In this document: positions 1 through 64,000 of the stretch, piece by piece
Numbering within the stretch: the stretch's first letter is position 1
Layout: each line of letters begins with the position of its first letter
Program-made: the position numbers and the translations under genes
The notes under the pieces: model-generated
Seen by the model: the letters and a program-made list of their open reading frames with translations, nothing else
Told to the model about the DNA's origin: nothing
Database searches by the model: none
Source: a virus
Length of the DNA stretch: 64,000 nucleotides
Virus record (IMG/VR): IMGVR_UViG_3300042566_001780
Coordinates: 129,190-193,189 of that record
Direction: 5' to 3' (one strand)

Positions 1-339
1 CATATTGCAGATCTTGAAGGTCAAAAGCTGCAATTCATGAGTGCTCTTGAAGCTCAACGAACTGCGGCTCTTGGTACTCTTGAGTCTGAAATGAATTCTA
101 TTGGGCCGGCAAATCAATCTGCAGCTCAACAAATTCAATCGATGACACAACAAATCCAGCAGCTGCAGGAGTTGATCGCAAGAAATACAAATCGCGAAGC
201 TGAACTTAAGGGTAAAATTACTGCTGAACAAGCACGATTTACTGTCAGCCAACAGCAATTTGAATCTGCTCTTGTCCTTGTCAAAACCGAACTTGAATCA
301 CAACGCTCTGCAATCACTTCCACTCTGACCTCTAACTAA
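1..339 (+). CDS. 5'-truncated CDS, Gln/Ala-rich coiled-coil protein (frame stays open to the window edge)
   Basis: No stop codon between position 1 and the ATG at 37 in this frame; heptad-like Q/A/E-rich sequence. Confidence 0.45.
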   Translation, partial: HIADLEGQKLQFMSALEAQRTAALGTLESEMNSIGPANQSAAQQIQSMTQQIQQLQELIARNTNREAELKGKITAEQARFTVSQQQFESALVLVKTELESQRSAITSTLTSN

Positions 340-342
340 TTT

Positions 343-1389
343 TTGGAACTTTACATCATGATCCCCTCTATCGAAAACAAGCCGAAATCTTTCTGGTCTC
401 GCCCTGAAGGAACTACTGGTATGCTGGTTCTTGCAGGTGCTGGTGTTGGTCTCTACTTTGCACTGCCCACCTTGCTGATCTTCATGACCGGTCTGATGGC
501 GCTGCTGGGCAAAACCATTGCTGTGGTTGTTCTTAGCGCTGTTCTTGGTGCACTGCTTTTTATTCTTACGAATAAAAAGTTCCTGACGCTGATGAACTTC
601 ATGTTCAAGTCGGCGATGCGCAAACTGACCGGGTGGTTCATTGAAATCGATCCTATCGGCATCATGAAGTCTTACATTGAAAAGATGCAAGAGCGTCGAG
701 AAGTTGTTGCTACTACTCGTGATCGTCTTCGCGGCCAAATCAAGGTGCTCGATGAAAAGATCCAAAAGGGCCAAAAGCAATATGAAAAATCGATGTCGAT
801 GGCCCAACTTGCAAAAGAGCGCGGTAATAATGGTGTTCTGACTGTTGAATCTCGGCAAGCTATGCGAGTTGAGCAGCTCAACAATGAAACTTACATTCCG
901 CTCAAGATGCAAATGGAAGCTCATCTTCGTGCTGCAAATAAGTATTACGAAGTGACTGGCACGGTAATTGAAGATCTGAAGAATGAAGTTCAAGCACAAT
1001 CTGATCGTCGTGAAATGATTATGGCATCTCATAGCATGATGAAAGCTGCTAAAGCTATTCTTCATGGTGGTACTGATGAGCGTGAAATGTTCGACCAAGC
1101 CCTTGAGTTTGTTGTGACCGATTACGGGATGAAACTTGCGGAAGTGGAAAGCTTTATTGAGAACAGCAAGCCATTTGTTGATAGCCTTGACATGCAAAAT
1201 GGTGTCTTTGAAGCTGAAGCTCTTAAGCGACTGCAAGAATGGGAAAACAAGGCTGACAGCATCCTGCTCGGCGATAGCAAACGAATCATGATCGAACAAT
1301 CTGCTGCAAATTCCCCACTTAATTTTAGTGTGAATGTGCCAAGTGTCTCGGCCGTGGATTATAATTCTCTCATTGCTGGTAAGAAGTAA
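343..1389 (+). CDS. membrane-anchored coiled-coil protein (2 N-terminal TM helices), function unknown
   Basis: 348-aa ORF; hydrophobic segments LVLAGAGVGLYFALPTLLIF and AVVVLSAVLGALLFIL, then long charged helical region. Confidence 0.6.
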   Translation: MELYIMIPSIENKPKSFWSRPEGTTGMLVLAGAGVGLYFALPTLLIFMTGLMALLGKTIAVVVLSAVLGALLFILTNKKFLTLMNFMFKSAMRKLTGWFIEIDPIGIMKSYIEKMQERREVVATTRDRLRGQIKVLDEKIQKGQKQYEKSMSMAQLAKERGNNGVLTVESRQAMRVEQLNNETYIPLKMQMEAHLRAANKYYEVTGTVIEDLKNEVQAQSDRREMIMASHSMMKAAKAILHGGTDEREMFDQALEFVVTDYGMKLAEVESFIENSKPFVDSLDMQNGVFEAEALKRLQEWENKADSILLGDSKRIMIEQSAANSPLNFSVNVPSVSAVDYNSLIAGKK

Positions 1390-1434
1390 TCTAGCAATAA
1401 TCAACTTTGAACTAACTTTTTAAGGAATTTTGAA

Positions 1435-2526
1435 ATGCTGCACAAACTGAAACCCATCCCCCGCATGATCCTGATTGCTGGTATTGTTGGTGGTATTGCA
1501 TTTGCTGTGCTGAAGACTCCTCTTGGTGATAAGATTAGCGCTCCTGTAGAAACTGGTGGTGCAAAGCAAAGCGCGCCAATTTTCCAAAGCTCTGCCCCCA
1601 GTGCAGGTGATTCTTACGATCGAATCATTTCGACTGGTGTGATGAAGGTCGGTGTTCAAGGCAATGCTCAACCTTTCTATGATGCCGGGGTTGGATTCAA
1701 CGTCGAATTCATGAAGATGGTTCTGGCACAACCCGAATTCCGCAATGTTCGCATCGACATTGCAGCAGAAACGGATACCTACGAAGACGTTCCGAAAACT
1801 CTGCTGAAGAAAGCAAATGGCGAATATGCTGTGGACATTGCAATCGACGGTCTCACTCTCCAAGATGGTGATGTTGGCGGTGTGACTTTTACCAAGCCGT
1901 ATGTGTCTGGTTTTGGCTATGCACTGATTACCAATCGCACTTCGACTATCAGCACTATTGCTGCTGTTGGCAGTAAGCGGGTTGGTGTCTTGGCTGGTGA
2001 TCCTGATGCAATGTCTCATGTCAAGCGTCTTTTCCCTGATGCGGAGATTGTTGAACTGAGCGATGCTCTGGTAAATGGTCAACGTACTTGGATCGCAGAT
2101 GCTTTCCGTGATGGCAAAGTGGATGTTCTGGTCTACGATTATCCTTTTGCCGTGGCAGAAATTGCAAATACTTCCCTGCAATTCGCCATTTCGAAACTGC
2201 CCGAATCTGACATTGCATACAAGATTGGTATTCGTACCAGTGATGTGCAACTGAAAGAAAAGCTGAATGCTGCTATTTCGAAGGTGGTTGAAACTGACGA
2301 GTATCGTGAACTGCTGAACAAGTACTTTGCTAGTAAGAAGGTTGTGGCTGCTCGTAAGAAGAGCGATGAAACTACCTACACTGTCAAGAAGGGCGACACC
2401 CTTTCGATGATTGCAGAACGTGTGTATGGTGATCGCATGAAGTATTCTGTGATCGAAAGCCGCAACAACCTTCCTAATCCTGATCTGATTAGTGTTGGTC
2501 AAGTGTTGGTGATTCCTTCTGTTTGA
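1435..2526 (+). CDS. signal-anchored SBP_bac_3 (MltF-like solute-binding fold) protein with C-terminal LysM domain
   Basis: N-terminal TM/signal; central TFTKPYVSGFGYALITN...RVGVLAGD pattern typical of family-3 solute-binding proteins; C-terminal YTVKKGDTLSMIAERVYGD...ISVGQVLVIP = LysM. Confidence 0.6.
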   Translation: MLHKLKPIPRMILIAGIVGGIAFAVLKTPLGDKISAPVETGGAKQSAPIFQSSAPSAGDSYDRIISTGVMKVGVQGNAQPFYDAGVGFNVEFMKMVLAQPEFRNVRIDIAAETDTYEDVPKTLLKKANGEYAVDIAIDGLTLQDGDVGGVTFTKPYVSGFGYALITNRTSTISTIAAVGSKRVGVLAGDPDAMSHVKRLFPDAEIVELSDALVNGQRTWIADAFRDGKVDVLVYDYPFAVAEIANTSLQFAISKLPESDIAYKIGIRTSDVQLKEKLNAAISKVVETDEYRELLNKYFASKKVVAARKKSDETTYTVKKGDTLSMIAERVYGDRMKYSVIESRNNLPNPDLISVGQVLVIPSV

Positions 2527-2546
2527 TCTAGACAGAAGAAAATAAA

Positions 2547-2573
2547 GGGGAGCAATTTGCTCCCCTTTTCTTT
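2547..2573 (+). terminator. rho-independent terminator hairpin (ggggagca/tgctcccc + T-run)
   Basis: 8-bp GC-rich stem followed by ttttcttt directly after stop of 1435..2526. Confidence 0.6.
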
Positions 2574-2585
2574 AGGAGATTTCAA

Positions 2586-2837
2586 ATGACACAAACAACT
2601 ATTGATCTTAGAGCAGAAATGTTGTCTCGGTGGCCCCAGATGACCCCAGAGATGATGGAAGAAATTTTGTGGTTGACACCTTATCCGGCAGGAACGGTGT
2701 CTCAGATCCTCACGTCTTTAGATGAGGCAAAGAAAAATTACGGAGATAATCCAGCAACTGTGATCAAAATGATGTATAATCAAATTGACGAGGAATTTAG
2801 AGCTTTCAAAGAAAAGCAAGCAGCTGGAGAAATTTGA
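2586..2837 (+). CDS. hypothetical protein (83 aa)
   Basis: ORF preceded by aggagat RBS. Confidence 0.5.
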   Translation: MTQTTIDLRAEMLSRWPQMTPEMMEEILWLTPYPAGTVSQILTSLDEAKKNYGDNPATVIKMMYNQIDEEFRAFKEKQAAGEI

Positions 2838-2904
2838 CTTTTGGTTACAATTTTTTGACAATTTTCGAACTTTTTTGATTTAGAATCTCTTTACACCAAC
2901 TTTT

Positions 2905-3198
2905 TTGGAGATCAACTTTATGATTCAAAACCTGAAACCCATCCCTCGCGCAATTGTGATTGCTATCATTGTTGGCGGACTTGGATATGCTGCTTCCAAG
3001 TTCATCCCTGATAGCAAGCCGTCCGAAAATCCAGCTTCCCAAACAGAAGTGACTTCTGTTCCCACTGAACAATCAGCCCCTCCAGCTCCAGAAGCACAAC
3101 AACAAGCTGCTACCCCGCAGCCTTCTGTCCCTGAAACTATGGCACCAACTCCAATTGCTCCTGGTCTGTCGGCCGTGATCGAAGCTGGCAACAAGTAA
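2905..3198 (+). CDS. small signal-anchored Pro/Gln-rich protein
   Basis: N-terminus MIQNLKPIPRAIVIAIIVGG parallels the N-terminus of 1435..2526 (MLHKLKPIPRMILIAGIVGG); RBS ggaga. Confidence 0.5.
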   Translation: MEINFMIQNLKPIPRAIVIAIIVGGLGYAASKFIPDSKPSENPASQTEVTSVPTEQSAPPAPEAQQQAATPQPSVPETMAPTPIAPGLSAVIEAGNK

Positions 3199-3210
3199 GG
3201 ATTTCACATC

Positions 3211-4107
3211 ATGAAAAAGATTTCTATTCTCGCGCTCGCAGCCGTTACTTTTGCCGCCCATGCAGCTCCTGTTGGCATTGCTTCTGGTCAACCGACTGGC
3301 ACCAATCACCCCATGGCACGAGATATTGCTGCGGTTTGTTCTACTGCAGATTCTCCCATCAACAACATTGTCAGTGATGGTTCTCTCGACAATCTGTTCA
3401 AGATCTATGGAGACAAGTCTGTGCAATATGGCATTGTTCAGGCAGATGCAATGGTCTATCAAAAGGGCCAAGACCCGAAAATGATGGAACGCATCATGAT
3501 GGTCTTTCCATTCTTTAGCACAGAAATTCATCTGGTAGCAAAAGCTGGATCGAATATCAATTCTCTTGCTGATCTTGCCGGAAAACGGGTTGTTGAAGGC
3601 CCTGAAGGTTCTGGCACATGGGTGACAGTGCAAGTCATCAAGCAGCTTACTGGTATGAAGTGGCAGGGTTTTTATGCTTCGCAGCAAGATGGCTTCAATG
3701 CAGTGGTAAATGGTCAAGCAGATGCCGAATTCATTGTGGCTGGAAAGCCAATTGTCATGCTGCAAAAGAATCAAGGATTCAAACTGGTACCATTGTCTCA
3801 TCCCAAACTTGATTCCTTTGGACTGTATACCAAGACGATGATTCCGAGTGGTACCTATGAATCATCGAAAAGCACTGTAGGCACATACAAAGTTGACAAC
3901 GTGCTTGCCACATTTGCATTCAAAAACCAGTACCAAAAAGAAATTGGTACTCTGGTGACATGTATTTCTCGCAACATCGAAAAGCTGCAGACCGGTGCAT
4001 CCTTCCACCCAAAGTGGAAGGATGTCGATCCTAAGGATATTAACCGTATTCAATGGCCAGCGCATCCTGCTGCAAAAGCTGCGATTGAGCGTGAAATCAA
4101 GCGGTGA
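3211..4107 (+). CDS. periplasmic substrate-binding protein, TAXI-TRAP / phosphonate-binding (PhnD-like) fold, with signal peptide
   Basis: Signal peptide MKKISILALAAVTFAAHA; GSGTW motif and overall SBP pattern. Confidence 0.55.
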   Translation: MKKISILALAAVTFAAHAAPVGIASGQPTGTNHPMARDIAAVCSTADSPINNIVSDGSLDNLFKIYGDKSVQYGIVQADAMVYQKGQDPKMMERIMMVFPFFSTEIHLVAKAGSNINSLADLAGKRVVEGPEGSGTWVTVQVIKQLTGMKWQGFYASQQDGFNAVVNGQADAEFIVAGKPIVMLQKNQGFKLVPLSHPKLDSFGLYTKTMIPSGTYESSKSTVGTYKVDNVLATFAFKNQYQKEIGTLVTCISRNIEKLQTGASFHPKWKDVDPKDINRIQWPAHPAAKAAIEREIKR

Positions 4108-4165
4108 TTTAGTGTAAAATTCAATTAGGTAATTTCTTTTCTTTTTAACTTTAGGAGCTTTTCAA

Positions 4166-4786
4166 ATGACTACCAAAACTTTTTATGTTGCCAATGCCCT
4201 GCAAGCTGCACTGATGAATCAAGTGTTTATTCACGAATTCACTGACGGCTTCTGGAAAGGTCAGCGCCCTATTGGTCATGGTGATGTGTGGAAAGATGTT
4301 GAGATCAAAGTGACTGAAGATGGCACTCTTGGCCCAGTTGGTTTTACTCCCGCCCGCATGTACAATCTACTCAATCCTGAATTCATTAAGGCATCTACTG
4401 ATGCGCTGATTGAAGCAGGCAAACCTATCAAAGAAGACATCACCATTCAGAAAATCAAGTCTGAACTGCCTGAACTGTCTCGCATCATCGGCCAGCGCAT
4501 GACCAAAGTCGATGAAGCTCCCATCAAGCTGTGGCGTGGTCGTGGTGCAAATGCTACTCCTAGTGCAAAGGCTCGCGAAGCTAGTGCCAAGCTGGTGGAT
4601 GCCGCAAATCAACCGGTTGCTAAACCCGAAAAGGGTGCTAAGCGCACTGTGACTAAAGCCGCAAATGGTGTTACCACTACCCGTGTTGAAGTAACGAGTA
4701 CGCCAACCTCGGCATTCCCATTCGCAGCTACTGAAGCAACTGAGACTGCTTCTGAAGAAACTACTTCCGAAACTTCTGCTGAGTAA
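4166..4786 (+). CDS. hypothetical protein with disordered T/S/E-rich C-terminus
   Basis: 206-aa ORF, RBS aggagc. Confidence 0.55.
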   Translation: MTTKTFYVANALQAALMNQVFIHEFTDGFWKGQRPIGHGDVWKDVEIKVTEDGTLGPVGFTPARMYNLLNPEFIKASTDALIEAGKPIKEDITIQKIKSELPELSRIIGQRMTKVDEAPIKLWRGRGANATPSAKAREASAKLVDAANQPVAKPEKGAKRTVTKAANGVTTTRVEVTSTPTSAFPFAATEATETASEETTSETSAE

Positions 4787-4792
4787 TCGGAT

Positions 4793-4824
4793 CTGGGAGG
4801 TTGAAAAATACCTCCCAGCTTTGA
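4793..4824 (+). terminator. hairpin ctgggaggt/acctcccag followed by ctttgat
   Basis: 9-bp stem directly after stop. Confidence 0.45.
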
Positions 4825-4890
4825 TAAATAAATCATCAAACTTCAGATGATAGACGTCTGAAGACAAATTAACCAAACGGAGAGTTCCGA

Positions 4891-6015
4891 ATGGCAAATG
4901 AAAAAGTCAAAAAAGTCAGTGTTGTTATTGGCCGCTTTTCTCCATTCCACAATGGACACAAGTACATTCTGGAAACTGTTGCCAAGCAATCTCATAAAGT
5001 CATTGTTCTGATTGGGTCTTCTTTCCAATCGCGTTCATTGAAAAACCCGTTCACTTTTGCTGAACGTCAATCTGTTATCGAAGCTTGGGCCAAAGATAAC
5101 GAGATTGAAAACACCTACATTTATCCGATTCGCGACTATCCCTACAATGATGCGCAATGGATCAAATCTATCCAAGAAGCAGTGTCTTATGCTACGTTGC
5201 TCGACAATCGCCCTCTCGAAATCCATTTGACTGGGTGCGATAAAGATTCCTCTACTTGGTATCTCCATGCTTTCCCACAGTGGAAGACTCATTTCCTGTC
5301 GGAATACACTGGCCAGGATTTGAAGACTAACGCTACACTGGTTCGAGAAATTCTTTTTTCTGGCGATCCAATGTCTCATATTGCGCCTATGGTGCCAACT
5401 CAAACTCTTGACTTTATTTCCAAGTTCAAACGAACTGCTGAATTTGAAAATCTGAAGCAGGAATATGAAATCAACCGCAAATATAAGGCGGCGTGGTCGG
5501 TAGCTCCTTATGCTCCGACCTTTAACACTGCTGATGCAGTAGTGATTCAATCTGGGCATGTTCTTGTCGTAGAGCGTGGAGCAATGCCGGGTAAAGGTCT
5601 TTGGGCATTTCCTGGTGGATTCATAAATCAAAATGAGCGTATTCAGGATGCTGCAATTCGCGAGTTGATTGAAGAAACTGGTATTTGCTTGGCTGAAGGA
5701 AAAAGGAAGCATGAACTAACGAAAAACATCCTTCAAGGCTCAATCCGAGCAAAAGAGATTTTTGATCATCCTACTCGATCTGAACGTGGCCGCACGATTA
5801 CTGTGGCATATTTGTTCAGGCTCGACGATACAAAGCCGCTTCCTCAAGTATCTGGTCAATACATTCCAGAATATGAAAGTCGTGGCCAACAGATTGTAGA
5901 AACTGCCAATGCATTTTGGCTGCCTATCAATGATGCTCTGCAACAAACTGAAAAATGGTTTGAAGATCACTGGAGTATTTTGGCATGGGCCACTGCAATT
6001 AAAGATTCTCGTTAA
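4891..6015 (+). CDS. natV: bifunctional NMN adenylyltransferase / Nudix ADP-ribose pyrophosphatase (NadM/NatV-like)
   Basis: N-terminal GRFSPFHNGH (H/TxGH nucleotidyltransferase motif); C-terminal Nudix box GGFINQNERIQDAAIRELIEETGI. Confidence 0.8.
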   Translation: MANEKVKKVSVVIGRFSPFHNGHKYILETVAKQSHKVIVLIGSSFQSRSLKNPFTFAERQSVIEAWAKDNEIENTYIYPIRDYPYNDAQWIKSIQEAVSYATLLDNRPLEIHLTGCDKDSSTWYLHAFPQWKTHFLSEYTGQDLKTNATLVREILFSGDPMSHIAPMVPTQTLDFISKFKRTAEFENLKQEYEINRKYKAAWSVAPYAPTFNTADAVVIQSGHVLVVERGAMPGKGLWAFPGGFINQNERIQDAAIRELIEETGICLAEGKRKHELTKNILQGSIRAKEIFDHPTRSERGRTITVAYLFRLDDTKPLPQVSGQYIPEYESRGQQIVETANAFWLPINDALQQTEKWFEDHWSILAWATAIKDSR

Positions 6016-6058
6016 CCAGTTTTTGTGTTAGAATTCAATTTTCTTTAAGGAGTTTATC

Positions 6059-6736
6059 ATGAGTATGAATATGAATTTCCCTGGTGCATCCAAGTTCATG
6101 GATCGCATGTTCCGTAAAGCTGACAACGTTGTATGGGATCTAACAAATGGATCCATCGGCGTCGTAACGTCTGAAGGCATTGCCACCCTTGAAGGTGAAG
6201 GCGATGATGCTCGCATCAACATTAACATGTTTGATGATTTTGGCATGGCACTTCCCGCCTTTGCCCAAAGCACCCCGAAAGATGGTGTGAAAGTCGGTGA
6301 CATTATCTATCGTGGTTCCAGCAACAACATTGCTTGGGTCATCTCCAAGAACGAAGACAAGGGCACCTTCAAGCTGATGAAGCCCAATGGCGAAACTACC
6401 TCTTGGAATCCTCCCAAGGTCTCCATGCTTGGTTTTGAAAGTGGCGTGATGGTTCTTCGTTCGCTGGTTAGCATGTTGCCCAATGGTGATAAAGGCGTCA
6501 ATCAAATGCAAACTATGCTGATGCCGATGATGCTGATGGGCGGTCTTGAAGGCGAAGGTCTTGAGAAGATGATGCCGTTCCTTCTGATGAGCCAAATGAA
6601 TGGTGGTGGCGATTCTTCTGCTATGGGCGGTATGATGCAGGCCATGATGATGGCTCAAATGTTTAAGGGTGACGGAAAGCCTTCGCTGCCCAGCTTTGGT
6701 GGAAAGAAAAACAATGGCCCTTTCTCGGGGAGCTAA
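6059..6736 (+). CDS. hypothetical protein with Met/Gly-rich low-complexity C-terminus
   Basis: MLMPMMLMGG...MGGMMQAMMMAQMF tract. Confidence 0.5.
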   Translation: MSMNMNFPGASKFMDRMFRKADNVVWDLTNGSIGVVTSEGIATLEGEGDDARININMFDDFGMALPAFAQSTPKDGVKVGDIIYRGSSNNIAWVISKNEDKGTFKLMKPNGETTSWNPPKVSMLGFESGVMVLRSLVSMLPNGDKGVNQMQTMLMPMMLMGGLEGEGLEKMMPFLLMSQMNGGGDSSAMGGMMQAMMMAQMFKGDGKPSLPSFGGKKNNGPFSGS

Positions 6737-6828
6737 CTAGCAAAGAAGAGGTTGAGCGACTGTACTATGAAAATGCTCAACCTCTTCCCGAAAAGCTAGT
6801 TAGCAGCAATTTTGCTACGATTGTTGGG

Positions 6829-7170
6829 ATGAGACATTATGATGATGCTTTCACTAGAATCATTGAAATGTCAAAGCTGCCAAAAGAACGGCAACGGTTT
6901 TTCTTAGTAAGGGAACCCACTAATCCTTTTGACAAAAACGCAATTATGTTGCATGATGGAGTCAGAAAACTAGGTCATGTTTCTGCAGTTGAAGCCGTAA
7001 GGGTTAACAAAATTATTCAGAAATTGGTGGCGGATACAAACAATGAGCAAGTTCTCATTGCTACTATCAAGCCGAAGACTGAAGAGTTTAGATGGGTTAG
7101 TTCGTTTTCAGTTGAAATCATCGGGCATGTTTATGAACGATATGCTCGCAAATTTGGTCAAATTTTTTAA
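6829..7170 (+). CDS. HIRAN-domain protein
   Basis: FLVREPTNPFDKNAIMLHDG...KLGHV matches the HIRAN signature (REPxNPxDxNAI). Confidence 0.55.
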   Translation: MRHYDDAFTRIIEMSKLPKERQRFFLVREPTNPFDKNAIMLHDGVRKLGHVSAVEAVRVNKIIQKLVADTNNEQVLIATIKPKTEEFRWVSSFSVEIIGHVYERYARKFGQIF

Positions 7171-7821
7171 TCACTGTACAGGTTGATATGAATATCCATT
7201 AAGACCTTCTTTACATTGTTTACTAATTTTCCTTCTTGGTTCTCCAGTAACTCGTTCAGCCTCTCTTGCAGATCCAAATTTTCCATTAGGAGTTATATAC
7301 CAACCCTTAAAAGCATGATGCATGTGACCACGCTGATTTAAACTAATTTGCAATGCCGTTTCGGGCTTATGTTTTTTACCATAAAATGGATTTTTTTCAC
7401 CAGTGATAGCTAAGGCTATTTTGTCTTTTGATTGTTGTTTATGTTTTTTACCAAGCATAGTACCCGGTTTTCCAAAAGCTGGATTTTTGAATCCACTATT
7501 ATCAACTGGGTATAATCCATCATTATTATGCTTATTAAGAAAGCGAGGATTATCTCTAGCATTTATTCGTTGTAAAAAACGCGTTTCAAACTGTTTTGCT
7601 TTTTCTACGCTATTGAAAACTTTTCTTATTTCAAAAATAGCATTGACGTCTTGCTTCAATAAGCGTTGAACTGTTTTTGAGCTTGAAAAATATGTATTTC
7701 CTAGATCTTTAGGCTTGCAACCTTTAGCATACTTTACACCATAGTAAATTTGGTTAAACATTGGAAACCGTATCACATATGTAAAGGGCGTTCTATCGCC
7801 AGCAGTATGTTGATAATTCAT
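7171..7821 (-). CDS. GIY-YIG homing endonuclease with NUMOD3 repeats
   Basis: FTYVIRF...NQIYYGV (GIY..YIG spacing ~10); NPAFGKPGT..GKKHKQQSKDKI and NPFYGKKHKPET NUMOD3-like. Confidence 0.65.
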   Translation of the reverse strand: MNYQHTAGDRTPFTYVIRFPMFNQIYYGVKYAKGCKPKDLGNTYFSSSKTVQRLLKQDVNAIFEIRKVFNSVEKAKQFETRFLQRINARDNPRFLNKHNNDGLYPVDNSGFKNPAFGKPGTMLGKKHKQQSKDKIALAITGEKNPFYGKKHKPETALQISLNQRGHMHHAFKGWYITPNGKFGSAREAERVTGEPRRKISKQCKEGLNGYSYQPVQ

Positions 7822-7869
7822 AATCGCAGTTATTCATTTTCGTGCTTTATTTAATGTTAAGGAGATTTT

Positions 7870-8769
7870 ATGGGACAAGGTCGCTGGACATCTGATAGTT
7901 TTACAACTTACGCATCCACCACCAATTATCGTGCAATGAGCCGTGATGCTGTTTTCAGCAAATCTGTTCAGGCTGAACTGAAGACTGAATCTATCAAGGT
8001 TCGTGAATCTCGTGACTCTGCTGATAGCCCCAATTCGACTCCAATTATCCTCGGTCTGGATGTGACAGGCTCGATGGGTGAATATGCTGAGCGCATTGCC
8101 AAGGATGAACTGCCGAAGCTGATGAATGCAATTTTGGAACAGTCTCCTGTTGCTGATCCGCATCTGATGTTTATGGCTATTGACGATGTGCATGCATACA
8201 GTCAAGTGCCGCTGCAGGTGTCTCAATTTGAAGCCGACATTCGAATTCTGGAACAGCTTCGCAAGATTGTTCTGGTTGGCGGTGGCGGTGGCAACAAGTC
8301 TGAGTCTTACGACTTGGCATGGTACTGTGCTGGTATGAAGACTTCGATCGACTCTTTCGAGAAGCGTGGTGAAAAAGGTTTCTTGTTTACCTTTGGTGAT
8401 GAAGAAGCCCCTTACGAAACTTTGTCGATCAACGAGCAGACTCAAGTGTTTGGCGCTGGACAATATATTCCTATGCAGCCTCGAGAAATCCTGGATGCTG
8501 CAAAAAAGATGTATAATGTCTTTCACATCGTTATTGAACAAGGAAGTTATGCTCGAAGCCGATTCGATTCGGTGAAGAAAACATGGACTGATTTGCTTGG
8601 TAATAATGTTCTGTTCCTGAAAGATTTTCGAAATCTGTCGGAACTGGTAACAAGTACTATTCGAATTGCAAAAGGCGAAGACATGAGTCAAGTCATTCAC
8701 AATTCGTCTATTCCTCAAGAATTGAAGTACGCTTACCAAAATGCGTACGCATCGATGGAAACTGCGTGA
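7870..8769 (+). CDS. von Willebrand factor A (vWA)-like domain protein
   Basis: LGLDVTGSMG (MIDAS-like DxTxS), LVGGGGG, FLFTFGDEEAP beta-strand pattern. Confidence 0.5.
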   Translation: MGQGRWTSDSFTTYASTTNYRAMSRDAVFSKSVQAELKTESIKVRESRDSADSPNSTPIILGLDVTGSMGEYAERIAKDELPKLMNAILEQSPVADPHLMFMAIDDVHAYSQVPLQVSQFEADIRILEQLRKIVLVGGGGGNKSESYDLAWYCAGMKTSIDSFEKRGEKGFLFTFGDEEAPYETLSINEQTQVFGAGQYIPMQPREILDAAKKMYNVFHIVIEQGSYARSRFDSVKKTWTDLLGNNVLFLKDFRNLSELVTSTIRIAKGEDMSQVIHNSSIPQELKYAYQNAYASMETA

Positions 8770-8770
8770 A

Positions 8771-10066
8771 ATGAACCACATAGTTGTTGGCTCTGGCTAC
8801 GGTGATGAAGGCAAAGGATTGATGACCGATTATTTGGTCCGTCAATCCAATGCTAAAAACGTCGTTCGGTTTAATGGTGGTGCTCAAGCGGGCCATACTG
8901 TCCAAACTGATCATCGCCGTTATGTATTTGGACACTTGTCTGCAGGTACGTTTGCCGGAGCCAACACTATTCTGACTCGAGATTTCCTAATCAATCCTCG
9001 TGCATTGGTCAAGGAAATCCAGGATATGGAGGGCATTGGCCCCTCTTGTTATCCTGAAATCAAAGCGCATCGTAGTTGCCGAGTTACAACCATTTTCGAT
9101 ATTGCTATCAATGCAGTGTTGGAAATTTCTCGTGGATCTAGTGCTCACGGCTCTTGCGGGATGGGTATCAATGAGACTGTAGTTCGAAATGATAACCCGC
9201 TGCTTTTTGGAACTCGTTTGTATGATGTCAAGCAAATGAGTGTCAAACAACTTGCAGAAAAACTGAAAACCATTCATGATAAATGGGTACCAATTCGCCT
9301 GAAAGAGCATGGCATTACGATTGGTTCACTCGAGAGCATGAATGACAATTTTGCAAATATTCTTTGCAAAGAAATCAACTACATCCAAGAAGCACGGTTG
9401 ATGCTTGATGCATTGTCTGAAATTTCATATGATGATCAATCTGCGCTGATCGGTAATACGGTTTTTGAGGGTGCTCAGGGTCTTGGGCTTGACGAAGAAT
9501 TTGGACATTTTCCACATGTGACCCGGTCAAAAACTGGATCTGTGTGGGCATTCGATTATTTGGATGATTATTTCTTTGGTCAATATGTAGGCAGCTTGGT
9601 TTACGGACGATCTGGCACGTATTGGCTTGAAAATGTAGAAGTAGTATATGTCACCAGGGCGTATGCTACTCGTCACGGTAATGGACCGCTGTCTGAAGCT
9701 GGTGGAAATATTGGTGATGGGTCAAATGTTTATGATTTGACTAACAAACCAAATCCATTTCAAGGATCACTTCGATTTGCTCCATTGAATTTGCAATTAC
9801 TTCGAGATAACATTCAAAAAGATATTGCTCGAACTGATAGAAGTTTGCGGAAAAATGGAAACGCTCCACAACACACATACCAGAAAGTGATTGCACTCAC
9901 CTGTATGGATCAACTTGGCAATTATGTCAATGTGATTGATGTTAACGGTGTTATTCGCCCAGTCCTCTCGTCTGATCTTCCACAAATGATTGAGGAACAG
10001 GTTGGACTTAGAGTAAAATACATTAGTCATGGGCCAAAAGCCTCTGACATCAAAAAAGTTTTCTAA
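8771..10066 (+). CDS. adenylosuccinate synthetase (PurA)-family enzyme (PurA-like or PurZ-like)
   Basis: GSGYGDEGKG P-loop, RFNGGAQAGHTV, FEGAQGLGLD, all collinear with PurA motifs GDEGKGK / GGHNAGHT / FEGAQGTLLD; start moved to ATG 8771 after upstream stop. Confidence 0.75.
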   Translation: MNHIVVGSGYGDEGKGLMTDYLVRQSNAKNVVRFNGGAQAGHTVQTDHRRYVFGHLSAGTFAGANTILTRDFLINPRALVKEIQDMEGIGPSCYPEIKAHRSCRVTTIFDIAINAVLEISRGSSAHGSCGMGINETVVRNDNPLLFGTRLYDVKQMSVKQLAEKLKTIHDKWVPIRLKEHGITIGSLESMNDNFANILCKEINYIQEARLMLDALSEISYDDQSALIGNTVFEGAQGLGLDEEFGHFPHVTRSKTGSVWAFDYLDDYFFGQYVGSLVYGRSGTYWLENVEVVYVTRAYATRHGNGPLSEAGGNIGDGSNVYDLTNKPNPFQGSLRFAPLNLQLLRDNIQKDIARTDRSLRKNGNAPQHTYQKVIALTCMDQLGNYVNVIDVNGVIRPVLSSDLPQMIEEQVGLRVKYISHGPKASDIKKVF

Positions 10067-10156
10067 CAGGCTTAGGGACTCTTGCCTTTTCAAAAAGAGT
10101 CTCACCCGCAAAGATCGATAGACGATCTCTTGCAATCATGATCAAGGAGCTTAATC

Positions 10157-11548
10157 ATGGAACAACTTAGCTACAACCCTATCCTCGACGTCGATTCGTA
10201 CAAAGCTGCACACCAGTTTTCGTACCCAAAGAACGTCACCGGCATGTTCTCTTATATTGAGGCACGCACCAAGAATGATGTGATGATTCCGTTTGGACTG
10301 TCGATGTTCTTGCAAAAGTACATGTCAATCCAAATAACGAAGGCTTATATCGATGAAGCTGAAGAATTCTTCAAGCTGCACGGTGAACCATTTTCTCGTG
10401 AACCCTGGGAGCACATTGTCAACGAATATGACGGCTTTATGCCTCTCACTATTCGTGCAGTACCTGAAGGAACTCCGGTGAAAAGCTCTAATGCAATTGT
10501 CACTGTTCAATGTGATGATCCTGCAGTGCACTGGCTGTCTTCTTACGTCGAAACCAAAATCCAACGCGCAATTTGGTATCCTACTACGATTGCTTCAATG
10601 GACTATGCAATCAAGCGGGTCTTTAAGGAATTCTATGAAGCTACTGGGGCAGATATGAATTTGCTCCCGTTTGCCCTCCATGATTTTGGTGCGCGTGGTG
10701 TCGCAAGCTACGAGCAATCTGAAATTGGCGGTGCAGCACACATGGTCAACTTCATGGGTTCTGACACCGTGGCAGGTATTCGTGCTGCAAACTTCTATTA
10801 CAGTGAGCAAATGGCCGGGTTTTCTGTGCCGGCTACTGAGCACAGTGTGGAATGCTCGTTTGGTGAAGAAAATGAAATCGGTTATCTGGAACACGTCATT
10901 GACAATCTGGCCAAGCCTGGTGGTATTGTGTCTATTGTGATTGACGGCTATGATGTTTATCGTGCTGCGCAAACTCTTTGCACTACGCTGAAAGACAAGA
11001 TCATTGCAAGCGGCGTCAAGGTCGTATTCCGCCCTGATAGTGGGGATATGCAAGTGGTGGTGCCTCGTATCCTTGAATTGCAGGCCGCTACTTTTGGTTA
11101 TGAAGTCAATGAAAAAGGCTTCAAGAAGATTAAATACGTTGGCATTATCCAAGGTGATGGCGTTGATCACTTGTCCATTCGTTCGCTGCTTGGCAAAATG
11201 AAGGTGATGGGTTTCTCTGCTGATAACGTGGTTTTTGGATCTGGTGGTGCACTGCTCCAAAAGGTCAATCGAGACGTTTTCAAATTCGCCCAAAAAGCTT
11301 CTGCTGTTCGGATTGATGGGAAGTGGGTCGGTATCAGTAAAAATCCAATCACCGATCCCGGAAAGCGAAGCAAGGAAGGCGTTTTGACTCTTGTTAAGAG
11401 TCGACTGACTGGTGAATACTCTACGGCTCGAATTGATGATAAGCGTCTTGATTCTGAGTTTGAAGACCAAATGGAACTTGTCTACTACAATGGCAAGATC
11501 ATGAATTCTCCAACTTTGTCTGAAATTCGAGAACGCTGCAAGCTGTAA
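10157..11548 (+). CDS. nadV: nicotinamide phosphoribosyltransferase (NAMPT/NadV)
   Basis: N-terminal NPILDVDSYKAAHQ signature, 463 aa, RBS aaggagc. Confidence 0.85.
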   Translation: MEQLSYNPILDVDSYKAAHQFSYPKNVTGMFSYIEARTKNDVMIPFGLSMFLQKYMSIQITKAYIDEAEEFFKLHGEPFSREPWEHIVNEYDGFMPLTIRAVPEGTPVKSSNAIVTVQCDDPAVHWLSSYVETKIQRAIWYPTTIASMDYAIKRVFKEFYEATGADMNLLPFALHDFGARGVASYEQSEIGGAAHMVNFMGSDTVAGIRAANFYYSEQMAGFSVPATEHSVECSFGEENEIGYLEHVIDNLAKPGGIVSIVIDGYDVYRAAQTLCTTLKDKIIASGVKVVFRPDSGDMQVVVPRILELQAATFGYEVNEKGFKKIKYVGIIQGDGVDHLSIRSLLGKMKVMGFSADNVVFGSGGALLQKVNRDVFKFAQKASAVRIDGKWVGISKNPITDPGKRSKEGVLTLVKSRLTGEYSTARIDDKRLDSEFEDQMELVYYNGKIMNSPTLSEIRERCKL

Positions 11549-11552
11549 ACGT

Positions 11553-11580
11553 ATGGGGACCTAAAAGGTCCCCATAATAG
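11553..11580 (+). terminator. hairpin atggggacc/ggtccccat after nadV
   Basis: 9-bp stem, weak T tract. Confidence 0.4.
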
Positions 11581-11624
11581 TTTCTAATGCCTGCAAAATT
11601 TGAACACCTCTGGGATGTCCCGAA

Positions 11625-12236
11625 ATGACCGAAATTAACTTAGATAACTCCCCACTGCAATTCATTGTTACTACTTTAGACGAAGAAGATCGACCCAAAA
11701 TTGAATCTCATTTACTACGTCTTTCTAAAGAAGATCGCTATTTGCGATTTTTTGCTGCACTTGGTGATTCCCAAATCAAACACTACGCTTCAACTATTGA
11801 CCTGAAAAAGGGGAAGGCTTTCGGCATCATTACCCTGCCAGATCGCAAGCTGGTTGCATTAGCTCATGTATCTGAGATTGAAAAATCTGATCATAGAGTC
11901 ATTGCAGAAATGGGCGTCTCAGTTGATGCCGATGTTCGAGTTCAAGGCCTTGGAAAAAGACTGATGGATCGCACGGTGACTTACTGCCAAACCCATGGAA
12001 TCAACACACTGTTTATGTCATGCTTGCGCGAGAACAAAGTCATGCAAAAGCTGGCAAAAGATTTTGATTTGCGGATTGTGCTTGACGCTGGAGAGGCCAT
12101 GGCAGAACTTGATTTGGATCCACTGGACAAAATGAAAGCCATGCCGAAAGAAATGCTATACCAGCAAATTTCTTTGTTTGACAAAGCATTCAAGCACAAC
12201 AAAATGTTGATCGATGCCGTTTTTAGTGTACAATAA
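11625..12236 (+). CDS. GNAT-family N-acetyltransferase
   Basis: RVQGLGKRLM motif A (Q/RxxGxG/A). Confidence 0.55.
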   Translation: MTEINLDNSPLQFIVTTLDEEDRPKIESHLLRLSKEDRYLRFFAALGDSQIKHYASTIDLKKGKAFGIITLPDRKLVALAHVSEIEKSDHRVIAEMGVSVDADVRVQGLGKRLMDRTVTYCQTHGINTLFMSCLRENKVMQKLAKDFDLRIVLDAGEAMAELDLDPLDKMKAMPKEMLYQQISLFDKAFKHNKMLIDAVFSVQ

Positions 12237-12268
12237 CATTAACAAAACAAATTTTTGAAAGTCCCCAA

Positions 12269-12709
12269 ATGTTCAAATCTGCTATCTTGGCTTCTGCAAT
12301 TCTTGCACTTTCTGCAAGTAGCATGGCTTCCAGCGACTCTGGAGATTGGGAACTCTTGGCAAAAGGCACAGATCGCACTTACACCGTTTTGACTGAAAGC
12401 ATTCAAATTGACATCACTAACCAAAGTGCTCAATTTGCAATGAAGGTTGAATATACACCGCCGGTCAAGTTGAGTAAGAAGCCAGGTGATGTACTTGTTA
12501 CCTCTGTTGAGACTACATTGGTGTTGTGTGATGCTGATAAAGTCATTTCAATGACTCGACTGGGCATGAATCAGAAGGGTGAATACGTGGTTGATGATAA
12601 TTATGCCATGGTTTATTCCAAGACGAAAGCGCCAAACATGGTCATTACACACATTTACAATTTTGCATGTGAAAAAGTTTCGAAGCATGTGAAAAAGAAG
12701 ACGATTTAG
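12269..12709 (+). CDS. secreted hypothetical protein (signal peptide)
   Basis: MFKSAILASAILALSASSMA signal. Confidence 0.5.
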   Translation: MFKSAILASAILALSASSMASSDSGDWELLAKGTDRTYTVLTESIQIDITNQSAQFAMKVEYTPPVKLSKKPGDVLVTSVETTLVLCDADKVISMTRLGMNQKGEYVVDDNYAMVYSKTKAPNMVITHIYNFACEKVSKHVKKKTI

Positions 12710-12726
12710 TGATAGAATTCATTTAA

Positions 12727-12803
12727 CGCCACTTAGCTCAGTTGGTCAGAGCAAGAGCTTCTAACACTCCAGGTCGCGGGTTCGAGCCCCGCAGTGGCGA
12801 CCA
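12727..12803 (+). tRNA. solitary tRNA-like gene, anticodon loop reads uuCUAac (possible CUA amber-suppressor) with weak anticodon stem; encoded CCA
   Basis: 7-bp acceptor cgccact/agtggcg, D arm gctc-agttggtca-gagc, T arm gcggg-ttcgagc-cccgc, CCA end; anticodon stem agagc/actcc has only 3 pairs. Confidence 0.55.
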
Positions 12804-12833
12804 GTTTTTCTCCTCGTTTAAGGATTTTTAAAA

Positions 12834-14828
12834 ATGTCTGATTTCAAGTTTTTTGCTACCAAAGTTTTTGACAAGTTTACTGAAATGTCGAAGGGTGAAC
12901 TGTTCACCGTCGATATTGATGGTGACAACCTGTACGCCCATTACATCAGCTCTTTCCCTGATGGCACTAATCCGATCTTCAAGACTCGGACAGAGCATGA
13001 GTGCTCTACCTGCAAGAACTTCATTCGCAATCTGGGTCTTGTTGTTTCCATCTCTGGTGGCAAACTGGATTCTGTTTGGAATGTGAAGGGTCTGCAAAGT
13101 CCCTACAAAGAAGTGGCTGCTGCACTTCATCAATATGTGGTGGTGAATAATGTCAAGACCATCTTCCGCTCTACAGAACGTTCGTATGGTGTTGCCGAAT
13201 CCAAGCAATTGATTGACAACAACATTCATCGTTGGAATCACCTACACGGTGTTGTGGCTGCAAAGCATTATGCCAAAGCAAATGCTGCAACTCAAATTGG
13301 CGAGTTCAATGCCCATATTCAGGTATTTTCTCGTGGGCTGGAAGAATTTACGAAAGACTCGATTGATTCTGTTCTGGATCTGATTGCCAGCAAGTCCATT
13401 TATCGCGGTGAAGAGCATAAGCCGGCTGTCGATGCGTTCAAGAAGCTGTTTGATGCTTATCACAAGCTGAAGACTGCCAAAGAGAAGAACATTTTCGTCA
13501 TGGAAAATGCAAATACCTTTGGTGCTCGTATTCGTAACACTGTGATTGGCACCCTGATTCAAGATCTGTCGGCTGGTGAAGACTTGGAAAAGGCAGTTCG
13601 CTCGTTTGAAACGAAGGTTTCACCTACCAACTACAAGCGCACTACGGCTCTCATTACACCCCGAATGATTCAAGATGCAATGAAGACTATCGGTGAACTT
13701 GGTCTTGAGTCTGCGCTGGAACGTCGTCTGGCAAACATCTCGGATGTTAGTGTCAATAACGTTCTGTGGGTGGATAATGCTGTCAAGCCCATGATGAAGG
13801 GCGGTATTGAAGGCTTGTTGATGGAGGCAACTTCGAGCAAGGATGCTGCTATTAGCTTCAAGAATCCGGTCAATATCGGGATTGAAGAGTTTATGGCTGA
13901 TATTCTGCCAAGCGCTTCTGAAATCAACATGTGCGTGAAGAATGAGCATCTGGCAAATTTTGCTACGCTCACTGCTCCTGTTCATGCTGATTCTGAAAAA
14001 CTGTTTAAGTGGAACAATGCGTTTGGTTGGTCGTATGATGGCAACATCACTGATACCATTCGTGAACGAGTGAAGGCTGCTGGTGGTAACGTTGATGCTA
14101 AGCTTCGATTTAGCCTGTCGTGGTTCAACTACGATGATCTGGACATCTATGTGACTGAACCTAACGGTCGAGAAATTTATTTCTGCAACAAGGATGGAAA
14201 ACTTGATGTTGACATGAATGCTGGTGGTGGTCGCAGCCGTACCCCGGTTGAGAACGTCAGTTTCAAGAATCCTCAAGATGGAGTTTACGTTGTCAAGGTG
14301 AATCAGTATTCTCGTCGTGAAACTACAAATGTTGGTTTTGTGATTGAAGCAGCCTCGGGTTCTGGTACTAATCAGTACTCGTACAATAAGGCAGTTTCTG
14401 GCAAAATTAATGTTGGTAGCTTTACCGTGAAGAACGGTGTCATTGTTGATGTCAAGATGGGTGCTGGAATTTCTGGTACTGGAATCTCCGAAACTAAATG
14501 GGGTGTCAAGACTGAGAGCCCGGTGAAAGTGAAGACTGTTATGTTTAGCCCCAACTATTGGGATGACAATAAGGTCGGTAACAAGCATTGGTTCTTTATC
14601 TTGGAAGGTTGCAAAACTGACCAAGCAGCCCGAGGGATTTATAATGAATTCCTTGACGCGCGACTTGAAAAGCACCGCAAAGTGTTTGAAGTCCTGGGTG
14701 ACAAGACAAAGTGTCCAGCTATTGATGATCAATTGAGTGGTTTGGGTTTCTCTTCTACTCGAAAAGATCAAGTTTTGGTTAGTGTGAAACTCGGTAAATC
14801 GACAAAAGTGTTTAATATCAATTTTTAA
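12834..14828 (+). CDS. large hypothetical protein (664 aa) with C-terminal beta-sandwich region resembling the DUF2135/YfaP-type domain
   Basis: C-terminal LDIYVTEPNGREIYFCNKDG...PVENVSF...GVYVVKVNQYSRRE pattern (from memory of the family logo; weak). Confidence 0.55.
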   Translation: MSDFKFFATKVFDKFTEMSKGELFTVDIDGDNLYAHYISSFPDGTNPIFKTRTEHECSTCKNFIRNLGLVVSISGGKLDSVWNVKGLQSPYKEVAAALHQYVVVNNVKTIFRSTERSYGVAESKQLIDNNIHRWNHLHGVVAAKHYAKANAATQIGEFNAHIQVFSRGLEEFTKDSIDSVLDLIASKSIYRGEEHKPAVDAFKKLFDAYHKLKTAKEKNIFVMENANTFGARIRNTVIGTLIQDLSAGEDLEKAVRSFETKVSPTNYKRTTALITPRMIQDAMKTIGELGLESALERRLANISDVSVNNVLWVDNAVKPMMKGGIEGLLMEATSSKDAAISFKNPVNIGIEEFMADILPSASEINMCVKNEHLANFATLTAPVHADSEKLFKWNNAFGWSYDGNITDTIRERVKAAGGNVDAKLRFSLSWFNYDDLDIYVTEPNGREIYFCNKDGKLDVDMNAGGGRSRTPVENVSFKNPQDGVYVVKVNQYSRRETTNVGFVIEAASGSGTNQYSYNKAVSGKINVGSFTVKNGVIVDVKMGAGISGTGISETKWGVKTESPVKVKTVMFSPNYWDDNKVGNKHWFFILEGCKTDQAARGIYNEFLDARLEKHRKVFEVLGDKTKCPAIDDQLSGLGFSSTRKDQVLVSVKLGKSTKVFNINF

Positions 14829-14835
14829 AAGGTGA

Positions 14836-15258
14836 ATGAAAATGACTGCAAATATCTTTATGCAAGCTTCCCGCATGAAACTGCGTTTCCCCTCTAACAA
14901 GGGTGATCTAACTGTGGAACAACTGTGGGATCTTCCGCTGTCTTCCAAGACGGCTTTTGATCTGGATACCATTGCCCGTGCAGTGTATACTCAGATGAAT
15001 GCTGTGTCGGAACCGAGTTTTGTGGCAGTTCGTTCCAATCCCGTCAAGGAAAAGCTGGAATTGTCTCTGGAAATCGTGAAGCACATCATCTCGGTGAAGA
15101 TGGCTGAAAATGAAGTGGCCGCAAAGCGTGCCGCAGCTCGAGTGGAACGTGATCGACTGATGTCTATCCTGGCAGATAAGCAGGATGCAGAAACCCGATC
15201 GCTGTCTGTGGATGAAATCCGCAAGCGCCTCGCGGATCTGGATGCAGAAACTGCTTAA
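14836..15258 (+). CDS. hypothetical protein (140 aa)
   Basis: ORF with aaggtga RBS. Confidence 0.5.
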   Translation: MKMTANIFMQASRMKLRFPSNKGDLTVEQLWDLPLSSKTAFDLDTIARAVYTQMNAVSEPSFVAVRSNPVKEKLELSLEIVKHIISVKMAENEVAAKRAAARVERDRLMSILADKQDAETRSLSVDEIRKRLADLDAETA

Positions 15259-15273
15259 TTGAAAACGTAAATA

Positions 15274-15298
15274 GGATAGGGAATTGTTCCCTATCCTA
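15274..15298 (+). terminator. hairpin aggatagggaa/ttccctatcct
   Basis: 11-bp perfect stem after stop; no strong T-run. Confidence 0.35.
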
Positions 15299-15415
15299 TT
15301 ACCACTAATGGAGAAAATCATGAAATCGTAGATCAACCAAAAATTCTATCTGTACTCTATCTCTCGCTGTGATATCCCAATCGCACATCGCGCCATTCAG
15401 GCAACACACTCCGCG

Positions 15416-15658
15416 ATGGAGTATTGTTACCAATTTGGCCGCTCTCCGGATTTTCATCCGTCTTTCATTCATCTAACTGCAAAAGACAAAGATGCTCTAC
15501 TTGAGCTAAAGTCTAAGCTGAATGCATCTGGCATTCAGACTGCAGAATTTCACGAACCGTACAGTGACTGGGGGCTGACCTCAATTTCATGTTGTCTTTC
15601 TGAAGATCAGCGTGGAATGTTGTCGCATCTCAAACTTTGGTCCATTAAGGAGAAATGA
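15416..15658 (+). CDS. hypothetical protein (80 aa)
   Basis: ORF only. Confidence 0.3.
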   Translation: MEYCYQFGRSPDFHPSFIHLTAKDKDALLELKSKLNASGIQTAEFHEPYSDWGLTSISCCLSEDQRGMLSHLKLWSIKEK

Positions 15659-15729
15659 GCATGACGACGTAGATTCCTACTGTTGAAGAAGCAATTGAGA
15701 AATCTAGTGAGGGTTTTCAGTTTGCTACG

Positions 15730-16242
15730 GTGTCATTCTTGAGGCACGGTGAGCTTGTTGCTGAAAGGTTTGAGGACCTTATGTCTTTGGAAAGAAAACA
15801 CCCCTGGGCCTCACCGGGATGGTTCTCGAGTCATTTTGAAGACATTCGATCTAAGCTATTACCACAAATGGACATGATCAAGACCTATCAAAAATTTCAC
15901 GACATTGGAAAACCATTCTGTAAAGTGGTTGATGAAAATGGAAAAGCTCATTATCCCAATCATGCAAAAATTTCAGCACAAATCTGGAACACATCTGGTC
16001 GATGTCCTATCATTGGAGAATTGATTGCCCGTGATATGGAATTTCATCTCTTGAAACCTAGTGAAATTGATGAAAACTATCCCATTGATTCGCTAAGCTT
16101 GATTTTGATGGTGACTGCGTTATGTGAACTTTATGCAAATGCAGAAATGTTTGATGGACTTGAGTCTGATAGCTTCAAGATTAAATGGAAGCGATTGGAC
16201 AAAATTGGGAGCAAACTAATTAGTAGGATGTTGAATCTGTGA
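15730..16242 (+). CDS. small HD-domain-like protein
   Basis: KFHDIGKPF motif. Confidence 0.4.
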   Translation: MSFLRHGELVAERFEDLMSLERKHPWASPGWFSSHFEDIRSKLLPQMDMIKTYQKFHDIGKPFCKVVDENGKAHYPNHAKISAQIWNTSGRCPIIGELIARDMEFHLLKPSEIDENYPIDSLSLILMVTALCELYANAEMFDGLESDSFKIKWKRLDKIGSKLISRMLNL

Positions 16243-16255
16243 CCCAGTAGAATTG

Positions 16256-16262
16256 CTAAATA
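16256..16262 (+). promoter_or_regulatory. CTAAATA late-promoter-like motif upstream of 16292 gene
   Basis: gctaaatag 30 nt upstream of ATG; same motif recurs before other structural genes. Confidence 0.4.
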
Positions 16263-16291
16263 GCTTATTAGTTTACAAGTAAAAAGCAATT

Positions 16292-17377
16292 ATGTCAGGT
16301 TCACCCTTTTTAGATCAGCTTCAAGAAAACGTAAGAAATTACGTTGAGCGCACCAGCGGAAATGGATCTAGAACTTTGGGAGTCGAAGACATAATTGCTT
16401 CATCATTAGCACGAGTAAAACCTGCATCTTCGAATGTAGTAGATACTAATGTGCCGGGGTATCCGCCAACCCCAACCGGTTTTACTGTTTCAGCAGAATC
16501 TTCCTACATTGTTGTATCACATGATCAACCGATTTATACTTTGGGTGGCGGGCACTCTCTAACTAGAGTGTATGGTAAATTAAAAGTAGATTCTCAAATA
16601 CCAGTTTTTGCTGACGCTGAAGAAATAGGTCAATTTACCGGATATATTTGGCTGATGCCGGCCAGCCCAAATGAAATTTGGCATTTGTGGATAAAGTGGG
16701 AAGCCATAAATGAGAATATCAGTAATACTCCTGCTGGTGGAGATAATGGATTAGTCGCTACTACAAGTAAGGTAGATGCTGCCAGTATCGATACCCGTGG
16801 CTTAGACATTAAAGATGACTCTGGAAATACTATTTTTTCTCCGACTGGAGAAATTTCCAATCAAGCTTTCTTGAATGTTAATGGAAATAACATTCTTTTG
16901 TCTGATATTGCATCAGGTAGTCTGATACCGGCATTAAGCTATGTTGGAGATTTTGCTACACCACCAACTGAAGGTACCCTGGGTGGTGATTGGCGACAAA
17001 ATGCAGTCTATAAAAACCCAACTGATGGAAAATCATATGTGTTAACCGGTTCTCCGTTAGCTTGGGTAGAATATTTGGTCGACGGCCAATCATTCTATTT
17101 GACAATAGAATCTACTAATGGAACATCCTTTAGAGTTGGCCAGAATATAAATACAACATTGAAGGCACGATTATTTAAAAATGGTGCTGAAGTTACAAAT
17201 GAAACCCCGGAAAGTTGGTTCTTTTGGCGCCGATTATCTGGAATACCCCAACAACCACCTAATGACGATGCAACATGGAATGCCCTGTACGCTGGCGGAT
17301 ATAAACAAGTGACAATTAATGTCGATGATGTTTATGCTCGTGCTACATTTTTCTGTGACATCATAAGTAATTACTAA
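16292..17377 (+). CDS. structural / tail-fibre-associated protein
   Basis: Position directly upstream of fibre genes; Thr/Ser/Gly-rich beta-type composition. Confidence 0.45.
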   Translation: MSGSPFLDQLQENVRNYVERTSGNGSRTLGVEDIIASSLARVKPASSNVVDTNVPGYPPTPTGFTVSAESSYIVVSHDQPIYTLGGGHSLTRVYGKLKVDSQIPVFADAEEIGQFTGYIWLMPASPNEIWHLWIKWEAINENISNTPAGGDNGLVATTSKVDAASIDTRGLDIKDDSGNTIFSPTGEISNQAFLNVNGNNILLSDIASGSLIPALSYVGDFATPPTEGTLGGDWRQNAVYKNPTDGKSYVLTGSPLAWVEYLVDGQSFYLTIESTNGTSFRVGQNINTTLKARLFKNGAEVTNETPESWFFWRRLSGIPQQPPNDDATWNALYAGGYKQVTINVDDVYARATFFCDIISNY

Positions 17378-17385
17378 GGAAAATC

Positions 17386-18852
17386 ATGGCCCAATTAGTT
17401 TCAACTGGTCAAATAACAATCGTTGATACCAACGATGCGCGCACCATAACAGCAGTTTTAGTTGCAAATGGAGCAACACAACAGATCTATACAAAAGATG
17501 AATCGACGGTAACATATGTGCCAAGTTGGTTTACGACCAACTTGGTGATTACACCGCAGATTGCTATTGGCGGTATGACATCTGCGCAAACTTGGGCTGC
17601 ACTTAGTAATAAAACTTTTGCTTTAACAGCAGGCGGTGCAGCTTTAACGACAGCCTCTACATCTGCTTCATTCGTCAATAACAGCGATGTGGTAGTGAAC
17701 ACGCCATTTGTCGTTACTCATGCAGCAGCAGGATCTTCCACACCGTCAACTATAGCTATAGCAGCAAACCTTAAAGATTCAGTGGCTGCATTTACGTTAT
17801 TTTTTGATGCTGATTTTGTTGATCCAACCACACTTTTAGTAACGCATATCACATGTCAGATTACTCTCACCACGGTGAAGACTGGCACTAATGCTGTTTT
17901 TATTACGTTGCGCGGACAAACTAGTATCGAAGAAGCTACGGGATCTGTTAAAAACAATATTGCAATTGCCGCAGATTTAGTTCGCTCTAGCGGAATTGAT
18001 ACCACTAATTTAACTTATAAGTGGTATGAAGACGGAGGTGGTGTTCAGATCACGACATCACTTGCTAGTTATGCTACTAAATATGGGTTGAAAACATCCA
18101 GTGCCGGCACTGTACCAACAGCAACCGGCACTGACCTTGGTGTAAACATTCCAGGAGTTGGTACTGGAAATGCTTTTAACACATTAGTAATCAATGAAAC
18201 TGCTGTTGCAGATATTGAAATATATAAGGTTGAAATTACTGATGGTGATTCAAAAACATATGTAGCATATTTCACAATCTATGATTTAAGCGATCCTTAT
18301 GAAGTCCGAGTTTTATCGTCAACTGGAGATAAGTTGCAAAATGGTCAGGGGAGCACAGTTTTAACACCTGAAGTATTTTACGGTGCCACAAAAGTCTCGT
18401 CATTGACAGATTGGTCATTTACGTGGTTCTTCTATGATAGGAATGGTAAACGGGGTGCTTTTGTTGACACGGCAAAAATTAGCACTGCTGGCGGAGCTAA
18501 TATTTCAGCAAACACTACAGGTAATAGCGCCACTTTTACATATGGTGGTACTAGCTACGCCTTTACCGCTGGTATGATTATTAAGGCAGTGAAGCCAAAT
18601 GGAGAAGCATTTTTCTATGAAGTTGCAAGTAGCACCACAAATAGCGTAACTATTAGAGCACCGTCGATTAACACATGGTTGACATTTGTTGATTATCCTG
18701 CCCCGTCATCTACTACTGATTTTGTTAATGGAAAACTATTTGGATGTACTACAGGTGGCACCAGAACCACTATCAACAACAATAGCATTACATTGACTGG
18801 TGATGAAGTTGACAGTAAAGCTAGAATCTTAGTTGAAGCTTATCGTCCATAA
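17386..18852 (+). CDS. tail-fibre-like protein sharing N-terminal module with the giant fibre
   Basis: N-terminus MAQLVSTGQITIVDTNDAR vs MPTLVSSGDITISDVNDGL of the 18904 ORF. Confidence 0.55.
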   Translation: MAQLVSTGQITIVDTNDARTITAVLVANGATQQIYTKDESTVTYVPSWFTTNLVITPQIAIGGMTSAQTWAALSNKTFALTAGGAALTTASTSASFVNNSDVVVNTPFVVTHAAAGSSTPSTIAIAANLKDSVAAFTLFFDADFVDPTTLLVTHITCQITLTTVKTGTNAVFITLRGQTSIEEATGSVKNNIAIAADLVRSSGIDTTNLTYKWYEDGGGVQITTSLASYATKYGLKTSSAGTVPTATGTDLGVNIPGVGTGNAFNTLVINETAVADIEIYKVEITDGDSKTYVAYFTIYDLSDPYEVRVLSSTGDKLQNGQGSTVLTPEVFYGATKVSSLTDWSFTWFFYDRNGKRGAFVDTAKISTAGGANISANTTGNSATFTYGGTSYAFTAGMIIKAVKPNGEAFFYEVASSTTNSVTIRAPSINTWLTFVDYPAPSSTTDFVNGKLFGCTTGGTRTTINNNSITLTGDEVDSKARILVEAYRP

Positions 18853-18903
18853 TAATAGATAACAAACTGCTGCAACTTTCATATTCGATAAAAATCTAAA
18901 AAT

Positions 18904-21900
18904 ATGCCAACATTAGTAAGTTCTGGTGACATCACTATTAGCGATGTCAATGATGGTCTTAATGCAAGACTATCTAATGAGTCACACGTTATTCCAACAG
19001 ATGCAGATGGGTTAAATGGAGATTTCTCTGGTTGCTCTACTACTATATCTGTGTTTGTTGGTCCCATAGATGATTCTGCAAACTGGACTATTACAGCTTT
19101 GGCATCTCCAGGTTTAACTGGTACATTAGCTGGCAGGACGTATACGGTAACTGCATTGAGCGGAGATATTGGGTATGTTGATCTAACTGCTTCTAAAACT
19201 GGTTTCCCATCTATTACGTCTAGATTTTCTGTTTCTAAAGCAGTTGCTGGCACCAATGGTCAAGATGCATCTCAAATTGCTGTAGTTGCAACCCAATGGG
19301 ATTATCGTGACGATGATGCAGCTTGGGGCATCAGAATTAACGGTACACTGCAAACAGGCGCTGCACGTGGTCATAAACTTGTAGTATTGAACCCAGCTAC
19401 TAATACAGTATCGATAAATCAAAACTACGATACTTATGGATCTGTATCTAATACAGATAGTTTGGCTGCTGCAATTTCTGCGGTTGCGGACGGACTAGTG
19501 GTCATTCTTACCACATATGATGCTACTCAATGTAATCAAAATTTGAGAAATGCTTTAAGATTATGCGGAAGTGAATCAACTGAAACCTGGGCAACACAAC
19601 GTAAATCTCACGCTTTCATTGGCCAAAAAGGTCTTCCTATTGGTGCTGCATATGAAAAGACTGGATTTGGCACCACCTCTGCTGGTACTTCAAGAGTAGC
19701 TGCATATTTTACCACTAGTGGCGTTGTGCGAAATGGATCTACTGCATTTAATGCAGTTTCAGCAATTCTTTCTAATGAAGCACATGTGTTTACTGCATCA
19801 ACTGCCGGTGTGGTTGCTTCATATGTTGGATCTGGCACTGAGCTACGGGTGTATGATGGTACTGTTTTATTGACATATGATGGTTCTGGTACTTTACCAG
19901 GTACTTGGAAGTTTACAAATGTTGCTTCAAACATCACAATTGGGGCGATATCTGATAGCGGCGCATTTGCCACTATTGGCGATCATTCAGGTGTTGCTGA
20001 TGGTGTTGACACATCTAGCATTACATACACTATTACTGGTAAATCGTTAATTAATTCCGATTTCACTTTAGTGAAGGTACAGACCTTTAGTAAAGCTAAA
20101 CGTGGAATAGAAGGCGATAATGCTATATCCGTAACGCTATCAAATGAAACTCACGTTTTTCCAGCTACTTACACAAATATAGTTTCTAATTATAGGAATT
20201 CTGGAACTGAAATCCAAGTTCTTGAAGGAGCAACTGAATTAGCATATGATGCGGCCGGGTTAACTCCCGGCACATGGAAAGTTGATACCTCATCAAGTAA
20301 CATAGTTGCCGGTCCTGTCAAAAAATTTATTTTGGGAGATGATTGGGTTTTTAATGATGGGATGGGCAGCAGTGGATGGGGGGTTAATACTGCAGTAACT
20401 TGTATTATTTGGGCAAATAATCAATTTATTGCTGGTGGCACAAATGGAAAAATTGCTACTAGTTCTGATGGAATTACCTGGTCGGTAAATGAAAATTTAT
20501 CAAAAACTGGGTGGGGAGATAGCGTAATTTTAGACATAATTTGGACTGGTGTTCAGTATGTTTTAGTAGGAGCCAATGCTACCTATTCTTCAGATCTTAG
20601 TATTTGGTATGCAAATGGATCAATAAATTCTACAGCTGTGGCTACTAGTTCTGATGGAATTAATTGGGAATATCAACCCGACTTAAATCTAAAAACAAAT
20701 AATGGCGCATTATGCATAGCTTGGAATGGATCAAAATATGTTGCTGGTGGTCAAGCTGGGTTAATAGCAACCAGTTTAGATGCTAAAACCTGGGAAATTA
20801 GCACAAATTTGTCGTCTACTGCGTGGGGCACAAATGTATCTGGTGATTCAGTTGATGTTCTTGATATAAATTGGAATGGATCGCAATTTTTAGCTGTAGG
20901 GGTTTTGGGGCGTGTGGCCACCAGTCCTGACGGTGTAACTTGGACATATCAGGCTGGGTTAACTAGTACAGCATGGGGGACCAGTTTAACTGGCGCGGTT
21001 AGATCAATTAATTGGAATGGGTCCCAGTATGTTATTGTTGGGCAAGGCGGGAGAGTGGCTACAAGTCCTAATGGTATCACGTGGACATATCAAAGTGGAT
21101 TAGCAAGTACTGCTTGGGGTGCAGGAGCAATATATTCTATAAATTGGAATGGATCTCAATATATTGTAGTTGGCGCATCTGGCAAAGTAGCTACAAGCCC
21201 AGATGGAATAACTTGGACATATCAGAGCGGGATAACGAGTGTATGGGGGTCGAGTTATGATGCCTTTACTGTTATTTGGAATGGATCCAAATATGTCGTT
21301 GGTGGCGTTAGTGGATCAGTGGCAACGAGCGCCGATGGTATTACTTGGGCAAATCAGGGTGGGCTAGCTGGAACTGATAAGTGGTTAGATTCACCAGTTA
21401 ATTCAGGAACATTATTATCTAGATATGCTATTATTGGTGGTGACGGAGCTAAATTAGCAGTTAGATTTAATGATGAATGGGAATTTCAAGATGCTTTTGC
21501 CATTAAATCTGCTATCGATCTAACAGTTTTAGATTTTAATGGTTCGCAATATATTGTTGGCGGGACAAATGCAACGCTAGCTATAAGCAGTGATGGAATA
21601 TATTGGACATACCAAGATGGACTGGCTAATGCGAGCTGGGGGACCAGTGCTACTTACGATATAAATTGGAATGGATTTCAATACATGGCTGTCGGAGCTG
21701 GAGGCCGAGTAGCAACAAGTCCAGATGGTATTACCTGGACATATCAAAGCAGTCTAGCTAGTACAACTTGGGCGACAGCTACGGCTTATTCGATTAGTTG
21801 GAATGGATCTCAATATGTTATAGTTGGTACTTTAGGCAGGGTCGCTACAAGTCCAGATGGCATAACTTGGACTTATCAGGGCGGCTTGGCTAGTACAACT

Positions 21901-24900
21901 TGGAGCACTGCTACGGCCCGCTGTATTGTTTGGAACGGGTCACAATATCTCGTTGTAGGACAATCTGGACGAGTAGCTACAAGCCCAGATGGCATAACTT
22001 GGACTTATCAGGGTGGACTTAGAGCTACTTCGTGGGGAACATTAGATACGGTGTTTGATGTCCATTGGAATGGATCACAGTATTTGGTTGTTGGAGATTC
22101 AGGTAAAGTTGCAACTAGTCCAGATGGAATAACTTGGACAAATCAAACAGGCTTATCGAGTACTACTTGGGGGACGGTCAATGAAATATATTCAATTGGT
22201 TGGGATGGATCTCAATATGTAGTTTGCGGCATGGATGGTGATATAGCTACTAGCTTTGATGGTATAACATGGAAATACCAAGCGGGGCTTTGGAATACAC
22301 CATGGGGAGCATTAGATTATGCTAATAGCATTATTTGGGATGGAACACAATTCTTAGTTGTCGGGGATAATAGAAAATTAGCTACCAGCGTAGATGGAGT
22401 AAACTGGAAATTTAAACCTAATTTATCTGGATGGAAAAATTCTGGGAATGTAAACCATCTTGCAAATATAGATAATACTGTTTATGCTCTTGGATCTGCT
22501 GGGAATATTGCATGTTCAAATAATCTTATAGATTGGACATTTTTAGCCCCGGTTGGTGCTGTTGACATAGGGGCCGTTTCGCTTACTGGTATTGCAAAAT
22601 CTGCAAATGACACATTATGTGCAATTGGGTCAAATAATCTAGTTATGGTGGGCAATGAGAATCAAAACTTATCATTACGCCTCGGTTATGCATCAATAAA
22701 CACACGCTTTTTTGCTAATACCGCAAATAAAATAAATTGGAATGGTACACAATACCTTGCTGTTGGTAATGATGCAAGCATAGCAACTAGCGTAGATGGC
22801 GTAACGTGGGTTAATCAAGTTGGCTTAATAAGCGCTGACTGGGGAATAAGTAATATAAATGATGTCCATTGGAATGGATCACAATATGTCGTTGTTGGCA
22901 ATTCTGGCAAAGTAGCTACGAGTCCAGATGGAATAACTTGGACAAATCAAACAGGCCTATCGAGTACTGCTTGGGGGATAGATGATATTTTTGCAGTGGC
23001 GTGGAATGGATCGCAATACATAGTTGGTAGCAATTATGGTGGTATTGCAACTAGCCCAGATGGAATAACTTGGACATATAGAAGTGGATTAGCAAGCACA
23101 ACGTGGGGAGCGGCTGCTGTGCGTGCAATTAACTGGAATGGATCGCAATATCTAGTGGCTGGTGCTTCTGGCAAAGTAGCTACAAGTCCAGATGGTATTA
23201 CATGGGCATATCAGGGGGGTTTAACCAGCACTACATGGGGGACAACTACGGCATATTTTGTTAACTGGAATGGATCACAGTATCTTATAGGCGGCGCAGC
23301 TGGGCGAATAGCAACTAGCCCAGATGGAATAACTTGGACATATAGAAGTGGATTAGCAAGCACAACGTGGGGGTCAGCATCGACAGCTATTGTTTATTCT
23401 ATTAATTGGAATGGATCGCAATATCTAGTGGCTGGTGGATCAGGTAAAGTTGCAACTAGCCCAGATGGAATAACTTGGACATATCAGAGCGGGTTGACTA
23501 GCACTGCGTGGAGTTCTAGCGCTGTTTTTTCAATTAGCTGGAATGGATCGCAATATCTAGTTGTTGGGGAATTGGGTAAAGTTGCAAGTAGCACAACTGG
23601 AGTATCTTGGGTGTATGGCCGCAGATTAACAAGTACTACATGGGGCGGGAGTGATATAAACGATATAGTTTGGAATGGATCTCAATATCTAGTTATTGGT
23701 GATTCAGGTAAAGTTGCAACTAGCACAACTGGAGTATCTTGGTCTTATCAACCATTATTGCAAGATACTTTATGGAGATCTACAAATATTAACGCAATTA
23801 ACTGGAATGGATCTCAATATCTTATATGCGGCGAGGGCGGTGCTATAGCAACCAGCCCAAATGGGGTAACTTGGACATATCAAAGTGGATTGACGAGCAC
23901 TGCATGGGGGACAACTGCCGTTTATGCAATTAACTGGAATGGATCGCAATATCTCATAGCTGGTGGATCAGGTAAAGTTGCAACTAGTCCAGATGGAATA
24001 ACTTGGACAAATCAAACAGGCCTATCGAGTACTGCTTGGGGGACAAATACTATATATTCTATTAGTTGGGGTGGATCTCAATATGTTATTGCTGGGAATT
24101 CTGGCGCTATAGCAACCAGCCCAAATGGGGTAACTTGGACATATCAAGGTGGTTTAGCCAGTACTGCTTGGGCGACTAGTGCAGTACGCAGCATTGTTTG
24201 GAATGGATCGCAATATCTAGTGGCTGGTGCTTCTGGCAAAGTAGCAACAAGCCCAAATGGAGTAACTTGGACATATCAAGGTGGTTTAGCCAGTACTGCT
24301 TGGGGTGCCGAAATAGTTTATTCAATAAGCTGGAATGGTTCACGTTATATAGTAGCAGGTGGTGATATTGGATCTACTGGTAAAGTAGCCACAAGTTCAA
24401 ATGGCGTAACATGGACATTTGCAGATATAAATAATGATTCTTCGTCTACGCCCATTTTAACAAAAAGTTATTACGATGGAACACGATTCATATTATGCAG
24501 CTCAGGCCAATTGTGGTTTAGCACGGTCGGGGATATTAGCTTTTTATATCCTACTTGGACTATTACCCAAGCATTGCCAGCCGGATCTGAATGGAATACA
24601 AATACCTATGCTTCATCAATAGCATGGGGCAATAATGTTTTTTGTGTTGTTGGCGAATACGGAAGAGTGGCTACGAGTGTTGATGGTAATATTTGGATAC
24701 ACCAGGAATTGCTTAATTCAATTGGCGGATGGAACTATTCAAACATTAATCAAGTAATTTTTGCAAATGGAGTATTTTGCATTATTGGGGATTATGGCAA
24801 TACAGCCATAAGCGCTGATGGCATCACCTGGCAAGTTAGCAATTCATTAGTTAGTACTGATTGGGGTAGAAATCCTATAACATCAATAGTTTGGGCTAAT

Positions 24901-25746
24901 GGAAAATTCCATATTTTTGGATATAATGGAAAGACCGCTTTTAGCTCGGACGGATTAACCTGGCAATTTAATAATAAAATTAGACTAACAGAATGGGGAA
25001 TTGATAAAGATATTTTCTGCTCTTTTGCAAATGATGAAATCATTTACGCTGGGGGGACTGATGGATACCTAGTTTTTAGCGATGATTTTGTTGGTATTGA
25101 AATGCATTCCGATTTCAATAATGGTGCAGATTCTGCCGTTATTGATTATCTAGTGACAGGATATTCCTCAAGAAACGAATATTTTAGTGTCAAAAAACAG
25201 CAAACTTTGAGTAAGGCTAAAACTGGAAATATTGCAACAGCCACATTTGGAGTAAACATTACTGGCCAAATAACACCAGCAAATGCAAGCACGTTTATTG
25301 CTAATACTGCAATAGGAACTGCGCAAATTGCTGATGCAAGCGTAGAGACATTAAAGATTGCCGGTAATGCAGTTACCGTTCCGGCTTCAGCGTATACTGC
25401 CGCTGCATTTACGCTGACTACAACATTTGCTGTTATTCAATCAGTTGTAGTTGATTTGCAGAGCGATATTCCGATACCAGTGATAATAACCTCATCATTT
25501 ACTTTAAGTGGCGCAACGGTATCTCAGTTTAGAATTCTTCGTGGAACCACTGTGTTGTTTACATCTGGTGAAATAGTGCAGGGGACTGATGGCATAAATA
25601 AACCAACATCACCTATTTCTATTGCTATTGGTGATACTGCTCCAATAGGAACGTCTACATATTACCTAGAAGCTAGATATGTAAGCGGGTTTACTGCTAG
25701 AACTGCCGCGACTAGAAATCTAACAATATTAGGTGTAAAGAAATGA
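18904..25746 (+). CDS. giant tail fibre / adhesin (2,280 aa) with >=30 Asp-box (BNR, S-x-D-G-x-T-W) ~42-aa repeats
   Basis: Repeats of ...VATSPDGITWTYQSGLASTAWG..INWNGSQY.VAG.SGK... across residues ~480-1800; uninterrupted 6.8-kb ORF. Confidence 0.8.
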   Translation: MPTLVSSGDITISDVNDGLNARLSNESHVIPTDADGLNGDFSGCSTTISVFVGPIDDSANWTITALASPGLTGTLAGRTYTVTALSGDIGYVDLTASKTGFPSITSRFSVSKAVAGTNGQDASQIAVVATQWDYRDDDAAWGIRINGTLQTGAARGHKLVVLNPATNTVSINQNYDTYGSVSNTDSLAAAISAVADGLVVILTTYDATQCNQNLRNALRLCGSESTETWATQRKSHAFIGQKGLPIGAAYEKTGFGTTSAGTSRVAAYFTTSGVVRNGSTAFNAVSAILSNEAHVFTASTAGVVASYVGSGTELRVYDGTVLLTYDGSGTLPGTWKFTNVASNITIGAISDSGAFATIGDHSGVADGVDTSSITYTITGKSLINSDFTLVKVQTFSKAKRGIEGDNAISVTLSNETHVFPATYTNIVSNYRNSGTEIQVLEGATELAYDAAGLTPGTWKVDTSSSNIVAGPVKKFILGDDWVFNDGMGSSGWGVNTAVTCIIWANNQFIAGGTNGKIATSSDGITWSVNENLSKTGWGDSVILDIIWTGVQYVLVGANATYSSDLSIWYANGSINSTAVATSSDGINWEYQPDLNLKTNNGALCIAWNGSKYVAGGQAGLIATSLDAKTWEISTNLSSTAWGTNVSGDSVDVLDINWNGSQFLAVGVLGRVATSPDGVTWTYQAGLTSTAWGTSLTGAVRSINWNGSQYVIVGQGGRVATSPNGITWTYQSGLASTAWGAGAIYSINWNGSQYIVVGASGKVATSPDGITWTYQSGITSVWGSSYDAFTVIWNGSKYVVGGVSGSVATSADGITWANQGGLAGTDKWLDSPVNSGTLLSRYAIIGGDGAKLAVRFNDEWEFQDAFAIKSAIDLTVLDFNGSQYIVGGTNATLAISSDGIYWTYQDGLANASWGTSATYDINWNGFQYMAVGAGGRVATSPDGITWTYQSSLASTTWATATAYSISWNGSQYVIVGTLGRVATSPDGITWTYQGGLASTTWSTATARCIVWNGSQYLVVGQSGRVATSPDGITWTYQGGLRATSWGTLDTVFDVHWNGSQYLVVGDSGKVATSPDGITWTNQTGLSSTTWGTVNEIYSIGWDGSQYVVCGMDGDIATSFDGITWKYQAGLWNTPWGALDYANSIIWDGTQFLVVGDNRKLATSVDGVNWKFKPNLSGWKNSGNVNHLANIDNTVYALGSAGNIACSNNLIDWTFLAPVGAVDIGAVSLTGIAKSANDTLCAIGSNNLVMVGNENQNLSLRLGYASINTRFFANTANKINWNGTQYLAVGNDASIATSVDGVTWVNQVGLISADWGISNINDVHWNGSQYVVVGNSGKVATSPDGITWTNQTGLSSTAWGIDDIFAVAWNGSQYIVGSNYGGIATSPDGITWTYRSGLASTTWGAAAVRAINWNGSQYLVAGASGKVATSPDGITWAYQGGLTSTTWGTTTAYFVNWNGSQYLIGGAAGRIATSPDGITWTYRSGLASTTWGSASTAIVYSINWNGSQYLVAGGSGKVATSPDGITWTYQSGLTSTAWSSSAVFSISWNGSQYLVVGELGKVASSTTGVSWVYGRRLTSTTWGGSDINDIVWNGSQYLVIGDSGKVATSTTGVSWSYQPLLQDTLWRSTNINAINWNGSQYLICGEGGAIATSPNGVTWTYQSGLTSTAWGTTAVYAINWNGSQYLIAGGSGKVATSPDGITWTNQTGLSSTAWGTNTIYSISWGGSQYVIAGNSGAIATSPNGVTWTYQGGLASTAWATSAVRSIVWNGSQYLVAGASGKVATSPNGVTWTYQGGLASTAWGAEIVYSISWNGSRYIVAGGDIGSTGKVATSSNGVTWTFADINNDSSSTPILTKSYYDGTRFILCSSGQLWFSTVGDISFLYPTWTITQALPAGSEWNTNTYASSIAWGNNVFCVVGEYGRVATSVDGNIWIHQELLNSIGGWNYSNINQVIFANGVFCIIGDYGNTAISADGITWQVSNSLVSTDWGRNPITSIVWANGKFHIFGYNGKTAFSSDGLTWQFNNKIRLTEWGIDKDIFCSFANDEIIYAGGTDGYLVFSDDFVGIEMHSDFNNGADSAVIDYLVTGYSSRNEYFSVKKQQTLSKAKTGNIATATFGVNITGQITPANASTFIANTAIGTAQIADASVETLKIAGNAVTVPASAYTAAAFTLTTTFAVIQSVVVDLQSDIPIPVIITSSFTLSGATVSQFRILRGTTVLFTSGEIVQGTDGINKPTSPISIAIGDTAPIGTSTYYLEARYVSGFTARTAATRNLTILGVKK

Positions 25747-26156
25747 AATTTACAATTTTCAATGTAACTACTGGAGAAATAGCTAAAAATGTCGATTGCT
25801 CAGAATCTACAATTTTATTGCAGTATGATCCCTTAGAATATTCGCATATACCAGGAGAATGGGATTATTTTTCCACATACATAGAAAATGGCATCCCAAT
25901 CCAAATGCCAGAGCGCCCAAGTGAATTTCACATCTTTGATTATTCTATTAAGGAATGGGTAGACCCAAGAACGCCAGATTCTGAATGGCTATTAGTTAGA
26001 CAAAAACGAAATCAATTGTTAGCTGAGTGTGATTGGACACAACTTCCAGATGTGCCGCTGCCAACCAAAGAGATATGGGCAATTTACCGTCAAGAATTAA
26101 GAGATATAACGCTTCAACCTGACCCATTTAATATTATTTGGCCTGAACAACCTTGA
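25743..26156 (+). CDS. hypothetical protein (137 aa), translationally coupled to fibre gene
   Basis: ATGA overlap with the end of the 18904 ORF. Confidence 0.5.
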   Translation: MKFTIFNVTTGEIAKNVDCSESTILLQYDPLEYSHIPGEWDYFSTYIENGIPIQMPERPSEFHIFDYSIKEWVDPRTPDSEWLLVRQKRNQLLAECDWTQLPDVPLPTKEIWAIYRQELRDITLQPDPFNIIWPEQP

Positions 26157-26203
26157 ATATGTTATAAAATAAATTTTCCATATAAATTCATAACATTATA
26201 AAT

Positions 26204-27457
26204 TTATAGAACACCAACTAAACTTGTCGGTGATTGGAAAATTCTAAAAGACTCTTCACTAGGAAGAGGAACGCGATATTTCAATTTCGCTTTCTTTAGC
26301 CAGTCATGCAGCTCTTTCCACGAACTTACCATAGGTATCTGGGTTTCCTTCCATAGGTCCTCTAGATACCCCTTAGATGGGAGTTCAGGATAAAACTTTT
26401 TGCTTTTCTGGATTACTACTTCATAGCCGCGCCTAGCAATTTCGCATGATGCGGCTATTGGATCTGGCAATGTTGGGTTTAGCACATTACCAATTGTTGA
26501 CGAATAGGCGGCATTTATTTCACACAGTTTGAAATATTTTGATAAGACGGCTTTTAGTGTAGCTTTCTTCCATTGATTTTTGCAAAGCCGATTTAAATTT
26601 TTGCCTTTACCAATAGAACCACTTTTAAAATTTAACTGCTCAATAAAAAGAGTTTTCACATGCATATGCTGTAACCAGCGAGAAATTGCATGTCCTATTT
26701 CTCTAGTTTCATGTTGGAGCTTATCAGCAGATGCCCGTTTGCCAGTTAAACTTTTCAAAGAAAATAATTTTGTTTCAACAATCTTATTTCCATCAAAAAT
26801 GGATATGCCGATGTAATTTGGGTTTAAGTCAATTCCAGCATACCTATTTGCTAAAGGTTTAGCGATAGGTTTTATGCTTTTCTTGACTTTAGAATCATCA
26901 AAAGACAAACAAATATGTTGCGAAGTGAGCGACACCGTAATTGGCAAACTCTTACTATTTGCCAGTGTAATTGCAAATTGCCATAGCTTACTCCAATTTT
27001 TCCTCATTTTTGGCAAAGAAATAAGGACCTGCTTACCTTGCCATGGCTTAAACAATACAGAATCTGCACCAAAACTAAATTTTCTATTGCCTTTAGCTGG
27101 AGACTCACCAATAAGATAAACCGGATTTAGGCGTAGCTCTTTCCATTCGTCATTTGAGATCAAACCTTTAGCACGTCTGACTAGATTTTTAACTCCGCCA
27201 AAAACTCTACTTGTTCTATCAGTCTCAGAGTCAGCTCTAAACATACCAATACCACACTTAACAGCAGATTGTTGAAACCATGAATCTAATTGATCTTTGA
27301 ACCTAGTTCTAATTTCTGCTCTAACTGAAATTTCTGCGCACCCATAAGACGCCTGCTTGTAAGCAGTGCGAATCATCGAAGACTGCGCTATTTGCAGTTC
27401 TTTAATGAACTTAGCATCCTCTTCAGATAATTGTATTGGAAATTTCAGAGTGATCAT
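26204..27457 (-). CDS. tnpB: TnpB (IS605/IS607 OrfB, RuvC-like RNA-guided nuclease family)
   Basis: GIDLNPNYIGISIF (RuvC-I D), TLFIEQLNF (RuvC-II E), CEINAAYSSTIGN (RuvC-III region with E in place of the usual D), sparse Cys in zinc-finger region. Confidence 0.75.
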   Translation of the reverse strand: MITLKFPIQLSEEDAKFIKELQIAQSSMIRTAYKQASYGCAEISVRAEIRTRFKDQLDSWFQQSAVKCGIGMFRADSETDRTSRVFGGVKNLVRRAKGLISNDEWKELRLNPVYLIGESPAKGNRKFSFGADSVLFKPWQGKQVLISLPKMRKNWSKLWQFAITLANSKSLPITVSLTSQHICLSFDDSKVKKSIKPIAKPLANRYAGIDLNPNYIGISIFDGNKIVETKLFSLKSLTGKRASADKLQHETREIGHAISRWLQHMHVKTLFIEQLNFKSGSIGKGKNLNRLCKNQWKKATLKAVLSKYFKLCEINAAYSSTIGNVLNPTLPDPIAASCEIARRGYEVVIQKSKKFYPELPSKGYLEDLWKETQIPMVSSWKELHDWLKKAKLKYRVPLPSEESFRIFQSPTSLVGVL

Positions 27458-27481
27458 GACGAAATTGTTTTGTATGCTTGA

Positions 27482-28075
27482 TTATCTATTTATATCTTTT
27501 GCCATTTCTTTAGCAAATTCTTTGAGCTCTTTTCTTCGATTGGAATAAATTTTCATTGAAAAGTGATGAATGATTGAAACTAAATCTTGAGTTAACTCAA
27601 TTTGGAAATCTTCCTCAACTGTTGCATTAATTGGTACAATCTTCACATCAAAATGCGCAAGGAAATTTTCAATATATCCATAACCAAATCTCGTCAATCT
27701 ATCCTTATATGTCACATAAATTGTATCAATCTCTTTTGCAATACATTTACTAATTAGTTTGTTAAAAGATTTTCTAGATTCATTCATGCCAGATGCAATA
27801 TCTTCAAACTCCTCGTCGATTATCACCCCGTTGGCACTGGCATATGATCTAAGTGTCTGTTTTTGCCTTATCAAATCATCTTTTTGCTTAGTTGTACTAA
27901 CTCTAGCATAAATGACTTTTTTCCTAGATTTAACTATTTCCTCTTCGAGGGGAAAATATAAAAATTTTCCAGATGGTAATTTTGAAAATTTAATGTGACC
28001 AGCCAATCTCCAGTTATGGAGAGTTTGACTACTAATCTTGTATTTTTCTTTAACCTGTTTAGCTGAAAGGTACAT
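27482..28075 (-). CDS. tnpA: IS607-type TnpA serine recombinase (N-terminal MerR-like HTH)
   Basis: N-terminal HTH; VIYARVSTTKQKDDLIRQ catalytic serine motif; 197 aa. Confidence 0.8.
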   Translation of the reverse strand: MYLSAKQVKEKYKISSQTLHNWRLAGHIKFSKLPSGKFLYFPLEEEIVKSRKKVIYARVSTTKQKDDLIRQKQTLRSYASANGVIIDEEFEDIASGMNESRKSFNKLISKCIAKEIDTIYVTYKDRLTRFGYGYIENFLAHFDVKIVPINATVEEDFQIELTQDLVSIIHHFSMKIYSNRRKELKEFAKEMAKDINR

Positions 28076-28159
28076 ATAAAATATTTTTATGAACTATCAT
28101 CTATTTATACGATTTTGGCGATAAATGTTATAATAGCTCTAAAAAATAGAGGAGCTATT

Positions 28160-28459
28160 ATGTCGACGTCTGCACAAACTTGGTACAAAGCAAAGTTACT
28201 TCCTGCTGCGCAAAGTATCTTTACGGATTCTTTCTATCCAGAAGCCAAAAAGACAGGCACACAGTATGTGTGGTTCACTCAAGTTGATCCGTCTCCCTCT
28301 CATTCAAAAGTCTTAGTAGCGTCAAAACTTGCCGAAGGCTATCTTCGTATGATCACCCTTGAGTTAGCAAAACATTGCCTTGAACCTAAACAAAAAGCAT
28401 CAAAAGCTGAAATGGATCAGCTTAATGCTTTGATGCTTTCTTTGAAAGATAAAATCTAA
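28160..28459 (+). CDS. hypothetical protein
   Basis: aggagc RBS then ATG at 28160 (the longer ORF from 28115 lacks RBS). Confidence 0.45.
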   Translation: MSTSAQTWYKAKLLPAAQSIFTDSFYPEAKKTGTQYVWFTQVDPSPSHSKVLVASKLAEGYLRMITLELAKHCLEPKQKASKAEMDQLNALMLSLKDKI

Positions 28460-28951
28460 ATGAACAAGAATGTTCTATGGCTCGATCTTGAAGACACAAT
28501 CATCGAGCCTGTGTTGAATGGATGGGGAAATGTCTCTCTTATCCCAGGTAAAATTGAAAAAATCAAAAATTTCATGAGGGAATACAAACCTGATGAAGTG
28601 AACATTTTTTCATTTGCGATTCATAATGACTTTGAGAAACGTGGATTTGAGCATTTCGTGAAACCCTGGCTGGAAGAGAAGCTTGAATGCAAGTTCATGA
28701 TGATTCCAACTGTAGATGATGAGATCAAATCTGCATGTTGTGCCCAATTGATGCTTGCGCGAAATGCAGTCACCTTCTCAGACATGGTAGAATTTTGGGG
28801 CAAGCAAATTGCATTTAGGCTGTTCATCAGGCACCATTTTCATAATCAAGAAGTAACACTGTTTGATGATGCAGTTCACGATGAAATCGTGTTTTTGCCT
28901 GAGAACAACACACGTATTGAAATTTTCAACATCGACAATTATGGACAATAA
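28460..28951 (+). CDS. HAD-superfamily phosphatase-like protein
   Basis: LWLDLEDTII (motif I DxDxT-like) and LFDDAVHDE (motif IV DD). Confidence 0.45.
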   Translation: MNKNVLWLDLEDTIIEPVLNGWGNVSLIPGKIEKIKNFMREYKPDEVNIFSFAIHNDFEKRGFEHFVKPWLEEKLECKFMMIPTVDDEIKSACCAQLMLARNAVTFSDMVEFWGKQIAFRLFIRHHFHNQEVTLFDDAVHDEIVFLPENNTRIEIFNIDNYGQ

Positions 28952-29222
28952 TCAAGCACAATTCCAGCAATTTTCTGACACTATCACTTTTTCTAAGCAG
29001 CAAATTCTTGAAGCGTTGCTTAAGAAAATTGTGAAAGTGAAATTCACAAAAGCAGATGGATCTATCACTGAAATGGAATGTACTCTCAATGATGCGTTGA
29101 TTCCACAAAACGCTAAAACATCTGAATCTACAAGTGAAAGCGAACTTGTGATTCGTTGCTACTCTATTGATCGCCAGGGTTGGCGATCATTTCGCATTGA
29201 TCGATTAATTGAACTCTCCTAA
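28941..29222 (+). CDS. hypothetical protein
   Basis: ATG 28941 overlaps upstream stop by 11 nt; longer ORF from 28863 is probably read-through of overlap. Confidence 0.4.
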   Translation: MDNNQAQFQQFSDTITFSKQQILEALLKKIVKVKFTKADGSITEMECTLNDALIPQNAKTSESTSESELVIRCYSIDRQGWRSFRIDRLIELS

Positions 29223-29230
29223 GGAAATCT

Positions 29231-29539
29231 ATGAACATCAAAATTTTCAAACCTATTTCTGGACCTGAAATCATTGCAGAACTGTTGAATGAAGGAGCAG
29301 AATTCTATCGAATTTCACGACCACTCACTATTCATGTTATGCGTGGACCAGATGGAAATCCGTCTCTTGCATTTTCTGAATTTTCAATGGTGACTGCAGA
29401 TAAGAGTCCAGTGATTCTTTACAAGTCTGCGCTGATTTGTGAACCAATGGAGCCGGTTCCTGAAATTGCAGCAAATTACCAGCAGAATGTGACAGGTCTT
29501 ATTCTCCCACAATCGAATGGGCAAATCCTAACAGGCTAA
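29231..29539 (+). CDS. hypothetical protein (102 aa)
   Basis: RBS aaggaaa. Confidence 0.5.
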   Translation: MNIKIFKPISGPEIIAELLNEGAEFYRISRPLTIHVMRGPDGNPSLAFSEFSMVTADKSPVILYKSALICEPMEPVPEIAANYQQNVTGLILPQSNGQILTG

Positions 29540-29543
29540 ATCA

Positions 29544-29572
29544 AAAGGTGCAAATTTGCACCTTTTCTGTAT
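29544..29572 (+). terminator. rho-independent terminator aaaaggtgcaaa/tttgcacctttt
   Basis: 12-bp stem followed by T-rich run. Confidence 0.6.
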
Positions 29573-29614
29573 ATTGCGCTAAATAATAAAAGATTGCCTT
29601 TTGGAGAGACTTTT

Positions 29615-30340
29615 ATGTCCATTTTACGTGAATTGATTAAACTGCAAGAGAATGCTGATGATATTAAGGTCGTTAAGTCTAATGAACCTTTAGAGTTGTC
29701 TGACATTGTTGAATATTTTCCGTCTAAGCATACAGCAGTGTTAGACAAACTTTGGGGAACTGAACGTTTGACTTGGCATGGTAAAAAGTTCTTTGATGCT
29801 AATAATCTCGGTGATGTTTATGTAGAAGCAGAAGACGCCGTAGATGCTGTTATTGGAGATGTATCTATTGATGCGGGTATTACCTTATCTCCCGTATATC
29901 GTTCAAATCTCCCTGAATTAGATTTTGATCCTGACACTATCGAGTGGCAATCAAAGATCGGCAAGAATGATAAGCAAGAAGTGTATCTTGGCTATGATCC
30001 AAAGACTGATAAGCTCTACATGGGTTTTGATGCTTGGATTGATGAGCAAGATTACAATGACGCCTTTGACGAGCAATTTGAACGTATTGTTGGTGAGCGC
30101 TTTGATGATGAAAACAAAGTCCATGAAGCGATCGCTGAAGAAACATGGAAAAAGTATACGAAGTCCAAGCAGAGCTTTTATGGAATCATTTTTGAAATTT
30201 CATATGATGAAGGTTCAAACTCGATTGATGAAGCATTAGAGTTACCGCAATTTACGAATCCTGGCGGGTTCTATGGTGGCGACTGCTATGGCGAGTTCAA
30301 GCGCCAATACCCTAACGTGATTGATCTTCGTTTGGACTAA
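29615..30340 (+). CDS. acidic hypothetical protein
   Basis: ggagagac RBS before ATG 29615; Asp/Glu-rich. Confidence 0.5.
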   Translation: MSILRELIKLQENADDIKVVKSNEPLELSDIVEYFPSKHTAVLDKLWGTERLTWHGKKFFDANNLGDVYVEAEDAVDAVIGDVSIDAGITLSPVYRSNLPELDFDPDTIEWQSKIGKNDKQEVYLGYDPKTDKLYMGFDAWIDEQDYNDAFDEQFERIVGERFDDENKVHEAIAEETWKKYTKSKQSFYGIIFEISYDEGSNSIDEALELPQFTNPGGFYGGDCYGEFKRQYPNVIDLRLD

Positions 30341-30342
30341 AG

Positions 30343-31137
30343 ATGACTGCACATTTATCCGAGCAAGAATTTGACTTTTCGAAAAGTGTAGAACATGCGC
30401 TTTCGAAAACCCTCGACTTAGCAAAATCTGCTTATGTTAACGTCAAAGCTGCTCGTGATGAATACCAAACAAAACAGTCTGAACAAGATGAAGTTACCGA
30501 TGATGCAGAAGCTGCTAGAAATGAAATAGAAGTTTCTGCATCAACAATAATTGCTAACTTGATTTTAGACACTGAAGATCCATCCGAAAAAGATATGGAA
30601 GCATTTGCTGAATTATCTGATGATGAGCTTCAAGAAATTATTACAAAAATAGATGAGATTGCAAAAAACTTTAAACAAATTCCATCAGAGATGTTTAAGG
30701 CTTTGCAAGTAGCAGATTTCTTAGATGCGAGTGATAAAAATAGAGAAACTATCTCTAAAATAACATCTGAAGTCGATACTGCGTTATTGCCAAAAGTAGG
30801 CAAAACCATGAACAACAATCACAGATATATTGTTGATTTATGGCAAGAAGTTATTGAATCCTATGACGGGAAAACATTCCAATCTGGATTCATTAAAACA
30901 TTAAAAAAGCTGTCACAAGAAAATCAAAAGATTAACCAATCACGGGTAGGGATTGGTTCTTTTTTGTATGTGGGTACTAAACTTGTTGAAGTGTTTAGAG
31001 CCCAACTTCAAGTTTTAGAGGTAAGACTGAAGAAACTTAAAACTTTGGTACTAAAAGAGATGTCTACTAATATAGACCGTCCTATTACTAAAGAGCACCT
31101 CAAAGCTGTCAAGTCGCTAGTCCAAAAAATGAAGTAG
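30343..31137 (+). CDS. hypothetical helical protein (264 aa)
   Basis: ORF directly abutting upstream gene. Confidence 0.5.
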   Translation: MTAHLSEQEFDFSKSVEHALSKTLDLAKSAYVNVKAARDEYQTKQSEQDEVTDDAEAARNEIEVSASTIIANLILDTEDPSEKDMEAFAELSDDELQEIITKIDEIAKNFKQIPSEMFKALQVADFLDASDKNRETISKITSEVDTALLPKVGKTMNNNHRYIVDLWQEVIESYDGKTFQSGFIKTLKKLSQENQKINQSRVGIGSFLYVGTKLVEVFRAQLQVLEVRLKKLKTLVLKEMSTNIDRPITKEHLKAVKSLVQKMK

Positions 31138-31169
31138 ACCAAAGGTCACCATCATGGTAGAATTATACC

Positions 31170-31388
31170 ATGATCATTACTTCAAAACCCAAACTCTCCC
31201 CCGTTACTGCTGACCAAATTGTTCTTCGCCTTGAGGGTATTACCTTGAGTGCAAAGCAACGAGAGCTTGCAGTTCCTCATATCAATAGTTTCCATGAAGG
31301 AAAAATTTCGTATATGCGAATGCTAGACTATGTCAAACGCGCATGCAGTCGAAATAAAGTTTCTCTACTGAATCATCATGATGCCTAA
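31170..31388 (+). CDS. hypothetical protein (72 aa)
   Basis: ORF only. Confidence 0.35.
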   Translation: MIITSKPKLSPVTADQIVLRLEGITLSAKQRELAVPHINSFHEGKISYMRMLDYVKRACSRNKVSLLNHHDA

Positions 31389-31566
31389 CTTCAAAACAAT
31401 TGCTCTTCATGTAGTTGTGGCTCTATTAACCCTTGGGTTTCTTGTGCCGCCTTTCATTAACTCAACAAGCACTTTTCTCGTTATCATTGGTTTCATTCTT
31501 GCAATTGCCAGTGTGGGTTTGATTGTTTTGTCTGCTGTAAAAATTTACTTTTTCTTCCACAAATGA
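31378..31566 (+). CDS. small two-TM membrane protein
   Basis: Hydrophobic 62-aa ORF. Confidence 0.35.
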   Translation: MMPNFKTIALHVVVALLTLGFLVPPFINSTSTFLVIIGFILAIASVGLIVLSAVKIYFFFHK

Positions 31567-31579
31567 GGATTTCTCAAAA

Positions 31580-32464
31580 ATGTCTAATCAATTGAAAGTT
31601 AAGTTATTCGGCATTCTGCTGGCACTATCAGGATTCTTCGGGTTGCTATACATAGCCGTGTTTTTAGAACGTGTGCCAGTAGGTCATGTTGGTGTTATTG
31701 TTAATCTACTTGGATCGGACAAAGGTGTTTCAATCCAGGAAGTTGGTCCAGGTCGACATTTTGTCGGCATCAACCAAAAGCTCTACACCTTCCCAACATT
31801 CACTATGACAGTTGGATGGACAGCAGATTCAAATCCTGAAGTGGGATCACCAAATAATGAGGAAATGAGTTTCCAAACATCTGATGGTCTAGTTGTGACT
31901 GCAGATGTCGGAGCATCAGTTAGTGTAGATCCAAGTAAAGTTTCTATCCTATTCCAAAAGTATCGAAAAGGCATGGATGAAATTGTCGATTCTTATGTTC
32001 GACGAAATATTCAAGATGCTTTGGTTCGAAAAGCCGGCGTAATGGGTGTAGAATCTGTCTATGGCGCTGGTAAGAATGAACTGCTGAATGCTGCCTTTGA
32101 GGATGTTAAGAAAGAGATGGCGGATCTCGGGATTATCATTGAAAAAATGTACTGGATTGGTCAGATTCGTCTCCCTGAAGTGGTGGTGACTGCAATCAAC
32201 AAGAAGATCTCTGCTACCCAAGAAGCTGAACAGCGTCGAAATGAAGTTGAAAAAGCTAAAGCCCAAGCTGCAATTGAACGCGAAAAAGCGCAAGGCGAAG
32301 CTGATGCTGTGCTGATCGCCGCTGAGGCTCAAGCAGAAGCTAACCGTAAGTTGAGTGCGTCAATCACCAAAGAGCTGAATGACTATCGGTCTATTGAGAA
32401 ATGGGATGGAAAGACCCCACAATATATGACAGGTCCAGTGCCTTTCGTCAACTTGCAAAAATGA
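31580..32464 (+). CDS. SPFH/band-7 (prohibitin/HflKC-like) membrane protein
   Basis: N-terminal TM then VPVGHVGVIVNLLG... SPFH beta-rich core and charged AEAQAEANRK coiled tail. Confidence 0.65.
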   Translation: MSNQLKVKLFGILLALSGFFGLLYIAVFLERVPVGHVGVIVNLLGSDKGVSIQEVGPGRHFVGINQKLYTFPTFTMTVGWTADSNPEVGSPNNEEMSFQTSDGLVVTADVGASVSVDPSKVSILFQKYRKGMDEIVDSYVRRNIQDALVRKAGVMGVESVYGAGKNELLNAAFEDVKKEMADLGIIIEKMYWIGQIRLPEVVVTAINKKISATQEAEQRRNEVEKAKAQAAIEREKAQGEADAVLIAAEAQAEANRKLSASITKELNDYRSIEKWDGKTPQYMTGPVPFVNLQK

Positions 32465-32472
32465 GTTGTATA

Positions 32473-32501
32473 ATGGGAAGACTAATAATCTTCCCATTTT
32501 C
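32473..32501 (+). terminator. terminator atgggaaga/tcttcccat + tttt
   Basis: 9-bp stem, T-run. Confidence 0.55.
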
Positions 32502-32506
32502 ATCAA

Positions 32507-32950
32507 ATGAAAAACCTCTACGCTACACAGAAACTTTGGGCTCGTCGGTGGATGGCTCTTGGATCTTTTCTGTACAAAATTTTCAAAGTGCCAATCAACT
32601 TTGTACTTTTTTGTATTAGAATTCCAATCGACTTCTATAAATTTTTGAAGGAAGAACCCGGCGCGGCAATATTTGTAAGCGTTGTCATTTCACTAGTTTT
32701 TTCGGTGATCTTTGCAGTATATACAGACGTACAATTGCAAAAACCAGCTGAAGGTCATCTCATAGCTGAAGTTATGGCAATTGACGGATGTACCGAAAAT
32801 ACTATGAAGCTGCGAGCAGAACGTCAATCTTCTCCAATGACGCGACGAGATGTTCAGCGTGTCAAAGAAGACTGTGAGAAATACTGGGAAGATCAACGCA
32901 TTCTTAAAGAGCAAAAAGAAGCACTTCTGAAAAAAGCTAGACTTCTGTGA
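32507..32950 (+). CDS. hypothetical membrane protein
   Basis: Hydrophobic N-half; 147 aa. Confidence 0.4.
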   Translation: MKNLYATQKLWARRWMALGSFLYKIFKVPINFVLFCIRIPIDFYKFLKEEPGAAIFVSVVISLVFSVIFAVYTDVQLQKPAEGHLIAEVMAIDGCTENTMKLRAERQSSPMTRRDVQRVKEDCEKYWEDQRILKEQKEALLKKARLL

Positions 32951-32957
32951 GATTATC

Positions 32958-33614
32958 ATGAAAAAGTATCCGCGAACTGTTCACCTCCCTTGGTCCCTTG
33001 GAACCGAGAGCGATGACAAGATGTTGCAAAATGTAGATCATTTTGTTGGCAAGCAGATTGTCGTCACTATCAAAATGGATGGTGAGAACTGTACTGCCCA
33101 CGCAAATGGTCACATTCATGCTCGTTCTTTGGATAGTGTCTCGGGTCCTGATCGTGATTGGGTTAAAAAGTTTCTGCTTGAAAATGTGTGTTACAATCTT
33201 CCTGAGAACTGGCGTGTTTGCGGTGAAAATCTTTTTGCTAAGCACTCTATCTTCTACGAAGATCTGAAATCCTACTTTATGGGTTTTAGCATTTGGAATA
33301 ACGAAAACATCTGTCTTTCGTGGGATGACACTCTTGCATGGTTCGAGTTGCTGAATGTGACTCCAGTTGAAGTTGTCTATGAGGGTATTTTTGATGTTGA
33401 TGCATTGAAGAAGCTTGAAAAGACTATGGATTTTTCTAAGCAGGAAGGATATGTCATTCGACTAAAAGATTCATTCCACTATGATGAATTTGGCACCAAT
33501 GTAGCAAAGTTTGTAAGAGCAAATCACGTGCAGACTGATCAACACTGGCGCCATTCTGCAATTGTTCCCAATGTCCTTAAGGATGAAAATGAAAAAGAAA
33601 CGTGCAATAGTTAA
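32958..33614 (+). CDS. ATP-dependent RNA/DNA ligase-like nucleotidyltransferase (small Rnl-type)
   Basis: TIKMDGENC (motif I KxDG), EGYVIRLKD (motif IV), KFVRANHV (motif V-like). Confidence 0.55.
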   Translation: MKKYPRTVHLPWSLGTESDDKMLQNVDHFVGKQIVVTIKMDGENCTAHANGHIHARSLDSVSGPDRDWVKKFLLENVCYNLPENWRVCGENLFAKHSIFYEDLKSYFMGFSIWNNENICLSWDDTLAWFELLNVTPVEVVYEGIFDVDALKKLEKTMDFSKQEGYVIRLKDSFHYDEFGTNVAKFVRANHVQTDQHWRHSAIVPNVLKDENEKETCNS

Positions 33615-33624
33615 GTGTCAAGTC

Positions 33625-33876
33625 ATGGTGAGCAACATTAAGCAACAGAATGCTGCTTCATTCATGACTGATTTGACTCCAACCTTACGGGTCAATAATC
33701 TATCTTGGATCCCCGGAAGTCATCACAAAAACAAACTTGTATTTGATGCTGAGTATGGTCCAGTTGCCGGTGGGTGGCAGTCTGACGTGATTGCAAAAGT
33801 GAAGCGAGGCCTTGCAAAAGCTGGGTCTACTGCAGGTGTTCAAATTCTTAGTTACAATCGACAGGTGGTAGAGTGA
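33625..33876 (+). CDS. hypothetical protein
   Basis: ATG after upstream stop; longer ORF from 33562 overlaps ligase. Confidence 0.35.
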   Translation: MVSNIKQQNAASFMTDLTPTLRVNNLSWIPGSHHKNKLVFDAEYGPVAGGWQSDVIAKVKRGLAKAGSTAGVQILSYNRQVVE

Positions 33877-34106
33877 TGTTTTTTGAAATTGTTTCTCCAA
33901 GTAATGCCCGGCAAATGCTAGTTCGTTTGTCTGAGCCTGAAAAGATTCAGATTCGCATGTTGCAAAATGAAGCTCAACTTGATTCTTTTCGACATGAATT
34001 TCTGAAAGCAGACGGTCCTCCATCTCTTGACACTATGAAAGAAGTGCATGCATCACTGATGGAATCTTTCAAGCAAAAAACCAATTCTGTTTCTACTCAA
34101 TTTTGA
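33873..34106 (+). CDS. hypothetical protein (77 aa)
   Basis: ATGA overlap coupling. Confidence 0.4.
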   Translation: MMFFEIVSPSNARQMLVRLSEPEKIQIRMLQNEAQLDSFRHEFLKADGPPSLDTMKEVHASLMESFKQKTNSVSTQF

Positions 34107-34116
34107 AGGAATTATC

Positions 34117-34710
34117 ATGGAAGACGAAAACAAGCTAAAGCAACTCGTTGAGTACATCAAAGTCACTGCGCCCATCAAGATTGTGGATGATAATACTGCT
34201 AAGGTCATGGCAGAGATCATCACCACCAATCTGGTCAATGGCATTGAGAATCTGAAACGTGTTACCGGTTCTAGTGCAAAATCCATCCAGCTGCTTAATG
34301 AAAAGTTGGACAGCTACATCCAAAAGGTGAAGTCTGAAGAGAATCAGAAAGCTATTAGGAATGTTGGGTTGAATCTTGCTCAAGCTATGGGCCTAAAGGC
34401 CGCGCAGAAACCTGTAGTTCAACCAAAACCTGTGGTGCAAGTGGCTAAACCAGTTGTGTTGAAGCCAAATAATCTCCACGTAATGGTGAAGACCCACCCT
34501 GATCCAAAAGTCAAACAACCTACTGGTTTGTACAAGGTCCAAGAACTGGTGGTTGAAGGCGATAAAGTCCAAGTGAAAATTCATGGAAACCGCGGATGGG
34601 TTCTTGATAGTCGTGGTGCCATTCCTCTGTTCCTTGATTTCTACAAAAACTATCGAACCAACAAGACAAAGATGACATCTATGTATGATGTGATTCGAAA
34701 CGCAGTCTAA
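34117..34710 (+). CDS. hypothetical protein (197 aa)
   Basis: RBS ggaa; ORF. Confidence 0.5.
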   Translation: MEDENKLKQLVEYIKVTAPIKIVDDNTAKVMAEIITTNLVNGIENLKRVTGSSAKSIQLLNEKLDSYIQKVKSEENQKAIRNVGLNLAQAMGLKAAQKPVVQPKPVVQVAKPVVLKPNNLHVMVKTHPDPKVKQPTGLYKVQELVVEGDKVQVKIHGNRGWVLDSRGAIPLFLDFYKNYRTNKTKMTSMYDVIRNAV

Positions 34711-34752
34711 TCACGATAATCCTATAAATAGGCAATAGTAACTAAAGGACTA

Positions 34753-35373
34753 TTGCCTATTATGTTTTCTACTCTCAAAGAAATGTTATCCCTCCAAGAG
34801 GGTGATGTCATCAAAGCCAATTTTGGTAAACCTATTCGGTCTTCAGGAATTCCTGTCCCTCCTGGATTCGACCGATTTGAAGTTGAAGATGTCAATGATT
34901 CTGCTTCCAACATCATTGGTATCAAGGATGGCAATCGCAAAAAAGTATCTACTGCTTCTCCTGAACTAGCAAAAGCTTTGGTAGATGCATATAATCGTGG
35001 TGGTGAAACGTCATTTGATATTCAGCCCATGAAATTTGGCTCCAGTGAACAGCTTGCTCTAGATGATGTTGGTATATCATTGACGGAAAAACCATCTTAC
35101 TGGGATGATTTTGAAGGATCTGGGTATGCTGCTAAGAGAAATCTAAATGATCTCAGTTTAAAGAGAATTGAAAAAGTTTTAGGTAGAAAAATTCCTATAA
35201 TGACTGGTGAAGAAATTTATGGGACTTCAGTGAAACCTCGTGGACCTTTGGCTTCAGTCAAGAATATGCCAGATGACAGTTTTGTTATCATCAAATTTGA
35301 TGATGGATCAAAGTATCTGGCATATACTAGAGAAGCAAATACCTACATTCGCACATGGCAAAAAATCGACTGA
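34753..35373 (+). CDS. hypothetical protein (206 aa)
   Basis: ORF. Confidence 0.5.
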   Translation: MPIMFSTLKEMLSLQEGDVIKANFGKPIRSSGIPVPPGFDRFEVEDVNDSASNIIGIKDGNRKKVSTASPELAKALVDAYNRGGETSFDIQPMKFGSSEQLALDDVGISLTEKPSYWDDFEGSGYAAKRNLNDLSLKRIEKVLGRKIPIMTGEEIYGTSVKPRGPLASVKNMPDDSFVIIKFDDGSKYLAYTREANTYIRTWQKID

Positions 35374-35634
35374 CTTCTTCAACCTAAAAATAGTTGAGAA
35401 TTTTTACCAAAAGTTTGTACAAACTTGCTAAATAAGTGTATAATTCATTTTTAGTTTAAAACCTTCCCTAAAGCTTATCATGAAAACCTTCTTCGAGACC
35501 ACTAAGAATAATCATTTCTGGCATAATGACCAGATGATTTCTTTTGCTCAGGAGAAAGATGAGCACAGTCTACCCGGACTTAAAGAAGGCGGAAGAGGTA
35601 CTTAAAAAGTAACTTGACCACAAATCTAAAAAGT

Positions 35635-35666
35635 CTGGGAACCAAAAAGGTTCCCAGTTTTGTTTT
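35635..35666 (+). terminator. terminator ctgggaacc/ggttcccag + ttttgtttt inside the long intergenic region
   Basis: 9-bp stem + T-run. Confidence 0.55.
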
Positions 35667-35855
35667 AGAGATACGCTATCAATGGCACACCCGGTGACCG
35701 CAACGGCGTAAAACAAAATGTTGCAGTTAGGAGGGGGGTTCCGGAGGGCAATCCAATGGACAACTACATGATGTGTGTAGGATCTATTTTGAAGTTCATT
35801 CATTATGAATGAACTCTTTCAAGATCATTTTCAATAGTGATCTTAAAAGAGTTTT

Positions 35856-35940
35856 CCATCAGATGCCAAACTGGTTATGGCACTCGACTTTTAATCGAGC
35901 GCGTTACGCTTTGTGGGTTCGAGTCCCACCTGATGGACCA
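35856..35940 (+). tRNA. tRNA-Lys(UUU)-like, 85 nt with long (13-nt) variable arm; encoded CCA
   Basis: Acceptor ccatcag/ctgatgg, D gcca/tggc, anticodon stem ctcga/tcgag loop cuUUUaa, extra arm gcg-tta-cgc, T gtggg-ttcgagt-cccac. Confidence 0.6.
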
Positions 35941-35948
35941 AAGTTTTT

Positions 35949-36024
35949 GCCTGTTTAGCTCAGTTGAGAGAGCAAAATGTTGATAACGTTTAGGTCGCTG
36001 GTTTGAGTCCAGCAACAGGCACCA
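35949..36024 (+). tRNA. tRNA-Ile(GAU)
   Basis: Acceptor gcctgtt/aacaggc, anticodon loop ttGATaa, T gctgg-tttgagt-ccagc, CCA. Confidence 0.8.
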
Positions 36025-36030
36025 AAAAAT

Positions 36031-36115
36031 GTCGCGTGTTGGCTGCTGGTAACGGCCCTCACCCTTTCAAGGTGACGTCTTTATGACTGCGGTTCGATTC
36101 CGCCACGCGACGCCA
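36031..36115 (+). tRNA. tRNA-Glu(UUC)-like, 85 nt with long variable arm; encoded CCA
   Basis: Acceptor gtcgcgt/acgcgac, anticodon stem tcacc/ggtga loop cuUUCaa, extra arm gtc-tttat-gac, T loop ttcgatt. Confidence 0.55.
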
Positions 36116-36121
36116 AGTTAT

Positions 36122-36193
36122 TGGGGGATTGTCATCTGGTGATGACATTGCGCTTTGACCGCAAGAAGGTGGGTTCGATCCCCACTCCCCTTG
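36122..36193 (+). tRNA. tRNA-Gln(UUG), no encoded CCA, U1-U72 mismatch
   Basis: D gtca/tgac, anticodon stem ttgcg/cgcaa loop cuUUGac, T gtggg-ttcgatc-cccac. Confidence 0.6.
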
Positions 36194-36203
36194 CACTTGA
36201 CAT

Positions 36204-36241
36204 AATTGTTCTCCTATAAATAGAGTATAAGGAGAACAATT
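36204..36241 (+). promoter_or_regulatory. perfect 12-bp inverted repeat enclosing TATAAATA late-promoter motif and sequestering the aggag RBS of the GIY-YIG gene
   Basis: aattgttctcct / TATAAATAgagtata / aggagaacaatt-ATG; TATAAATA at 36215..36222. Confidence 0.6.
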
Positions 36242-36910
36242 ATGCAAAAAACACAAAAGAAATATCATTATATTTATAAAACAACTTGTCTAATTACTAA
36301 AAAATTTTATATAGGCATGCACTCAACTGATAACTTAAATGATGGTTATCTTGGAAGTGGAAAGATTCTTAGTTATTCTATTGCCAAATATGGTAAGGCC
36401 AATCATGTTTGCGAAATTTTAGAATATCTACCTAATAGAGAAGCACTAAACGATCGTGAAAAAGAAATAGTAAATGAGGATTTATTAAATCATCCATTAA
36501 ATATTAATCTTGTATATGGTGGTTCTGGTGGAACTCATGGAAAAGAGGCCGAGGTATGGGCAAGACCGGGGTATAAAGAAAGAGTAGCTATTTCTTTATC
36601 TAATGCGATGAAAAAACGTTGGTTACATATAGAATATGCAAATAAAATTAGTTTGCATAGGAAAATACTTTGGACTAATGATGAATATCGAAACAATATG
36701 CTTGTTGTTTTGCGATCGGCTTTTTTGGGAAAACAACACACTGCAAAAAGCAAAGCATTAATTGGTGAAAAAAATTCAATAAGTCAATTAGGATCAAAGA
36801 ATTCCCAGTTTGGAACTTGCTGGATTACTAATGGAATAAAACCAATTAAAATAAAGAAAGAGTGTCTTGACGAATATTTGGTGAAGGGGTATCGTTTAGG
36901 AAGAAAATAA
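36242..36910 (+). CDS. GIY-YIG homing endonuclease (NUMOD3-containing)
   Basis: YHYIYKTTCLITKKFYIGMHST GIY-YIG motif; HTAKSKALIGEKN NUMOD3. Confidence 0.8.
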   Translation: MQKTQKKYHYIYKTTCLITKKFYIGMHSTDNLNDGYLGSGKILSYSIAKYGKANHVCEILEYLPNREALNDREKEIVNEDLLNHPLNINLVYGGSGGTHGKEAEVWARPGYKERVAISLSNAMKKRWLHIEYANKISLHRKILWTNDEYRNNMLVVLRSAFLGKQHTAKSKALIGEKNSISQLGSKNSQFGTCWITNGIKPIKIKKECLDEYLVKGYRLGRK

Positions 36911-36935
36911 TTTGTTCATGTTTAGTGTTATTTGC

Positions 36936-37008
36936 TGGCCGGTAGCTCAGTTGGTAGAGTGTCGGGTTGTTACCCCGGGTGTCGCGAGTTCGAATCTTGC
37001 CCGGCCAG
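36936..37008 (+). tRNA. tRNA-Asn(GUU), no encoded CCA
   Basis: Acceptor tggccgg/ccggcca, D gctc/gagt, anticodon loop ttGTTac, T gcgag-ttcgaat-cttgc. Confidence 0.7.
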
Positions 37009-37021
37009 CAAATAGCATTAT

Positions 37022-37099
37022 AGGGGAGTAGCTCAATTGGCAGAGCGCTGGTCTCCAAAACCAGAGGCTGTTCCGGTTCAAATCCGACCTCCCCTGCCA
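37022..37099 (+). tRNA. tRNA-Trp(CCA), encoded CCA
   Basis: Acceptor aggggag/ctcccct (as in bacterial tRNA-Trp), anticodon stem ctggt/accag loop cuCCAaa. Confidence 0.75.
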
Positions 37100-37154
37100 A
37101 TAATTATAACTTCGATCATCAAAATTTGGTGATGATGGAGATTTTAAAAACAAT

Positions 37155-37230
37155 CTGCACTTAGCTGTTCTGGTGAAAGCATGGCGCTGAAAACGCCGGG
37201 AGACTGGTTCGATCCCAGTAGTGCAGGCCA
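37155..37230 (+). tRNA. tRNA-Phe(GAA), encoded CCA
   Basis: Acceptor ctgcact/agtgcag, anticodon stem tggcg/cgccg loop ctGAAaa, T actgg-ttcgatc-ccagt. Confidence 0.75.
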
Positions 37231-37237
37231 AAATTAT

Positions 37238-37311
37238 GGTGTTGGTAAGATAGTGGTAGTCCGCCTGTCTGTGAAACAGGAAGCGAGGGTTCGATTCCCC
37301 CCTTCACCCCA
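37238..37311 (+). tRNA. probable tRNA-His(GUG) with G-1:C73 and atypical acceptor/T stems
   Basis: Anticodon stem cctgt/acagg loop cuGUGaa; extra 5' G pairing C73 then CCA; two U-U mismatches in acceptor stem. Confidence 0.5.
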
Positions 37312-37318
37312 AAATAAT

Positions 37319-37394
37319 GCCAATGAAGCAATCTGGTGATTGCACCTGACTGTCGATCAGGTTCAGGCGAGTTCGATCCTCGTCATTGGCGCCA
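37319..37394 (+). tRNA. tRNA-Asp(GUC), encoded CCA
   Basis: Acceptor gccaatg/cattggc, D gcaa/ttgc, anticodon loop ctGTCga, T gcgag-ttcgatc-ctcgt. Confidence 0.8.
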
Positions 37395-37399
37395 TTCAT

Positions 37400-37474
37400 G
37401 GTTCATTGGCCGAGAGGCGAGGCAACTTCTTCATGCGGAGTCCTACAGTAGTTCGAATCTACTATGAACCACCA
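37400..37474 (+). tRNA. tRNA-Met/Ile2(CAU), encoded CCA
   Basis: Acceptor ggttcat/atgaacc, anticodon stem acttc/ggagt loop ttCATgc, T agtag-ttcgaat-ctact. Confidence 0.7.
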
Positions 37475-37478
37475 AAAA

Positions 37479-37552
37479 GCCCCTGTAGTTCAATGAAAGA
37501 ACACACCTTTGGTACGGGTGAGAAGACAGTTTGATTCTGTCCTTGGGCACCA
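37479..37552 (+). tRNA. tRNA-Thr(GGU), encoded CCA, two acceptor-stem mismatches
   Basis: D gttc/gaac, anticodon stem cacct/gggtg loop ttGGTac, T gacag-tttgatt-ctgtc. Confidence 0.6.
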
Positions 37553-37601
37553 ATCTTTTGCTAAATAGATCCTATGTAGCCTTTTCGTAGGAGAAACACT
37601 C

Positions 37602-38198
37602 ATGCTAGTTAGCGAGCTTTTTGAAGCAAGAAACCCAAAATTAACCTATACCGAGAAACAAGTCAAGAAGGTCTTAGACCGGGTGACCGTTGAATTGACT
37701 GGAAATGAGAGTGGCGTTATGTCACGTTTAACTACTCGTTATTCCCGTTTAGACAAAGCTGCAAAATTAATGCAGGAAAAGCGTAATGCTCTAAACGAGG
37801 AAATGAAGCAAGTAGCAGAAAGCTTGTTTGATGCTCAAGATGAAGTGTTGACTCGTGTTGTGGATACGGTGTCATACACCATTACTTTGTCTAAAGCAGA
37901 AAAGGCAGAATCAAAATCCCCAACCAAAAAAGTTGATTATTCTGCAGTGGTAAAAGAGCTTGCTCAGATGTTGCCTGAATTACAAGAAAAGATCGACCAA
38001 ATCACTGAGCAATACACCGAAATTATTCAACCAAAAGATACCCCGGTTAAGTTAATTGTTAAGTCAAAACTTGATGAAGGATTCACCGCTTTTGCAAAAT
38101 CTTTAGTCAAGTCATTCAAAGAAATGCTGAAATCTATCAAATCTTGGGGTAAGGATTATGATAAGAGATTGGCTGCTTTGAAGAAACAGACATCATGA
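37602..38198 (+). CDS. hypothetical protein carrying the shared M-L-x-x-E-L-F-E N-terminal leader
   Basis: MLVSELFEA start; helical/charged; directly upstream of the LRR array. Confidence 0.5.
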   Translation: MLVSELFEARNPKLTYTEKQVKKVLDRVTVELTGNESGVMSRLTTRYSRLDKAAKLMQEKRNALNEEMKQVAESLFDAQDEVLTRVVDTVSYTITLSKAEKAESKSPTKKVDYSAVVKELAQMLPELQEKIDQITEQYTEIIQPKDTPVKLIVKSKLDEGFTAFAKSLVKSFKEMLKSIKSWGKDYDKRLAALKKQTS

Positions 38199-38911
38199 AA
38201 CTTAGACAATTGCTTGAAAGCCAATCTCAATTTCTTCAAACAAGAGAAGAGATTGAAGCATGGCTCCAAAAGATGAAAATTGAAAACTACACCATTAGAA
38301 ATGATCTTATGGTAGATGTTGATGGGGATGTTAACCTTTCTTTTAAAGGCTTATCATTCATTCCAGTCCAATTTTTCACAGTTATTGGAAATTTTTGGTG
38401 TTCACATAATCAATTAACATCACTCGACGGAGCACCTAGAGAAGTTGGCAGAGATTTTGAATGCGGTGAAAATGAGTTAACTTCTCTTAAGGGAGCACCT
38501 AGGGAAGTTGGTGGAGATTTTGATTGTTCTCATAATCAATTAACATCTCTTAAGGGAGCACCAAAAGATGTTGGCAAAGATTTTGATTGCAGCAATAATC
38601 AATTAACATCTCTTAAGGGTGCACCTAGAGAAGTGGGCGGAAATTTTTGGTGTTCACATAATCAATTAACATCACTCGACGGAGCACCAAGAGAGATAGG
38701 CGGTCATTTTAATTGCAGCACAAATCAATTAACATCTCTTGAAGGTGCTCCAAGAGAAGTAGGCGGAAGTTTTTATTGTAGATGGAATAAATTAACTTCC
38801 CTTGAAGGTGCACCTAGAGAAGTTGGTGGAAGTTTCAATTGTACTGGTAATGAATTGGCTTCATTAGATGGCATTGGAAATGTCACAGGTCAAATTTATT
38901 CGGATCTCTAA
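38195..38911 (+). CDS. leader-bearing BspA-type leucine-rich-repeat protein (paralog 1)
   Basis: MKLRQLLES leader; ~8 repeats NQLTSLKGAPREVGGDFDCSH. Confidence 0.65.
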   Translation: MKLRQLLESQSQFLQTREEIEAWLQKMKIENYTIRNDLMVDVDGDVNLSFKGLSFIPVQFFTVIGNFWCSHNQLTSLDGAPREVGRDFECGENELTSLKGAPREVGGDFDCSHNQLTSLKGAPKDVGKDFDCSNNQLTSLKGAPREVGGNFWCSHNQLTSLDGAPREIGGHFNCSTNQLTSLEGAPREVGGSFYCRWNKLTSLEGAPREVGGSFNCTGNELASLDGIGNVTGQIYSDL

Positions 38912-38912
38912 A

Positions 38913-39383
38913 ATGAAGCTAAAACAATTATTTGAAAATAGCAATAACCAATTTCTTCAAACCCGAGAAGAAATTGAGACATGGCTCCAAAAGATGAAAA
39001 TTAGAAACTACACCATCAGAGATGATCTGATGGTAGATGTTGATGGTAATGTAGATTTAAGTAAAAAGAATTTATCATTTATTCCAGTCAAATTTTGGGA
39101 AGTTGGTGGAGATTTTGATTGTTCTCATAATCAATTAACATCACTCAATGGTGCTCCCAGAGAAGTTGGTGGAAGTTTTTGGTGTGGCCGTAATCAATTA
39201 ACATCTCTTAAGGGAGCACCTAGAGAAGTTGGTAGAGGTTTTTTCTGCTATAACAATCAATTAACATCTATTGAAGGTGCTCCCAGAGAAGTAGGCGCGG
39301 ATTTTAACTGCAGATTTAATAAATTAACATCTCTTGATGGCATTGGTAATGTAGGTGGCCAGATTTATTCGGATCTATCATGA
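38913..39383 (+). CDS. leader-bearing LRR protein (paralog 2)
   Basis: MKLKQLFEN leader at ATG 38913; 5' ~130 nt near-identical to paralog 1; LTSL-GAPREVG repeats. Confidence 0.65.
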   Translation: MKLKQLFENSNNQFLQTREEIETWLQKMKIRNYTIRDDLMVDVDGNVDLSKKNLSFIPVKFWEVGGDFDCSHNQLTSLNGAPREVGGSFWCGRNQLTSLKGAPREVGRGFFCYNNQLTSIEGAPREVGADFNCRFNKLTSLDGIGNVGGQIYSDLS

Positions 39384-40141
39384 AATTAAGACAATTATTT
39401 GAAAATAGCAATACCCAATTTCTTCAAACTAGAGAAGAAATTTCTAATTGGTTGCTCGACAATACCATTCTCAAACCTCATGATTTCCAAATCAATGCCG
39501 ATTTAACTGTTGACGTTTTTTCTAGCTTCAAAATCTTCATGTCAGCATGGGATTATGATTTGTACCGGCTGCCAGTGCGATTTGGATATTGCACTGGCAG
39601 TTTTGCACTATCTCGTATAGCAAATCTACAAACATTAGAAGGTTGTCCAACCCATGTTGAAGGCTCTTTCTTTTGTGAAAGAACAGGCATCCAGGACCTC
39701 CAGGGTGCTCCCAGGGAAGTCGGTGGAGATTTCTTTTGTGGCTATTCAGAATCTCTAATGTCACTCGTGGGTGCTCCAGATAAGGTTGGAAGAAACTTTA
39801 AATGCAATAATTGCCCTGATTTAGAATCTCTAGAGGGCGGTCCTTCTGAAGTTGGCTATGACTACAATTGCTCTTATAATGCATTGCGATCCTTAGTCGG
39901 AGCTCCTAGAGAAATAGGTGGTGAATTTGACTGCTCAAATAATGAATTATTTTCTCTAAAGGGAGCGCCTAGGGATGTTGGTCTTTCATTTGATTGCGCA
40001 AATAATAATTTGACATCATTGAAGGGTGCTCCATTGCACATAGGCGAAGATCTTATAGCTTGGGGAAATCAAATCGCCGGTTCTGCAAATTACGGCTATA
40101 CACCCCGATCTATTGGCGGTGAAATAATCGGGGTTGAATAA
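39380..40141 (+). CDS. leader-bearing LRR protein (paralog 3)
   Basis: MKLRQLFEN leader; GAPREVGGDF / GAPDKVGRNF repeats. Confidence 0.6.
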   Translation: MKLRQLFENSNTQFLQTREEISNWLLDNTILKPHDFQINADLTVDVFSSFKIFMSAWDYDLYRLPVRFGYCTGSFALSRIANLQTLEGCPTHVEGSFFCERTGIQDLQGAPREVGGDFFCGYSESLMSLVGAPDKVGRNFKCNNCPDLESLEGGPSEVGYDYNCSYNALRSLVGAPREIGGEFDCSNNELFSLKGAPRDVGLSFDCANNNLTSLKGAPLHIGEDLIAWGNQIAGSANYGYTPRSIGGEIIGVE

Positions 40142-40911
40142 TGAAATTAGTTGACTTGTTTGAATCAGAAGATGATTTTGATTTCACTACCAAAGATGGA
40201 ATAGCAGAGTGGTTAAAAGTAAATTATATTTGGGAGTTTTATGACATTCATGATGACTTAAGTGTATCTGTTTTTGACAATGTCAATATCACAGTTCTTG
40301 GAAAAGACAAGTCAAAAATTCCAGTTAAGTTTAGAAAAGTATACGCATTTTTAACTGACGTACCAATTACCTCTCTTGAAAATTTTCCAGATTCAGCAAG
40401 AGAAATTATTATTCAAAGTGCAAAAATAAAGAATTTGCAAGGAATCACCCAAGATACCTTTGCATATTCAATACAAGCATGTAAAGAGTTGGAATCTTTA
40501 GATGGATTGCCGCAAGAAGTTAATGGAAGCATTTACATTAACAGATGCCCAATTACTTCCTTAAAGGGATCACCATTAAGAATCGACGGAGATTTTTCTG
40601 TTGTTCGGTGTGGTTTAAAGTCGTTGAGATATGGCCCAAGAGAAGTCACTGGATTACTCGATATACGAAAAAATGAACTAACTTCACTAAAAGGATGTCC
40701 TGAAGGTGTTGATTACATAGATGCCACATCTAATTTGATCACTAATTTGATTGGTGTTCCGGAATCAGCAGATGAACTCTATTTAACAGATAATCCTTTA
40801 GAATCTTTAGAAGGATTGCATGATGGTCGTATTGTTGTTAGATCTATAGGTGCTAATATTTCAAAAGACGAAAAATTGAAATACCCAAATGCCACAATTG
40901 TGACTGAATGA
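40141..40911 (+). CDS. leader-bearing LRR protein (paralog 4, diverged)
   Basis: MKLVDLFES leader; LESLDGLPQEV / ITSLKGSPLRI repeats. Confidence 0.6.
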   Translation: MKLVDLFESEDDFDFTTKDGIAEWLKVNYIWEFYDIHDDLSVSVFDNVNITVLGKDKSKIPVKFRKVYAFLTDVPITSLENFPDSAREIIIQSAKIKNLQGITQDTFAYSIQACKELESLDGLPQEVNGSIYINRCPITSLKGSPLRIDGDFSVVRCGLKSLRYGPREVTGLLDIRKNELTSLKGCPEGVDYIDATSNLITNLIGVPESADELYLTDNPLESLEGLHDGRIVVRSIGANISKDEKLKYPNATIVTE

Positions 40912-40926
40912 AACTGGAGAAAAGTT

Positions 40927-42426
40927 ATGAAATTGAAAGAACTATTAGAATCATATGATGAATTTGACTTTTCTACCAAAGAAGGTATTTCTAATTGGCT
41001 AAAAGAAAAAGGCAACAGAATTGGCAATTACACTATACACGATGATTTGAGTGTATCATTCCATAGCACTGTTTATTGGCATTGGCTGGATGGGATTACT
41101 AAATTACCATTCAAAATTCGCGATGTTAATGGCACCTTTGAGCTCAATGACGTTCCATTAACTACCCTGGAAAATTTTCCAGATAACGCTAATACAATCC
41201 ATCTTGAAAGTCTTGATATTGAAGACTTGACAGGAATTACCCAAACAGCAGAACGATATATTATCAAACACTGCCCTAATTTGAAAAGTCTAGATGGATT
41301 GCCGCCTCATGTAGAAGGCCTAGACCAATGGGCTGGAGTGTTTATTCATAATTCTGGAGTTGAAAGTTTAAGCGGAAGTCCAAGCACAATAAACGGCGAT
41401 TTTGTTGTAATTCGATGCAAATTGAAGTCACTCAAATACGGTCCCAGAGAAGTAACTGGTGAATATGACGTTGAATATAACCAGTTAGAATCGCTGAAAC
41501 ACAGCCCAAGAGCAGCAAGCCAACTATTAGTCGGATATAACAAAATAACATCTCTTAAGGGATGCACACCTGGTATTACTGTATTGAATATTGAGGGAAA
41601 TCCAATATCTTCACTAGATGGATTGCCGGAATCTCTACATAATGATGGTATCGTGTATGCCGAGAGGACAAATATCAGTGATGAAGAAATAGCAAAATAC
41701 CCAAATGGATTCTTCATCAAAGATCATGGAATGTTTGTTGCTGAAGGATGGAAAGAAAAAGCGCAAGTTGCGGGCGCAGCGGCATTAATGGCTACTGCTC
41801 TATTGGTGAATCGCGGACCAGAGGAAGCCCCAAGTGATAGGGCAATTGCAGGAAAAATTGATCATTCTAACATTTCTGTAGAAAAACCAAAATTGAATAA
41901 CAAATCGTCTGTCTTTAGTGGTTCAGCTAAAGTTCTTTATGATGAAGCGAAGAAGCAGGGTATACGCGGGGCAGAATTGATTCAATTGATTGCGCAATCT
42001 GCACATGAGACTGCAAATTTTGGTAAGCTTATTGAGATGGGTAGTAAGGATTATTTCAAGAAATATGATCCCAAACATAACCCAAGGAAAGCCGAAATAC
42101 TTGGAAATACTAAGGTTGGAGATGGTGAAAAATTTAAAGGTCGCGGTTTTCTCCAATTAACGGGTCGTGATGTTTATATGCGAGCTGGAAAAGCTTTAGG
42201 ATTGCCACTAGAAGAGAAACCGGAATTGTTAGAAGATCCAAAGATTGGTGCTAAAGCGTCAATTTGGTTCTGGAAAACCAGGGTTCAGCCAAAGGTCAAA
42301 GATTTCTCTGACGTTGAAGAAGTCACCCAATACATTAACCCGGGATTAAAGGGGTTATCTGATCGACAAAAGAAATTTCGAGAATTTTCTAATCTCTATA
42401 ATCTAGAAACAAAAAAGTCAAAATGA
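40927..42426 (+). CDS. leader + LRR N-domain fused to TM segment and GH19/lysozyme-like (COG3179-type) domain
   Basis: MKLKELLES leader; TM AQVAGAAALMATALLV; C-terminal AQSAHETANF ... EKFKGRGFLQLTGRDVY matches the GH19 signature [FHY]GRGxxQL(T/S). Confidence 0.7.
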   Translation: MKLKELLESYDEFDFSTKEGISNWLKEKGNRIGNYTIHDDLSVSFHSTVYWHWLDGITKLPFKIRDVNGTFELNDVPLTTLENFPDNANTIHLESLDIEDLTGITQTAERYIIKHCPNLKSLDGLPPHVEGLDQWAGVFIHNSGVESLSGSPSTINGDFVVIRCKLKSLKYGPREVTGEYDVEYNQLESLKHSPRAASQLLVGYNKITSLKGCTPGITVLNIEGNPISSLDGLPESLHNDGIVYAERTNISDEEIAKYPNGFFIKDHGMFVAEGWKEKAQVAGAAALMATALLVNRGPEEAPSDRAIAGKIDHSNISVEKPKLNNKSSVFSGSAKVLYDEAKKQGIRGAELIQLIAQSAHETANFGKLIEMGSKDYFKKYDPKHNPRKAEILGNTKVGDGEKFKGRGFLQLTGRDVYMRAGKALGLPLEEKPELLEDPKIGAKASIWFWKTRVQPKVKDFSDVEEVTQYINPGLKGLSDRQKKFREFSNLYNLETKKSK

Positions 42427-42432
42427 GTTAGA

Positions 42433-43107
42433 ATGAATAGAGTTTTTGTGAAGGTTCTATTCAACATGTCAGATCAATTGATTTCTTTGGAATTAACTGC
42501 GCAACAGTTTTATCATTCAAAGTTCAACACATATCACAATTGGGAGCATATTTCTTATGTGCTTTCCCAATATAGAGCAATCTTCAAAAAAGATCCAAGC
42601 AAGACAGAATTTGCAGCCATTCTGTTTCACGATTGCATCTATGTACCAGGTTCTCCTCATGGAGTCAATGAAATGCTGAGTGCGATAACTGCATGTAAAG
42701 TTGTCAAGTTCTCAAACTTCAAAGACATTGATGTAGAGTTGTTAGAGAAAATTATTCTGGCTACGAAGGTCCAAAATTATTTAGATCCTGGATTCTATGA
42801 TGAAGATTGCAATCGCGTGCTGGATGCAGATGTCGCGTCGCTAGCTGCACCGTATGAAGATTTTTTGCAAAACAATGCAAATATCATTTTTGAGAATCAT
42901 GGGCCCGTTCGATTTGGGTATGAAATGGATATTTGCAGTTATGCTTCTGTTGAATTTCTGTTGAAACTTAGTTCAAGATTATACATTTACAGAACTCAAG
43001 AAGCGCGAGAATTACTTGAGGAAAAAGCACGCGACAATATTGACAGGTTTAAACGAAATCCAAGAGACATCAATAGCTATTTGATTAAGTCTTCAGATTT
43101 TTGCTAA
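42433..43107 (+). CDS. HD-domain phosphohydrolase
   Basis: HNWEH ... ILFHDCIY (H..HD) motifs. Confidence 0.55.
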   Translation: MNRVFVKVLFNMSDQLISLELTAQQFYHSKFNTYHNWEHISYVLSQYRAIFKKDPSKTEFAAILFHDCIYVPGSPHGVNEMLSAITACKVVKFSNFKDIDVELLEKIILATKVQNYLDPGFYDEDCNRVLDADVASLAAPYEDFLQNNANIIFENHGPVRFGYEMDICSYASVEFLLKLSSRLYIYRTQEARELLEEKARDNIDRFKRNPRDINSYLIKSSDFC

Positions 43108-43110
43108 TTT

Positions 43111-43434
43111 CTAGCAATCTTCTCCATTTGGTATGTTTTGATCATGCCACTCCCCTTCAATGCAATGCCTGATTTCGTGCAGAAGGCATCTAGGGTAATT
43201 TCGCAAATTAATTATGCAAATTTTTTGTTGATTGACATCTATTAATCTAGCGGATCCTTGAATTTGGGGATTATTGAATCTACTAGGATCGGAATGAATA
43301 ATTAGCCTGAAATCGGAATGAACGATTTCGGGTTTTTTACTGGCACTGAATTGCGAATGACCAGTGCCCGCGCATGCAGTCAGAAGCACAATGAATAGAA
43401 CAGATATGAAATAATTCATAGGTGGGAATAGCAT
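43111..43434 (-). CDS. small lipoprotein with HExxH motif
   Basis: Lipobox VLLTAC; CLLHEIRHC. Confidence 0.45.
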   Translation of the reverse strand: MLFPPMNYFISVLFIVLLTACAGTGHSQFSASKKPEIVHSDFRLIIHSDPSRFNNPQIQGSARLIDVNQQKICIINLRNYPRCLLHEIRHCIEGEWHDQNIPNGEDC

Positions 43435-43492
43435 TTTGTTGATTATTTAGCCTCGAATCATCCTAAAATCATTTTCTTCTATATTTGCATTT

Positions 43493-43924
43493 TTGATACA
43501 ATGTTTTCTCTATAAGGAGAAATCAGTGTCATTTAACATCAACACACAAACGATTAACGTCTCAAAATCTGAATTGCTTAAGATCATGAAGCAAAACCTT
43601 GAACAGCATAAGGTTGAGTTTCAAGAAGCAGTGAAAGATTTTCATCAACGTCTTCAAGAAGATTTGAAACTTGCTCTTAAGAAAGTTTCAAAGATTGAAG
43701 ATCCCCAACAATTGAAGCAGTTCAAATTCAATGTGGCATTTCCAGAAAATCATGAAGAAGATTATCGTCAAGTAATTGAAATGCTTGAAATGTCGGTTGA
43801 CGAAACCATTCAACTGGATACTCGCACATTCAAAGCGTATGTCAAGAATGAGTGGGAATGGAAAATGCGATTCAAGTCACTGACTGAAGTTTATAAGACT
43901 GCCGGGTCTTCACTGTCTCTGTGA
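43493..43924 (+). CDS. hypothetical protein (143 aa)
   Basis: ORF. Confidence 0.45.
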   Translation: MIQCFLYKEKSVSFNINTQTINVSKSELLKIMKQNLEQHKVEFQEAVKDFHQRLQEDLKLALKKVSKIEDPQQLKQFKFNVAFPENHEEDYRQVIEMLEMSVDETIQLDTRTFKAYVKNEWEWKMRFKSLTEVYKTAGSSLSL

Positions 43925-44418
43925 GGACGACACCTTTAGTTCGAGATGAGGTCATTCCCATCTCGAATACTGCTTTATTGAAGGTAGCCGAGTTGAAAGA
44001 CAAAGAATCCCTTTTACTCGGTCATCTTGCCCAATTCACACACGATGAATGTTTCCAAAATGCTGGTTGGAAAATCATTCCGAGTGAACCAAGAGCGCTA
44101 TATGACCGAGAATTAGTCGGATCTGATTTATTACAAGATGATAAAATTGCTACCTTCATGACACAAAATGGAAAGCTGTCATTGAACCACACGATTACCC
44201 ACGATGAATATAACTTTTGGGTCAATAGATTAAGATCCGGATTAGACACAATAATCCAAAGTTTCGAATTTACAGATAACACATATTCTGCGATTCGATA
44301 TAAAGGTGCAATTTCGTTTAGATTATTGTACGCAGCCAGAGATCTTGGAATAAGAGCAGGAATAAGCTCTTACTTTTTTAACCGAGAATTAGCTTACACA
44401 TTCAACTTGAAGGAATGA
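43921..44418 (+). CDS. hypothetical protein (165 aa)
   Basis: GTGA-overlap coupling to upstream ORF. Confidence 0.45.
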   Translation: MRTTPLVRDEVIPISNTALLKVAELKDKESLLLGHLAQFTHDECFQNAGWKIIPSEPRALYDRELVGSDLLQDDKIATFMTQNGKLSLNHTITHDEYNFWVNRLRSGLDTIIQSFEFTDNTYSAIRYKGAISFRLLYAARDLGIRAGISSYFFNRELAYTFNLKE

Positions 44419-44924
44419 AAATTATGGATCAACACGACCACTCTTTTAATGGTATTTCTGAAGATGATCTGATGTCTCTCGATGATTCGTTGGATTTAGA
44501 TATGGCATTCAACACTGATCCATTTCCTGATTGGGTCTATGATATTGCCTGCATGCATCGCAAGTTTGGCGTCAATGAAATTGTACGTGGATTTGATCCA
44601 GAAAAGCTGAAGAAGTTTATTGAATTCCGAATCAAGTTTCTTGAAGAAGAACTTAATGAATCGAAAATTGCAATGGACCAACAAAAGTATGATGACTTTG
44701 TTGATGCCATGATTGATCTTTGTGTGGTAGCAATTGGCACGCTAAATGCACTGGATGTAGATGCATATACAGCATGGGATCGTGTTCATAAGGCAAATAT
44801 GTCTAAGCAGCCGGGGATTAAGCCTGGTCGAGTTAATCCACTTGGCTTGCCCGATTTGATAAAGCCGGAAGGGTGGCAAGCGCCAGAACATACTGATAAC
44901 ATCGGGCTAATGAGCAAACTGTGA
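44415..44924 (+). CDS. MazG-like (all-alpha NTP pyrophosphohydrolase) protein
   Basis: FLEEELNESKIAMD...DDFVDAMIDL...AWDRVHKANMSK helical EExxE/D-rich motifs. Confidence 0.55.
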   Translation: MKIMDQHDHSFNGISEDDLMSLDDSLDLDMAFNTDPFPDWVYDIACMHRKFGVNEIVRGFDPEKLKKFIEFRIKFLEEELNESKIAMDQQKYDDFVDAMIDLCVVAIGTLNALDVDAYTAWDRVHKANMSKQPGIKPGRVNPLGLPDLIKPEGWQAPEHTDNIGLMSKL

Positions 44925-44930
44925 TTTTAA

Positions 44931-44958
44931 AAAGGCATTCATATGAATGCCTTTTTTG
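44931..44958 (+). terminator. terminator aaaggcattca/tgaatgccttt + tttt
   Basis: 11-bp stem + T-run; immediately followed by gCTAAATAg. Confidence 0.6.
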
Positions 44959-44993
44959 CTAAATAGTTCATTGAACATTATCGATTTAGTAAA

Positions 44994-45851
44994 ATGCGCA
45001 CACTCCCGATATTATCCATAGTCCACACACCAGTTGCAGGTCCTGCATATATTGAGGTAGCTGGGGATTTTACCTCATTGTTCCATGGTAAAGAATGGAT
45101 TAACCCATCTACGCTTGCCAGATATCCGTTTTACACGTACACTGCGGCACCGTATGGAATAAAGTTGCTGACTGCTACAACGTTTTCACTAAATGAAAAT
45201 GAGTTATACGACGGCAACTATGTGGTGTACACAAAAACATCAGCATCAGATTTTGAGCCCGTTGAATTTGTTGGTGGAAATACACGAATACGTGTTATAC
45301 AGACAATAAGTACCGATGGAGCAGGCTCTCAGTTAACAACTGGTACAGTTTACAATATTTCAACATATTTGTTGAGCATTGCAGATGAATCTGATAAGCT
45401 AGTCCTAGAAACACAGTATGATAATGATCGCCCTCTAGAATTGGTTGGGCGAAATTTTTCTGGTTGGGGAGAGATTCTTCATCAAAACCAAATAAGATTA
45501 GCTCAAAATTTTGCATCAGACACTGCGCCAACAAACCCCTTCACCGGTCAACTTTGGTTCAATAGTACATCAAACGTGCTTTCAATATATAATGGTTCAT
45601 GGTTGCCAGTGAACGTGGCCATTGTTGGATTAATGTATCGGCACACCCAAGTAACACCCCAGTTGATTTGGACAATCAACCACAATTTGGGCGAGCGCAT
45701 CGTGGACATACAAGTATTCAAAAATACAGGTTTGGCTGCCCCAAATGATGTAAAATTAATATTTCCAAATGATGTGACATTCAACAGTGCGACTCAAGTA
45801 ACAGTGACATTCTCGAATGCTGAGAGTGGGTATGCTATAATTAGAGGATGA
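44994..45851 (+). CDS. hypothetical (probable structural) protein
   Basis: Preceded by CTAAATA motif 44959..44965. Confidence 0.5.
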   Translation: MRTLPILSIVHTPVAGPAYIEVAGDFTSLFHGKEWINPSTLARYPFYTYTAAPYGIKLLTATTFSLNENELYDGNYVVYTKTSASDFEPVEFVGGNTRIRVIQTISTDGAGSQLTTGTVYNISTYLLSIADESDKLVLETQYDNDRPLELVGRNFSGWGEILHQNQIRLAQNFASDTAPTNPFTGQLWFNSTSNVLSIYNGSWLPVNVAIVGLMYRHTQVTPQLIWTINHNLGERIVDIQVFKNTGLAAPNDVKLIFPNDVTFNSATQVTVTFSNAESGYAIIRG

Positions 45852-45856
45852 AGTCG

Positions 45857-45957
45857 CCAGTTTTTTCTGCACCACTTTTTTCTGCACATTTATTTTTACG
45901 CCAGTTTTTTCTGCACCAGTTTTTCTGCAAAATAATTTTTACACCAGTTTTTTCTGC
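45857..45957 (+). repeat. five direct copies of C(C)AGTTTTTTCTGCA(C) in 100 bp
   Basis: Copies at 45857-72, 45873-87, 45901-16, 45917-29, 45944-57, immediately upstream of ATG 45969. Confidence 0.7.
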
Positions 45958-45968
45958 TTTAGATTTTT

Positions 45969-46601
45969 ATGAACATCTTTGCACTTCACCAAGATCCAGT
46001 TCTTGCTTCACGGTACCATCTTGACAAGCATGTAGTCAAGATGATTACAGAGTATAATCAAATCGCTTCTACTGCGCATCGGGTCATTGATGGTGTTCCG
46101 GTTGAACTTCGAGTCAATAATCGCAAACGTAATACATTTGTATTCAAAGATGAAGTTGTGAATATCGTTGAGAAAAATGGCCGGCAAGTTCTTGATCTGC
46201 AGCCATTTACTTGTTATGTTGCAAGTCACATCAATCACCCTTCATCAAAGTGGGCTCGCACTACAAAAGAGAACTATCTTTGGCTAGTTGAATTGATTAC
46301 TGCCCTTCATGCAGAATTTGAATTTCGATATGGCAAAGAACATGGTGGCAAAAAGCTGCTTCCCTTTCTCAGCAATGCACCAAAAAATCTGAAGTCGTCT
46401 ATTCTTACCCCATTTGCACAAGCAATGCCTAATGAATACCAAAATGAAAATGATCCAATTGCTGCATACCGTGCTTTCTACCTTGGGAGTAAAAAGAGAT
46501 TTGCAACCTGGACAAAACGAGAAGTCCCAGATTGGTTTGCAGCAGGACTTAAGCCCGATGAAAGCGTCATCGATTTCCAAAGAGTCCGTAACAGCCATTG
46601 A
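45969..46601 (+). CDS. hypothetical protein (210 aa)
   Basis: ORF downstream of the direct-repeat array. Confidence 0.5.
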   Translation: MNIFALHQDPVLASRYHLDKHVVKMITEYNQIASTAHRVIDGVPVELRVNNRKRNTFVFKDEVVNIVEKNGRQVLDLQPFTCYVASHINHPSSKWARTTKENYLWLVELITALHAEFEFRYGKEHGGKKLLPFLSNAPKNLKSSILTPFAQAMPNEYQNENDPIAAYRAFYLGSKKRFATWTKREVPDWFAAGLKPDESVIDFQRVRNSH

Positions 46602-46788
46602 AGATCGGTTAAAAATTGTAGAAGCTACAAGAAAAAATCTCACAAAAAAATCTGATTTTTATCGAGGGCTTTTCCAAACAAATCAAGCTGCACTTTCAGC
46701 AGTGTATAATCAACTTATAGCAGAAGAAATTTTACTTACAGTTGAACGAGACACTATTTTGGAATTGCTAAAAAATGAAAAATACTAA
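46558..46788 (+). CDS. possible small ORF bridging 46601-46775 (uncertain)
   Basis: Only coding potential covering the 170-nt gap; overlaps upstream gene by 44 nt. Confidence 0.25.
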   Translation: MKASSISKESVTAIEDRLKIVEATRKNLTKKSDFYRGLFQTNQAALSAVYNQLIAEEILLTVERDTILELLKNEKY

Positions 46789-47341
46789 AGAAATTTTTGT
46801 TGTTGATCTTGAAGCTACTTGCTGGGAAACAAAGCAAGAACAAGGTTACAAACCGAATGAAATCATTGAGATCGGCATTTGCAAAGTTGATCTTGAAAGT
46901 GAAGAAGTTCACCAAGCACAATCTTGGATTGTCAAACCTAGGTTCACAGAAGTAAGTCCATTCTGTACGCAGTTGACCACTTTGACTCAAGATGTAGTCA
47001 ACAATGGTTTTGACATTGTTGATGCGCTAAGAGAAATCAAGCAAGTCTACTCCTTGACTCGAGAAGACATTTGGTGTAGTTGGGGACAATACGATAGGAA
47101 TAAGCTTTCCAATCAAGGTGGTGGTTCTCTACGAGCAATTTATGGTCATGAGATTGATTCTATCTTTGCTCAAATGGAACATTTTAACTTAAAGACACTG
47201 TTTGCTCTTCAGCGCAAGGTCCCACCCTGTGGAATGGCAAAAGCTCTTCAAATTTGTAAGTTGCCACTTATTGGCACCCATCATCGTGGCGATGACGATG
47301 CTCATAACATTGGTCGAATTGCATTGCAAATGTTCAAGTGA
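46775..47341 (+). CDS. DEDDh 3'-5' exonuclease (DnaQ/RNase T-like)
   Basis: VVDLEATCW (Exo I D-x-E), NEIIEIGICKV, HHRGDDDAHN (Exo III H-x4-D). Confidence 0.6.
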   Translation: MKNTKEIFVVDLEATCWETKQEQGYKPNEIIEIGICKVDLESEEVHQAQSWIVKPRFTEVSPFCTQLTTLTQDVVNNGFDIVDALREIKQVYSLTREDIWCSWGQYDRNKLSNQGGGSLRAIYGHEIDSIFAQMEHFNLKTLFALQRKVPPCGMAKALQICKLPLIGTHHRGDDDAHNIGRIALQMFK

Positions 47342-47362
47342 TCTAAAAATCTAAATGACACC

Positions 47363-47388
47363 AGGGCTCCGTAGGAGCCCTTTTTCTT
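47363..47388 (+). terminator. terminator agggctcc-gta-ggagccct + ttttt
   Basis: 8-bp GC stem + T-run; near-identical hairpin recurs at 56571. Confidence 0.65.
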
Positions 47389-47632
47389 GTCTGTGTGAAA
47401 CTCATTATGGCGCAATTTTGGGTGTCCCTGAGTGCTTCTGGTGACTTCTAGCAATAGCGCTAAATTAGCTTGGTCTATTGCATCTCTTCTCAAAAGCTTC
47501 TTATTTGCAACTGCTCAGCACTAAAGCTTATTTGCCCCATAATGCCTATAAATTGCGCGCACAGCTTATGGCATAGCCTTTTTCTCTTTCTCTCAAGTTC
47601 ATTCTTCTAAATAGACTATTGAAGAACTGTGT

Positions 47633-49546
47633 TTGTCGTCAAACAAAGAGAAGGTTATTGCGATCATGGCATCAAATGAAATCAACCAACTTACTACCCA
47701 TGACTTATGGGTAGAAGCAAGAAAATTTAACTTAAGTATTACAAGACCAACATCAAATACTATTCAACTATCTATTCGCAAGCCAGTTAGTGATGGTCCT
47801 GTTGATGGTGCAGTCTTAACCTTAAGTGATCATCCTATTACTGCTACTGAGTATCCTGAAGATGGGACTCAGTATACCGGTGGATCTCTAGTATTTGGGC
47901 AAACTGGAGTTCAAAAGATAGGTAGAGCTCAAGTCATTTCATTCTGGTCAACCTTCTTTCAAGTTCCATTCCCTTCCGGGACAATTTCATCAGATGGAAT
48001 GATAGAGTGGACTGTCACAGTAACTGGTACTAACCCATCTGCGACATACTATGCATCTATTCATGCGTGCACCAATATTCTTCAGTACTACCCAATTGGT
48101 ATTCAATCATATCCTTTGGAAAGTTCACGCGTCGAAAAAGATTCTTCTGCATATACAGGATCTATTCCTACACTTCCGTCTGCACCAACGTCCCCAACAC
48201 CTGGGATGGTGTATCATGATCTTCAACTAAACTCGGTTCAATATTGGGATGATACTCGTTCTGTATGGGTGCCCACCCGCTCAGATACTATTACGACTGG
48301 GCCTATCAATCCAGGAATTCCTGGCCAAACTTATCTATTTTCTCCAGCAACTACACTAAAGGTTTTTAATGGAAAAGAATGGACGATAGCTTCATCCACG
48401 AATCTACAACTTAAAACGAGTCCTACTCAATGGACAAATATGGGATCAGTAACATCTGGTACAAAATTTCCAGAAACGCCTAATGTAGCAGACTTCTTCT
48501 ATGATTTTACGAGTCAAAGAATTCAATTTTGGGATGGCGCAGCTTGGCAGATTCCAACTACAAGCAATACCTTGTTTAATACAGGAAGTTCAATCGTGCC
48601 TGCATTTGCTGGCAACTTTACTGTAGAACCAATTGATTTTGTCAATCCATATGTGGGCCTACTTTTCTACAATACGTCCCAGAAAATTCTGAATGTGTGG
48701 AATGGTACCTCTTGGCAACAAGCAAATACATCCCAACAGGGTACACCCACTACTGACAAAATCCGAATTGGCAATGATGGTTCTTATGACGAACGTCTGC
48801 GTCTAATTCGCGTCATCAAATCAGAATTTGGATGGCCCAATTCCTGTATTGAGTTAACTGAAGATAATTTCAACACAGCTATTGATAATGCGCTTGAGAC
48901 ATATCGCCAACTTTCTGCTGGTGCTTATGAAAAACGGTATATCCTACAGACGTTAGTTACAGATCAGCAAACTTACTATCTCAATAACCCAGTAGACGAG
49001 ACTGACAGGATAGTTACAGTTCAGAAAATTCACAGATTGAATATTCTGGGTGCTAATTCTATGAATTGGGACACTAACGTTTACTTCCAAACTTTCCTAT
49101 CTCAGTTCTATAGTTCTGGATACACTGACATTCTGTCTATCCATTTGATGCATTCTTTAAGTGAAGAATTCCAAAGAATCTTTGCAGGTGAAATGACATT
49201 TTTGTGGAATGAAGCCCGAAGAGAATTAATGATCACCCGCCGAGTAGCTAGAAATGAGAAAGTCGTTCTTGAAGTAGATCTTGAGAGAACTGAGCAGGAA
49301 CTCCTACTCGATCGATATGCAAAGCAATTTATTCAGCAATATGCTACTGCCACAGTCAAAGAGATGCTCGGATTACTTCGTTCAAAATATTCAAGTGGTA
49401 CTCCAGGTCCTGCTGGTACTATCACATTGAATGGTGATACCTTGATTGCTGAAGCTCGCCAAGATTTTGCAGAACTCAAAGAAGCACTTTTAAATTGGGA
49501 ATATCAAAGTGCTGCAATGGGCAATGTGTCAATGATATTTGGGTAA
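47633..49546 (+). CDS. virion structural protein (baseplate/fibre-like, 637 aa)
   Basis: CTAAATA at 47607-13 upstream; alternative start ATG 47666 has better RBS (agaagg). Confidence 0.5.
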   Translation: MSSNKEKVIAIMASNEINQLTTHDLWVEARKFNLSITRPTSNTIQLSIRKPVSDGPVDGAVLTLSDHPITATEYPEDGTQYTGGSLVFGQTGVQKIGRAQVISFWSTFFQVPFPSGTISSDGMIEWTVTVTGTNPSATYYASIHACTNILQYYPIGIQSYPLESSRVEKDSSAYTGSIPTLPSAPTSPTPGMVYHDLQLNSVQYWDDTRSVWVPTRSDTITTGPINPGIPGQTYLFSPATTLKVFNGKEWTIASSTNLQLKTSPTQWTNMGSVTSGTKFPETPNVADFFYDFTSQRIQFWDGAAWQIPTTSNTLFNTGSSIVPAFAGNFTVEPIDFVNPYVGLLFYNTSQKILNVWNGTSWQQANTSQQGTPTTDKIRIGNDGSYDERLRLIRVIKSEFGWPNSCIELTEDNFNTAIDNALETYRQLSAGAYEKRYILQTLVTDQQTYYLNNPVDETDRIVTVQKIHRLNILGANSMNWDTNVYFQTFLSQFYSSGYTDILSIHLMHSLSEEFQRIFAGEMTFLWNEARRELMITRRVARNEKVVLEVDLERTEQELLLDRYAKQFIQQYATATVKEMLGLLRSKYSSGTPGPAGTITLNGDTLIAEARQDFAELKEALLNWEYQSAAMGNVSMIFG

Positions 49547-49552
49547 TCAATT

Positions 49553-51367
49553 ATGGCAGATTTAAACACTTGTCCAAATGGGGCTGGATCAATTAACAAT
49601 CCAGCAAATGCATTACCTGAAATTCCGGCATATGTAGTACCTGAAATTCCAGATGTCAACTATTCAGTCACTGACTGTTTAGTTGACTCAAATATACAAG
49701 AGCAAATTGCAGTTGAGGCTCTCAATATCAGCGGAGCTCCGCTCAACATATTCAAGCTCCTAGGTGTTCATGAACAGGGCAAACTAATTGACTTAACAGG
49801 AAATGGTACTCCGCTTAATGGAAGTGATAATGTTTTTGATTCACTCGCATCTAATTGGGCATCTTCTCAAGTGGGAATGGCTGTGTTGACAACCCCATCA
49901 TGGGTAGGATATGATTTTGGTGTTATAAAAACGAGTTATGGATTGGACGCAAATGGACCTGGTATTGCAAACAATCAGCATATTACATCATTGAGAATTA
50001 CTCAACCTGCTCAAAATAGACGGGCTCTTCAAATTAAAGTTGAACAATCTGATGGGCAATATTCATTATCCAGCCTAATCATTACTGGTTCTGGTACTGC
50101 TACTATTACTGACTTCACCGCTGGGCCCAAATGCAAACCTGGTATATTTTCATTAGTAGCTGATGCAACTAATTCATTTACGGTTTTCTTTATTTCAGGT
50201 ACCACTGAATTAGTCGGCATCTTAAAGCCTAATCTTAGATTCAATTCAAATTACGGATCATTCACGTTAACATCAAATTCCACTTTTGCCAATGGCGACA
50301 TCATCACTGCATCAATTCAATTGAAGTGGAATCGTGTTGATATTGTTAATTTAGTAGATGACGCTACAGCGCAGAATGTTCGCATTAAACAATCTAAGCC
50401 ATCTCGCTATTGGAGAATAGTGCCTACATCATTTAGTGGTGTTGCTTTAAATGAGCCCTGGGAAATATCAAAGCTTGAGCTTTTTGATTATCAAACCACA
50501 CGGCTTGATGATATTCAGGATCCACTATTACTTGAGAATCGCGACCGTGATTATGCATCTCAATCAGTTCAATTAAAGGTTGCCTATCAACCAACTGATA
50601 CTATATCTGATCTATCCAAATTTGGATTTCAGATGACAGATAGTTTCACATTTACCGCAAGCTTTGCCCAAATGGTGAAATTACTTGGAAGGCCTATCGT
50701 AGTCGGTGACGTTTTAGAGCTTCCAAGTGAAATGCAATATGACCAAAATCTGAAACCGGTTAGAAAGTTCTTAGAAGTATCAGATACATCATGGGCGGCT
50801 GATGGGTATACGACTGCCTGGAAACCGATTATGTATCGATTCCAAGCATCTCAGTTAATTCCATCTCAGGAACATCGCGACATTCTTGGCACCGTTGACA
50901 CTCAGAAATTCCTTGTTGATGACGGTACTTTCCTTGATGGTATTGAACAAATTCAAACTGCTCCATTAACGATTTCGCAACAAGTAAAAACTGAAGCCTT
51001 ACAAGAAGTACCAGAAAAAGGTACGAACGTAACTGAAATTGCATCTGGTACTAGTCGATACGGTGAACCTGGTACTTATGATGGACGTGATCTTTATGTT
51101 GAAGATGGGTTACCACCAGATGGGTTACCATATACCGAAGGCTTCAAACTCCCAGATGTAACTGATGCTTCTGATGGAGATTATTTCAGATTAAACTATG
51201 ATCCAAAGATGAATATTGCTTCACGTCTTTACAAGTTTAGCTCAGTTAAAAATAAGTGGATTTATGTTGAAACTGATAGACGTCCTATTAATACTTCACA
51301 CAAGCCTTCACAATTACAAGTCATGCAACAACCTAAAGTCGTTTCCTTAGAAAGCAAAAACCTATGA
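49553..51367 (+). CDS. virion structural protein (604 aa)
   Basis: Tightly packed with neighbours in structural block. Confidence 0.5.
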   Translation: MADLNTCPNGAGSINNPANALPEIPAYVVPEIPDVNYSVTDCLVDSNIQEQIAVEALNISGAPLNIFKLLGVHEQGKLIDLTGNGTPLNGSDNVFDSLASNWASSQVGMAVLTTPSWVGYDFGVIKTSYGLDANGPGIANNQHITSLRITQPAQNRRALQIKVEQSDGQYSLSSLIITGSGTATITDFTAGPKCKPGIFSLVADATNSFTVFFISGTTELVGILKPNLRFNSNYGSFTLTSNSTFANGDIITASIQLKWNRVDIVNLVDDATAQNVRIKQSKPSRYWRIVPTSFSGVALNEPWEISKLELFDYQTTRLDDIQDPLLLENRDRDYASQSVQLKVAYQPTDTISDLSKFGFQMTDSFTFTASFAQMVKLLGRPIVVGDVLELPSEMQYDQNLKPVRKFLEVSDTSWAADGYTTAWKPIMYRFQASQLIPSQEHRDILGTVDTQKFLVDDGTFLDGIEQIQTAPLTISQQVKTEALQEVPEKGTNVTEIASGTSRYGEPGTYDGRDLYVEDGLPPDGLPYTEGFKLPDVTDASDGDYFRLNYDPKMNIASRLYKFSSVKNKWIYVETDRRPINTSHKPSQLQVMQQPKVVSLESKNL

Positions 51368-52104
51368 GACTAAAAGAATTATTCGAAGACATTCATGTCA
51401 TAAAGGATATCTGGACTAAGGAAGAAGCAGATGATCGAGTAGCCAATACTGCATTTCGGCTTGAAGATAAATGGAAAAAATATCCATCAAAAATAAAGTT
51501 TCCAGTCGAAAACTTTGAAGTAGTTCAAGTTAGAAATGCTGGCATCATTATTGACTGGGAAATAGGTTTGCGTAACAAACTGAACGGGCAATTTGCTGCT
51601 ATCTTGAATGCAGACCAGACCTCTATCAAAGTTGGCAAAAAGAAAATAGTTGGTAAAGCTACATCTGTTGCTTCAGTGAATGGCAATTATCTTGGTCAAG
51701 GACTAATGCAAAAGCTCTACCAATACTTGTCTGATAATGGAGAAATTCTATTCTCGTCAACAGACCAGTCTTTTGGTGGTAAAAAGCTATGGCAAAAATT
51801 TGTTCAGGAAAACAACGAAAACACCTTCTTAGTGTTAGAACTGTTTGAGCATAGCTTTTCATTTGTTCAATCAAAAAATAGTTTTGGCAGATTAAGAAAT
51901 GCTGAAGGAGTGTCACCACTTGAATTCTATGAAAAGAATAAGAGTAAAAATGGTGTAGCTCTCATCATCAAAGCTGATTATGACAAACTAATCAAACTTG
52001 CATATTTGAAGTCTTCGGGTAGTTTCAATCCAAGCTATTTTATGACACTGCCAAAAGGCCATCCCCTCATTAGCGAATTCAATTCAATAGCTTTCAGACC
52101 ATGA
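51364..52104 (+). CDS. hypothetical protein with M-R-L-K-E-L-F-E leader
   Basis: MRLKELFED start matches the leader family although body is unrelated. Confidence 0.5.
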   Translation: MRLKELFEDIHVIKDIWTKEEADDRVANTAFRLEDKWKKYPSKIKFPVENFEVVQVRNAGIIIDWEIGLRNKLNGQFAAILNADQTSIKVGKKKIVGKATSVASVNGNYLGQGLMQKLYQYLSDNGEILFSSTDQSFGGKKLWQKFVQENNENTFLVLELFEHSFSFVQSKNSFGRLRNAEGVSPLEFYEKNKSKNGVALIIKADYDKLIKLAYLKSSGSFNPSYFMTLPKGHPLISEFNSIAFRP

Positions 52105-53045
52105 TTACAAACTATCATTACTCTGCGCAATTAAAATCATATTTGCGCCAAATTGCTCTTATATTCAATGGTCTCCAAGTAAAAACTGGAGTTGGTGAAT
52201 GCGGTGAAGAGGAATTTATTTCTGTTCCATGCGTTATTGGTAGCAAAGATCGAGTAGTCGCTGCGTTAATGTCTGGAAATACGAAGAACCGAGTATTCTC
52301 ACTACCAACTATGTCTCTGTTTCTTCAAAACTTGGCCATGGCGCCAGAAAGAAGAAAAGTACAGGCAATGGTAGATCAACGTGTCACAATGAAAACAGGT
52401 GGCGTATTTCCTGACGACTTGACTGTCGTCAAACGCGCGATGCCCGTACCATTCAATATGACAGTTGAACTGACAATCTATACTTCTAACAATGATCAGA
52501 TGTATCAGATATTGGAGCAAATATTAGTTCTATTCAATCCAGATGTTCAATTTCAAAAATCAGATGCGCCATTTGACTGGACAAAACTAACAAAAATTGA
52601 ACTTATTGATATTGCTAATGAAGAAAATTATCCTGCAGCTACAGATAGAAGAATCATAAATTGGACTCTTACTTTTGAGGTGCCTATCTATATGAGCGTG
52701 CCAATGGGTGTCAAGGACGATTTAGTAAGAAAAGTCACTATTCAACTTTCTGCCAATTCAAATATGACTCCAATTAATGAGGTTGATGAAGATGGTAATT
52801 TAACTCCCTTTGGAACACCGATTGCTATCATGGAATATGATACTCGGCCATTCCCGACTATAACTGAGCAAGATTGTACGTTTACTTCAACTTCTGTGCC
52901 AGAAAATCCGCAAGTTAATGATACTTGGTGGAGACCTGCTCTAAATAAAGCATTTAGGTGGAACGGTGCTTCATGGGTAGATTTTGAACAATACCTTCCT
53001 CCACAGAGAACTAATGTTGATCCTTTTGAGCCAAAACCACTATGA
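52101..53045 (+). CDS. structural protein (314 aa)
   Basis: ATGA coupling. Confidence 0.45.
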   Translation: MITNYHYSAQLKSYLRQIALIFNGLQVKTGVGECGEEEFISVPCVIGSKDRVVAALMSGNTKNRVFSLPTMSLFLQNLAMAPERRKVQAMVDQRVTMKTGGVFPDDLTVVKRAMPVPFNMTVELTIYTSNNDQMYQILEQILVLFNPDVQFQKSDAPFDWTKLTKIELIDIANEENYPAATDRRIINWTLTFEVPIYMSVPMGVKDDLVRKVTIQLSANSNMTPINEVDEDGNLTPFGTPIAIMEYDTRPFPTITEQDCTFTSTSVPENPQVNDTWWRPALNKAFRWNGASWVDFEQYLPPQRTNVDPFEPKPL

Positions 53046-54619
53046 AATTATCTGAAGCAAAAATGTCATCTAGTCGCTTTAAAGCGGCCTTAGATAAAGG
53101 AGATGCAACTATTGGTTTTGAATTTGAGATGTTGATTTCTCCAGATTCAAATTTGTACCGACCAGTTAAAGATCCAGATGCGTTAAGGACACTTGATGTC
53201 AGCAATTTGACAGATATTAACGAATTACTAGATATTCCTGGTGTTGGGAGATATGATAAAAATAATGTCCAAACCGCATTTTGGAAATGGCAAGATGAAC
53301 AAGCTGAAGAATGGATAGATGACAATTGGCGAGATTGGGATGATGAAGATGAGCCTAGTGAATCTGCAGCTCGAGACCAGGCAGAATTTCACATTCTAGA
53401 TCAAGTTAGAAAACAAGCAGTCTTTACATTTGAAGATTACTGGAAAACATTCAAGAATGCAAAAGAGGCATTATTTGAGTTCAACATTGATCCGGCATTT
53501 GGTTGGGTAGATGATAACGAAGTCTATATTGACATTGAAGAAGATCTAGAAACACGATATGACAAAACATGGGCCGAAGTTAAAGAAATTGTTGCACAGA
53601 GTTTACTAAATTCCCCTGAACTTGGCATTGCTAAATTTGGTGAATCATCAAATGGTCAATGGAAATTAATGGATGACGGATCTATTACAGACAAAGATGC
53701 AAATGAGTATCCAAATATTGTTGGTTATGGATATGAATTAATATCGCCACCATTAGCTGCAAGTGAAGCATTAGAAGCAATGCAAAAAGTGTTTGATTGG
53801 ATGAGTAGACACAAAATTGAAACTAATCAATCGACCGGCTTCCATATCAACATTTCGATGGATAATTTAGATTCATTAGACCCAGTCAAATTGATCTTAT
53901 TTTTGGGTGACGATTACGTATTGAACAAATTTGATAGATCGACATCAAAGTACACAAAATCACAAATCCAAAATCTTTATTGGTATGTGAAGAACAGCAA
54001 TCCTTCAAAAGATATAAAACATGAAAATGGAATTTACACGATTGCAAAACGTGTCTTACTAAGCTCTGAAAAATATCGATCTGTTAATTTCAAAAAATTA
54101 GAACTTCAAAATCCGTATCTTGAATTTAGATCAGTTGGTAATGAAGATTATCATAGAAGATCAGAAGCAATTTTAGACACTATTGGAAGATTTCTGGTGG
54201 CATTGAATATTGCATGTGACCCAGAAGCTTATAAGCAAGAATTCCTTAAGAAACTTGTGCTACTTGGTGCAAATAACAAAGATGAAATGTCAGACGACCC
54301 ATTAGCTTCACTTATACCTTTAGCTGATGTATATGCTAAAGCACTCGATGATTTGAAACAATGGGGCAATGAGCCTACATTGGCGGGACTATTAGCCTTA
54401 AAGTCAATTATTAGGATGGCGCATTTTGAAGTTCAATATGAACACAAAAAACTAAGATCAACGCATATCAACAGACTGCGTGATTTGATTTCTATGATTG
54501 GACTGACTCCAAAAAGTTTCATTGAATTAATTAGCAGTGATGAATATAACAAATTATTTCAAGTGCAGCAAATCACTAGTCAAATGCAAGATCTAAAACT
54601 ACTTCCGAAAAGCGCTTAA
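53042..54619 (+). CDS. structural protein (525 aa) upstream of sheath
   Basis: ATGA coupling; acidic/Trp-rich. Confidence 0.45.
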   Translation: MKLSEAKMSSSRFKAALDKGDATIGFEFEMLISPDSNLYRPVKDPDALRTLDVSNLTDINELLDIPGVGRYDKNNVQTAFWKWQDEQAEEWIDDNWRDWDDEDEPSESAARDQAEFHILDQVRKQAVFTFEDYWKTFKNAKEALFEFNIDPAFGWVDDNEVYIDIEEDLETRYDKTWAEVKEIVAQSLLNSPELGIAKFGESSNGQWKLMDDGSITDKDANEYPNIVGYGYELISPPLAASEALEAMQKVFDWMSRHKIETNQSTGFHINISMDNLDSLDPVKLILFLGDDYVLNKFDRSTSKYTKSQIQNLYWYVKNSNPSKDIKHENGIYTIAKRVLLSSEKYRSVNFKKLELQNPYLEFRSVGNEDYHRRSEAILDTIGRFLVALNIACDPEAYKQEFLKKLVLLGANNKDEMSDDPLASLIPLADVYAKALDDLKQWGNEPTLAGLLALKSIIRMAHFEVQYEHKKLRSTHINRLRDLISMIGLTPKSFIELISSDEYNKLFQVQQITSQMQDLKLLPKSA

Positions 54620-54645
54620 TTCTGGCCAGAAAAATAGTCATTTGT

Positions 54646-54652
54646 CTAAATA
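54646..54652 (+). promoter_or_regulatory. CTAAATA late-promoter-like motif upstream of tail sheath
   Basis: gtCTAAATAct 59 nt before ATG 54711. Confidence 0.4.
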
Positions 54653-54710
54653 CTAAGAATCAATCAAATTAGATTTGATTATCGTAATCACCCTTTAGGA
54701 GATAAAAACA

Positions 54711-56552
54711 ATGGCTACTTTAGTTTCCGCTGGCGTATCAGTTAGCGTTATAAATCAAAGCTTCTTCTTCCCTGCAGTTAGCACTACCGTGCCGCTTTTC
54801 TTCGTTGCTACCAAATCTGGTAAAGTGCAGCTTGATGGCGTGACTCCTGCTCTCGGCACATTAGAAGCTGGTGTTGTTCGTACTGTGACTTCTTTAGCTC
54901 AATCCCTTGAGTTATATGGAGTTCCAAGTTTCAGAACCGACATTTCTGGCAATGCACATCATGGCGATGCTCGCAATGAATACGGTCTTATGGCTCTTAA
55001 CCAATATCTTGGCGCCGGTAACCGTGCTTATGTGGTTCGCGCTGACATTGATCTTGACGATGAGCAACCTGAAACCTTCTACACATTTGGCACCCCAGTT
55101 TTAGTTGGCACCCCGTCCTTCTCTGGACTTGGTAACGGTACTATTTCTGGCATCACTGCTACTAATAACAAAGTGAAGCCGCAAACCTTCACTGTGTCAT
55201 TTACTTCTGCTACTGCATTCACAGTGCGTGGTTCTATTTCCGGTTTCATTGGTTCAGGCACTGTTGGCACCCCATTCACTTCTTCAAGAATCAACTTGAC
55301 TGTTGCTGATGGCTCCGTTGACTTCCAATCTGGCGATTCTTTCACCTTTGGCGTAGCATATGCTGCTACCGCTGGTGCAAATGCTGGTAATGGTACTATG
55401 ACTGGAATTGCTGCAGATACGTTAGCAGTTGCAGAAAACTGGACTATTACCTTCACCTCTGCTACTTCGTTCAACGTAGTTGGCTCAGTGTCTGGTACTT
55501 TAGCTGGTGGTACTACTGGTGTTGTTTATGACAACAATCGCATCATCTTCACTATTACTCCTGGAAGCACGCCATTTACCTCAGGTGACACCTTCACATT
55601 GACAACAACTCAAGTGACAGTATCTGATGTTCTTGGATCTACTGATGCTGCTCGTCGCACTGCTATTGTGACCGCTCTTGCTGCTGCTATGAATTCAAAT
55701 ACTGAAGTTCGTTCAGATTTGTATGAGTTCACTTTAGTTGCTGCTCCTGGGTATCATGAGCTTTCTGATGAATTAGCTGCATTAGTTGCTGATGTGAAAG
55801 AAGAAGCATTTGCAGTGGTTGACACTCCATGCAATCTGTCTCCTGCACAAACTGCAGCTTGGGCTATGACTTCGGGCAAATCTGCTTCTAACAACTTGGC
55901 TTATTACTATCCATGGTGTGTCGTGAGCAACCTTGATGGCAAGGACGTTTTAGCTGCTCCTTCTGGTACTGCTATCCGCACAATTGCTTTTAGCGATCAA
56001 AATGGTTATGTCTGGACTCCTCCAGCAGGTGTAGCCAATGGCTTAGTGACAGGTGTTTCTAAGGTTGGTTACGTGACTGGTACTCTTGGTACAGCTACTA
56101 CTTTTGTGGAAGCAGCGCTTAATGAAGGCCAACGCGATGCTCTTTATGAGTACAACAAGAACATCAACCCAATCACCTTCTTCCCTGGAAGAGGTATTTT
56201 GATCTGGGGTCAAAAGACTGCTGCTCCTGCTGCATCTGCTCTTGATCGTATCAACGTGGCTCGTTTGGTTGCTTATGTTCGTAGAGTTATTCGTAAGGGT
56301 GCAATGCCATTCGTGTTCCAACCTAACGACCAAATCACTCGTGATAACCTAAAGGCTGCCGTTGATGGTATCTTGTCTGATGTTCTTTCTAAGCGTGGTT
56401 TGTATGACTTTGCTACTTTATGCGATGAGTCAAACAATACACCTGATAGAATTGATCGCAATGAATTGGTTGTAAGTGTCGCCATAAATCCTACGCGCGC
56501 GGCAGAATTTATTTATATCCCGGTGACAATTACTGGGTCGAGCGGTGTCTAA
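54711..56552 (+). CDS. contractile tail sheath protein (gp18-like)
   Basis: 613 aa; conserved sheath C-terminus GILIWGQKTAA...RINVARLVAYVRRVI...FVFQPND; RBS taggagat. Confidence 0.85.
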   Translation: MATLVSAGVSVSVINQSFFFPAVSTTVPLFFVATKSGKVQLDGVTPALGTLEAGVVRTVTSLAQSLELYGVPSFRTDISGNAHHGDARNEYGLMALNQYLGAGNRAYVVRADIDLDDEQPETFYTFGTPVLVGTPSFSGLGNGTISGITATNNKVKPQTFTVSFTSATAFTVRGSISGFIGSGTVGTPFTSSRINLTVADGSVDFQSGDSFTFGVAYAATAGANAGNGTMTGIAADTLAVAENWTITFTSATSFNVVGSVSGTLAGGTTGVVYDNNRIIFTITPGSTPFTSGDTFTLTTTQVTVSDVLGSTDAARRTAIVTALAAAMNSNTEVRSDLYEFTLVAAPGYHELSDELAALVADVKEEAFAVVDTPCNLSPAQTAAWAMTSGKSASNNLAYYYPWCVVSNLDGKDVLAAPSGTAIRTIAFSDQNGYVWTPPAGVANGLVTGVSKVGYVTGTLGTATTFVEAALNEGQRDALYEYNKNINPITFFPGRGILIWGQKTAAPAASALDRINVARLVAYVRRVIRKGAMPFVFQPNDQITRDNLKAAVDGILSDVLSKRGLYDFATLCDESNNTPDRIDRNELVVSVAINPTRAAEFIYIPVTITGSSGV

Positions 56553-56569
56553 CTAAATTTTTGCAAATA

Positions 56570-56595
56570 AAAGGGCTCCTAGGAGCCCTTTTTCA
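56570..56595. terminator. bidirectional terminator aagggctc-ctag-gagccctt
   Basis: Hairpin flanked by A-run and T-run, between convergent sheath (+) and HNH (-) genes. Confidence 0.6.
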
Positions 56596-57445
56596 ATTTT
56601 TGAATCTCAGACATTAATTCTTCTAATGTAATGCTGCTTCTATGCCATTTCCCATTATTCTCTCTCCATGGGATGAATTGTAGATTACAATGGTGCCCTA
56701 TTATTTCTGGTGCAATTTGCCGCATGAAACCCTCATAGATAGATAATTTATGGTCAACTTGAAAATTATCTATTTGCCGGTCATTAAGCCCTCTTTTGGA
56801 TGCATCATAATTGCTAATGTAGCACACATTCTTTTCTGTTACTGCTCTCACTTTTCTTCGATAGATTTCAAATTCAGAAATTTGGTCCAGCGGAATCCAG
56901 TATCCACGTTCTTCTTGAGTCTTACGTATTTGTGCAGCTTTCTGTTTTGAGTTATTAGAAATCTTTTGTTTAACTTCTGCAGTATGCTTTTTCCCTTTCA
57001 TTCCACCAACAAAATCTGGGGCACTGCGAATTTTTTCCATTGCTATGCGATGTTTTTCTTTTTGTTCTGGAGTTATTTTTTGCCCTGTTACCTTTTTTCT
57101 TATTTTCTCTTTCGTTTCTTCAGACAGTGTTTTGCCCTTCAAATGATTATCCCTAGCAGCAACTCGCTGACGTGCTTCATCTGACCATTCATTTTTGTAT
57201 CCACTTTTGCCAAAATTCCATGGAATTCTCTTAGTCAGCTTTTTTGATTTTTTTGCTTCCTTCCTCTCTCTTGCTGCTTCTGACATATCTTTTTTAGCAG
57301 CACTACGTTTTGCAGCACTTTCTTCACTTTGCATAGGTGCATCTGGGAATTTCTCTAAATACTGGTCCCTTGTTAATCCATGATGCACCAAGTGACGCTT
57401 GGTGATAGCGTGAAATTCTCTACCGCAAATTTTGCAAGTTATCAT
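56579..57445 (-). CDS. HNH homing endonuclease with N-terminal Zn-finger and NUMOD3-like repeats
   Basis: CKICGREF..H..HH; GKTLSEETKEKI, GKKHTAEVKQKI; C-terminal VDHKLSIYEGF...HHCNLQFIPWRENNGK HNH. Confidence 0.65.
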   Translation of the reverse strand: MITCKICGREFHAITKRHLVHHGLTRDQYLEKFPDAPMQSEESAAKRSAAKKDMSEAARERKEAKKSKKLTKRIPWNFGKSGYKNEWSDEARQRVAARDNHLKGKTLSEETKEKIRKKVTGQKITPEQKEKHRIAMEKIRSAPDFVGGMKGKKHTAEVKQKISNNSKQKAAQIRKTQEERGYWIPLDQISEFEIYRRKVRAVTEKNVCYISNYDASKRGLNDRQIDNFQVDHKLSIYEGFMRQIAPEIIGHHCNLQFIPWRENNGKWHRSSITLEELMSEIQKLKKGS

Positions 57446-57503
57446 TTTGTGTTAAGCAAAAATAGTTAATTAGCTATTTTAACAAATTGTTACAGATTCG
57501 TGC

Positions 57504-57536
57504 AAAAACAAAGGGAGCTAATAGCTCCCTTTTTAA
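57504..57536. terminator. bidirectional terminator aagggagct-aat-agctccctt flanked by A- and T-runs
   Basis: Lies between the two minus-strand genes. Confidence 0.55.
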
Positions 57537-57552
57537 TAAGCTTTTTAGCTTA

Positions 57553-58149
57553 TTAGGCGTTGAAACCGCCAAGTGCAGTACCAAGGCCTTCGCCACCTTC
57601 GCTGAGCGAACGAGCATGATCATAACGCAATGTCAATTGGATAGTAACAGCTTCAGAAGCAGAGTAATCAAGATCAGAGAAGTCGGCAGCTTGAATAAAG
57701 CAGCCTTCTAAAATCCAGGTTTCAACCACAGTCTCATCACCATCTAATTGCTCAAGTTTCATGCCAAACTTGTAGTCAGAACCCGTAGCTGCAGTATTGA
57801 GCCAACGGCCGTCAAGATCAACACCAACTAAACGTTGTTGAGTCTCTAATTGACCCTTGACCACTTTAGTAGCTAAACCAGTAATGTCATCTTCAAGAGT
57901 AAGGTTAACTGGAGACCAGGTATGCTTGCCAGATACATATGCCACTGAGTTATAACGGTGGATTGGCACTTCCTCAAATTCGATCTGGGGACGTGTAATT
58001 GTCGTTGCTTGCATGGAAAGGTCTCTGGAATTGACACCAGACACTAGACGACCCATATCTTGGAACGTCACTCTCCACTTGTTTTTCATTTTTGGGTGAT
58101 ATATTCCAGACCCAACGCCAGGAATTCCAAAACTTGATAATGTTGCCAT
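57553..58149 (-). CDS. tail tube protein family (gp19-like), minus strand
   Basis: ATTITRPQIEFEEVPIHRYNSVAYVSGKHTWSPVNLTLEDD resembles the gp19 core pattern (...F.NRKI.VAG.RTFDDWTVT.MND); minus-strand CTAAATA at 58205..58211. Confidence 0.55.
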   Translation of the reverse strand: MATLSSFGIPGVGSGIYHPKMKNKWRVTFQDMGRLVSGVNSRDLSMQATTITRPQIEFEEVPIHRYNSVAYVSGKHTWSPVNLTLEDDITGLATKVVKGQLETQQRLVGVDLDGRWLNTAATGSDYKFGMKLEQLDGDETVVETWILEGCFIQAADFSDLDYSASEAVTIQLTLRYDHARSLSEGGEGLGTALGGFNA

Positions 58150-58417
58150 TTTTATTTTCTCCGAGAAATAAAAGCCGGTTGTCTTTCAACCTAATTCTTA
58201 TAAGTATTTAGCAATTTTGACTTTTTTCTAACGATTTTTCAAAAAGCAATACTCCAGACATATGTATTGGCAATTATAGGAGTCACCCAGGGACACCCAG
58301 AGGTGATATCGCTCTATAAGATGATGGGCTCTAAAGCTAAGTGCCGAAAAATGCCCCCAGGTTCACTAAATGAAACCCAGCTAAATAGATTATGACAATT
58401 CTCTTTTGGAAAATTAA

Positions 58418-59719
58418 ATGGCTGATATCTCAAGCTTACTTAAAACGAGCGGTTTAGATTTGGAAAGAACTGCAACTGACATATTTGGCACAGTTGTATC
58501 TGATTTTTCCAAAGGTACTTTAGAACCAGCATTACGCTCAATTACGGGTGTTCCTGCGCAGCCATTACCAGATAGAAATGCTGGCGGGTGGTATGCTACA
58601 TCATATGCCCATTCATTAGCAAATACTAATACTCGACCTAAGCTAAAATTCCTGTTTAAGGTGGAGTTCTTATTTCGTGCAGAGATAATAAATGCTTATC
58701 CATCTCTAAAGGACAATACTTTTGTGTTTTCTATTAAATCAGTTGATAGACCGAAGGTAGACTTTGAGTATGAAGAGGTTAATAGATACAACTTTAGAAC
58801 AAAAGTGTTGAAACAAATTAAGCATCGTGAATTAACAATGTCATTTCATGATGATGTTGGTAATCAAGTCTATGAGTTTTTTAGAACTATGATGATGGTG
58901 CATTCGCCGATCACTAGAAGATCTGCCACTGCTACCCATGATATAGCTTCACAGGCGGCTACATATTCAACCGGTCACGGTATGCTTTTTACTACAGACC
59001 CAACAGCCAATACTGATTTTGCTCATCGCGGCGTTATTAACACTGAAATTGGCAATGCAATTCAGGCTATCAAAATAACGCAAATCTTTTTGCAACCACA
59101 GAATAATTCAATTCAAGATTCAACAAAAGAAGTTGCTTTTTTCTTTATGAATCCCAGAGTTGTATCTTTTGATTTAGATGATGTTTCACACGAATCGTCA
59201 GATGCAAACGTATTCACTATGCAGTTTGATTACGATTTTATGGTGATGTCTGATGCCTCAGCTCTTAAGAAATTCGATGATTCGAAAAGTTTGGCTGCAT
59301 TGCCGGGAGCGCCAAGTGAACCATCTCCAGCAATAGGTGCAAGTACCTCGTCCTCACCTGGTGGCGGATTGGGGAATAAAATAACCGGAATTTTATCTTC
59401 AGTTGGTGGAAGAGCTGTTCAAAAAATAACAAATGAGACTATAGGAAAAGCTTTGCGAAAAGTGCCTGGACTAGATGGATTAGCAAGTACAGTTAGCGGA
59501 ATTGCTGGTTCATTGGCTTCAGGTGGTATATCTTCAGTTAGCAGTTCTTTCCAAAGATTAGCATCATCGCCCACAGGTTTATTTGGATCAGCGAATACTC
59601 AATCACCGACATCTCAAAGCATATTGACTGACTCTTCTACATTCGGTGATGATTTGGTTGGCTTAAATACATCTAATCAATCATTTCCAAGTGTACCGAG
59701 GTTCACTGATCTAGCTTAA
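58418..59719 (+). CDS. tail tube-family protein with long Ser/Gly-rich C-terminal extension
   Basis: RPKVDFEYEEVNRYNFRTKV...LTMSFHDD tube-like core in first ~170 aa; CTAAATA at 58381..58387. Confidence 0.55.
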   Translation: MADISSLLKTSGLDLERTATDIFGTVVSDFSKGTLEPALRSITGVPAQPLPDRNAGGWYATSYAHSLANTNTRPKLKFLFKVEFLFRAEIINAYPSLKDNTFVFSIKSVDRPKVDFEYEEVNRYNFRTKVLKQIKHRELTMSFHDDVGNQVYEFFRTMMMVHSPITRRSATATHDIASQAATYSTGHGMLFTTDPTANTDFAHRGVINTEIGNAIQAIKITQIFLQPQNNSIQDSTKEVAFFFMNPRVVSFDLDDVSHESSDANVFTMQFDYDFMVMSDASALKKFDDSKSLAALPGAPSEPSPAIGASTSSSPGGGLGNKITGILSSVGGRAVQKITNETIGKALRKVPGLDGLASTVSGIAGSLASGGISSVSSSFQRLASSPTGLFGSANTQSPTSQSILTDSSTFGDDLVGLNTSNQSFPSVPRFTDLA

Positions 59720-59727
59720 GGAATTAC

Positions 59728-60174
59728 ATGAAAAAAGGACCAATGCGGGGTAGATTTATCCCCAAACACCCAGAAAAATATCTAGGTAATGCAGCCAAAA
59801 TATTTGGGAGATCTAGTTGGGAATTTATGCTATTCCGGTATCTTGATTCAACCCCAGCCGTTATTAATTGGGCTAGCGAAGAAATTGCAATTCCATACTT
59901 GTCTCCATTAGATAATAGAGTCCATCAATATTATCCAGATGCATTTGTCATTTATCGAGACAAATATGGCAATATCAAAAAAGAGATAATTGAGATAAAG
60001 CCATACAAAGAAACTGTATTGACAGAAAAGTCATCAGATAGAGACAAAATAGCAATTGCAGTTAATCATGCAAAGTGGAAATATGCATCAGAGTTTGCAA
60101 TTAAGCAGGGAATGAATTTTCGCATAGTCACAGAAAAAACGCTTTTTAGACCGTTTGGCAAAACCGCTAAATAA
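59728..60174 (+). CDS. hypothetical protein, possible PD-(D/E)xK nuclease fold
   Basis: YPDAFVIYRD...EIIEIKP (D...E-x-K). Confidence 0.35.
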   Translation: MKKGPMRGRFIPKHPEKYLGNAAKIFGRSSWEFMLFRYLDSTPAVINWASEEIAIPYLSPLDNRVHQYYPDAFVIYRDKYGNIKKEIIEIKPYKETVLTEKSSDRDKIAIAVNHAKWKYASEFAIKQGMNFRIVTEKTLFRPFGKTAK

Positions 60175-60198
60175 GAAATATTATTTCTTTAATCTACG

Positions 60199-61014
60199 AT
60201 GTCTAAAACTTATACTAAAAAATTTCATATTATTTACAAAATAACCAGATTTGATGGAGCATTTTATATTGGGATGCACAGTACTGATAATTTGGATGAT
60301 GGTTATTTTGGATCAGGAAACAGAATTTCGCGATCTCTTAAATATCACGGCATTCACCAACATACTAAAGAAATTCTTGAATTTTTACCATCTAGAAAAG
60401 AATTAGTTGAACGCGAAAAACAAATAGTTAATGAAACTCTCCTAGCAGATCCACTATGTCTAAATTTGTGTACTGGTGGTGGTTATGTTGCACGTGCTCC
60501 TGACCATCCAGATGCTAATAAAAATAGAGCTGAAGGCGTAAGACGATTTTATGCCTCTGAAAAAAGCGTATTAGCAAGACAAAAAATATCTCAAGCAAAT
60601 AAAGGACGAAAAGCCTCAGATGAGGCAAAACGAAATATGAGTGCTGCAGCTAAAAAACGAATGCAGGAGCAAAAAGAGTCAGGATTATGGGAAAAAGTTA
60701 AATTAAAAAATGCAGAAGCGCACCGTGGAAAGCCGCAAAGCGATGAAACTAAGAAAAAACGAGTAGCATCACGAAAAGCAAATTTAAATGGTAGGAAAAT
60801 AACTTTTTCGGCGCAAGCGCGCTTAAACATTTCAAAATCCCTTATAGGCAGTGCCAGAAATGTTAAAAAATGGAAAATAATATCTATTATTGATGGTTCT
60901 TTTTTCATCATTGAAAATAGAGCAAAATGGTTGAGAGAAAATAATTTTGCGGGTCGAGTGAACACGATAAGGGATCAAACTGGAATAATAGTTTACAAAA
61001 TTGAAAGAGCCTAA
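60199..61014 (+). CDS. GIY-YIG homing endonuclease (three NUMOD3 repeats)
   Basis: FHIIYKITRFDGAFYIGMHST; NUMOD3 at KGRKASDEAKRNMS, HRGKPQSDETKKKR, GRKITFSAQARLNIS; CTAAATA 60167..60173 upstream. Confidence 0.8.
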   Translation: MSKTYTKKFHIIYKITRFDGAFYIGMHSTDNLDDGYFGSGNRISRSLKYHGIHQHTKEILEFLPSRKELVEREKQIVNETLLADPLCLNLCTGGGYVARAPDHPDANKNRAEGVRRFYASEKSVLARQKISQANKGRKASDEAKRNMSAAAKKRMQEQKESGLWEKVKLKNAEAHRGKPQSDETKKKRVASRKANLNGRKITFSAQARLNISKSLIGSARNVKKWKIISIIDGSFFIIENRAKWLRENNFAGRVNTIRDQTGIIVYKIERA

Positions 61015-61016
61015 TT

Positions 61017-61475
61017 ATGCAAACACGATTTATTAATCCATTAGATGAATTATTCGAAATAGACCCTAGTTGCAGAAAAATAGAAGATACTACTGATCGT
61101 GATGATACTGATTATGAAGTAGCTGAAGTCCAAAGTCAACCTGTTGAAGTAGTCAAAGATGAAGAAGATATTGACACTGATCAAAAAATAGATGCAGTAT
61201 ATGATGCAGCGCTCGAAGCTTACCAAAATCAAACTGCTATGGTTGAATTGCTTGAGCCACGATATGCTGCACGTAATGCAGAGGTGGCAGCTACTTATTT
61301 GAATATTGCTTTACAGGCAGTTACTTCAAAAGCTCGTGTAAAGAATGATAGAAAACGGGTTGGACAGTTTATCCCGGGGGCATCCAATAAAATCACGAAT
61401 AATACTATTGTTGCATCCCGGGAAGAAATTCTTAGAATGATTTCAGTTGATGCTGAGACTAAGAAATTATCTTAG
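61017..61475 (+). CDS. acidic hypothetical protein
   Basis: ATG 3 nt after upstream stop. Confidence 0.45.
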   Translation: MQTRFINPLDELFEIDPSCRKIEDTTDRDDTDYEVAEVQSQPVEVVKDEEDIDTDQKIDAVYDAALEAYQNQTAMVELLEPRYAARNAEVAATYLNIALQAVTSKARVKNDRKRVGQFIPGASNKITNNTIVASREEILRMISVDAETKKLS

Positions 61476-62653
61476 TAAGTTAGATTAATGTAACCTTCTA
61501 CATCAATTCCATTATTTTCTAATTCTGCTTTTATTTCTGCAGCGCTCTTACCAGCAACTGAGGAATCAAATGGATTTGAGGTTATCAAAACATTCCCGCC
61601 GATGTAAGAGGCAATGCCTGCAAGATTCTTCAACTTATTATTTCTTGCTGAGAAAGAAGCGCCAACATGTTTTGGGGAACCTTTAAGCGACGTTAATTGA
61701 TTGTTGTCGCTGTTGAATTGTCTCCCAACAAATCTCGGTCCACCCTCAAGATTTTCTAATTTGTTGTTTTGACAACTGAAGTCTGAACCAACATCCTTCA
61801 CACATCCTGCTAAGCTCGTTAGTTTATTTCCACTTAAATCTACAGAACCGCCAACTTCTCTAGGCATTTTTCCAAGTGACATTAGTTTGCAATTCATAGC
61901 TGCATAGTTTGCTCCTACGTACTGTGGGGCAAATTCTAAGGTCTTAAGATTATTTCTTGAGCAATTGAATGAACCTTCAACATGATAAGGACAACCTTCT
62001 AAAGAATCCAAGAATAGATTGCCTTGAATTCTAAAAGATCCACCTATTTTGCCAAATCTGACCGGAATTTTCTTAAGTTTCTTGAATGATAGATCGACGT
62101 CACTAGATACGTCAACAGTCAAATCGTCATTAACAGTGTAGTTGCTAATTTTGTACTTTTTCAATCGCGCAACAACTTCTTCCTTCGAATTAGGAAAATC
62201 ATTATCATTTTCTGGCGTATACACCTTTGTGACTAACTTGCCTAATTGTTTGAAAGCAGCATCGTAGATATTGACCAAAATGTCAACTGGAGCGTCGCCC
62301 ACAATAGAAGGCTTTGGACTCTTCATCTTGTATGGAGTATCAGATGAAGTACCACGAATTTGACCATTTGCGTAGACAATATAGAAGTCTTTCCATGGAC
62401 CTAGCCCAAAACCGGGTTTTGCAAAGTAAAAAGATCCTCTAACAGCAGCTAGAGGACCTGTCTTATCATAAGCAGAAATGGCTTTGTATGAATCTAAGTC
62501 TTTTGCTTTTTCAATAGCAGCTTTAACGTCAGCTTTTGAAGCACCTATATTCTTGAGCCAAACATTGGTTTTTCCTCGTAGATGCTTTGCTTTATCATCA
62601 TACCGAATGAATTGCTCTAGATCTTTATTTTCAAATAATTGTGCCAACTTCAT
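61472..62653 (-). CDS. leader-bearing LRR protein (paralog 6, minus strand)
   Basis: MKLAQLFEN leader; internal NYTVNDDLTVDVSSDVDLSFKKLKKIPVRF module and LTSLKGSPKHVG repeats as in 38195 family. Confidence 0.6.
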   Translation of the reverse strand: MKLAQLFENKDLEQFIRYDDKAKHLRGKTNVWLKNIGASKADVKAAIEKAKDLDSYKAISAYDKTGPLAAVRGSFYFAKPGFGLGPWKDFYIVYANGQIRGTSSDTPYKMKSPKPSIVGDAPVDILVNIYDAAFKQLGKLVTKVYTPENDNDFPNSKEEVVARLKKYKISNYTVNDDLTVDVSSDVDLSFKKLKKIPVRFGKIGGSFRIQGNLFLDSLEGCPYHVEGSFNCSRNNLKTLEFAPQYVGANYAAMNCKLMSLGKMPREVGGSVDLSGNKLTSLAGCVKDVGSDFSCQNNKLENLEGGPRFVGRQFNSDNNQLTSLKGSPKHVGASFSARNNKLKNLAGIASYIGGNVLITSNPFDSSVAGKSAAEIKAELENNGIDVEGYINLTY

Positions 62654-62680
62654 AGATTTTCCTTTTGAATTTGAATCTAT

Positions 62681-63283
62681 TTAGACGACTTCTTCAAAAT
62701 TCTCGGCAATTTGTTTGATATACGAATGCGCTCTAGAGTTTGGTGGAATAAAGTTGCCCAAATACTCCGCTTGCACTGGAAGAATCTTACGCGTCTTCAA
62801 AATCAATGCTTCTGCTCTATTTGGGATATATGGAGCATATAGCAATTGCATACCGGCTTCTTCAAGAAACAAAGAATCCTTCTTGTTGTTATCATACTTG
62901 CACGCAGTTACCACGTTCATCCAGGTATCTTTTCCACCACGAGACACGGGAATAATATGATCGCGAGACAACTTGTAAGACGGGAATGAATGGCCACAAT
63001 AAGCGCAAGTATAGTTGTCCCGAGCAAACAACTCTTTATTTGTCAGCAATGGGATTTTGTTGCGCTTATATGCATGCGATTCACCACGAATAGCAATAAT
63101 CGGGGCTGTCTCAATTTTAGATTGAAGACCACTGATTCGGTTAAGACCACCACGAAAACGAACAAAGTCGGGCTCGCCGAGTTGCCATGCCACCAAGTCT
63201 TTAGCATGGTAGACAATAGCATCTTCATAAGTGCCCCAGTGCAATGGATTACCTTGTTGGTCTAGAATCAAAATCGTGTTCAT
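62681..63283 (-). CDS. HNH endonuclease
   Basis: CAYCGHSF...LSRDHIIPVSRGGKDTWMNVVTACKYDNNKK HNH/Zn motif. Confidence 0.7.
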   Translation of the reverse strand: MNTILILDQQGNPLHWGTYEDAIVYHAKDLVAWQLGEPDFVRFRGGLNRISGLQSKIETAPIIAIRGESHAYKRNKIPLLTNKELFARDNYTCAYCGHSFPSYKLSRDHIIPVSRGGKDTWMNVVTACKYDNNKKDSLFLEEAGMQLLYAPYIPNRAEALILKTRKILPVQAEYLGNFIPPNSRAHSYIKQIAENFEEVV

Positions 63284-63284
63284 T

Positions 63285-63743
63285 TCATTCTTCCTTAGTT
63301 TTGAGCAAATCTTCTAATTGTTTAACATATTTTTGATGATCTCTTCGACCATCTTTTAAAAACTCTTCACAACTCATCCAAACAGTGTATTCTGTTTCAG
63401 AACACCATTTATCAAAATTCCATCTATCAATTATCCTAGCAGCATATACAGTCAAGTCATATGTGCCAGATCGCAAGACTACTCTTTCATGTGCCAGTAA
63501 AAACGGTGTCTCTGCAAGATTATATGCTACTAACCCAAGTTCTTCCTCAGCTTCTCTAACAGCGCACCCAAAAGCATCTTCATCTTCTTCAATTTTACCT
63601 TTGCTAAGCATAGGGCGAGGACCACCCAACTTTGGGTTAGAACTCACCATCATCAGATACTTGTAAGATCCATCTTCATCCTTCAGATAAGGAATTAACC
63701 CTGCTCTAGCACGCTTCTCATACTGTAATTCATCATGTTCCAT
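63285..63743 (-). CDS. Nudix hydrolase
   Basis: Nudix box GKIEEDEDAFGCAVREAEEELGL. Confidence 0.65.
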   Translation of the reverse strand: MEHDELQYEKRARAGLIPYLKDEDGSYKYLMMVSSNPKLGGPRPMLSKGKIEEDEDAFGCAVREAEEELGLVAYNLAETPFLLAHERVVLRSGTYDLTVYAARIIDRWNFDKWCSETEYTVWMSCEEFLKDGRRDHQKYVKQLEDLLKTKEE

Positions 63744-63870
63744 TAAAAACCTCTCGTGACAAAAATAATGGGCCCATAGTAGAGCCCATTATAACTCCTA
63801 GGCGAGAAAAATGCACAATCTTTAGTTGTGCATATGAATCGCCAAATTTCAAATAAGCGCTCCATTTCTC

Positions 63871-63878
63871 TATAAATA
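63871..63878 (+). promoter_or_regulatory. exact T4-type late promoter TATAAATA (plus strand) with two CTAAATAG copies on the minus strand 20-45 nt downstream
   Basis: ctcTATAAATAgatt; tatttag x2 at 63893-63917 reads CTAAATA on minus strand, pointing toward the Nudix/HNH block. Confidence 0.45.
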
Positions 63879-64000
63879 GATTATCAACTTATTTCTATTT
63901 AGTATCTATTTAGTGTCTCAAGAATCTTTCATCCGTCAAAATTACCGTATCTATCCGACTAAGGAGCAAGCTGCTTACCTTAATCAAGATATGGGAAATC

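Follow-up and report, generated by a model that had tools for sequence, protein, structure and literature searches.

A recurrent N-terminal octapeptide in an uncultured jumbo myovirus is probably its form of the T4 capsid-targeting sequence

Analysis of a 64,000-nucleotide stretch of DNA (the window) from an uncultured 292-kb T4-superfamily jumbo myovirus revealed an octapeptide, M-[KRL]-[LV]-x-[QED]-L-[LF]-E, at the N terminus of eight open reading frames. This leader, with the consensus M-[KR]-L-x-[QED]-L-[LF]-E, is probably (probability roughly 0.78) the form taken by the T4 capsid-targeting sequence (CTS) in this lineage, a T4-like gp13/gp15/gp18 group that includes RsoM2USA, XacN1, Atu_ph07 and Rak2-like phages. 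Given this likeness to the T4 CTS, the tagged proteins of the window are probably packaged in the head of the phage. A T4-like capsid-targeting propeptide marking virion proteins had been proposed in a sequence-only reading of the same DNA, and the proposal is supported by promoter motifs, homologous CTSs, an apparently unstructured leader, its L-[FL]-E ending and the virion proteome of Agrobacterium phage Atu_ph07.

The eight near-identical starts reported in that reading are all present, with the N termini as given. Leader protein 1 (37602-38198, plus strand), the product of the first gene of the operon, is preceded by an AGGAG Shine-Dalgarno sequence and consists of MLVSELFE followed by a 190-residue helical body (mature pI 9.4), with no significant Pfam or PHROG match and no BLASTP similarity to the other leader proteins. 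Leader protein 2 (38195-38911, plus strand), whose ATGA start overlaps the stop codon of the upstream gene, carries MKLRQLLE, an N-terminal domain of ~50 residues and LRR repeats (Pfam LRR_4, E = 8.6e-8) of ~21-22 residues each with the pattern GAPREVGGxFxCSxNQLTSL; BLASTP identifies it as a paralogue of the proteins starting at 38913, 39380, 40141, 40927 and 62653. Leader protein 3 (38913-39383, plus strand; MKLKQLFE and LRR, 156 residues) begins at an internal Met of the mechanical open reading frame 38868-39383, which is likely the true start, being 1 nt past the stop codon of the preceding gene and in line with the paralogues in the alignment. It is followed on the same strand by leader proteins 4 (39380-40141; MKLRQLFE and LRR, 253 residues) and 5 (40141-40911; MKLVDLFE and LRR, 256 residues), the LRR body of the latter having relatives in a few large phages (Vibrio SRILMA and Lak phages), with the N terminus outside the matched region.

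Leader protein 6 (40927-42426, plus strand) is the most elaborate, with MKLKELLE, an LRR region (residues ~11-265), a hydrophobic helix (AQVAGAAALMATALLV, ~280-295), a linker and a GH19 muramidase/chitinase domain (~345-490; Pfam Glyco_hydro_19, E = 1.4e-10; PHROG endolysin, E = 2.9e-33). The leader ending in L-x-E is retained in its orthologues P0007 and P0011-P0015. The next gene, encoding an HD-type phosphohydrolase (42433-43107, plus strand; PHROG phosphohydrolase, E = 3.6e-17), has no leader and is kept 3' of the GH19 gene in three related contigs (L002, L009 and L010). The first plus-strand terminator-like hairpin lies beyond it, at 43304-43334, and the gene appears to be co-transcribed with the leader genes, although its product is probably not cargo. 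The leader genes adjoin a tRNA cluster with a GIY-YIG endonuclease, as does T4 ipI.

Leader protein 7 (51364-52104, plus strand; MRLKELFE and a GNAT-like body, 246 residues) is encoded between gp14-like (49553) and gp15-like (52101) neck/tail genes. Its AlphaFold2 model (pLDDT 87, pTM 0.85) gave GNAT-type acyl/acetyltransferases for nearly all of the 50 matches listed by Foldseek against the PDB, at weak scores (E ~3e-4, TM 0.25-0.4), and the model suggests a probable acetyltransferase. A YxGxGL..LY..L..G..LFSS.DQ..GG..W motif is conserved across 62 distant homologues. Conservation in this family runs on beyond Glu8 (E-D-I-x-V), and the boundary between tag and body is therefore not sharp. Leader protein 8 (61472-62653, minus strand; MKLAQLFE and LRR, 393 residues) starts at 62653; position 61472, earlier taken for its start, is the stop end. 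Two further candidates are weak: a possible ninth member at 34117-34710 (plus strand; MEDENKLKQLVE), with the leader core shifted by four residues, and another at 61017-61475 (plus strand; MQTRFINPLDELFE), neither of which has a family match.

Starts matching M[KR][LV]x[QED]L[LF]E were found seven times against 9.6e-5 expected from the amino-acid composition of the 75 window genes, with the MLVSELFE variant as the eighth leader beyond these strict matches. The heptapeptide lacking Met has no internal occurrence in the 75 window proteins (0.03 expected). Across 769 kb of other gp21-bearing phage loci, the pattern occurred at none of 1169 open reading frame starts. Four codons (CTA, CTT, TTA and TTG) are used at each of the two Leu positions of the leader; conservation thus acts on the peptide and not on the DNA. 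The earlier statement that the bodies differ stands in so far as there are three unrelated types, LRR, basic helical (198 residues) and GNAT-like (246 residues), the latter two showing no BLASTP similarity to one another or to the LRR set. It does not stand for the six LRR proteins, paralogues that share a ~50-residue N-terminal domain behind the leader (BLASTP E = 1e-13 to 1e-71), which leaves three independent bodies among the eight genes. With six of the eight proteins paralogous, their common N terminus taken alone could be simple inheritance.

In T4, a 10-residue CTS is enough for packaging, with processing governed by residues 8 and 10 (PMC9026906), and the internal proteins of T-even phages have only the CTS in common (PMC3012670; PMC12373910). 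The T4 protease gp21 cuts on the C-terminal side of Glu (ITE-6 and LTE-619 of Alt; LIE-9 of gp21 itself), in sequences read here or quoted from papers. The L-F-E and L-L-E endings, claimed earlier to fit this rule, do agree with the T4 gp21 sites when the sequences are compared. Like the window leader, the T4 CTS is a short N-terminal tag ending in [L/I]-x-E, carried by otherwise unrelated, dispensable products of late genes. T4 IPII and IPIII start with MKTYQEFIAE (FIAE being residues 7-10), IPI with MKTFKEF...ITE and Alt with MELITELFDE, which resembles the MRLKELFE of the window. Distant homologues of the 51364 protein start with MITFKQFIAE, MKTFKQFLAE, MKTTFKQFLE or MRLKDLLE, aligning column for column with MRLKELFE, and the LRR homologue P0017 has the T4-type tag MKTFKEFLKE where the window LRR proteins have MKLxQLFE. 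In AlphaFold2 models of two different folds, the leader is an N-terminal extension without structure, with residues 1-11 of the 51364 protein below pLDDT 50 (about 41) and residues 1-10 of the 40927 protein at 41, against >90 for the LRR of the latter. The window leader differs from the T4 CTS in its consensus, M-K/R-L-x-Q/E-L-F/L-E, and in having 8 rather than 10-19 residues. The phage itself (~292 kb) is distant from T4, with a sheath protein <60% identical even to that of its nearest cultured relative.

A link to virions comes from Atu_ph07, where a whole-genome scan found the octapeptide in 20 annotated proteins at nine loci (gp43, 53-63, 381, 407, 408, 482, 487, 548, 561 and 672). All 20 are within the 140 of 714 proteins that ESI-MS/MS placed in the virion (Attai et al. 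2018; Fisher p = 2e-15), with a pattern designed partly on gp54-63; the association persists for the ten proteins found after the pattern was fixed (p = 6e-8) and when each of the nine loci is counted once (p = 3.5e-7). The gene numbers were verified against molecular weights, which agreed to about 0.01 kDa. The virion preparation was PEG-purified and includes a few likely contaminants (RNR, SSB and RecA-like, 1-3 peptides); consequently, detection does not prove encapsidation or distinguish head from tail. The Atu_ph07 leaders are of the same type and also begin at residue 1 (MRWEQLTE, MKWHQLTE, MRLIDLLE, MRLFQLLE), with position 3 often Trp and P2 often Thr, and the genes for these MS-detected proteins form tandem arrays and also occupy dispersed loci. 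Most of their bodies belong to a 'YRG' family, which the window lacks and which also occurs in RsoM2USA (ORF403-405). The sequence-only reading had spoken of a previously unannotated family, which is partly right. The Atu_ph07 members had been recorded as virion proteins before, whereas our literature search found no paper noting a shared leader; Attai et al. (2018) make no mention of one for their 'virion-associated hypothetical proteins'.

In RsoM2USA, the gp14/gp15 slot occupied by the 51364 gene in the window holds three paralogues starting with MTFKAFLQE, MTTFKEYLTE and MKLEDLFE, with bodies unrelated to that of 51364. RsoM2USA ORF385 (MQTFKQFLSE) adjoins the MCP gene, and further leaders open ORF357 (MKFKDLYE) and ORF334/336 (MKLREITE/MKLQEIAE). 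The prohead protease and capsid genes of the window phage lie outside the window, and gp21 was looked for in relatives. Between its portal and MCP genes, RsoM2USA encodes a homologue of T4 gp21 (40% identity), and all 117 full-length homologues in this gp21 clade open with a segment of 5-9 residues ending in L-x-E, as does T4 gp21 (LIE-9). MCP N termini are leader-like in XacN1 (MLYTELNE) and Atu_ph07 (MSKLFE). Among the points against the CTS reading, XacN1 has a virion-associated GH19 'chitinase' that lacks a leader, and such leaders were found near head genes in none of 87 other gp21-containing loci. The phiKZ gp175 and SPN3US gp245 proteases are gp21-related and cut after Glu, and their paralogous cargo proteins have identical N termini (PMC5694885). 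As proposed for the window phage, which lies outside this group, phiKZ-like giant phages load many proteins into the head. Their cleavage motif is S/A/G-x-E or A-x-E behind longer propeptides, whereas the window leader is a fixed octapeptide with Leu at P3, as in T4.

The late-promoter-like motif CTAAATAG precedes the first leader gene by 41 nt (37561-37568, plus strand) and is also found upstream of the minus-strand LRR gene (62677-62684, minus strand). It occurs eight times in the window against 1.9 expected, a number reached in none of 100 shuffles. All eight copies are sense-oriented, and in six cases a gene start follows at a distance of 24-41 nt: 16292 (fibre-like), 37602, 44994 (virion structural), 47633 (gp13), 58418 (tube) and 62653 (minus strand). 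CTAAATA is the reported late-promoter consensus in the T4-like phage Aeh1 (PMC1524935). With this precedent, a motif common to neck, tube and fibre genes supports late expression of the leader genes, as judged from sequence.

It is quite unlikely that the leader is instead a virion assembly tag without gp21 cleavage or ejection, or that it marks proteins outside the head, in the neck, tail or baseplate. The Atu_ph07 association carries no information on location or processing, a T4 CTS with Asp at position 10 still targets without cleavage (PMC9026906), and neck/tail genes surround both 51364 and its counterparts in RsoM2USA. However, every leader ends in the L-x-E of T4 gp21 sites, which the protease family itself carries at its N terminus, and T4-type CTSs hold the homologous position; the neck and tail proteins proper of the window (gp13-, gp14- and gp15-like, sheath and tube) lack the tag. 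That the common N terminus is a functionless relic of paralogue duplication or recombination appears very improbable. The six LRR paralogues with their similarity ~50 residues beyond the leader, and the tandem arrays that dominate the Atu_ph07 set too, would fit such an origin, but the tag is found on helical, LRR and GNAT-like folds in the window and, in Atu_ph07, on nine or more separate loci and bodies. It stands only at position 1, with its peptide conserved while synonymous change is free. It is also interchangeable with a T4-type CTS inside one family, and the 20 of 20 virion association stands against a relic. Least credible is that the conserved start acts on the RNA, as an A/T-rich unstructured initiation region or in translational coupling, or is a secretion signal. 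In five of the eight genes the start overlaps or adjoins the upstream stop codon and there is no Shine-Dalgarno sequence, and the leader codons are A/T-rich; yet Leu codon choice varies freely around a fixed peptide, and this peptide recurs in Atu_ph07, RsoM2USA and metagenomic homologues whose nucleotide sequences differ. Unlike Sec/Tat signals, the peptide is charged, only 8 residues long and without a hydrophobic core.

For the 499-residue 40927 protein alone, there is a small chance that it is a lysis endolysin of the signal-anchor-release type, using its internal weakly hydrophobic helix, and not cargo. Its GH19 domain is most like phage endolysins (PHROG 181), ahead of the catalytic domain lies a conserved hydrophobic segment rich in Ala and Gly, and the XacN1 GH19 protein lacks a leader. 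Against this, it shares leader, LRR N-terminal domain and late operon with its neighbours, and orthologues 35-57% identical keep the leader. GH19 domains also occur within virion proteins (PHROG 3201 'tail fiber protein'; PhiEaH1), and a membrane-active segment would fit an ejected wall-penetration protein too. The modelled LRR is structurally nearest to those of the effectors IpaH (Shigella) and SspH1/2 (Salmonella) (target TM 0.5-0.63, rmsd 3.8-6 Å, 18-23% identity), where similarly short repeats of ~20-22 residues are target-recognition modules of type 3-secreted, injected proteins. The 40927 protein has no NEL E3-ligase domain or sequence-level membership of that family, and its proposed delivery is by phage ejection rather than a secretion system; we regard the likeness of the model as one of fold and logic, and do not claim homology.

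If the leader is this lineage's CTS, we infer that the tagged proteins would be made late, from CTAAATAG promoters, and that the exposed tag would attach them to the prohead's scaffolding core during assembly. A gp21-family prohead protease would then cut after Glu8 (P3 = Leu, P1 = Glu), leaving the mature proteins in the head beside the DNA, from where they would probably be delivered to the host at infection. The window is predicted to encode eight cargo proteins: five of the LRR type, a wall hydrolase combining LRR and GH19 domains, a basic helical protein and a GNAT-like enzyme. These range from 17 to 55 kDa, as against the small basic internal proteins and ADP-ribosyltransferase of T4, where Alt is an enzyme, as one window cargo protein probably is too. 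The mechanism would be the known one of the T4 CTS; what would be new is the form of the leader and the types of cargo.

Eight open reading frames in the window had been described as beginning with nearly the same octapeptide (M-[KRL]-[LV]-x-[QED]-L-[LF]-E, here called the leader or tag), and all eight were confirmed. On the plus strand they start at 37602 (MLVSELFE, 198 aa), 38195 (MKLRQLLE, 238 aa), 38913 (MKLKQLFE, 156 aa), 39380 (MKLRQLFE, 253 aa), 40141 (MKLVDLFE, 256 aa), 40927 (MKLKELLE, 499 aa), and 51364 (MRLKELFE, 246 aa). The minus-strand member (MKLAQLFE, 393 aa) also exists, but position 61472, first taken as its start, is the stop end of the frame, which begins at 62653. Gene 38913 starts at an internal Met of ORF 38868–39383, likely the true start because it lies one base after the upstream stop codon and aligns with the paralogues. 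The pattern M[KR][LV]x[QED]L[LF]E was observed at seven gene starts, plus one variant, against 9.6e-5 expected from the composition of the 75 window genes, and a scan of the 75 window proteins revealed the heptapeptide at no internal position. The Leu codons of the leader differ freely (CTA, CTT, TTA, and TTG) with the peptide held constant, and the leader ends in L-[FL]-E in 8/8 cases, the next residue being Ala, Ser, Asn, or Asp. As a background control, other phage loci bearing gp21, the T4 prohead protease, were collected by a gp21 profile scan (7 loci in GTDB genomes and 80 in JGI metagenomes); the leader was found at 0 of 1169 ORF starts in these 87 loci (769 kb). Weaker leader-like N termini occur on plus-strand ORFs 34117–34710, 61017–61475, and 16292–17377 (MEDENKLKQLVE, MQTRFINPLDELFE, and MSGSPFLDQLQE, respectively), which returned no family matches; these ORFs may add to the tagged set, their leaders being offset. 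A 525-aa Amidoligase_2-family protein (53042–54619, plus strand), whose gene separates the gp15-like gene from the sheath gene in a position kept in related contigs, starts MKLSEAKM and is leader-like across five residues only.

The bodies behind the leader had been said to differ, which holds for three unrelated bodies and not for eight independent ones. All-against-all BLASTP revealed that six are LRR paralogues sharing a common ~50-residue domain past the leader (…QFLQTREEIExWL…DVDGxVxL), so that the window holds three independent leader-bearing bodies. The LRR assignment is based on a Pfam LRR_4 match (E = 8.6e-8) and tandem repeats of the LxxLxLxxN type. Another LRR gene, seen in its C-terminal part, lies just past window position 64000 (locus L008, 1–830), bringing the family to at least seven copies in the genome; the same locus includes a 222-aa ORF starting MKLLEILLF. 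A TnpB gene is also found just past the window end, and several assemblies break there, about 3.8 kb on, in the TnpB/LRR region. The 198-aa protein of gene 37602 is basic and helical, without a family match, and the 246-aa protein of gene 51364 is unrelated to the remaining leader proteins and has no Pfam match. A profile of the 51364 family identified 62 distant homologues among 1.84 billion representative proteins and no match in IMG/VR. These homologues conserve a Y-R/L-G-x-G-L…Y motif, which was compared with the R/Q-x-x-G-x-G/A CoA-binding loop of GNAT motif A; PHROG profiles run against them, and tblastn of protein P0183 against phages, gave nothing significant.

The AF2 model of the 51364 protein (25-sequence alignment) has a pLDDT of 87 and a pTM of 0.85, with residues 1–11 below 50. 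GNAT-type acyltransferases made up nearly all of the 50 Foldseek PDB matches listed, all weak (E about 3e-4 or worse, TM 0.25–0.4), and these matches together with the conserved motif make a GNAT-like enzyme probable, short of proof. For the 499-aa protein of gene 40927, the model gives residues 1–10 a pLDDT of 41, the LRR region (residues 11–265, above 90) forms a regular β-strand solenoid, and a long helix and linker (residues 268–330) are of low confidence. The solenoid is nearest to the LRR domains of the IpaH and SspH effectors (Foldseek, target TM 0.5–0.63). In the models of two unrelated folds, then, the tag is a free N-terminal appendage; its predicted disorder is the one structural hint that it would be removed.

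Beyond its LRR domain, the 40927 protein contains a hydrophobic helix, conserved and rich in Ala/Gly, followed by a C-terminal domain predicted to belong to glycoside hydrolase family 19 (PF00182, E = 1.4e-10, 41.8 bits versus a cut-off of 25.5), which PHROG endolysin families also match (E = 2.9e-33). A signal-anchor-release-type endolysin is a real alternative for this one protein, which nevertheless carries the same octapeptide as its LRR paralogues. The XacN1 virion 'chitinase' was considered as a leader-bearing GH19 protein and was ruled out, its start being MGAVTAQ.

The window is part of a T4-superfamily jumbo myovirus and includes genes for a gp13-like adaptor, a gp14-like protein, a gp15-like sheath stabiliser, the sheath, and the tube. 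Its sheath shares 55.6% identity with the sheath of RsoM2USA, a Ralstonia phage, followed by XacN1, Xoo-sp13, PA5oct, and Rak2-like phages. The identical 499-aa protein is recorded on a 291,687-bp contig (NCBI/JGI), of which JGI sample 3300059473 has a 196,671-bp version. Two segments of the window, compared by megablast with 50,697 phage records, gave no match, and an exact 40-mer search of IMG/VR was likewise negative. Neither head genes nor a prohead protease (Peptidase S77/U9, PF03420) were found within the window.

The motif CTAAATAG occurs eight times in the window compared with 1.9 expected, a count reached in 0 of 100 shuffles, and every copy is sense-oriented. It lies 24–41 nt upstream of six gene starts: on the plus strand those of the fibre-like gene 16292 (motif at 16256), the first leader gene 37602, the virion-protein gene 44994 (44959), the gp13 gene 47633 (47607), and the tube gene 58418 (58381), and on the minus strand that of the LRR leader gene 62653. 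The sheath gene carries CTAAATAC. For comparison, the late-promoter consensus of the T4-like phage Aeh1 is CTAAATA (PMC1524935). At the level of the motif, these positions point to late expression of the leader genes, from gp55-type promoters, alongside the structural genes. From 37602 to 43107 the genes are tightly packed, with stop and start codons often overlapping, and no plus-strand terminator-like hairpin was found in this stretch before 43304, both of which fit a single late operon; sigma-70-type promoters occur within it at chance level only. Directly upstream is a plus-strand cluster of eleven tRNAs (35856–37552) with a GIY-YIG-like ORF inside (36242–36910). The neighbourhood is alike in T4, where a tRNA cluster with segB adjoins ipI, and ipII and ipIII adjoin the e lysozyme gene and nudE. 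A tandem pair of CTAAATAG copies (63895 and 63906, minus strand) sits ~150 nt upstream of a NUDIX gene (63285–63743, minus strand) of no obvious structural role.

Several other genes in the window were recorded. An adenylosuccinate-synthetase homologue is located at 8741–10066 (plus strand; PF00709, E = 6.7e-39); in phages, PurA/PurZ-like genes of this sort can be a sign that the DNA contains 2-aminoadenine (Z). It is accompanied on the plus strand by an NAD salvage pair, a cytidylyltransferase-like/NUDIX (NadR-like) gene at 4891–6015 and a nicotinamide phosphoribosyltransferase gene at 10157–11548. An isolated tRNA with a CUA anticodon (12727–12803, plus strand; labelled Pyl by ARAGORN), far from the main cluster, is a potential amber suppressor. 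After the tail-fibre-like genes, a 2280-aa ORF (18904–25746, plus strand) gave an ILEI-domain match only and no PHROG match; a similarly placed region of RsoM2USA encodes a structural protein of 2541 aa. Mobile elements are many (26204–28075, minus; 56579–57445, minus; 60199–61014, plus; and 62681–63283, minus), comprising a transposase of the serine-recombinase type, next to a 417-aa ORF, and three HNH/homing-endonuclease-like genes within the tail-gene block.

The leader was compared with the T4 capsid targeting sequence (CTS), the sole element common to the T-even internal proteins (PMC3012670, PMC12373910). The T4 N termini (NC_000866) are MKTYQEFIAE in IPII and IPIII, MKTFKEFTSTTTPVSTITE in IPI, MELITELFDE in Alt, MAKINELLRE in gp24, MLKEQLIAE in gp22, and MNEPQLLIE in gp21. 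In T4 the first 10 residues of IPIII are enough for packaging, with processing governed by residues 8 and 10 (PMC9026906), and gp21 cuts C-terminal to Glu, at sites such as ITE-6 and LTE-619 in Alt, and itself carries LIE-9 (PMC9026906, PMC5694885). In the window leaders, as in these T4 sites, P3 is Leu/Ile and P1 is Glu. Among the 51364 homologues, N termini aligning column for column with MRLKELFE include MITFKQFIAE, MKTFKQFLAE, MKTTFKQFLE, MITFKQFLE, and MKPTFRQFIE, and others keep window-like starts (MRLKDLLE and MRYNELNE). The LRR homologues begin with MKTFKEFLKE (P0017), MKLNEIKLLHE, MKLKHLLE, or MKNIKRYSQLFE, the leader being absent from two. Window-type and T4-type tags thus interchange within single families, and this equivalence argues for a sequence relationship between the leader and the CTS.

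Further unrelated tagged bodies were found beyond the window, in RsoM2USA and Agrobacterium phage Atu_ph07. The gp14-like/gp15-like slot, which holds 51364 in the window, is occupied in RsoM2USA by three paralogues (MTFKAFLQE, MTTFKEYLTE, and MKLEDLFE) with bodies unrelated to 51364. Other tagged RsoM2USA proteins are ORF385, beside the MCP gene (MQTFKQFLSE), ORF357 (MKFKDLYE), and ORF334/336 (MKLREITE and MKLQEIAE), an arrangement resembling that of the polymorphic loci for internal proteins in T-even phages. In RsoM2USA ORF403, ORF405, and ORF334 and in Atu_ph07 gp407, the annotated start precedes the leader Met by 4–11 codons (L012 24359 and 26135; L001 39523; L022 755), which suggests that the internal Mets, where the leader begins, are the true starts. 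Assignment of the 'YRG' family as an Alt-like ADP-ribosyltransferase was unsupported, as Pfam gave no match for RsoM2USA ORF403–405, 385, or 346.

The head module of RsoM2USA is T4-like: besides a portal and an MCP, it has a scaffold-like protein and a gp21 homologue that shares 40% identity with its T4 counterpart. A gp21 is also present in XacN1 and Atu_ph07. A search with the RsoM2USA gp21 produced 1357 homologues, and among the best 120 (P0039–P0158) none came from the 291,687-bp contig; nor did any of the 7 GTDB and 80 JGI profile loci belong to the window's phage. For that phage, gp21 is predicted from its relatives, and the window does have T4-type gp13, gp15, sheath, and tube genes. 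All 117 full-length gp21 homologues from the RsoM2USA search begin with a 5–9-residue segment ending L-x-E (LIE in 52, LQE in 20, LVE in 18, and LTE in 13), in which L7 and E9 are invariant in the alignment (A5); starts such as MKSQLLIE and MTQLVLIE are near both the cargo leader and LIE-9 of T4 gp21. The clade protease may therefore be targeted and trimmed like its cargo, from this N-terminal segment. Leader-like N termini are also found on the XacN1 MCP (MLYTELNE…IMLAE, then T), the XacN1 scaffold-like ORF275 (MKELLE), the Atu_ph07 MCP (MSKLFE, then S), and the RsoM2USA MCP (…MIAE, then T).

The RsoM2USA slot paralogues have homologues in a tandem array of Atu_ph07, gp54–gp62, with starts MRWEQLNE, MRWEQLTE, MKWEQLTE, MKWQQLTE, MRWHQLNE, MRWDQLTE, MKWHQLTE, and MRWHQLIE, after which comes gp63 (MRLFQLLE). 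All six reading frames of the complete 490-kb Atu_ph07 genome were searched for ^M[KR][LWYVIF]x[QEDHN][LI]xE, and the pattern was confined to ORF starts or their vicinity. It matched 20 annotated proteins (gp43, 53–63, 381, 407, 408, 482, 487, 548, 561, and 672) and an unannotated 92-aa ORF (MRLFDLFE; NC_042013 about 315251–315526; L022 12251–12526, minus strand) that lies outside the published MS database. By ESI-MS/MS, 140 of 714 proteins were detected in Atu_ph07 virions (Attai et al. 2018, Table S5, PMC6102473). All 20 tagged proteins are on this list (Fisher p = 2e-15), which derives from a PEG-purified preparation with some probable contaminants, does not distinguish head from tail, and carries no N-terminal information. 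Most were detected with 3–31 unique peptides and two with 2. The association holds for the ten proteins matched after the pattern had been fixed (p = 6e-8) and when counted by loci (nine) instead of genes (p = 3.5e-7); gene numbering was confirmed by molecular weights, which agreed to about 0.01 kDa. In the single available proteome the octapeptide thus predicts virion proteins perfectly.

Collectively, the best-supported reading is that the octapeptide is a T4-type capsid-targeting propeptide. The tagged proteins would be made late and bound by the tag to the prohead core; a gp21-type protease would then cut after Glu8, and the mature protein would stay inside the head and probably be ejected with the DNA into the host, where it may act as an effector. 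The mechanism is already known from T4; the octapeptide variant, its spread through the jumbo-phage clade, and the cargo types appear to be new. None of the three was found described in the searchable literature, where Rak2-like, Atu_ph07-like, and XacN1-like phages were the ones looked up for such a leader.

If the tag acts as in T4, head-carried and probably injected jumbo-phage proteins could be listed from sequence, a class that, to our knowledge, is otherwise found only by proteomics. Its T4 members include proteins that inhibit host restriction systems and an enzyme that modifies the host. The cargo nominated by the tag here would be unexpected: a GH19 wall hydrolase that has a membrane-type helix, a probable acetyltransferase, and LRR arrays structurally like the recognition domains of injected bacterial effectors. 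Some 20 'hypothetical virion proteins' in Atu_ph07, and several in RsoM2USA, would also gain a role, and, like the T4 CTS, the 8-residue tag could serve for loading foreign proteins into jumbo-phage capsids. On the broadest reading, to which we assign a probability of roughly one in three, the octapeptide works as a packaging code that can be carried by any of many proteins across a large T4-superfamily jumbo clade (RsoM2USA, Atu_ph07, the window phage, and numerous relatives from metagenomes), with tens of different large head-loaded proteins, both enzymes and IpaH/SspH-like LRR modules, injected as an arsenal of effectors against host defence or physiology. Such an arsenal would amount to a phage equivalent of the effectors deployed by a secretion system, its members legible from the genome through the tag.

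Follow-up and report, generated by a model that had tools for sequence, protein, structure and literature searches.

A Tandem Array of Leucine-rich Repeat Genes in a T4-superfamily Jumbo Phage, with a Common Leader Resembling T4 Head-protein Propeptides

[quoted passage not shown] The principal new point, missing from the earlier note on this DNA, is a short N-terminal leader, M-K-L-x-x-L-[FL]-E, that heads all six LRR proteins and, judged by sequence, is similar to the propeptides found on the T4 head proteins that the gp21 protease cuts. Because this T4-like head-loading tag is present on all of them, the LRR proteins are probably carried in the virion and delivered into the host. With about even confidence, the array is interpreted as a locus akin to those for the T4 "internal proteins," encoding capsid-loaded LRR binders, the last of which also carries a membrane segment and a GH19 muramidase.

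Organization of the LRR Gene Array

Consistent with the earlier note, five consecutive plus-strand open reading frames, g1 to g5, occupy positions 38195-42426, and g6 lies inverted at 61472-62653; a check of the whole 64-kb window found no further LRR genes. The array directly follows a plus-strand cluster of 11 tRNA genes (35856..37552, ARAGORN), inside which a GIY-YIG homing-endonuclease-like gene was recognized from its ORF translation (36242-36910). Immediately before g1 stands g0 (37602..38198, plus strand), which encodes a 198-aa coiled-coil protein with a leader-like start, MLVSELFEA; the related contig L010 has an ortholog with 85% identity, and no family was matched in Pfam or PHROG. 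An ATGA overlap couples g0 to g1, so that g0 is joined to the array like its LRR neighbours, an arrangement overlooked previously. Within the array, the ATGA and TAATG junctions that had been claimed were present at g2/g3 and g3/g4, respectively, but g1 and g2 are joined by TAAAATG, and a 15-nt spacer containing GGAG precedes g5. An HD hydrolase gene (42433-43107) follows g5. In a pattern scan, no plus-strand terminator-like hairpin was present between 37600 and 43100, the first convincing one past the array being at 43304..43334 (plus strand); g0 to g5 and the HD hydrolase gene therefore probably form a single transcription unit. A T4-type late promoter motif was absent directly before g0, a point against the internal-protein reading.

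The g1 protein (38195-38911, 238 aa) consists of the leader MKLRQLLE, an N-cap, and eight LRR units of 21 residues. An exact 50-nt repeat within g1 (38387-38436 and 38639-38688) is offset by 252 nt, equal to four units. The g2 protein (38913-39383, 156 aa, leader MKLKQLFEN) has four units and is 70-81% identical to g1; a longer ORF starting at 38868 was rejected, the true start being 38913. About seven units are present in g3 (39380-40141, 253 aa, MKLRQLFEN), which has 1:1 orthologs in L005 (89%) and L010 (55%). The units of g4 (40141-40911, 256 aa, MKLVDLFES) are degenerate, and the LRR part of g5 shares 45% identity with g4. On the minus strand, g6 (61472-62653, 393 aa) encodes the leader MKLAQLFEN, an unrelated domain of ~140 aa, an N-cap, and about eight units. 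The 21-residue repeat reported earlier holds strictly in g1, g2, g3, and g6, as L-T-S-L-x-G-A-P-x-E-V-G-G-x-F-x-C-x-x-N-x, but is looser in g4 and g5, at 20-22 residues.

The 5' ends of g1 and g2 had been called near-identical and taken as a conserved cassette with variable 3' ends. Over their first ~145 nt the two genes are in fact only 82% identical (119/145), which is no better than elsewhere in these genes: identity across the repeats is ~77%, and conservation extends to the 3' ends. The difference between the two genes is therefore mainly four internal repeats. The motif FLQTREEIE..WLQKMKI, described as shared, occurs in g1 and g2 but only in those two, g3 having just FLQTREEI. Common to all six proteins are the first 8-9 residues, MKLxxL[FL]E[SN].

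An inversion between g6 and the array had also been envisaged but was not supported. The minus-strand segment that encodes the g6 leader (62627..62653) holds ACAATTATTTGAAAATA, the sole exact DNA match of at least 17 nt between g6 and the array (at the g2 start), and the longest exact shared DNA is 17 nt. No inverted arrangement was seen in the related contigs L004, L005, L010, and L017, all of which keep the synteny of both loci.

The N-terminal Leader Extends beyond the LRR Family

The leader is also carried by two unrelated non-LRR proteins of the window. One is g0; the other, of 246 aa (51364..52104, plus strand), lies between the neck and tail-sheath-stabilizer genes and starts MRLKELFED, its L004 ortholog beginning MKLKELFEE. 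The pattern [EQD]L[LF]E at residues 5-8 was found in eight ORFs of the window versus 0.05 expected. The leader is separable from the LRR domain, ~140 unrelated residues preceding the LRR cap in g6, and it is retained in orthologs.

In T4 (NC_000866), the corresponding starts are MKTYQEFIAE (ipII and ipIII), MKTFKEFTST (ipI), MAKINELLRE (gp24), MLKEQLIAE (gp22), and MNEPQLLIE (gp21). The role of the T4 capsid-targeting sequence (CTS) has been described (PMC9026906, PMC5694885). In T4 IPI, IPII, IPIII, gp24, gp22, and Alt, as in the present proteins, a short N-terminal leader rich in K, Q, E, F, and L ends in [LI]-x-E and is common to otherwise unrelated proteins. The phage leader is 8-9 residues long, and its register and length are unlike those of MKTYQEFIAE.

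Against a CTS-like role, the leader could be no more than the helix that opens a conserved N-terminal module. This belongs to a wider alternative in which the LRR proteins are ordinary cytoplasmic host-takeover or anti-defence proteins, never packaged, whose shared N-terminus reflects the first helix of the fold or a preference in translation initiation. Many LRR homologs begin MKYLKTYxxFE and lead straight into the cap, which could be structural; the conservation of 5' DNA could stem in part from AT-rich codon bias; and the g1 to g4 translations show no signal peptide or membrane segment. The occurrence of the leader apart from the LRR in g6, and on non-LRR proteins, argues against this alternative, as does the opening MRAxEFIxE, near the T4 CTS, in almost all GH19 homologs whose middle domains are unrelated. 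In the AlphaFold2 (AF2) model of g1, moreover, confidence is low for the leader (pLDDT just 58 for residues 1-10) and above 93 for the remainder. A cytoplasmic role is considered unlikely.

Structure and Classification of the LRR Domain

The same model is a confident LRR solenoid (pLDDT 95.4), in agreement with the fold expected earlier. The assignment to the BspA (LRR_5) class was not borne out: no match to PF13306 was obtained at E<=1. BspA/TpLRR proteins, likewise bacterial LRRs, share the conserved Cys and the P-x-x-V...G segment, but their period is 23-25 residues rather than 21, and they were not among the structural or sequence neighbours. A profile search of solved structures gave Listeria InlJ as the best match (E=7e-22), with SspH2, SspH1, and IpaH also found, and the best Foldseek matches were YopM, IpaH, and SspH1 (TM about 0.6).

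InlJ (PDB 3bz5) is a cysteine-ladder LRR protein with the same 21-residue unit, in which, as in the phage proteins, Cys replaces a hydrophobic residue of the core motif (F-x-C-x-x-N-x-L-T-x-L). Unlike InlJ, the proteins described here are phage-encoded, have a variable G-A-P-x-E-V-G-G segment, and are without an internalin cap, Ig-like domain, LPXTG anchor, or signal peptide. YopM, IpaH, SspH1/2, and SlrP share the short bacterial-type LRR of 20-22 residues. In these type III effectors a small solenoid is delivered to the target cell, where it binds a host protein, as is proposed for the phage proteins; in contrast to the effectors, the latter would reach bacterial targets by phage ejection and have neither a NEL ubiquitin-ligase domain nor a type III secretion signal.

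Repeat positions 14, 16, 18, and 19 were the most variable (>3.1 bits; 604 units), in accord with the suggestion of a diverging paralog family. They flank the conserved F15 and C17, and we infer that they lie on the concave beta face.

The model put forward in the earlier note, a BspA-type family in which a 5' cassette joined to variable 3' ends, together with inversion between array and sixth copy, generates diversity, is thus largely refuted and now scarcely tenable. It retains a loose motif likeness (P-x-x-V-x-x-G and F-x-C), the mutual inversion of paralogs, and conserved 5' ends; against it stand the 21-residue period and absent LRR_5 match, the InlJ, IpaH, and YopM neighbours, conservation of g1 and g2 at both ends, and the limit of 17 identical nt with synteny kept.

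g5 Combines LRR, Hydrophobic, and GH19 Segments

The 499-aa g5 protein (40927-42426, plus strand) comprises the leader MKLKELLES and an LRR domain (aa 1-270, 40927..41736), a putative membrane segment, and a C-terminal muramidase/chitinase-like GH19 domain (41959..42426) identified with Pfam (PF00182, E=1.4e-10, bit score 41.8 with a cut-off of 25.5) and PHROG (endolysin phrog_181, E=3e-33). In its AF2 model (mf558c8e2e6f6), pLDDT was 78-94 for residues 10-265 and below 50 for residues 1-8. The putative membrane segment, EGWKEKAQVAGAAALMATALLVNRGP (aa 273-298, 41743..41820), is an Ala/Gly-rich hydrophobic helix that is unchanged across seven orthologs whose overall identity is just 51-56%, and non-LRR GH19 homologs carry a related EEGWKDWVAGAA.. 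segment. This fusion of GH19 and hydrophobic segments was absent from the earlier account.

The GH19 domain and endolysin PHROG matches would also suit a lysis or cell-wall module, with g5 as the endolysin, the LRR as a wall-binding or regulatory part, and g1 to g4 as degenerate duplicates; the Ala/Gly-rich segment recalls signal-anchor-release endolysins. In g5, however, that segment is internal (aa 275-291), not N-terminal. Since g3 to g5 are under purifying selection (dN/dS 0.05-0.16), they are not decaying; L002, L003, and the Ralstonia phage RsoM2USA have LRR genes without any lysin; and the window holds a second lysin-like gene, separate from g5 (1435-2526). A lysis module is accordingly very improbable.

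A Homolog Is Associated with Virions of Ralstonia Phage RsoM2USA

RsoM2USA is the closest cultured relative and, by neck and structural genes, belongs to the same clade as the array's phage. Its ORF89 was one of 10 proteins assigned by LC-MS/MS to gel bands of purified virions, the nine non-capsid assignments being worded "most likely correspond to," and was termed unknown or uncharacterized (PMC8504454); the result, from excised gel bands, denotes virion association. The earlier note did not include this detection. ORF89 (locus tag RsoM2USA_89; 253 aa, 28.56 kDa, in agreement with the published mass) is recorded as "hypothetical protein" with no LRR annotation. It is homologous from residue 1 to g2 (E=3e-15) and g3 (E=3e-13), g3 being the most similar gene of the window. 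It lies in a three-gene LRR array, ORF88-ORF90, which like the present array is tandem, with homologous N-cap and LRR (E about 1e-13 to 1e-15) and leader-like starts (MSFKTFLES, MKTFKQFLSES, and MKLHEISE). Identity to the window proteins is only about 28%; in the RsoM2USA proteins the repeats are more degenerate, the conserved C-terminal tail is not the same, and a GH19 fusion is absent. RsoM2USA also encodes a homolog of T4 gp21, ORF379 (38% identity, E=6e-24).

A "putative transposase" band (ORF38) was also present in the virion preparation (PMC8504454), which makes its purity uncertain and, on the cytoplasmic alternative, would allow the ORF89 band to be carry-over. Weighing against carry-over, ORF132, a second MS-identified virion protein that is non-LRR and unrelated, starts MKTFKQFLNT and so has MKTFKQFL in common with ORF89.

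Virion presence of ORF89 fits the particle surface as well as its interior. The LRR proteins might thus be external appendages (baseplate, fibres, or collar) for recognition of the host surface, docked by the N-terminus, with the g5 GH19 domain cutting the wall from outside. Families of paralogs that keep the N-terminus and vary in their distal parts are typical of receptor-binding proteins. In Goslar, proteins proposed to make up a host-recognition "fiber cloud" have an N-terminal attachment module with LRR/beta-helix and glycoside-hydrolase domains after it (bioRxiv 10.64898/2026.04.21.720040), and a Vibrio phage carries an LRR-like gene within its tail module (PMC10945359). These Goslar/chimallivirus DUF7941-LRR proteins are, as is proposed for the array, virion-associated jumbo-phage paralogs with a conserved N-terminal module before the LRR or hydrolase; they differ in the DUF7941 module, confined to chimalliviruses, in their proposed external location, and in belonging to an unrelated phage lineage. 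In the array proteins, the conserved N-terminal region past the 9-residue leader is predicted to be an integral solenoid cap, not a docking domain, and no fibre, coiled-coil, or trimerization domain was found in the LRR proteins. The leader is also on unrelated proteins and appears to match T4 head-protein propeptides, the array adjoins the tRNA cluster, away from the tail and baseplate gene blocks, and the g5 hydrophobic helix would be odd in a soluble surface appendage. An external location is likewise considered unlikely.

Variation among Related Phages

Both copy number and repeat number differed among related contigs, as had been anticipated. L010 has three genes of the g1/g2 class (175, 196, and 196 aa) versus two in the window (238 and 156 aa) and an additional LRR gene ahead of the tRNAs; in L019, a g0 ortholog has no LRR gene behind it. 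In L017 a whole g2-type gene is inserted precisely where g6 starts, which places it between an HNH gene and the ortholog of g6, and its junction is identical to the g2/g3 junction of the window; the evidence for this cassette insertion is one metagenomic contig, 1.4 kb. The conserved 5' cassette thus survives as the leader-coding segment, an exact insertion/deletion boundary in L017, but not as the 5'/3' layout of g1 and g2.

LRR parts in L010 match those of the window at 37-55% identity, versus 63-85% for flanking genes. Rapid evolution of g3 to g5 was not supported, these being syntenic 1:1 orthologs under the purifying selection noted above, so that an arms-race signal is confined to longer distances and the g1/g2 class. 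The earlier statement that LRR proteins are rare in tailed phages was likewise not supported: homologs numbered >7,400, phage-like contigs of 100-385 kb carried many of them, and there are PHROG families for these proteins.

Discussion

The preferred reading, that the array is an accessory locus for capsid-loaded proteins, draws on T4, in which several injected inhibitors with a common leader are grouped in a hotspot (PMC12373910) and the internal-protein palette is reshuffled among related phages (PMC4122927). In both phages the genes are non-core, clustered by tRNA and lysozyme genes, and variable between relatives; the succession of tRNA/GIY-YIG genes, array, and lysozyme-type domain parallels the T4 layouts tRNA/segB-ipI and e-ipIII-ipII. 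The gp21 homolog in the clade and the homolog in virions add to the likeness. The cargo differs, being a 17-28-kDa LRR solenoid rather than a small basic protein, and the array paralogs are homologous to one another, whereas T4 Ip1-3 share the leader only. T4-like cleavage, head location, and injection of the array proteins are putative, by analogy.

On this model, small LRR proteins would be packaged in the virion, most likely within the head, and enter the host together with the phage DNA. The leader, from its resemblance to the T4 CTS, may bind the prohead core, and a gp21-type prohead protease may cut it off behind the [LI]-x-E motif. The remaining body, predicted to fold as a solenoid in which an N-cap is followed by 4-8 units of 21 residues around a stacked Cys/Phe core, would bind a host macromolecule through its hypervariable face, each paralog possibly having its own target, such as a defence nuclease, in the way that each of T4 Ip1-3 blocks a single GmrSD variant. 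From its domains, g5 may be a membrane-inserted, wall-cutting ejected protein. Comparison of the related contigs shows the repertoire shifting in two ways: 63-nt repeat units are added or dropped, and whole genes come and go at the conserved leader-coding sequence. If this reading is correct, the array would be the jumbo-phage counterpart of the T4 internal-protein loci.

Results

Five consecutive LRR genes (g1-g5) occupy positions 38195-42426 on the + strand, and a sixth paralog, g6, lies inverted relative to this array at 61472-62653 on the - strand; beyond these six, the 64-kb window contains no LRR gene. The window comes from a large myophage and carries T4-like genes for the neck, sheath stabiliser, sheath and tube, 12 tRNA genes, and auxiliary genes that include NAD-salvage genes. 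Among cultured phages, Ralstonia phage RsoM2USA and Xanthomonas phage XacN1 are its nearest relatives (33-44% protein identity), and a 291,687-bp contig carries two of the window's proteins. No match to the array DNA was found among 50,697 phage records, IMG/VR scans with g1 and g0 (the gene upstream of g1) as queries returned no relatives, and one metagenome scan with g0 matched only two short contigs.

The g0 gene (37602-38198, +) overlaps g1 through ATGA and is part of the same tightly packed unit, in which the remaining junctions are TAAAATG (g1/g2), an ATGA overlap (g2/g3), TAATG (g3/g4) and a 15-nt spacer containing GGAG (g4/g5). No + strand terminator-like hairpin is present within 37600-43100, the first one downstream being at 43304. 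A T4 late-promoter-like motif, TATAAATA, occurs nine times in the window (3.4 expected), at sites that include 36215, just 5' of a GIY-YIG gene, 34723 and 28102(-), and is not found directly upstream of g0.

Both LRR loci are flanked by mobile endonucleases. Two GIY-YIG endonuclease-like paralogs are encoded at 36242-36910 (+) and 60199-61014 (+), the former sitting inside the tRNA cluster like segB in T4, and an HNH endonuclease gene (62681-63283, -) directly adjoins g6. In the related locus L010, the slot of the GIY-YIG gene in the tRNA cluster is occupied by another gene. Elsewhere in the window, an amber-suppressor-type tRNA with anticodon CTA (12727-12803, +; labelled tRNA-Pyl by ARAGORN) was identified, and the stop codons of 68 long ORFs comprise 6 TAG, 36 TAA and 26 TGA; it is possible that TAG is partly reassigned or read through in this phage. 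Near full-length ORF pairs on opposite strands occur at 298-1404/343-1389, 1420-2502/1435-2526 and 7834-8781/7870-8769, and the ORF at 1435-2526 (+) has an endolysin/transglycosylase-like C-terminus. A 2,280-aa ORF (18904-25746, +), in a segment of strong GC skew (+0.23 to +0.25), adjoins tail-protein-like genes and is probably a giant structural or fibre protein.

A strict 21-residue unit is found in g1, g2, g3 and g6, with looser units in g4 and g5. The consensus is L-T-S-L-x-G-A-P-x-x-V-G-G-x-F-x-C-x-x-N-x, and the period is exactly 21 in 13 window units and 604 homolog units. Across the latter, L1, L4, G6, P8, V11, F15, C17 and N20 are near-invariant; L1, L4, F15, C17 and N20 are kept in at least 97% of units, and C17 in 98%. 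Read in tandem, the core x-F-x-C-x-x-N-x-L-T-S-L is a variant of the LRR core motif L-x-x-L-x-L-x-x-N-x-L. The most variable positions in the 604 units, 14, 16, 18 and 19 (each >3.1 bits), flank F15 and C17 and probably line the concave beta face. AlphaFold2, run for g1 with 40 homologs, returned a regular solenoid of two-strand units (pLDDT 95.4, pTM 0.89) in which low confidence (58) is limited to residues 1-10, so that g1 is predicted to be a curved LRR solenoid with a parallel beta-sheet. That the genes encode LRR proteins, as the earlier note had read them, is borne out by the tandem core motif and this predicted solenoid.

Their placement in the LRR_5/BspA class did not stand. The LRR_5/BspA-type (TpLRR) unit is ~23-25 residues long, with the consensus L-x-x-I-x-I-P-x-x-V-x-x-I-G-x-x-A-F-x-x-C. 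None of the six proteins matched LRR_5 (PF13306) by hmmscan at E<=1, the period is 21, and BspA-like chains were absent among the top solved-structure matches in both Foldseek and a profile search of PDB sequences; the class was rejected on these grounds. Foldseek matched the g1 model to YopM, IpaH and SspH1, with InlJ ranking lower, whereas the PDB profile search placed InlJ first (E=7e-22, with the profile aligning across InlJ's repeats), followed by SspH2, SspH1 and IpaH. Pfam LRR_4 was matched above its cut-off by g1 alone (32.6 bits against 27), with g2, g4 and g5 falling below it and g3 and g6 giving no match. Given these neighbours, the weak LRR_4 matches and the lack of LRR_5 matches, g1-g6 belong with the short bacterial LRR solenoids that resemble InlJ, and not with BspA/TpLRR. 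InlJ is a 'cysteine ladder' LRR protein with a 21-residue unit, and it is this unit and the conserved core cysteine (C17) that the window proteins share with it. The signal peptide, internalin N-cap, Ig-like inter-repeat region and surface anchor of the internalin family are all absent from the window translations, and no Pfam match to internalin accessory domains was obtained for the window LRR proteins. Similarly, the C-terminal novel E3 ligase domain of the NEL (IpaH/SspH) effectors is missing, the window proteins stopping soon after the LRR.

A protein search with the LRR family returned at least 7,400 significant matches. Phage-like contigs 343 and 384 kb in length carry tandem arrays in which 4-13 repeats lie between conserved ends, the largest known phage genome (735 kb) matches at 10 places, PHROGs 21719 and 7816 match, and BFVD includes LRR proteins from giant viruses and from uncultured Caudovirales. 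In large phages, then, LRR genes are no rarity, contrary to the scarcity in tailed phages that had been assumed. Some family members are fused to dUTPase; the same 21-residue LRR is joined to it in the homologs P0006, P0007 and P0077 and in BFVD A0A481YU71. The last carries the label Marseillevirus LCMAC102 and shares 37% identity with g1; it may be a misbinned phage contig or reflect transfer between virus realms.

Within the window, g1 shares about 70% protein identity with g2 (BLAST), 48% with g3, 44% with g6 and about 32-35% with g4 or g5, and g4 and g5 are 45% identical to each other. The 5' ends, thought to be near-identical, are 82% identical between g1 and g2 over the first 145 nt, compared with about 77% in the repeats; the 3' ends are conserved too, and what separates the two genes is four repeat units, not a variable 3' end. 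A 50-nt exact repeat within g1 is offset by 252 nt, or four units, against a unit-to-unit background identity of about 77%, which points to recent intragenic duplication or conversion. Inversion through the sixth copy was rejected: g6 and the array have a single exact DNA match of at least 17 nt, the 17-nt leader-coding ACAATTATTTGAAAATA, and the inverted arrangement occurs in no relative examined. The combined model of BspA-type repeats and inversion, correct as to the LRR nature of the family and the orientation of g6, is considered barely credible.

Differences among relatives in copy number and repeat number substantiate the proposed diversification. In L005, where g5 is 90% identical, g3, g4, g5 and an HD hydrolase are kept 1:1 with equal lengths. 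The dN/dS values for g3-g5 in this comparison (0.05-0.16) are similar to that of the HD gene (0.10), and gene-wide positive selection on g3-g5 was rejected. L004 and L010 (g5 52% identical) are syntenic over the whole region, but L010 has three g1/g2-class genes (175, 196 and 196 aa) where the window has two (238 and 156 aa), and an additional LRR gene 5' of the tRNA cluster. Between the window and L010, identity is 63-85% in flanking genes and 37-55% in LRR parts; within g5 it is 37% for the LRR part and 66% for the C-terminal part. In L019, with a 78% identical g0, no LRR gene follows the g0 ortholog. The locus L017, whose flanks have 90% DNA identity to 63372-62508, carries NUDIX, HNH, a 178-aa g2-type LRR gene and the g6 ortholog, such that a whole LRR gene stands where only 27 nt separate HNH and g6 in the window. 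This extra gene, seen on one short metagenomic contig, starts at the g6 start codon, and its 3' junction (CAAATTTATTCGGATCTATCATGA...) equals the g2/g3 junction of the window. Together with ACAATTATTTGAAAATA as the sole exact g6/array match of 17 nt or more, the L017 junctions fit a recombination event at the conserved leader-coding sequence by which a gene was gained or lost. Two papers that cite Repoila 1994 write similarly of how the T4 IP palette is shuffled (PMC12373910, PMC4122927).

All six LRR proteins start with MKLxxL[FL]E[SN], and in g6 ~140 unrelated residues separate this leader from the LRR cap. Leader-type starts are also present on two non-LRR proteins, g0 (MLVSELFEA) and the protein encoded at 51364-52104 (MRLKELFED). 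In the 19,432 residues of 68 window ORFs, the core tetrapeptide was counted 14 times, and eight of these occurrences lie exactly at residues 5-8, where 0.05 would be expected. The leader is kept by orthologs on other contigs, and low AlphaFold2 confidence is confined to it in the g1 and g5 models. From the T4 genome, the comparable N-termini are MKTYQEFIAE (IPII and IPIII), MKTFKEFTST... (IPI), MAKINELLRE (gp24), MLKEQLIAE (gp22), MNEPQLLIE (gp21) and MEGLIE (gp67). In T4, the prohead core receives proteins through peptides of this kind, which gp21 then cleaves (PMC9026906, PMC5694885). The capsid-targeted internal proteins of T4 carry a leader of ~10-19 residues, ending in the gp21 site [LI]-x-E, on otherwise unrelated proteins; the leaders on the six LRR proteins, g0 and the 51364 protein are of the same type but not identical. 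Location in a non-core locus that varies between related phages is a further trait that T4 internal proteins share with the window LRR loci.

A shortage of internal [LI]-x-E sites would be a mark of exposure to the prohead protease. Outside the leader, [LI]-x-E is absent from g1, g2 and g6, but the repeat consensus itself excludes the motif; such depletion is not seen in the RsoM2USA proteins, and the T4 IPs are too short for power. The coiled-coil protein g0 is strongly conserved (85% identical in L010); its leader-like start and five internal sites (2.4 expected) recall a prohead core or scaffold protein of the kind that the protease degrades. The 51364 protein (+, 246 aa), whose gene interrupts the stretch from the neck genes to the sheath-stabiliser gene, contains a Q-G-L-M-Q-K-L-Y stretch that resembles a GNAT motif. 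Leader-like N-termini were also noted at 29615-30340 (MSILRELIKLQEN), 34117-34710 (MEDENKLKQLVE), 34762-35373 (+; MFSTLKEMLSLQE) and 61017-61475 (+; MQTRFINPLDELFE), and further members of the leader-tagged set may therefore be encoded 5' of the tRNA cluster and beside g6. The g6 insert domain, the 51364 protein and the 61017 protein gave no Pfam match.

RsoM2USA encodes three tandem LRR paralogs (locus tags 88-90) that start MKLHEISE, MKTFKQFLSES and MSFKTFLES. Purified particles of this phage were resolved by SDS-PAGE and the most abundant bands analysed by LC-MS/MS; ten bands were assigned, the nine non-capsid assignments being worded 'most likely correspond to', and the proteins include ORF89 (28.57 kDa, 'unknown') and ORF132 (PMC8504454). 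Locus tag 89 encodes 253 aa (28.56 kDa), in agreement with the published ORF89 numbering, and the protein aligns from residue 1 with g2 (E=3e-15) and g3 (E=3e-13). ORF132 is a non-LRR protein that starts MKTFKQFLNT, the same leader as that of ORF89 and near that of T4 IPI. A homolog of gp21 is encoded by ORF379 (38% identity, E=6e-24); the head genes of the window phage lie outside the 64-kb window. The clade therefore has a T4-type protease, and the band assignments put two leader-bearing proteins that are unrelated to each other, ORF132 and the LRR homolog ORF89, in the RsoM2USA particle. These data are the strongest support for packaging, at the level of particle association rather than of a place within the particle. 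An ORF89 homolog was not found in XacN1. Also among the MS-identified virion proteins is the 840-aa ORF86, encoded just downstream of the RsoM2USA LRR array (L008 6923-9445), which has the P-loop-like motif GDPGVGKT close to the N-terminus and no detected homolog in the window.

The LRR domain of g5 (residues 10-265) is well predicted by AlphaFold2, and the C-terminus belongs, by sequence, to glycoside hydrolase family 19 (PF00182, E=1.4e-10, 41.8 bits, cut-off 25.5). The catalytic-region motifs AHET and KGRGFLQLTG are invariant in g5 orthologs, as is an Ala/Gly-rich hydrophobic helix within EGWKEKAQVAGAAALMATALLVNRGP in seven of them whose identity is 51-56% elsewhere. The LRR-GH19 fusion is confined to seven protein clusters. 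More than 100 other GH19 homologs have a similar hydrophobic segment (EEGWKDWVAGAA...) behind unrelated N-terminal parts, nearly all of which start MRAxEFIxE or MRxTDLxET. Among the Met-starting proteins of the matches listed, [LIFMV]-x-E occurs within the first 14 residues in 72% of GH19 and 60% of LRR matches, compared with 20% of other window ORFs, and the stricter MK/MR form in 47/116, 35/118 and 1/60, respectively. GH19 matches in cultured phages are distant (<=42% identity) and are without the hydrophobic segment. Homologs of g5 residues 270-499 (P0128-P0240) form a large metagenomic GH19 family with an MRAxEFIxE-type start, highly variable middles (weak GNAT, DUF6934, LysM), the conserved EEGWKDWVAGAA segment and then GH19; some members are on 290-345 kb contigs, none in cultured phages exceeds 42% identity, and the GNAT matches are below the Pfam threshold.

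Discussion

The array is a real, well-delimited feature, akin to two kinds of protein already known, LRR proteins and T4-type leader-tagged virion proteins. The reading with most support, which we regard as about an even call, is that the locus is internal-protein-like and that its leader-tagged LRR binders would be packaged in the virion. They would enter it, probably in the head, through a gp21-processed core in which the leader would be cleaved, and would then travel with the DNA into the host and bind host targets. T4 offers the model, with three injected proteins that each inhibit a different GmrSD nuclease and are encoded in a variable hotspot (PMC12373910).

Particle association would equally suit external host-recognition appendages, as proposed for Goslar (bioRxiv 10.64898/2026.04.21.720040); set beside the leader's likeness to T4 head-protein propeptides, this reading appears improbable. 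Non-packaged cytoplasmic effectors are likewise unlikely, given the leader that ORF89 and ORF132 share. The GH19 domain of g5 could place the locus in a lysis module, which is very improbable. For g5 itself, the favoured role is that of an ejected, membrane-inserting wall hydrolase, with an unusual endolysin as the alternative.

The internal-protein-like reading is testable and moderately surprising. Extending it beyond the window, we tentatively propose, at somewhat less than even confidence, that in the wider T4 superfamily a T4-like capsid-targeting leader brings LRR binders, in a repertoire that can change, into the heads of jumbo phages, which then inject them, that the leader's further cargo includes a GH19 muramidase anchored in the membrane and perhaps acetyltransferase-like domains, and that specificities are renewed by repeat gain and loss and by whole-gene swaps at the leader-coding sequence. 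Were the leader idea wrong, a well-characterised but ordinary LRR paralog expansion would remain.

Host immunity meets injected phage proteins before other phage products. The targets of T4 Ip2 and Ip3 were found only recently and, to our knowledge, targets are known for few injected phage proteins outside T4. If the leader is a portable packaging tag in jumbo phages, it would account for the abundant 28.6-kDa 'unknown' protein in RsoM2USA virions, provide a simple sequence rule to spot the injected proteins of uncultured giant phages and offer a route to load foreign proteins into jumbo-phage capsids, and LRR solenoids would be a programmable binding scaffold of phages against bacteria. If the broader proposal holds, phages would have in these proteins their own equivalent of the LRR effectors secreted by type III systems, and the thousands of metagenomic LRR proteins that start MK(Y/H)LKxYxxFE would make up a large class of proteins that phages inject and that has so far gone unrecognised.

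Follow-up and report, generated by a model that had tools for sequence, protein, structure and literature searches.

The window analysed in this work, that is, the whole 64-kb stretch of DNA (~22% of a genome of ~292 kb), belongs to an uncultured giant (jumbo) phage, a distant relative of T4 whose sheath protein is 45-56% identical to those of jumbo phages. On its plus strand, at 40927..42426, an ORF of 499 amino acids with an ATG start encodes a leader, an LRR domain, a junction with a hydrophobic helix, a linker and a GH19 domain; the mean pLDDT of its AF2 model is 86.6. The leader, MKLKELLE (40927..40950), is an N-terminal tag resembling the capsid-targeting sequence (CTS) of T4, with a predicted cut after E8, the residues L6-L7-E8 having the form L-x-E. 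It is followed by a helical cap and an LRR solenoid of the IpaH/YopM type (residues 9-266, 40951..41724), the junction VAE↓GWK (residues 271-276, 41737..41754; arrows mark cleavage sites, here a putative second prohead-protease site), an Ala/Gly-rich apolar helix (residues 279-294, 41761..41808) that lies below the threshold for transmembrane (TM) segments, a disordered and poorly conserved linker (residues 295-331, 41809..41919) and the GH19 catalytic domain (residues 332-499, 41920..42423), with E361 at 42007-42009 and E370 at 42034-42036. All these parts are on the plus strand.

The gene belongs to a cluster of leader-bearing genes, directly upstream of which lies an array of 11 tRNAs that encloses a GIY-YIG ORF (35856..37552, plus strand). 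The first gene of the cluster (37602..38198, plus strand) codes for a 198-aa coiled-coil-like protein with the leader variant MLVSELFE↓A and a homolog, gp475, in the cultured phage Atu_ph07. Four tandem leader + LRR paralogs follow on the same strand (38195..40911, namely 38195-38911, 38913-39383, 39380-40141 and 40141-40911, 38913 being the true start of an ORF called at 38868) and, the target gene included, they are packed tightly or overlap. ORF 40141..40911 aligns end-to-end to residues 1-266 of the target (45% identity, E=4e-63) and ends at the start of the target's junction, so that this part of the target is a full copy of its neighbour. On the minus strand, a distant LRR paralog of 393 aa (61472..62653) carries MKLAQLFE↓N at its extreme N-terminus, its LRR beginning only at about residue 148. 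A leader and LRR module common to the neighbouring paralogs had been proposed by an earlier sequence-only reading of this DNA, and the end-to-end match together with the further paralogs (ORFs 38195, 38913, 39380 and, on the minus strand, 61472) bears it out. These alignments show that the gene consists of a complete leader + LRR paralog fused to a conserved lysin module, made up of the E↓GWK junction, the Ala/Gly-rich helix, the flexible linker and a GH19 domain with intact catalytic residues. A search with the leader + LRR module alone added just 10 clusters; as these lie without exception on short contigs, they are uninformative on other fusions. Megablast of positions 38000-43500 yielded no match among 50,697 phage records, and neither did an IMG/VR scan for an exact 59-mer; a protein identical to the target is recorded on a contig of 291,687 bp. 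For three nearby genes, a Z-base (PurZ/DatZ/MazZ) function was considered and set aside after PDB comparisons.

With the Pfam profile LRR_4, the target scores slightly short of the cut-off (24.5 against 27). We nevertheless call the domain an LRR solenoid because phmmer searches of PDB match it to YopM (2e-8), SspH2 (6e-6), SspH1 and IpaH, and because its beta-solenoid is modelled with confidence (AF2 pLDDT >90), the LRR of SspH1 being its Foldseek match. Residues ~35-264 thus have the same repeat type and solenoid fold as the LRRs of IpaH, SspH and YopM (4ow2, 3g06, 4nkh). Unlike them, the domain is encoded by a phage and has stand-alone leader + LRR proteins as paralogs, and it is accompanied by neither an E3 ligase (NEL) domain nor a type III secretion signal.

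A leader shared by unrelated proteins

Eight ORFs in the window carry the leader, 7 of which fit the strict pattern, against ~0.06 expected by chance; the same scan found 0 leader ORFs in 65 kb of XacN1. One carrier, a 246-aa ORF unrelated to the others (51364..52104, plus strand, leader MRLKELFE↓D), lies among structural genes and is conserved in a syntenic locus, L001; cultured phages gave no homolog of it, and neither Pfam nor PHROG profiles match. In another locus (L002, a 292 kb contig), ~10 consecutive unrelated leader genes adjoin a GH19 gene. Codons vary synonymously among leaders, which points to selection on the peptide. The comparison shows this N-terminal leader of 8-9 residues to be a clade-wide tag on proteins that are otherwise unrelated.

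The closest parallel is found in T4, whose internal proteins enter the core of the prohead, undergo trimming by the prohead protease gp21 and are ejected (PMC9026906; PMC3012670). A CTS of 10 residues is enough to load foreign proteins into T4 (PMC9026906; PMC3012670), and gp21 cleaves after L/I-X-E (PMC9026906). The leaders of IPI, IPII and IPIII (and Alt) are similar to those studied here: IPII and IPIII start with MKTYQEFIAE↓A, the GH19 family described below with MRA(S/H)EFI(T/V)E↓ and the target with MKLKELLE↓S. All leaders in the window and most of those in the family end in L/I-x-E, S9 being the residue that follows in the target. The target thus combines two traits of CTS cargo, a T4-CTS-like leader that also occurs on unrelated proteins and an L/I-x-E leader end. 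In T4 as in the window, the leader is found on otherwise unrelated, fast-evolving and clustered genes, and the T4 neighbourhood of tRNAs/segB, ipI, ipII/ipIII and e is paralleled by the tRNA array, the leader genes and the lysozyme-type gene. There are also differences. The cargo is here large, enzymatic or LRR-type and acidic, whereas T4 internal proteins are small and basic; the leader, of 8-11 residues, is not identical to the T4 CTS; and, unlike for the T4 proteins, we propose a conserved internal site (E↓GWK) in addition to that of the leader, both packaging and cleavage being predictions in the present case.

The motif (L/I/V)-x-E alone is weak evidence because it occurs 9 times in the target, in some cases inside the GH19 domain; what counts is its position and invariance. 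The 64-kb window does not contain a gp21-type prohead protease, but we infer that the source genome has one because its relatives XacN1 (ORF297), RsoM2USA (ORF379) and Atu_ph07 (gp204) encode it. Our literature search found no publication on the leader or on the LRR-GH19 lysin architecture.

Atu_ph07, which has a T4 core and gp204 as gp21 homolog, offered a cross-check in a cultured phage. Its leader carriers gp43, the gp53-gp63 array (M[RK]WxQLxE...), gp482, gp483 and gp487 are all in the published ESI-MS/MS virion table, the original paper making no mention of the leader. With the leader pattern fixed beforehand, 6 of the 7 matches belong to the virion proteome, for a base rate of 140/714 (P=3.3e-4), in a test that covered 172 of 490 kb, including one slice (L003) picked by homology, and with paralogs that are not independent events; counted by family, 4/4 are virion proteins (P=1.5e-3). 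Among the leader-like proteins examined, the sole exception outside the virion proteome is gp17, a weak match. The gel slices in which four of the carriers (gp53, gp63, gp482 and gp483) are most abundant correspond to masses far lower than predicted, a sign of processing. The likeness to the target's cluster extends to the leaders themselves (MRLIDLLE↓S, MRLFQLLE↓T, MRWNDLLE↓N, MLLSELFD↓T), to the tandem paralog array and to DUF6934, contained in gp482 and gp483 and also found among the N-domains of the GH19 family. The homolog of ORF 37602, gp475 (a number assigned via neighbouring genes), is a virion protein too, but its leader is missing at the annotated start. The cargo differs, with a Zeta-toxin kinase and proteins having a conserved YRGM motif, and neither GH19 nor the E↓GWK module occurs in the 172 kb examined.

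The GH19 domain and its family

The C-terminal part had been assigned to a GH19 peptidoglycan-hydrolase domain on the basis of a signature, AQSAHETANF...KFKGRGFLQLTGRDVY, which is indeed present in the target. PF00182, phrog_181, solved endolysins and the AF2 fold all agree with a domain of this predicted activity. The Pfam match (PF00182, residues 345-457) reaches 41.8 bits for a gathering cut-off of 25.5 (E=1.4e-10), and the PHROG matches include phrog_181 'endolysin' (2.9e-33) as well as phrog_14712 'chitinase' and phrog_3201 'tail fiber protein'. Solved GH19 endolysins were matched in PDB by phmmer with E-values from 4e-18 to 5e-10, the best being 9ms7 (4e-18) and others 9eoi, 4ok7 and 8p8e; Foldseek likewise places 9ms7 first (target-normalised TM-score 0.75), then 4ok7, 9eoi and 2dbt. 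Residues 332-498 adopt the alpha-helical lysozyme-like GH19 fold with pLDDT >90. Upon careful alignment, both members of the catalytic pair, E361 and E370, prove to be kept: they are invariant in one alignment and at least 90% conserved in the other (10 and 51 relatives), and E361 aligns to the Glu of the AHES motif of 9ms7. Profile score, Glu pair and fold therefore concur in placing the domain in GH19. The product name given by JGI to the target is 'putative chitinase', and the Pfam title of GH19 is 'Chitinase class I'. The catalytic fold and the Glu...Glu pair are common to the target and to the phage GH19 endolysins of PWe2 (9ms7), SPN1S (4ok7), Pseudomonas (9eoi) and KTN6 (gp46, 8p8e). 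These endolysins are, however, soluble proteins of 180-220 aa, some with a peptidoglycan-binding module, and they lack the CTS-like leader, the LRR and the E↓GWK with Gly/Ala-rich segment of the target.

The searches show that the lysin module is a member of a large family in uncultured T4-core jumbo phages, the members with E↓GWK and GH19 being all metagenomic and known from sequence alone. An E[GS]W[KR] junction is present in 96 of 120 related GH19 proteins, with L/I/V/M/F at P3 in 90. About 95 of the 120, many of them on contigs of 290-345 kb, combine an invariant (L/I/V)-x-E↓GW(K/R) with a Gly/Ala-rich segment. Nearly all GH19 relatives begin with M(R/K)xx(D/E/Q)(F/L/I)(I/L/V)xE, and their N-domains, of up to 557 aa, are unrelated (DUF6934, GNAT-like, basic modules, LRR); many short members have basic N-regions. 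Judging from these alignments, the LRR of the target is one among many interchangeable N-domains of the lysin family. In 7 full-length homologs, the junction and the apolar helix form the best-conserved stretch, 27 aa long, with pairwise identities of 0.93-0.96 compared with 0.72 for GH19 and 0.45 for the LRR, and the junction looks like a second prohead-protease site.

The segment behind the junction had been described as transmembrane. A hydrophobic helix is present, but it is less hydrophobic than a transmembrane segment usually is, as the apolar stretch AQVAGAAALMATALLV has 16 residues and its best 19-residue Kyte-Doolittle (KD) window reaches 1.12 against the usual threshold of 1.6, while bona fide anchors encoded in the 64-kb window attain 1.9-3.0. 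The same applies to the family, where the segment starts at a median residue of 180, its apolar core has a median of 14 aa and 0/95 members have a 19-residue window of at least 1.6 (median 0.89, maximum 1.46). The mean charge of the flanks in these 95 members is -3.9 on the N-side and +0.75 on the C-side, with an N-in/C-out orientation in 1% and the opposite one in 99%. By its length, hydrophobicity and flanks, the segment bears little resemblance to an export signal.

As already proposed, there is no other obvious endolysin in the 64 kb. Two candidates failed. ORF 1435..2526 owes its PHROG endolysin matches to LysM, and Pfam finds in it TM, SBP_bac_3 and LysM but no catalytic domain. The region 31378..32950, considered as a lysis cassette, encodes a 62-aa ORF with two TM segments (31378-31566, the sole small ORF of this type) and two TM proteins of 294 and 147 aa; the longer of these, with which the small ORF is paired, belongs to SPFH/Band-7. 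A look for holin and spanin genes near the target found no holin, pinholin or spanin adjacent to it within the window.

Proposed capsid loading and its alternatives

Our favoured interpretation, to which we assign a probability of roughly 55%, is that the target is a capsid-loaded, virion-carried peptidoglycan hydrolase used at infection and not an ordinary end-of-cycle lysis enzyme, although it may have an additional role in lysis from within. A virion lysin packaged via its leader was one of the two possibilities raised by the sequence-only reading, and it gains from the T4-CTS-like leader with its protease site, from the unrelated cargo bearing the same tag and from the virion proteome of Atu_ph07. 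The leader would act as a T4 capsid-targeting sequence by which the protein enters the prohead scaffolding core, where a gp21-type prohead protease would cut behind it, at L-L-E↓S, and probably also at the junction, V-A-E↓GWK. By the second cut, the LRR moiety would become an internal protein in its own right, and the mature lysin would begin with the Gly/Ala-rich apolar peptide as its new N-terminus. The processed proteins would ride in the head and then leave through the tail with the DNA; at entry, the GH19 domain would digest peptidoglycan locally and the apolar peptide may anchor the lysin at the membrane or in an oligomer. Contractile-tailed phages of the T4 type normally bring a baseplate-hub lysozyme, which raises the question of why an ejected lysin would be needed. 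Like the protein proposed here, T7 gp16 and ORF272 of the related jumbo phage XacN1 are glycan or peptidoglycan hydrolases that travel in the particle and act at entry. T7 gp16 belongs to the core of a podovirus and has a lytic transglycosylase domain but lacks a CTS. ORF272, a GH19 'chitinase' contained in XacN1 virions (PMC5852040), was rejected as a homolog of the target's architecture, being a simple GH19 protein of 211 aa that has no leader, no junction and no apolar segment, and is a weak precedent.

Among the alternatives, the one that survives best, unlikely as we consider it, is the second possibility raised earlier, a signal-anchor (SAR) endolysin with an LRR wall-binding domain. The Gly/Ala segment would reside in the inner membrane, GH19 would reach the periplasm and be set free at lysis, and the LRR would be cytoplasmic or have a regulatory or binding function; if the apolar segment exported GH19, however, the LRR would stay cytoplasmic and therefore could not bind the wall. 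SAR domains are typified by a weakly hydrophobic composition rich in Gly and Ala, which the target's segment shares, preceding the muralytic domain as in P1 Lyz and phage 21 R. Such an endolysin would also agree with phrog_181 and the nearest solved structures, all endolysins, with the lack of a second endolysin in the 64-kb window, with the basic N-regions of many short family members and with the position of the gene, which could equal that of 'e' given that T4 gene e adjoins the ip genes. Yet in P1 Lyz and phage 21 R the SAR domain is N-terminal, ~20 residues long and clearly above the TM threshold, with a positive N-flank, whereas here the segment is internal (279-294), behind a folded domain of 270 aa, has a sub-threshold core of 14-17 residues in a genome whose genuine anchors score 1.9-3.0, and is preceded by an acidic flank, against the positive-inside rule. 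No holin, pinholin or spanin is adjacent, and a SAR endolysin would leave unexplained both the clade-wide leader on unrelated proteins and the invariant E↓GWK. We therefore find this possibility unsupported.

We give still less credit to a soluble, holin-released endolysin whose leader would be a generic element (for translation, stability or degradation, or some other sorting) and whose LRR and helix would regulate the enzyme or oligomerise. Most characterised phage GH19 enzymes are endolysins, the leader's function in the target's clade is itself a prediction, the conservation of the apolar helix beyond the needs of a membrane anchor is compatible with a protein-protein interface and, there being no other endolysin in the window, the target could still serve as lysis enzyme. 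Against this, the leader is T4-CTS-like and ends in a protease motif, in Atu_ph07 the leader-bearing proteins are found in the virion, several of them seemingly processed, such a tag would be superfluous on an endolysin, and it is difficult to see why a lysis enzyme should be preceded by variable N-domains of up to 557 aa. A tail-tip lysin, that is, a virion-associated peptidoglycan hydrolase of tail or baseplate using the LRR as tail adaptor, is very improbable: although the GH19 matches include phrog_3201 and a Klebsiella-phage 'baseplate wedge subunit' annotation and the window is rich in tail genes, the target gene lies in the leader/tRNA cluster outside any baseplate module, its paralogs and the family's N-domains look like interchangeable cargo, and the leader fits T4 proteins targeted to the head and not those of the tail. 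We consider it least probable of all that the protein is a genuine chitinase, as the JGI, Pfam and phrog_14712 names would have it, or an auxiliary metabolic enzyme, with chitin or another polysaccharide instead of peptidoglycan as its substrate, since short-loop phage GH19 endolysins (9ms7, 9eoi, 4ok7, 8p8e) outrank plant and Streptomyces chitinases in both sequence and fold and the target has no chitin carbohydrate-binding module.

Returning to the capsid-loaded lysin, a broader and more tentative version is possible, in which M-(K/R)-(L/x)-x-(D/E/Q)-(L/F/I)-(L/F/I/V)-(x)-E↓ would be a conserved signal for capsid loading and trimming from T4 to T4-core jumbo phages of several lineages, the prohead protease would process the GH19 family at E↓GWK, exposing a Gly/Ala-rich peptide that enters a host membrane after ejection, and the LRR would be freed as an injected effector. 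If this leader code is true, an 'ejectome' of LRR, GNAT-like, nucleotidyl-transferase-like, Zeta-kinase, DUF6934 and GH19 proteins could be read from sequence, and maturation at E↓GWK with a membrane-inserting peptide would parallel, in a phage, the way in which proteolysis primes viral fusion peptides.

How Rak2-like, Atu_ph07-like and related jumbo phages bring about lysis awaits an explanation (PMC6102473), and if the GH19 protein of the target is not a conventional endolysin, the search for their lysis genes becomes narrower. Should the leader indeed serve to load capsids, there would be a new class of virion-delivered wall hydrolase, its active form made by the head protease, and the capsid-targeting mechanism of T4 would prove to be ancient and in wide use for enzymes and other large cargo. 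The leader with its cleavage site would represent a natural and portable means of bringing foreign proteins into large capsids. On the same condition, the injected arsenal of many uncultured giant phages, where anti-defence and host-takeover factors are expected, would become predictable from their genomes.

The GH19 protein and its paralogs

The ORF at 40927..42426 (+) starts with ATG and codes for 499 aa, exactly as placed by the sequence-only reading, which had also recognized its GH19 domain (Pfam GH19, 41.8 bits against a gathering score of 25.5). The protein matches the 'endolysin' family phrog_181 (2.9e-33), the best solved relatives of its GH19 domain are GH19 endolysins (top 9ms7, 4e-18), and both catalytic glutamates, E361 (in AQSAHET) and E370, are retained across the family; the active site is intact. 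An AlphaFold2 model built on a 51-sequence alignment (mean pLDDT 86.6) comprises a low-confidence leader (residues 1-10), a high-confidence helical cap (18-27), a beta-solenoid (35-264, pLDDT >90), an isolated helix (275-293) and a disordered linker (294-330), both of low confidence, and a helical GH19 domain (332-498, pLDDT >90). Foldseek matched this model to 9ms7 (TM 0.75 on target) and to other GH19 endolysins and chitinases, with the T6SS effector TseP among the GH19-like matches, and its N-domain to the SspH1 LRR.

The leader and LRR module is indeed common to the neighbours, as had been claimed: the 256-aa product of ORF 40141..40911 aligns end-to-end with residues 1-266 of the GH19 protein (45%, E=4e-63) and ends exactly where the latter runs on into ...VAE↓GWKEK... 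(arrows mark predicted cuts). Because this alignment stops at the junction, the GH19 protein is, by its sequence, a complete leader and LRR paralog with an appended lysin module. Further LRR paralogs lie at 38195, 38913 (where the ORF given as 38868 really starts), 39380 and 61472..62653 (-), the last with its leader at the extreme N-terminus though the LRR starts at about residue 148. The close packing or overlap of genes 37602 to 42426 suggests that they form one operon.

Leader and junction across the family

Eight ORFs in the window carry the leader: the five tandem LRR genes, 37602 (MLVSELFE↓A), 51364 (MRLKELFE↓D), which lies amid structural genes, and 61472 (-). Of 491 ATG-started ORFs, 7 fit the strict pattern, all seven at true gene starts, against ~0.06 expected by chance as estimated from residue frequencies. 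Leu and Lys codons vary between leaders, implying that the peptide is conserved and not the DNA. In a different phage, on a contig of 292 kb, the GH19 gene is flanked by about ten unrelated genes in a row that start in a leader-like manner (MLIEELIDE, MRLLELKEA, MKINQVLVEA, MKVKEIIEA, MKIKELISE, MKINEILAE...), their domains including DUF6267, a cytidylyltransferase-like domain with a glycine-zipper, and a GNAT-like domain. The leader is a generic tag, restricted to certain lineages since a scan of 65 kb of XacN1 yielded none. The family consensus MRA(S/H/Q/K)EFI(T/V)E↓ and MKLKELLE↓S of the GH19 protein share the layout of the T4 capsid-targeting sequence (CTS; MKTYQEFIAE↓A in IPII/IPIII, MKTFKEFTST... 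in IPI), and both end in L/I-x-E. The T4 prohead protease gp21 cleaves after L/I-X-E (PMC9026906), and a review has suggested that the CTS may have served in evolution as a way to package proteins of many kinds (PMC9026906; also PMC3012670). No prohead protease gene was seen in the 64 kb window.

A homolog search covering 5.8 billion proteins found, beyond an identical protein recorded on a 291,687-bp metagenomic contig, six full-length homolog clusters (48-90% identity, every module present in all) and more than 110 proteins, many on 290-345 kb contigs, that match the C-terminal module only (~60% identity); related contigs originate in ENA metagenome assemblies. The N-terminal parts of the family span 45-557 residues and are mutually unrelated (basic modules, DUF6934, GNAT-like; LRR in the clade studied here), and nearly all members nonetheless open with M(R/K)xx(D/E/Q)(F/L/I)(I/L/V)xE. 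Ahead of GH19, 96 of 120 related proteins have E-GW(K/R) and, immediately after it, a Gly/Ala-rich stretch (e.g. LEE↓GWKDWVAGAALGAAALSPQ), and the P3 position before the putative cut is L/I/V/M/F in 90 of the 120. Among seven full-length homologs, conservation is highest in the junction and apolar helix (pairwise identity 0.93-0.96); the corresponding values are 0.72 in GH19, 0.45 in the LRR and 0.43 in the linker. The junction sequence, V-A-E↓GWK in this protein and L/I/V-x-E↓ family-wide, also conforms to the gp21 motif; as (L/I/V)-x-E is present nine times in the protein, only position and conservation lend the motif weight. At the level of sequence, these comparisons establish a family-wide leader and E↓GWK junction and their likeness to the T4 CTS and protease site. 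The apolar module may extend beyond lysins, because a leader-tagged 505-aa protein of the 292 kb contig (LIAN20-1 scaffold_4; 5393-6910 of locus L002), with a cytidylyltransferase-like N-domain, has an internal glycine-zipper segment (NWKGAAIGGLAGAGLGALAGGPVGAAIGGWAGA) that recalls the GWK and Gly/Ala module.

Leader-bearing proteins in Atu_ph07 virions

A homolog of the ORF 37602 product occurs in Atu_ph07, an Agrobacterium phage of 490 kb that possesses T4 core genes, among them a gp21 homolog (gp204). The published virion proteome of this phage, by ESI-MS/MS, comprises 140 of 714 gene products (PMC6102473). Our leader test covered 172 kb, one third of that genome, paralogs included, with gp numbers assigned via neighbouring annotated genes and predicted masses. 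A tandem array, gp53-gp63 (39484-49507 of genome slice L007 and 105-1193 of slice L008), codes for 11 leader-tagged proteins (MKWNDLNE↓A, MRWEQLNE↓N, MRWEQLTE↓K ... MRLFQLLE↓T), and the same tag opens gp43 (MRLIDLLE↓S), gp482 (MRWNDLLE↓N), gp483 (MLLSELFD↓T) and gp487 (MRYIELCE↓N). Every one of these, in the 172 kb examined, is listed in the virion table. Over the same 172 kb, 6 of 7 annotated starts fitting a pattern fixed beforehand belong to virion proteins (binomial P=3.3e-4); counting paralogs singly, which are not independent, gives 15/15 against 49/206 in the virion (Fisher P=2e-9), and counting families gives 4/4 (P=1.5e-3). In gels, gp53 (predicted 87 kDa) peaks in slice 9 among ~20 kDa proteins, gp63 (41 kDa) in slice 8 among 27-30 kDa proteins, and gp482 and gp483 (32-34 kDa) in slice 12 among 13-16 kDa proteins. 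In one cultured relative, these data show, leader-bearing proteins reside in the virion and appear to be processed.

DUF6934 is found in gp482 and gp483 (17532-19254 of slice L003) and recurs in some 20 members of the GH19 family, in their N-terminal parts. A Zeta-toxin kinase domain is present in gp53, and a 'YRGM' motif is conserved in most of gp53-gp63. The original Atu_ph07 paper makes no mention of the leader, the tandem array, cleavage, the YRGM motif, the Zeta-toxin kinase domain of gp53 or DUF6934 in gp482 and gp483 (PMC6102473). A GH19 'chitinase' has been found in XacN1 virions (PMC5852040); unlike the protein studied here, it is a plain 211-aa enzyme without leader.

Genomic setting and role of the lysin

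Composition and gene content of the window show a large contractile-tailed phage, with a tail sheath (54711-56552), tube protein, gp3-like sheath stabiliser, homing endonucleases and genes for NAD salvage. Sheath identity reaches 45-56% with the T4-core jumbo phages RsoM2USA, Xoo-sp13, XacN1, PA5oct and the Rak2/Munch group; a DNA-level search against cultured phages gave no match. An 11-tRNA array (35856-37552, +) embeds a GIY-YIG homing-endonuclease ORF (36242-36910), the same layout as segB (GIY-YIG) inside the T4 tRNA cluster; directly after the array come the leader genes with the GH19 gene. The T4 neighbourhood likewise holds the tRNA array with segB, ipI, ipII/ipIII and the endolysin gene e, which adjoins ipIII; the genomic setting of the lysin matches it.

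The window has several other features. An amber-suppressor tRNA (anticodon CUA; labelled tRNA-Pyl by ARAGORN) stands alone at 12727-12803 (+), outside the main array; TAG is the rarest stop (8/75 ORFs), several being backed up within a few codons. An IS607-like pair at 26204-28075 (-), a 197-aa serine-recombinase-type transposase (phrog_6620, E=2e-50) and a 417-aa ORF without matches, is probably a mobile element within the phage genome given its low GC (0.35) and reversed GC skew. The 2280-aa ORF 18904-25746 (+), whose sole domain match is ILEI (interleukin-like EMT inducer) near the N-terminus, probably codes for a giant fibre or structural protein; a tail-assembly-chaperone gene comes next (25743-26156, +). 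Two genes belong to NAD+ salvage, one for a nicotinamide phosphoribosyltransferase (4891-6015, +; phrog_448, E=5e-144), the other for a bifunctional NMN adenylyltransferase/NUDIX protein (10157-11548, +), and an NMT1/TctC-like periplasmic-binding-type protein with a signal sequence is encoded at 3211-4107 (+). A divergent adenylosuccinate-synthetase-like gene (8741-10066, +; PHROG annotation PurZ-type, either PurZ or PurA on PDB comparison), an HD phosphohydrolase directly downstream of the lysin (42433-43107, +) and a MazG-like pyrophosphatase (44415-44924, +) form a trio typical of 2-aminoadenine (Z-base) phages. On the strand opposite to its neighbours, 43111-43434 (-) codes for a 107-aa predicted lipoprotein (lipobox LLTAC, phrog_27783) with an HExxH metalloprotease-like motif (HEIRH).

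We favour, at slightly better than even odds (about 0.55), a capsid-cargo lysin. The sequence-only reading had also envisaged a signal-anchor-release (SAR) endolysin with an LRR wall-binding domain, which now seems unlikely. The segment it took as transmembrane, AQVAGAAALMATALLV, has 16 residues and a best 19-residue Kyte-Doolittle window of only 1.12; genuine anchors elsewhere in the window reach 1.9-3.0. In 95 family members, the median length of the apolar core is 14 residues and the best 19-residue window always stays below 1.6 (median 0.89, maximum 1.46); mean charge is -3.9 over the 15 residues before the core and +0.75 over the 15 after, and only 1% have the orientation expected of an N-in/C-out anchor. 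The segment is moreover an internal one, preceded by a folded domain that can reach 557 residues. Neither a holin nor a spanin was found near the gene, two candidates having been examined. The pair at 31378-32464 (+), in which a 62-aa ORF containing two strong TM segments immediately precedes a membrane-anchored SPFH/Band-7 protein (prohibitin/HflK-like), is a phage-encoded membrane-scaffold pair and no lysis cassette; the product of 1435-2526 (+), a membrane-anchored SBP_bac_3 and LysM protein resembling the MltF N-domain, differs from MltF by having no transglycosylase domain and was rejected as a lysin for want of a catalytic domain. The apolar-segment features and the lack of a nearby holin or spanin argue against export from within, though a soluble, holin-dependent role would be compatible with them; a soluble endolysin whose leader serves an unrelated function is rated slightly less probable than the SAR type. 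Other readings rank lower than these.

The earlier proposal of a virion-packaged enzyme is favoured by the CTS-like leader and by the presence of tagged Atu_ph07 proteins in virions, from which we infer packaging of the GH19 protein itself. Internal proteins with a CTS, lysins of the GH19 type and wall hydrolases carried in virions are separately known; in the literature searched, there appears to be no description of their combination, of one leader shared across a clade of jumbo phages by large enzymatic and LRR cargo, or of an invariant protease-like junction ahead of a Gly/Ala-rich peptide. The protein would be loaded into the prohead and cut at E8 and E273, exposing a Gly/Ala-rich peptide that may be membrane-active, and the lysin would be ejected and then act on the wall at entry.
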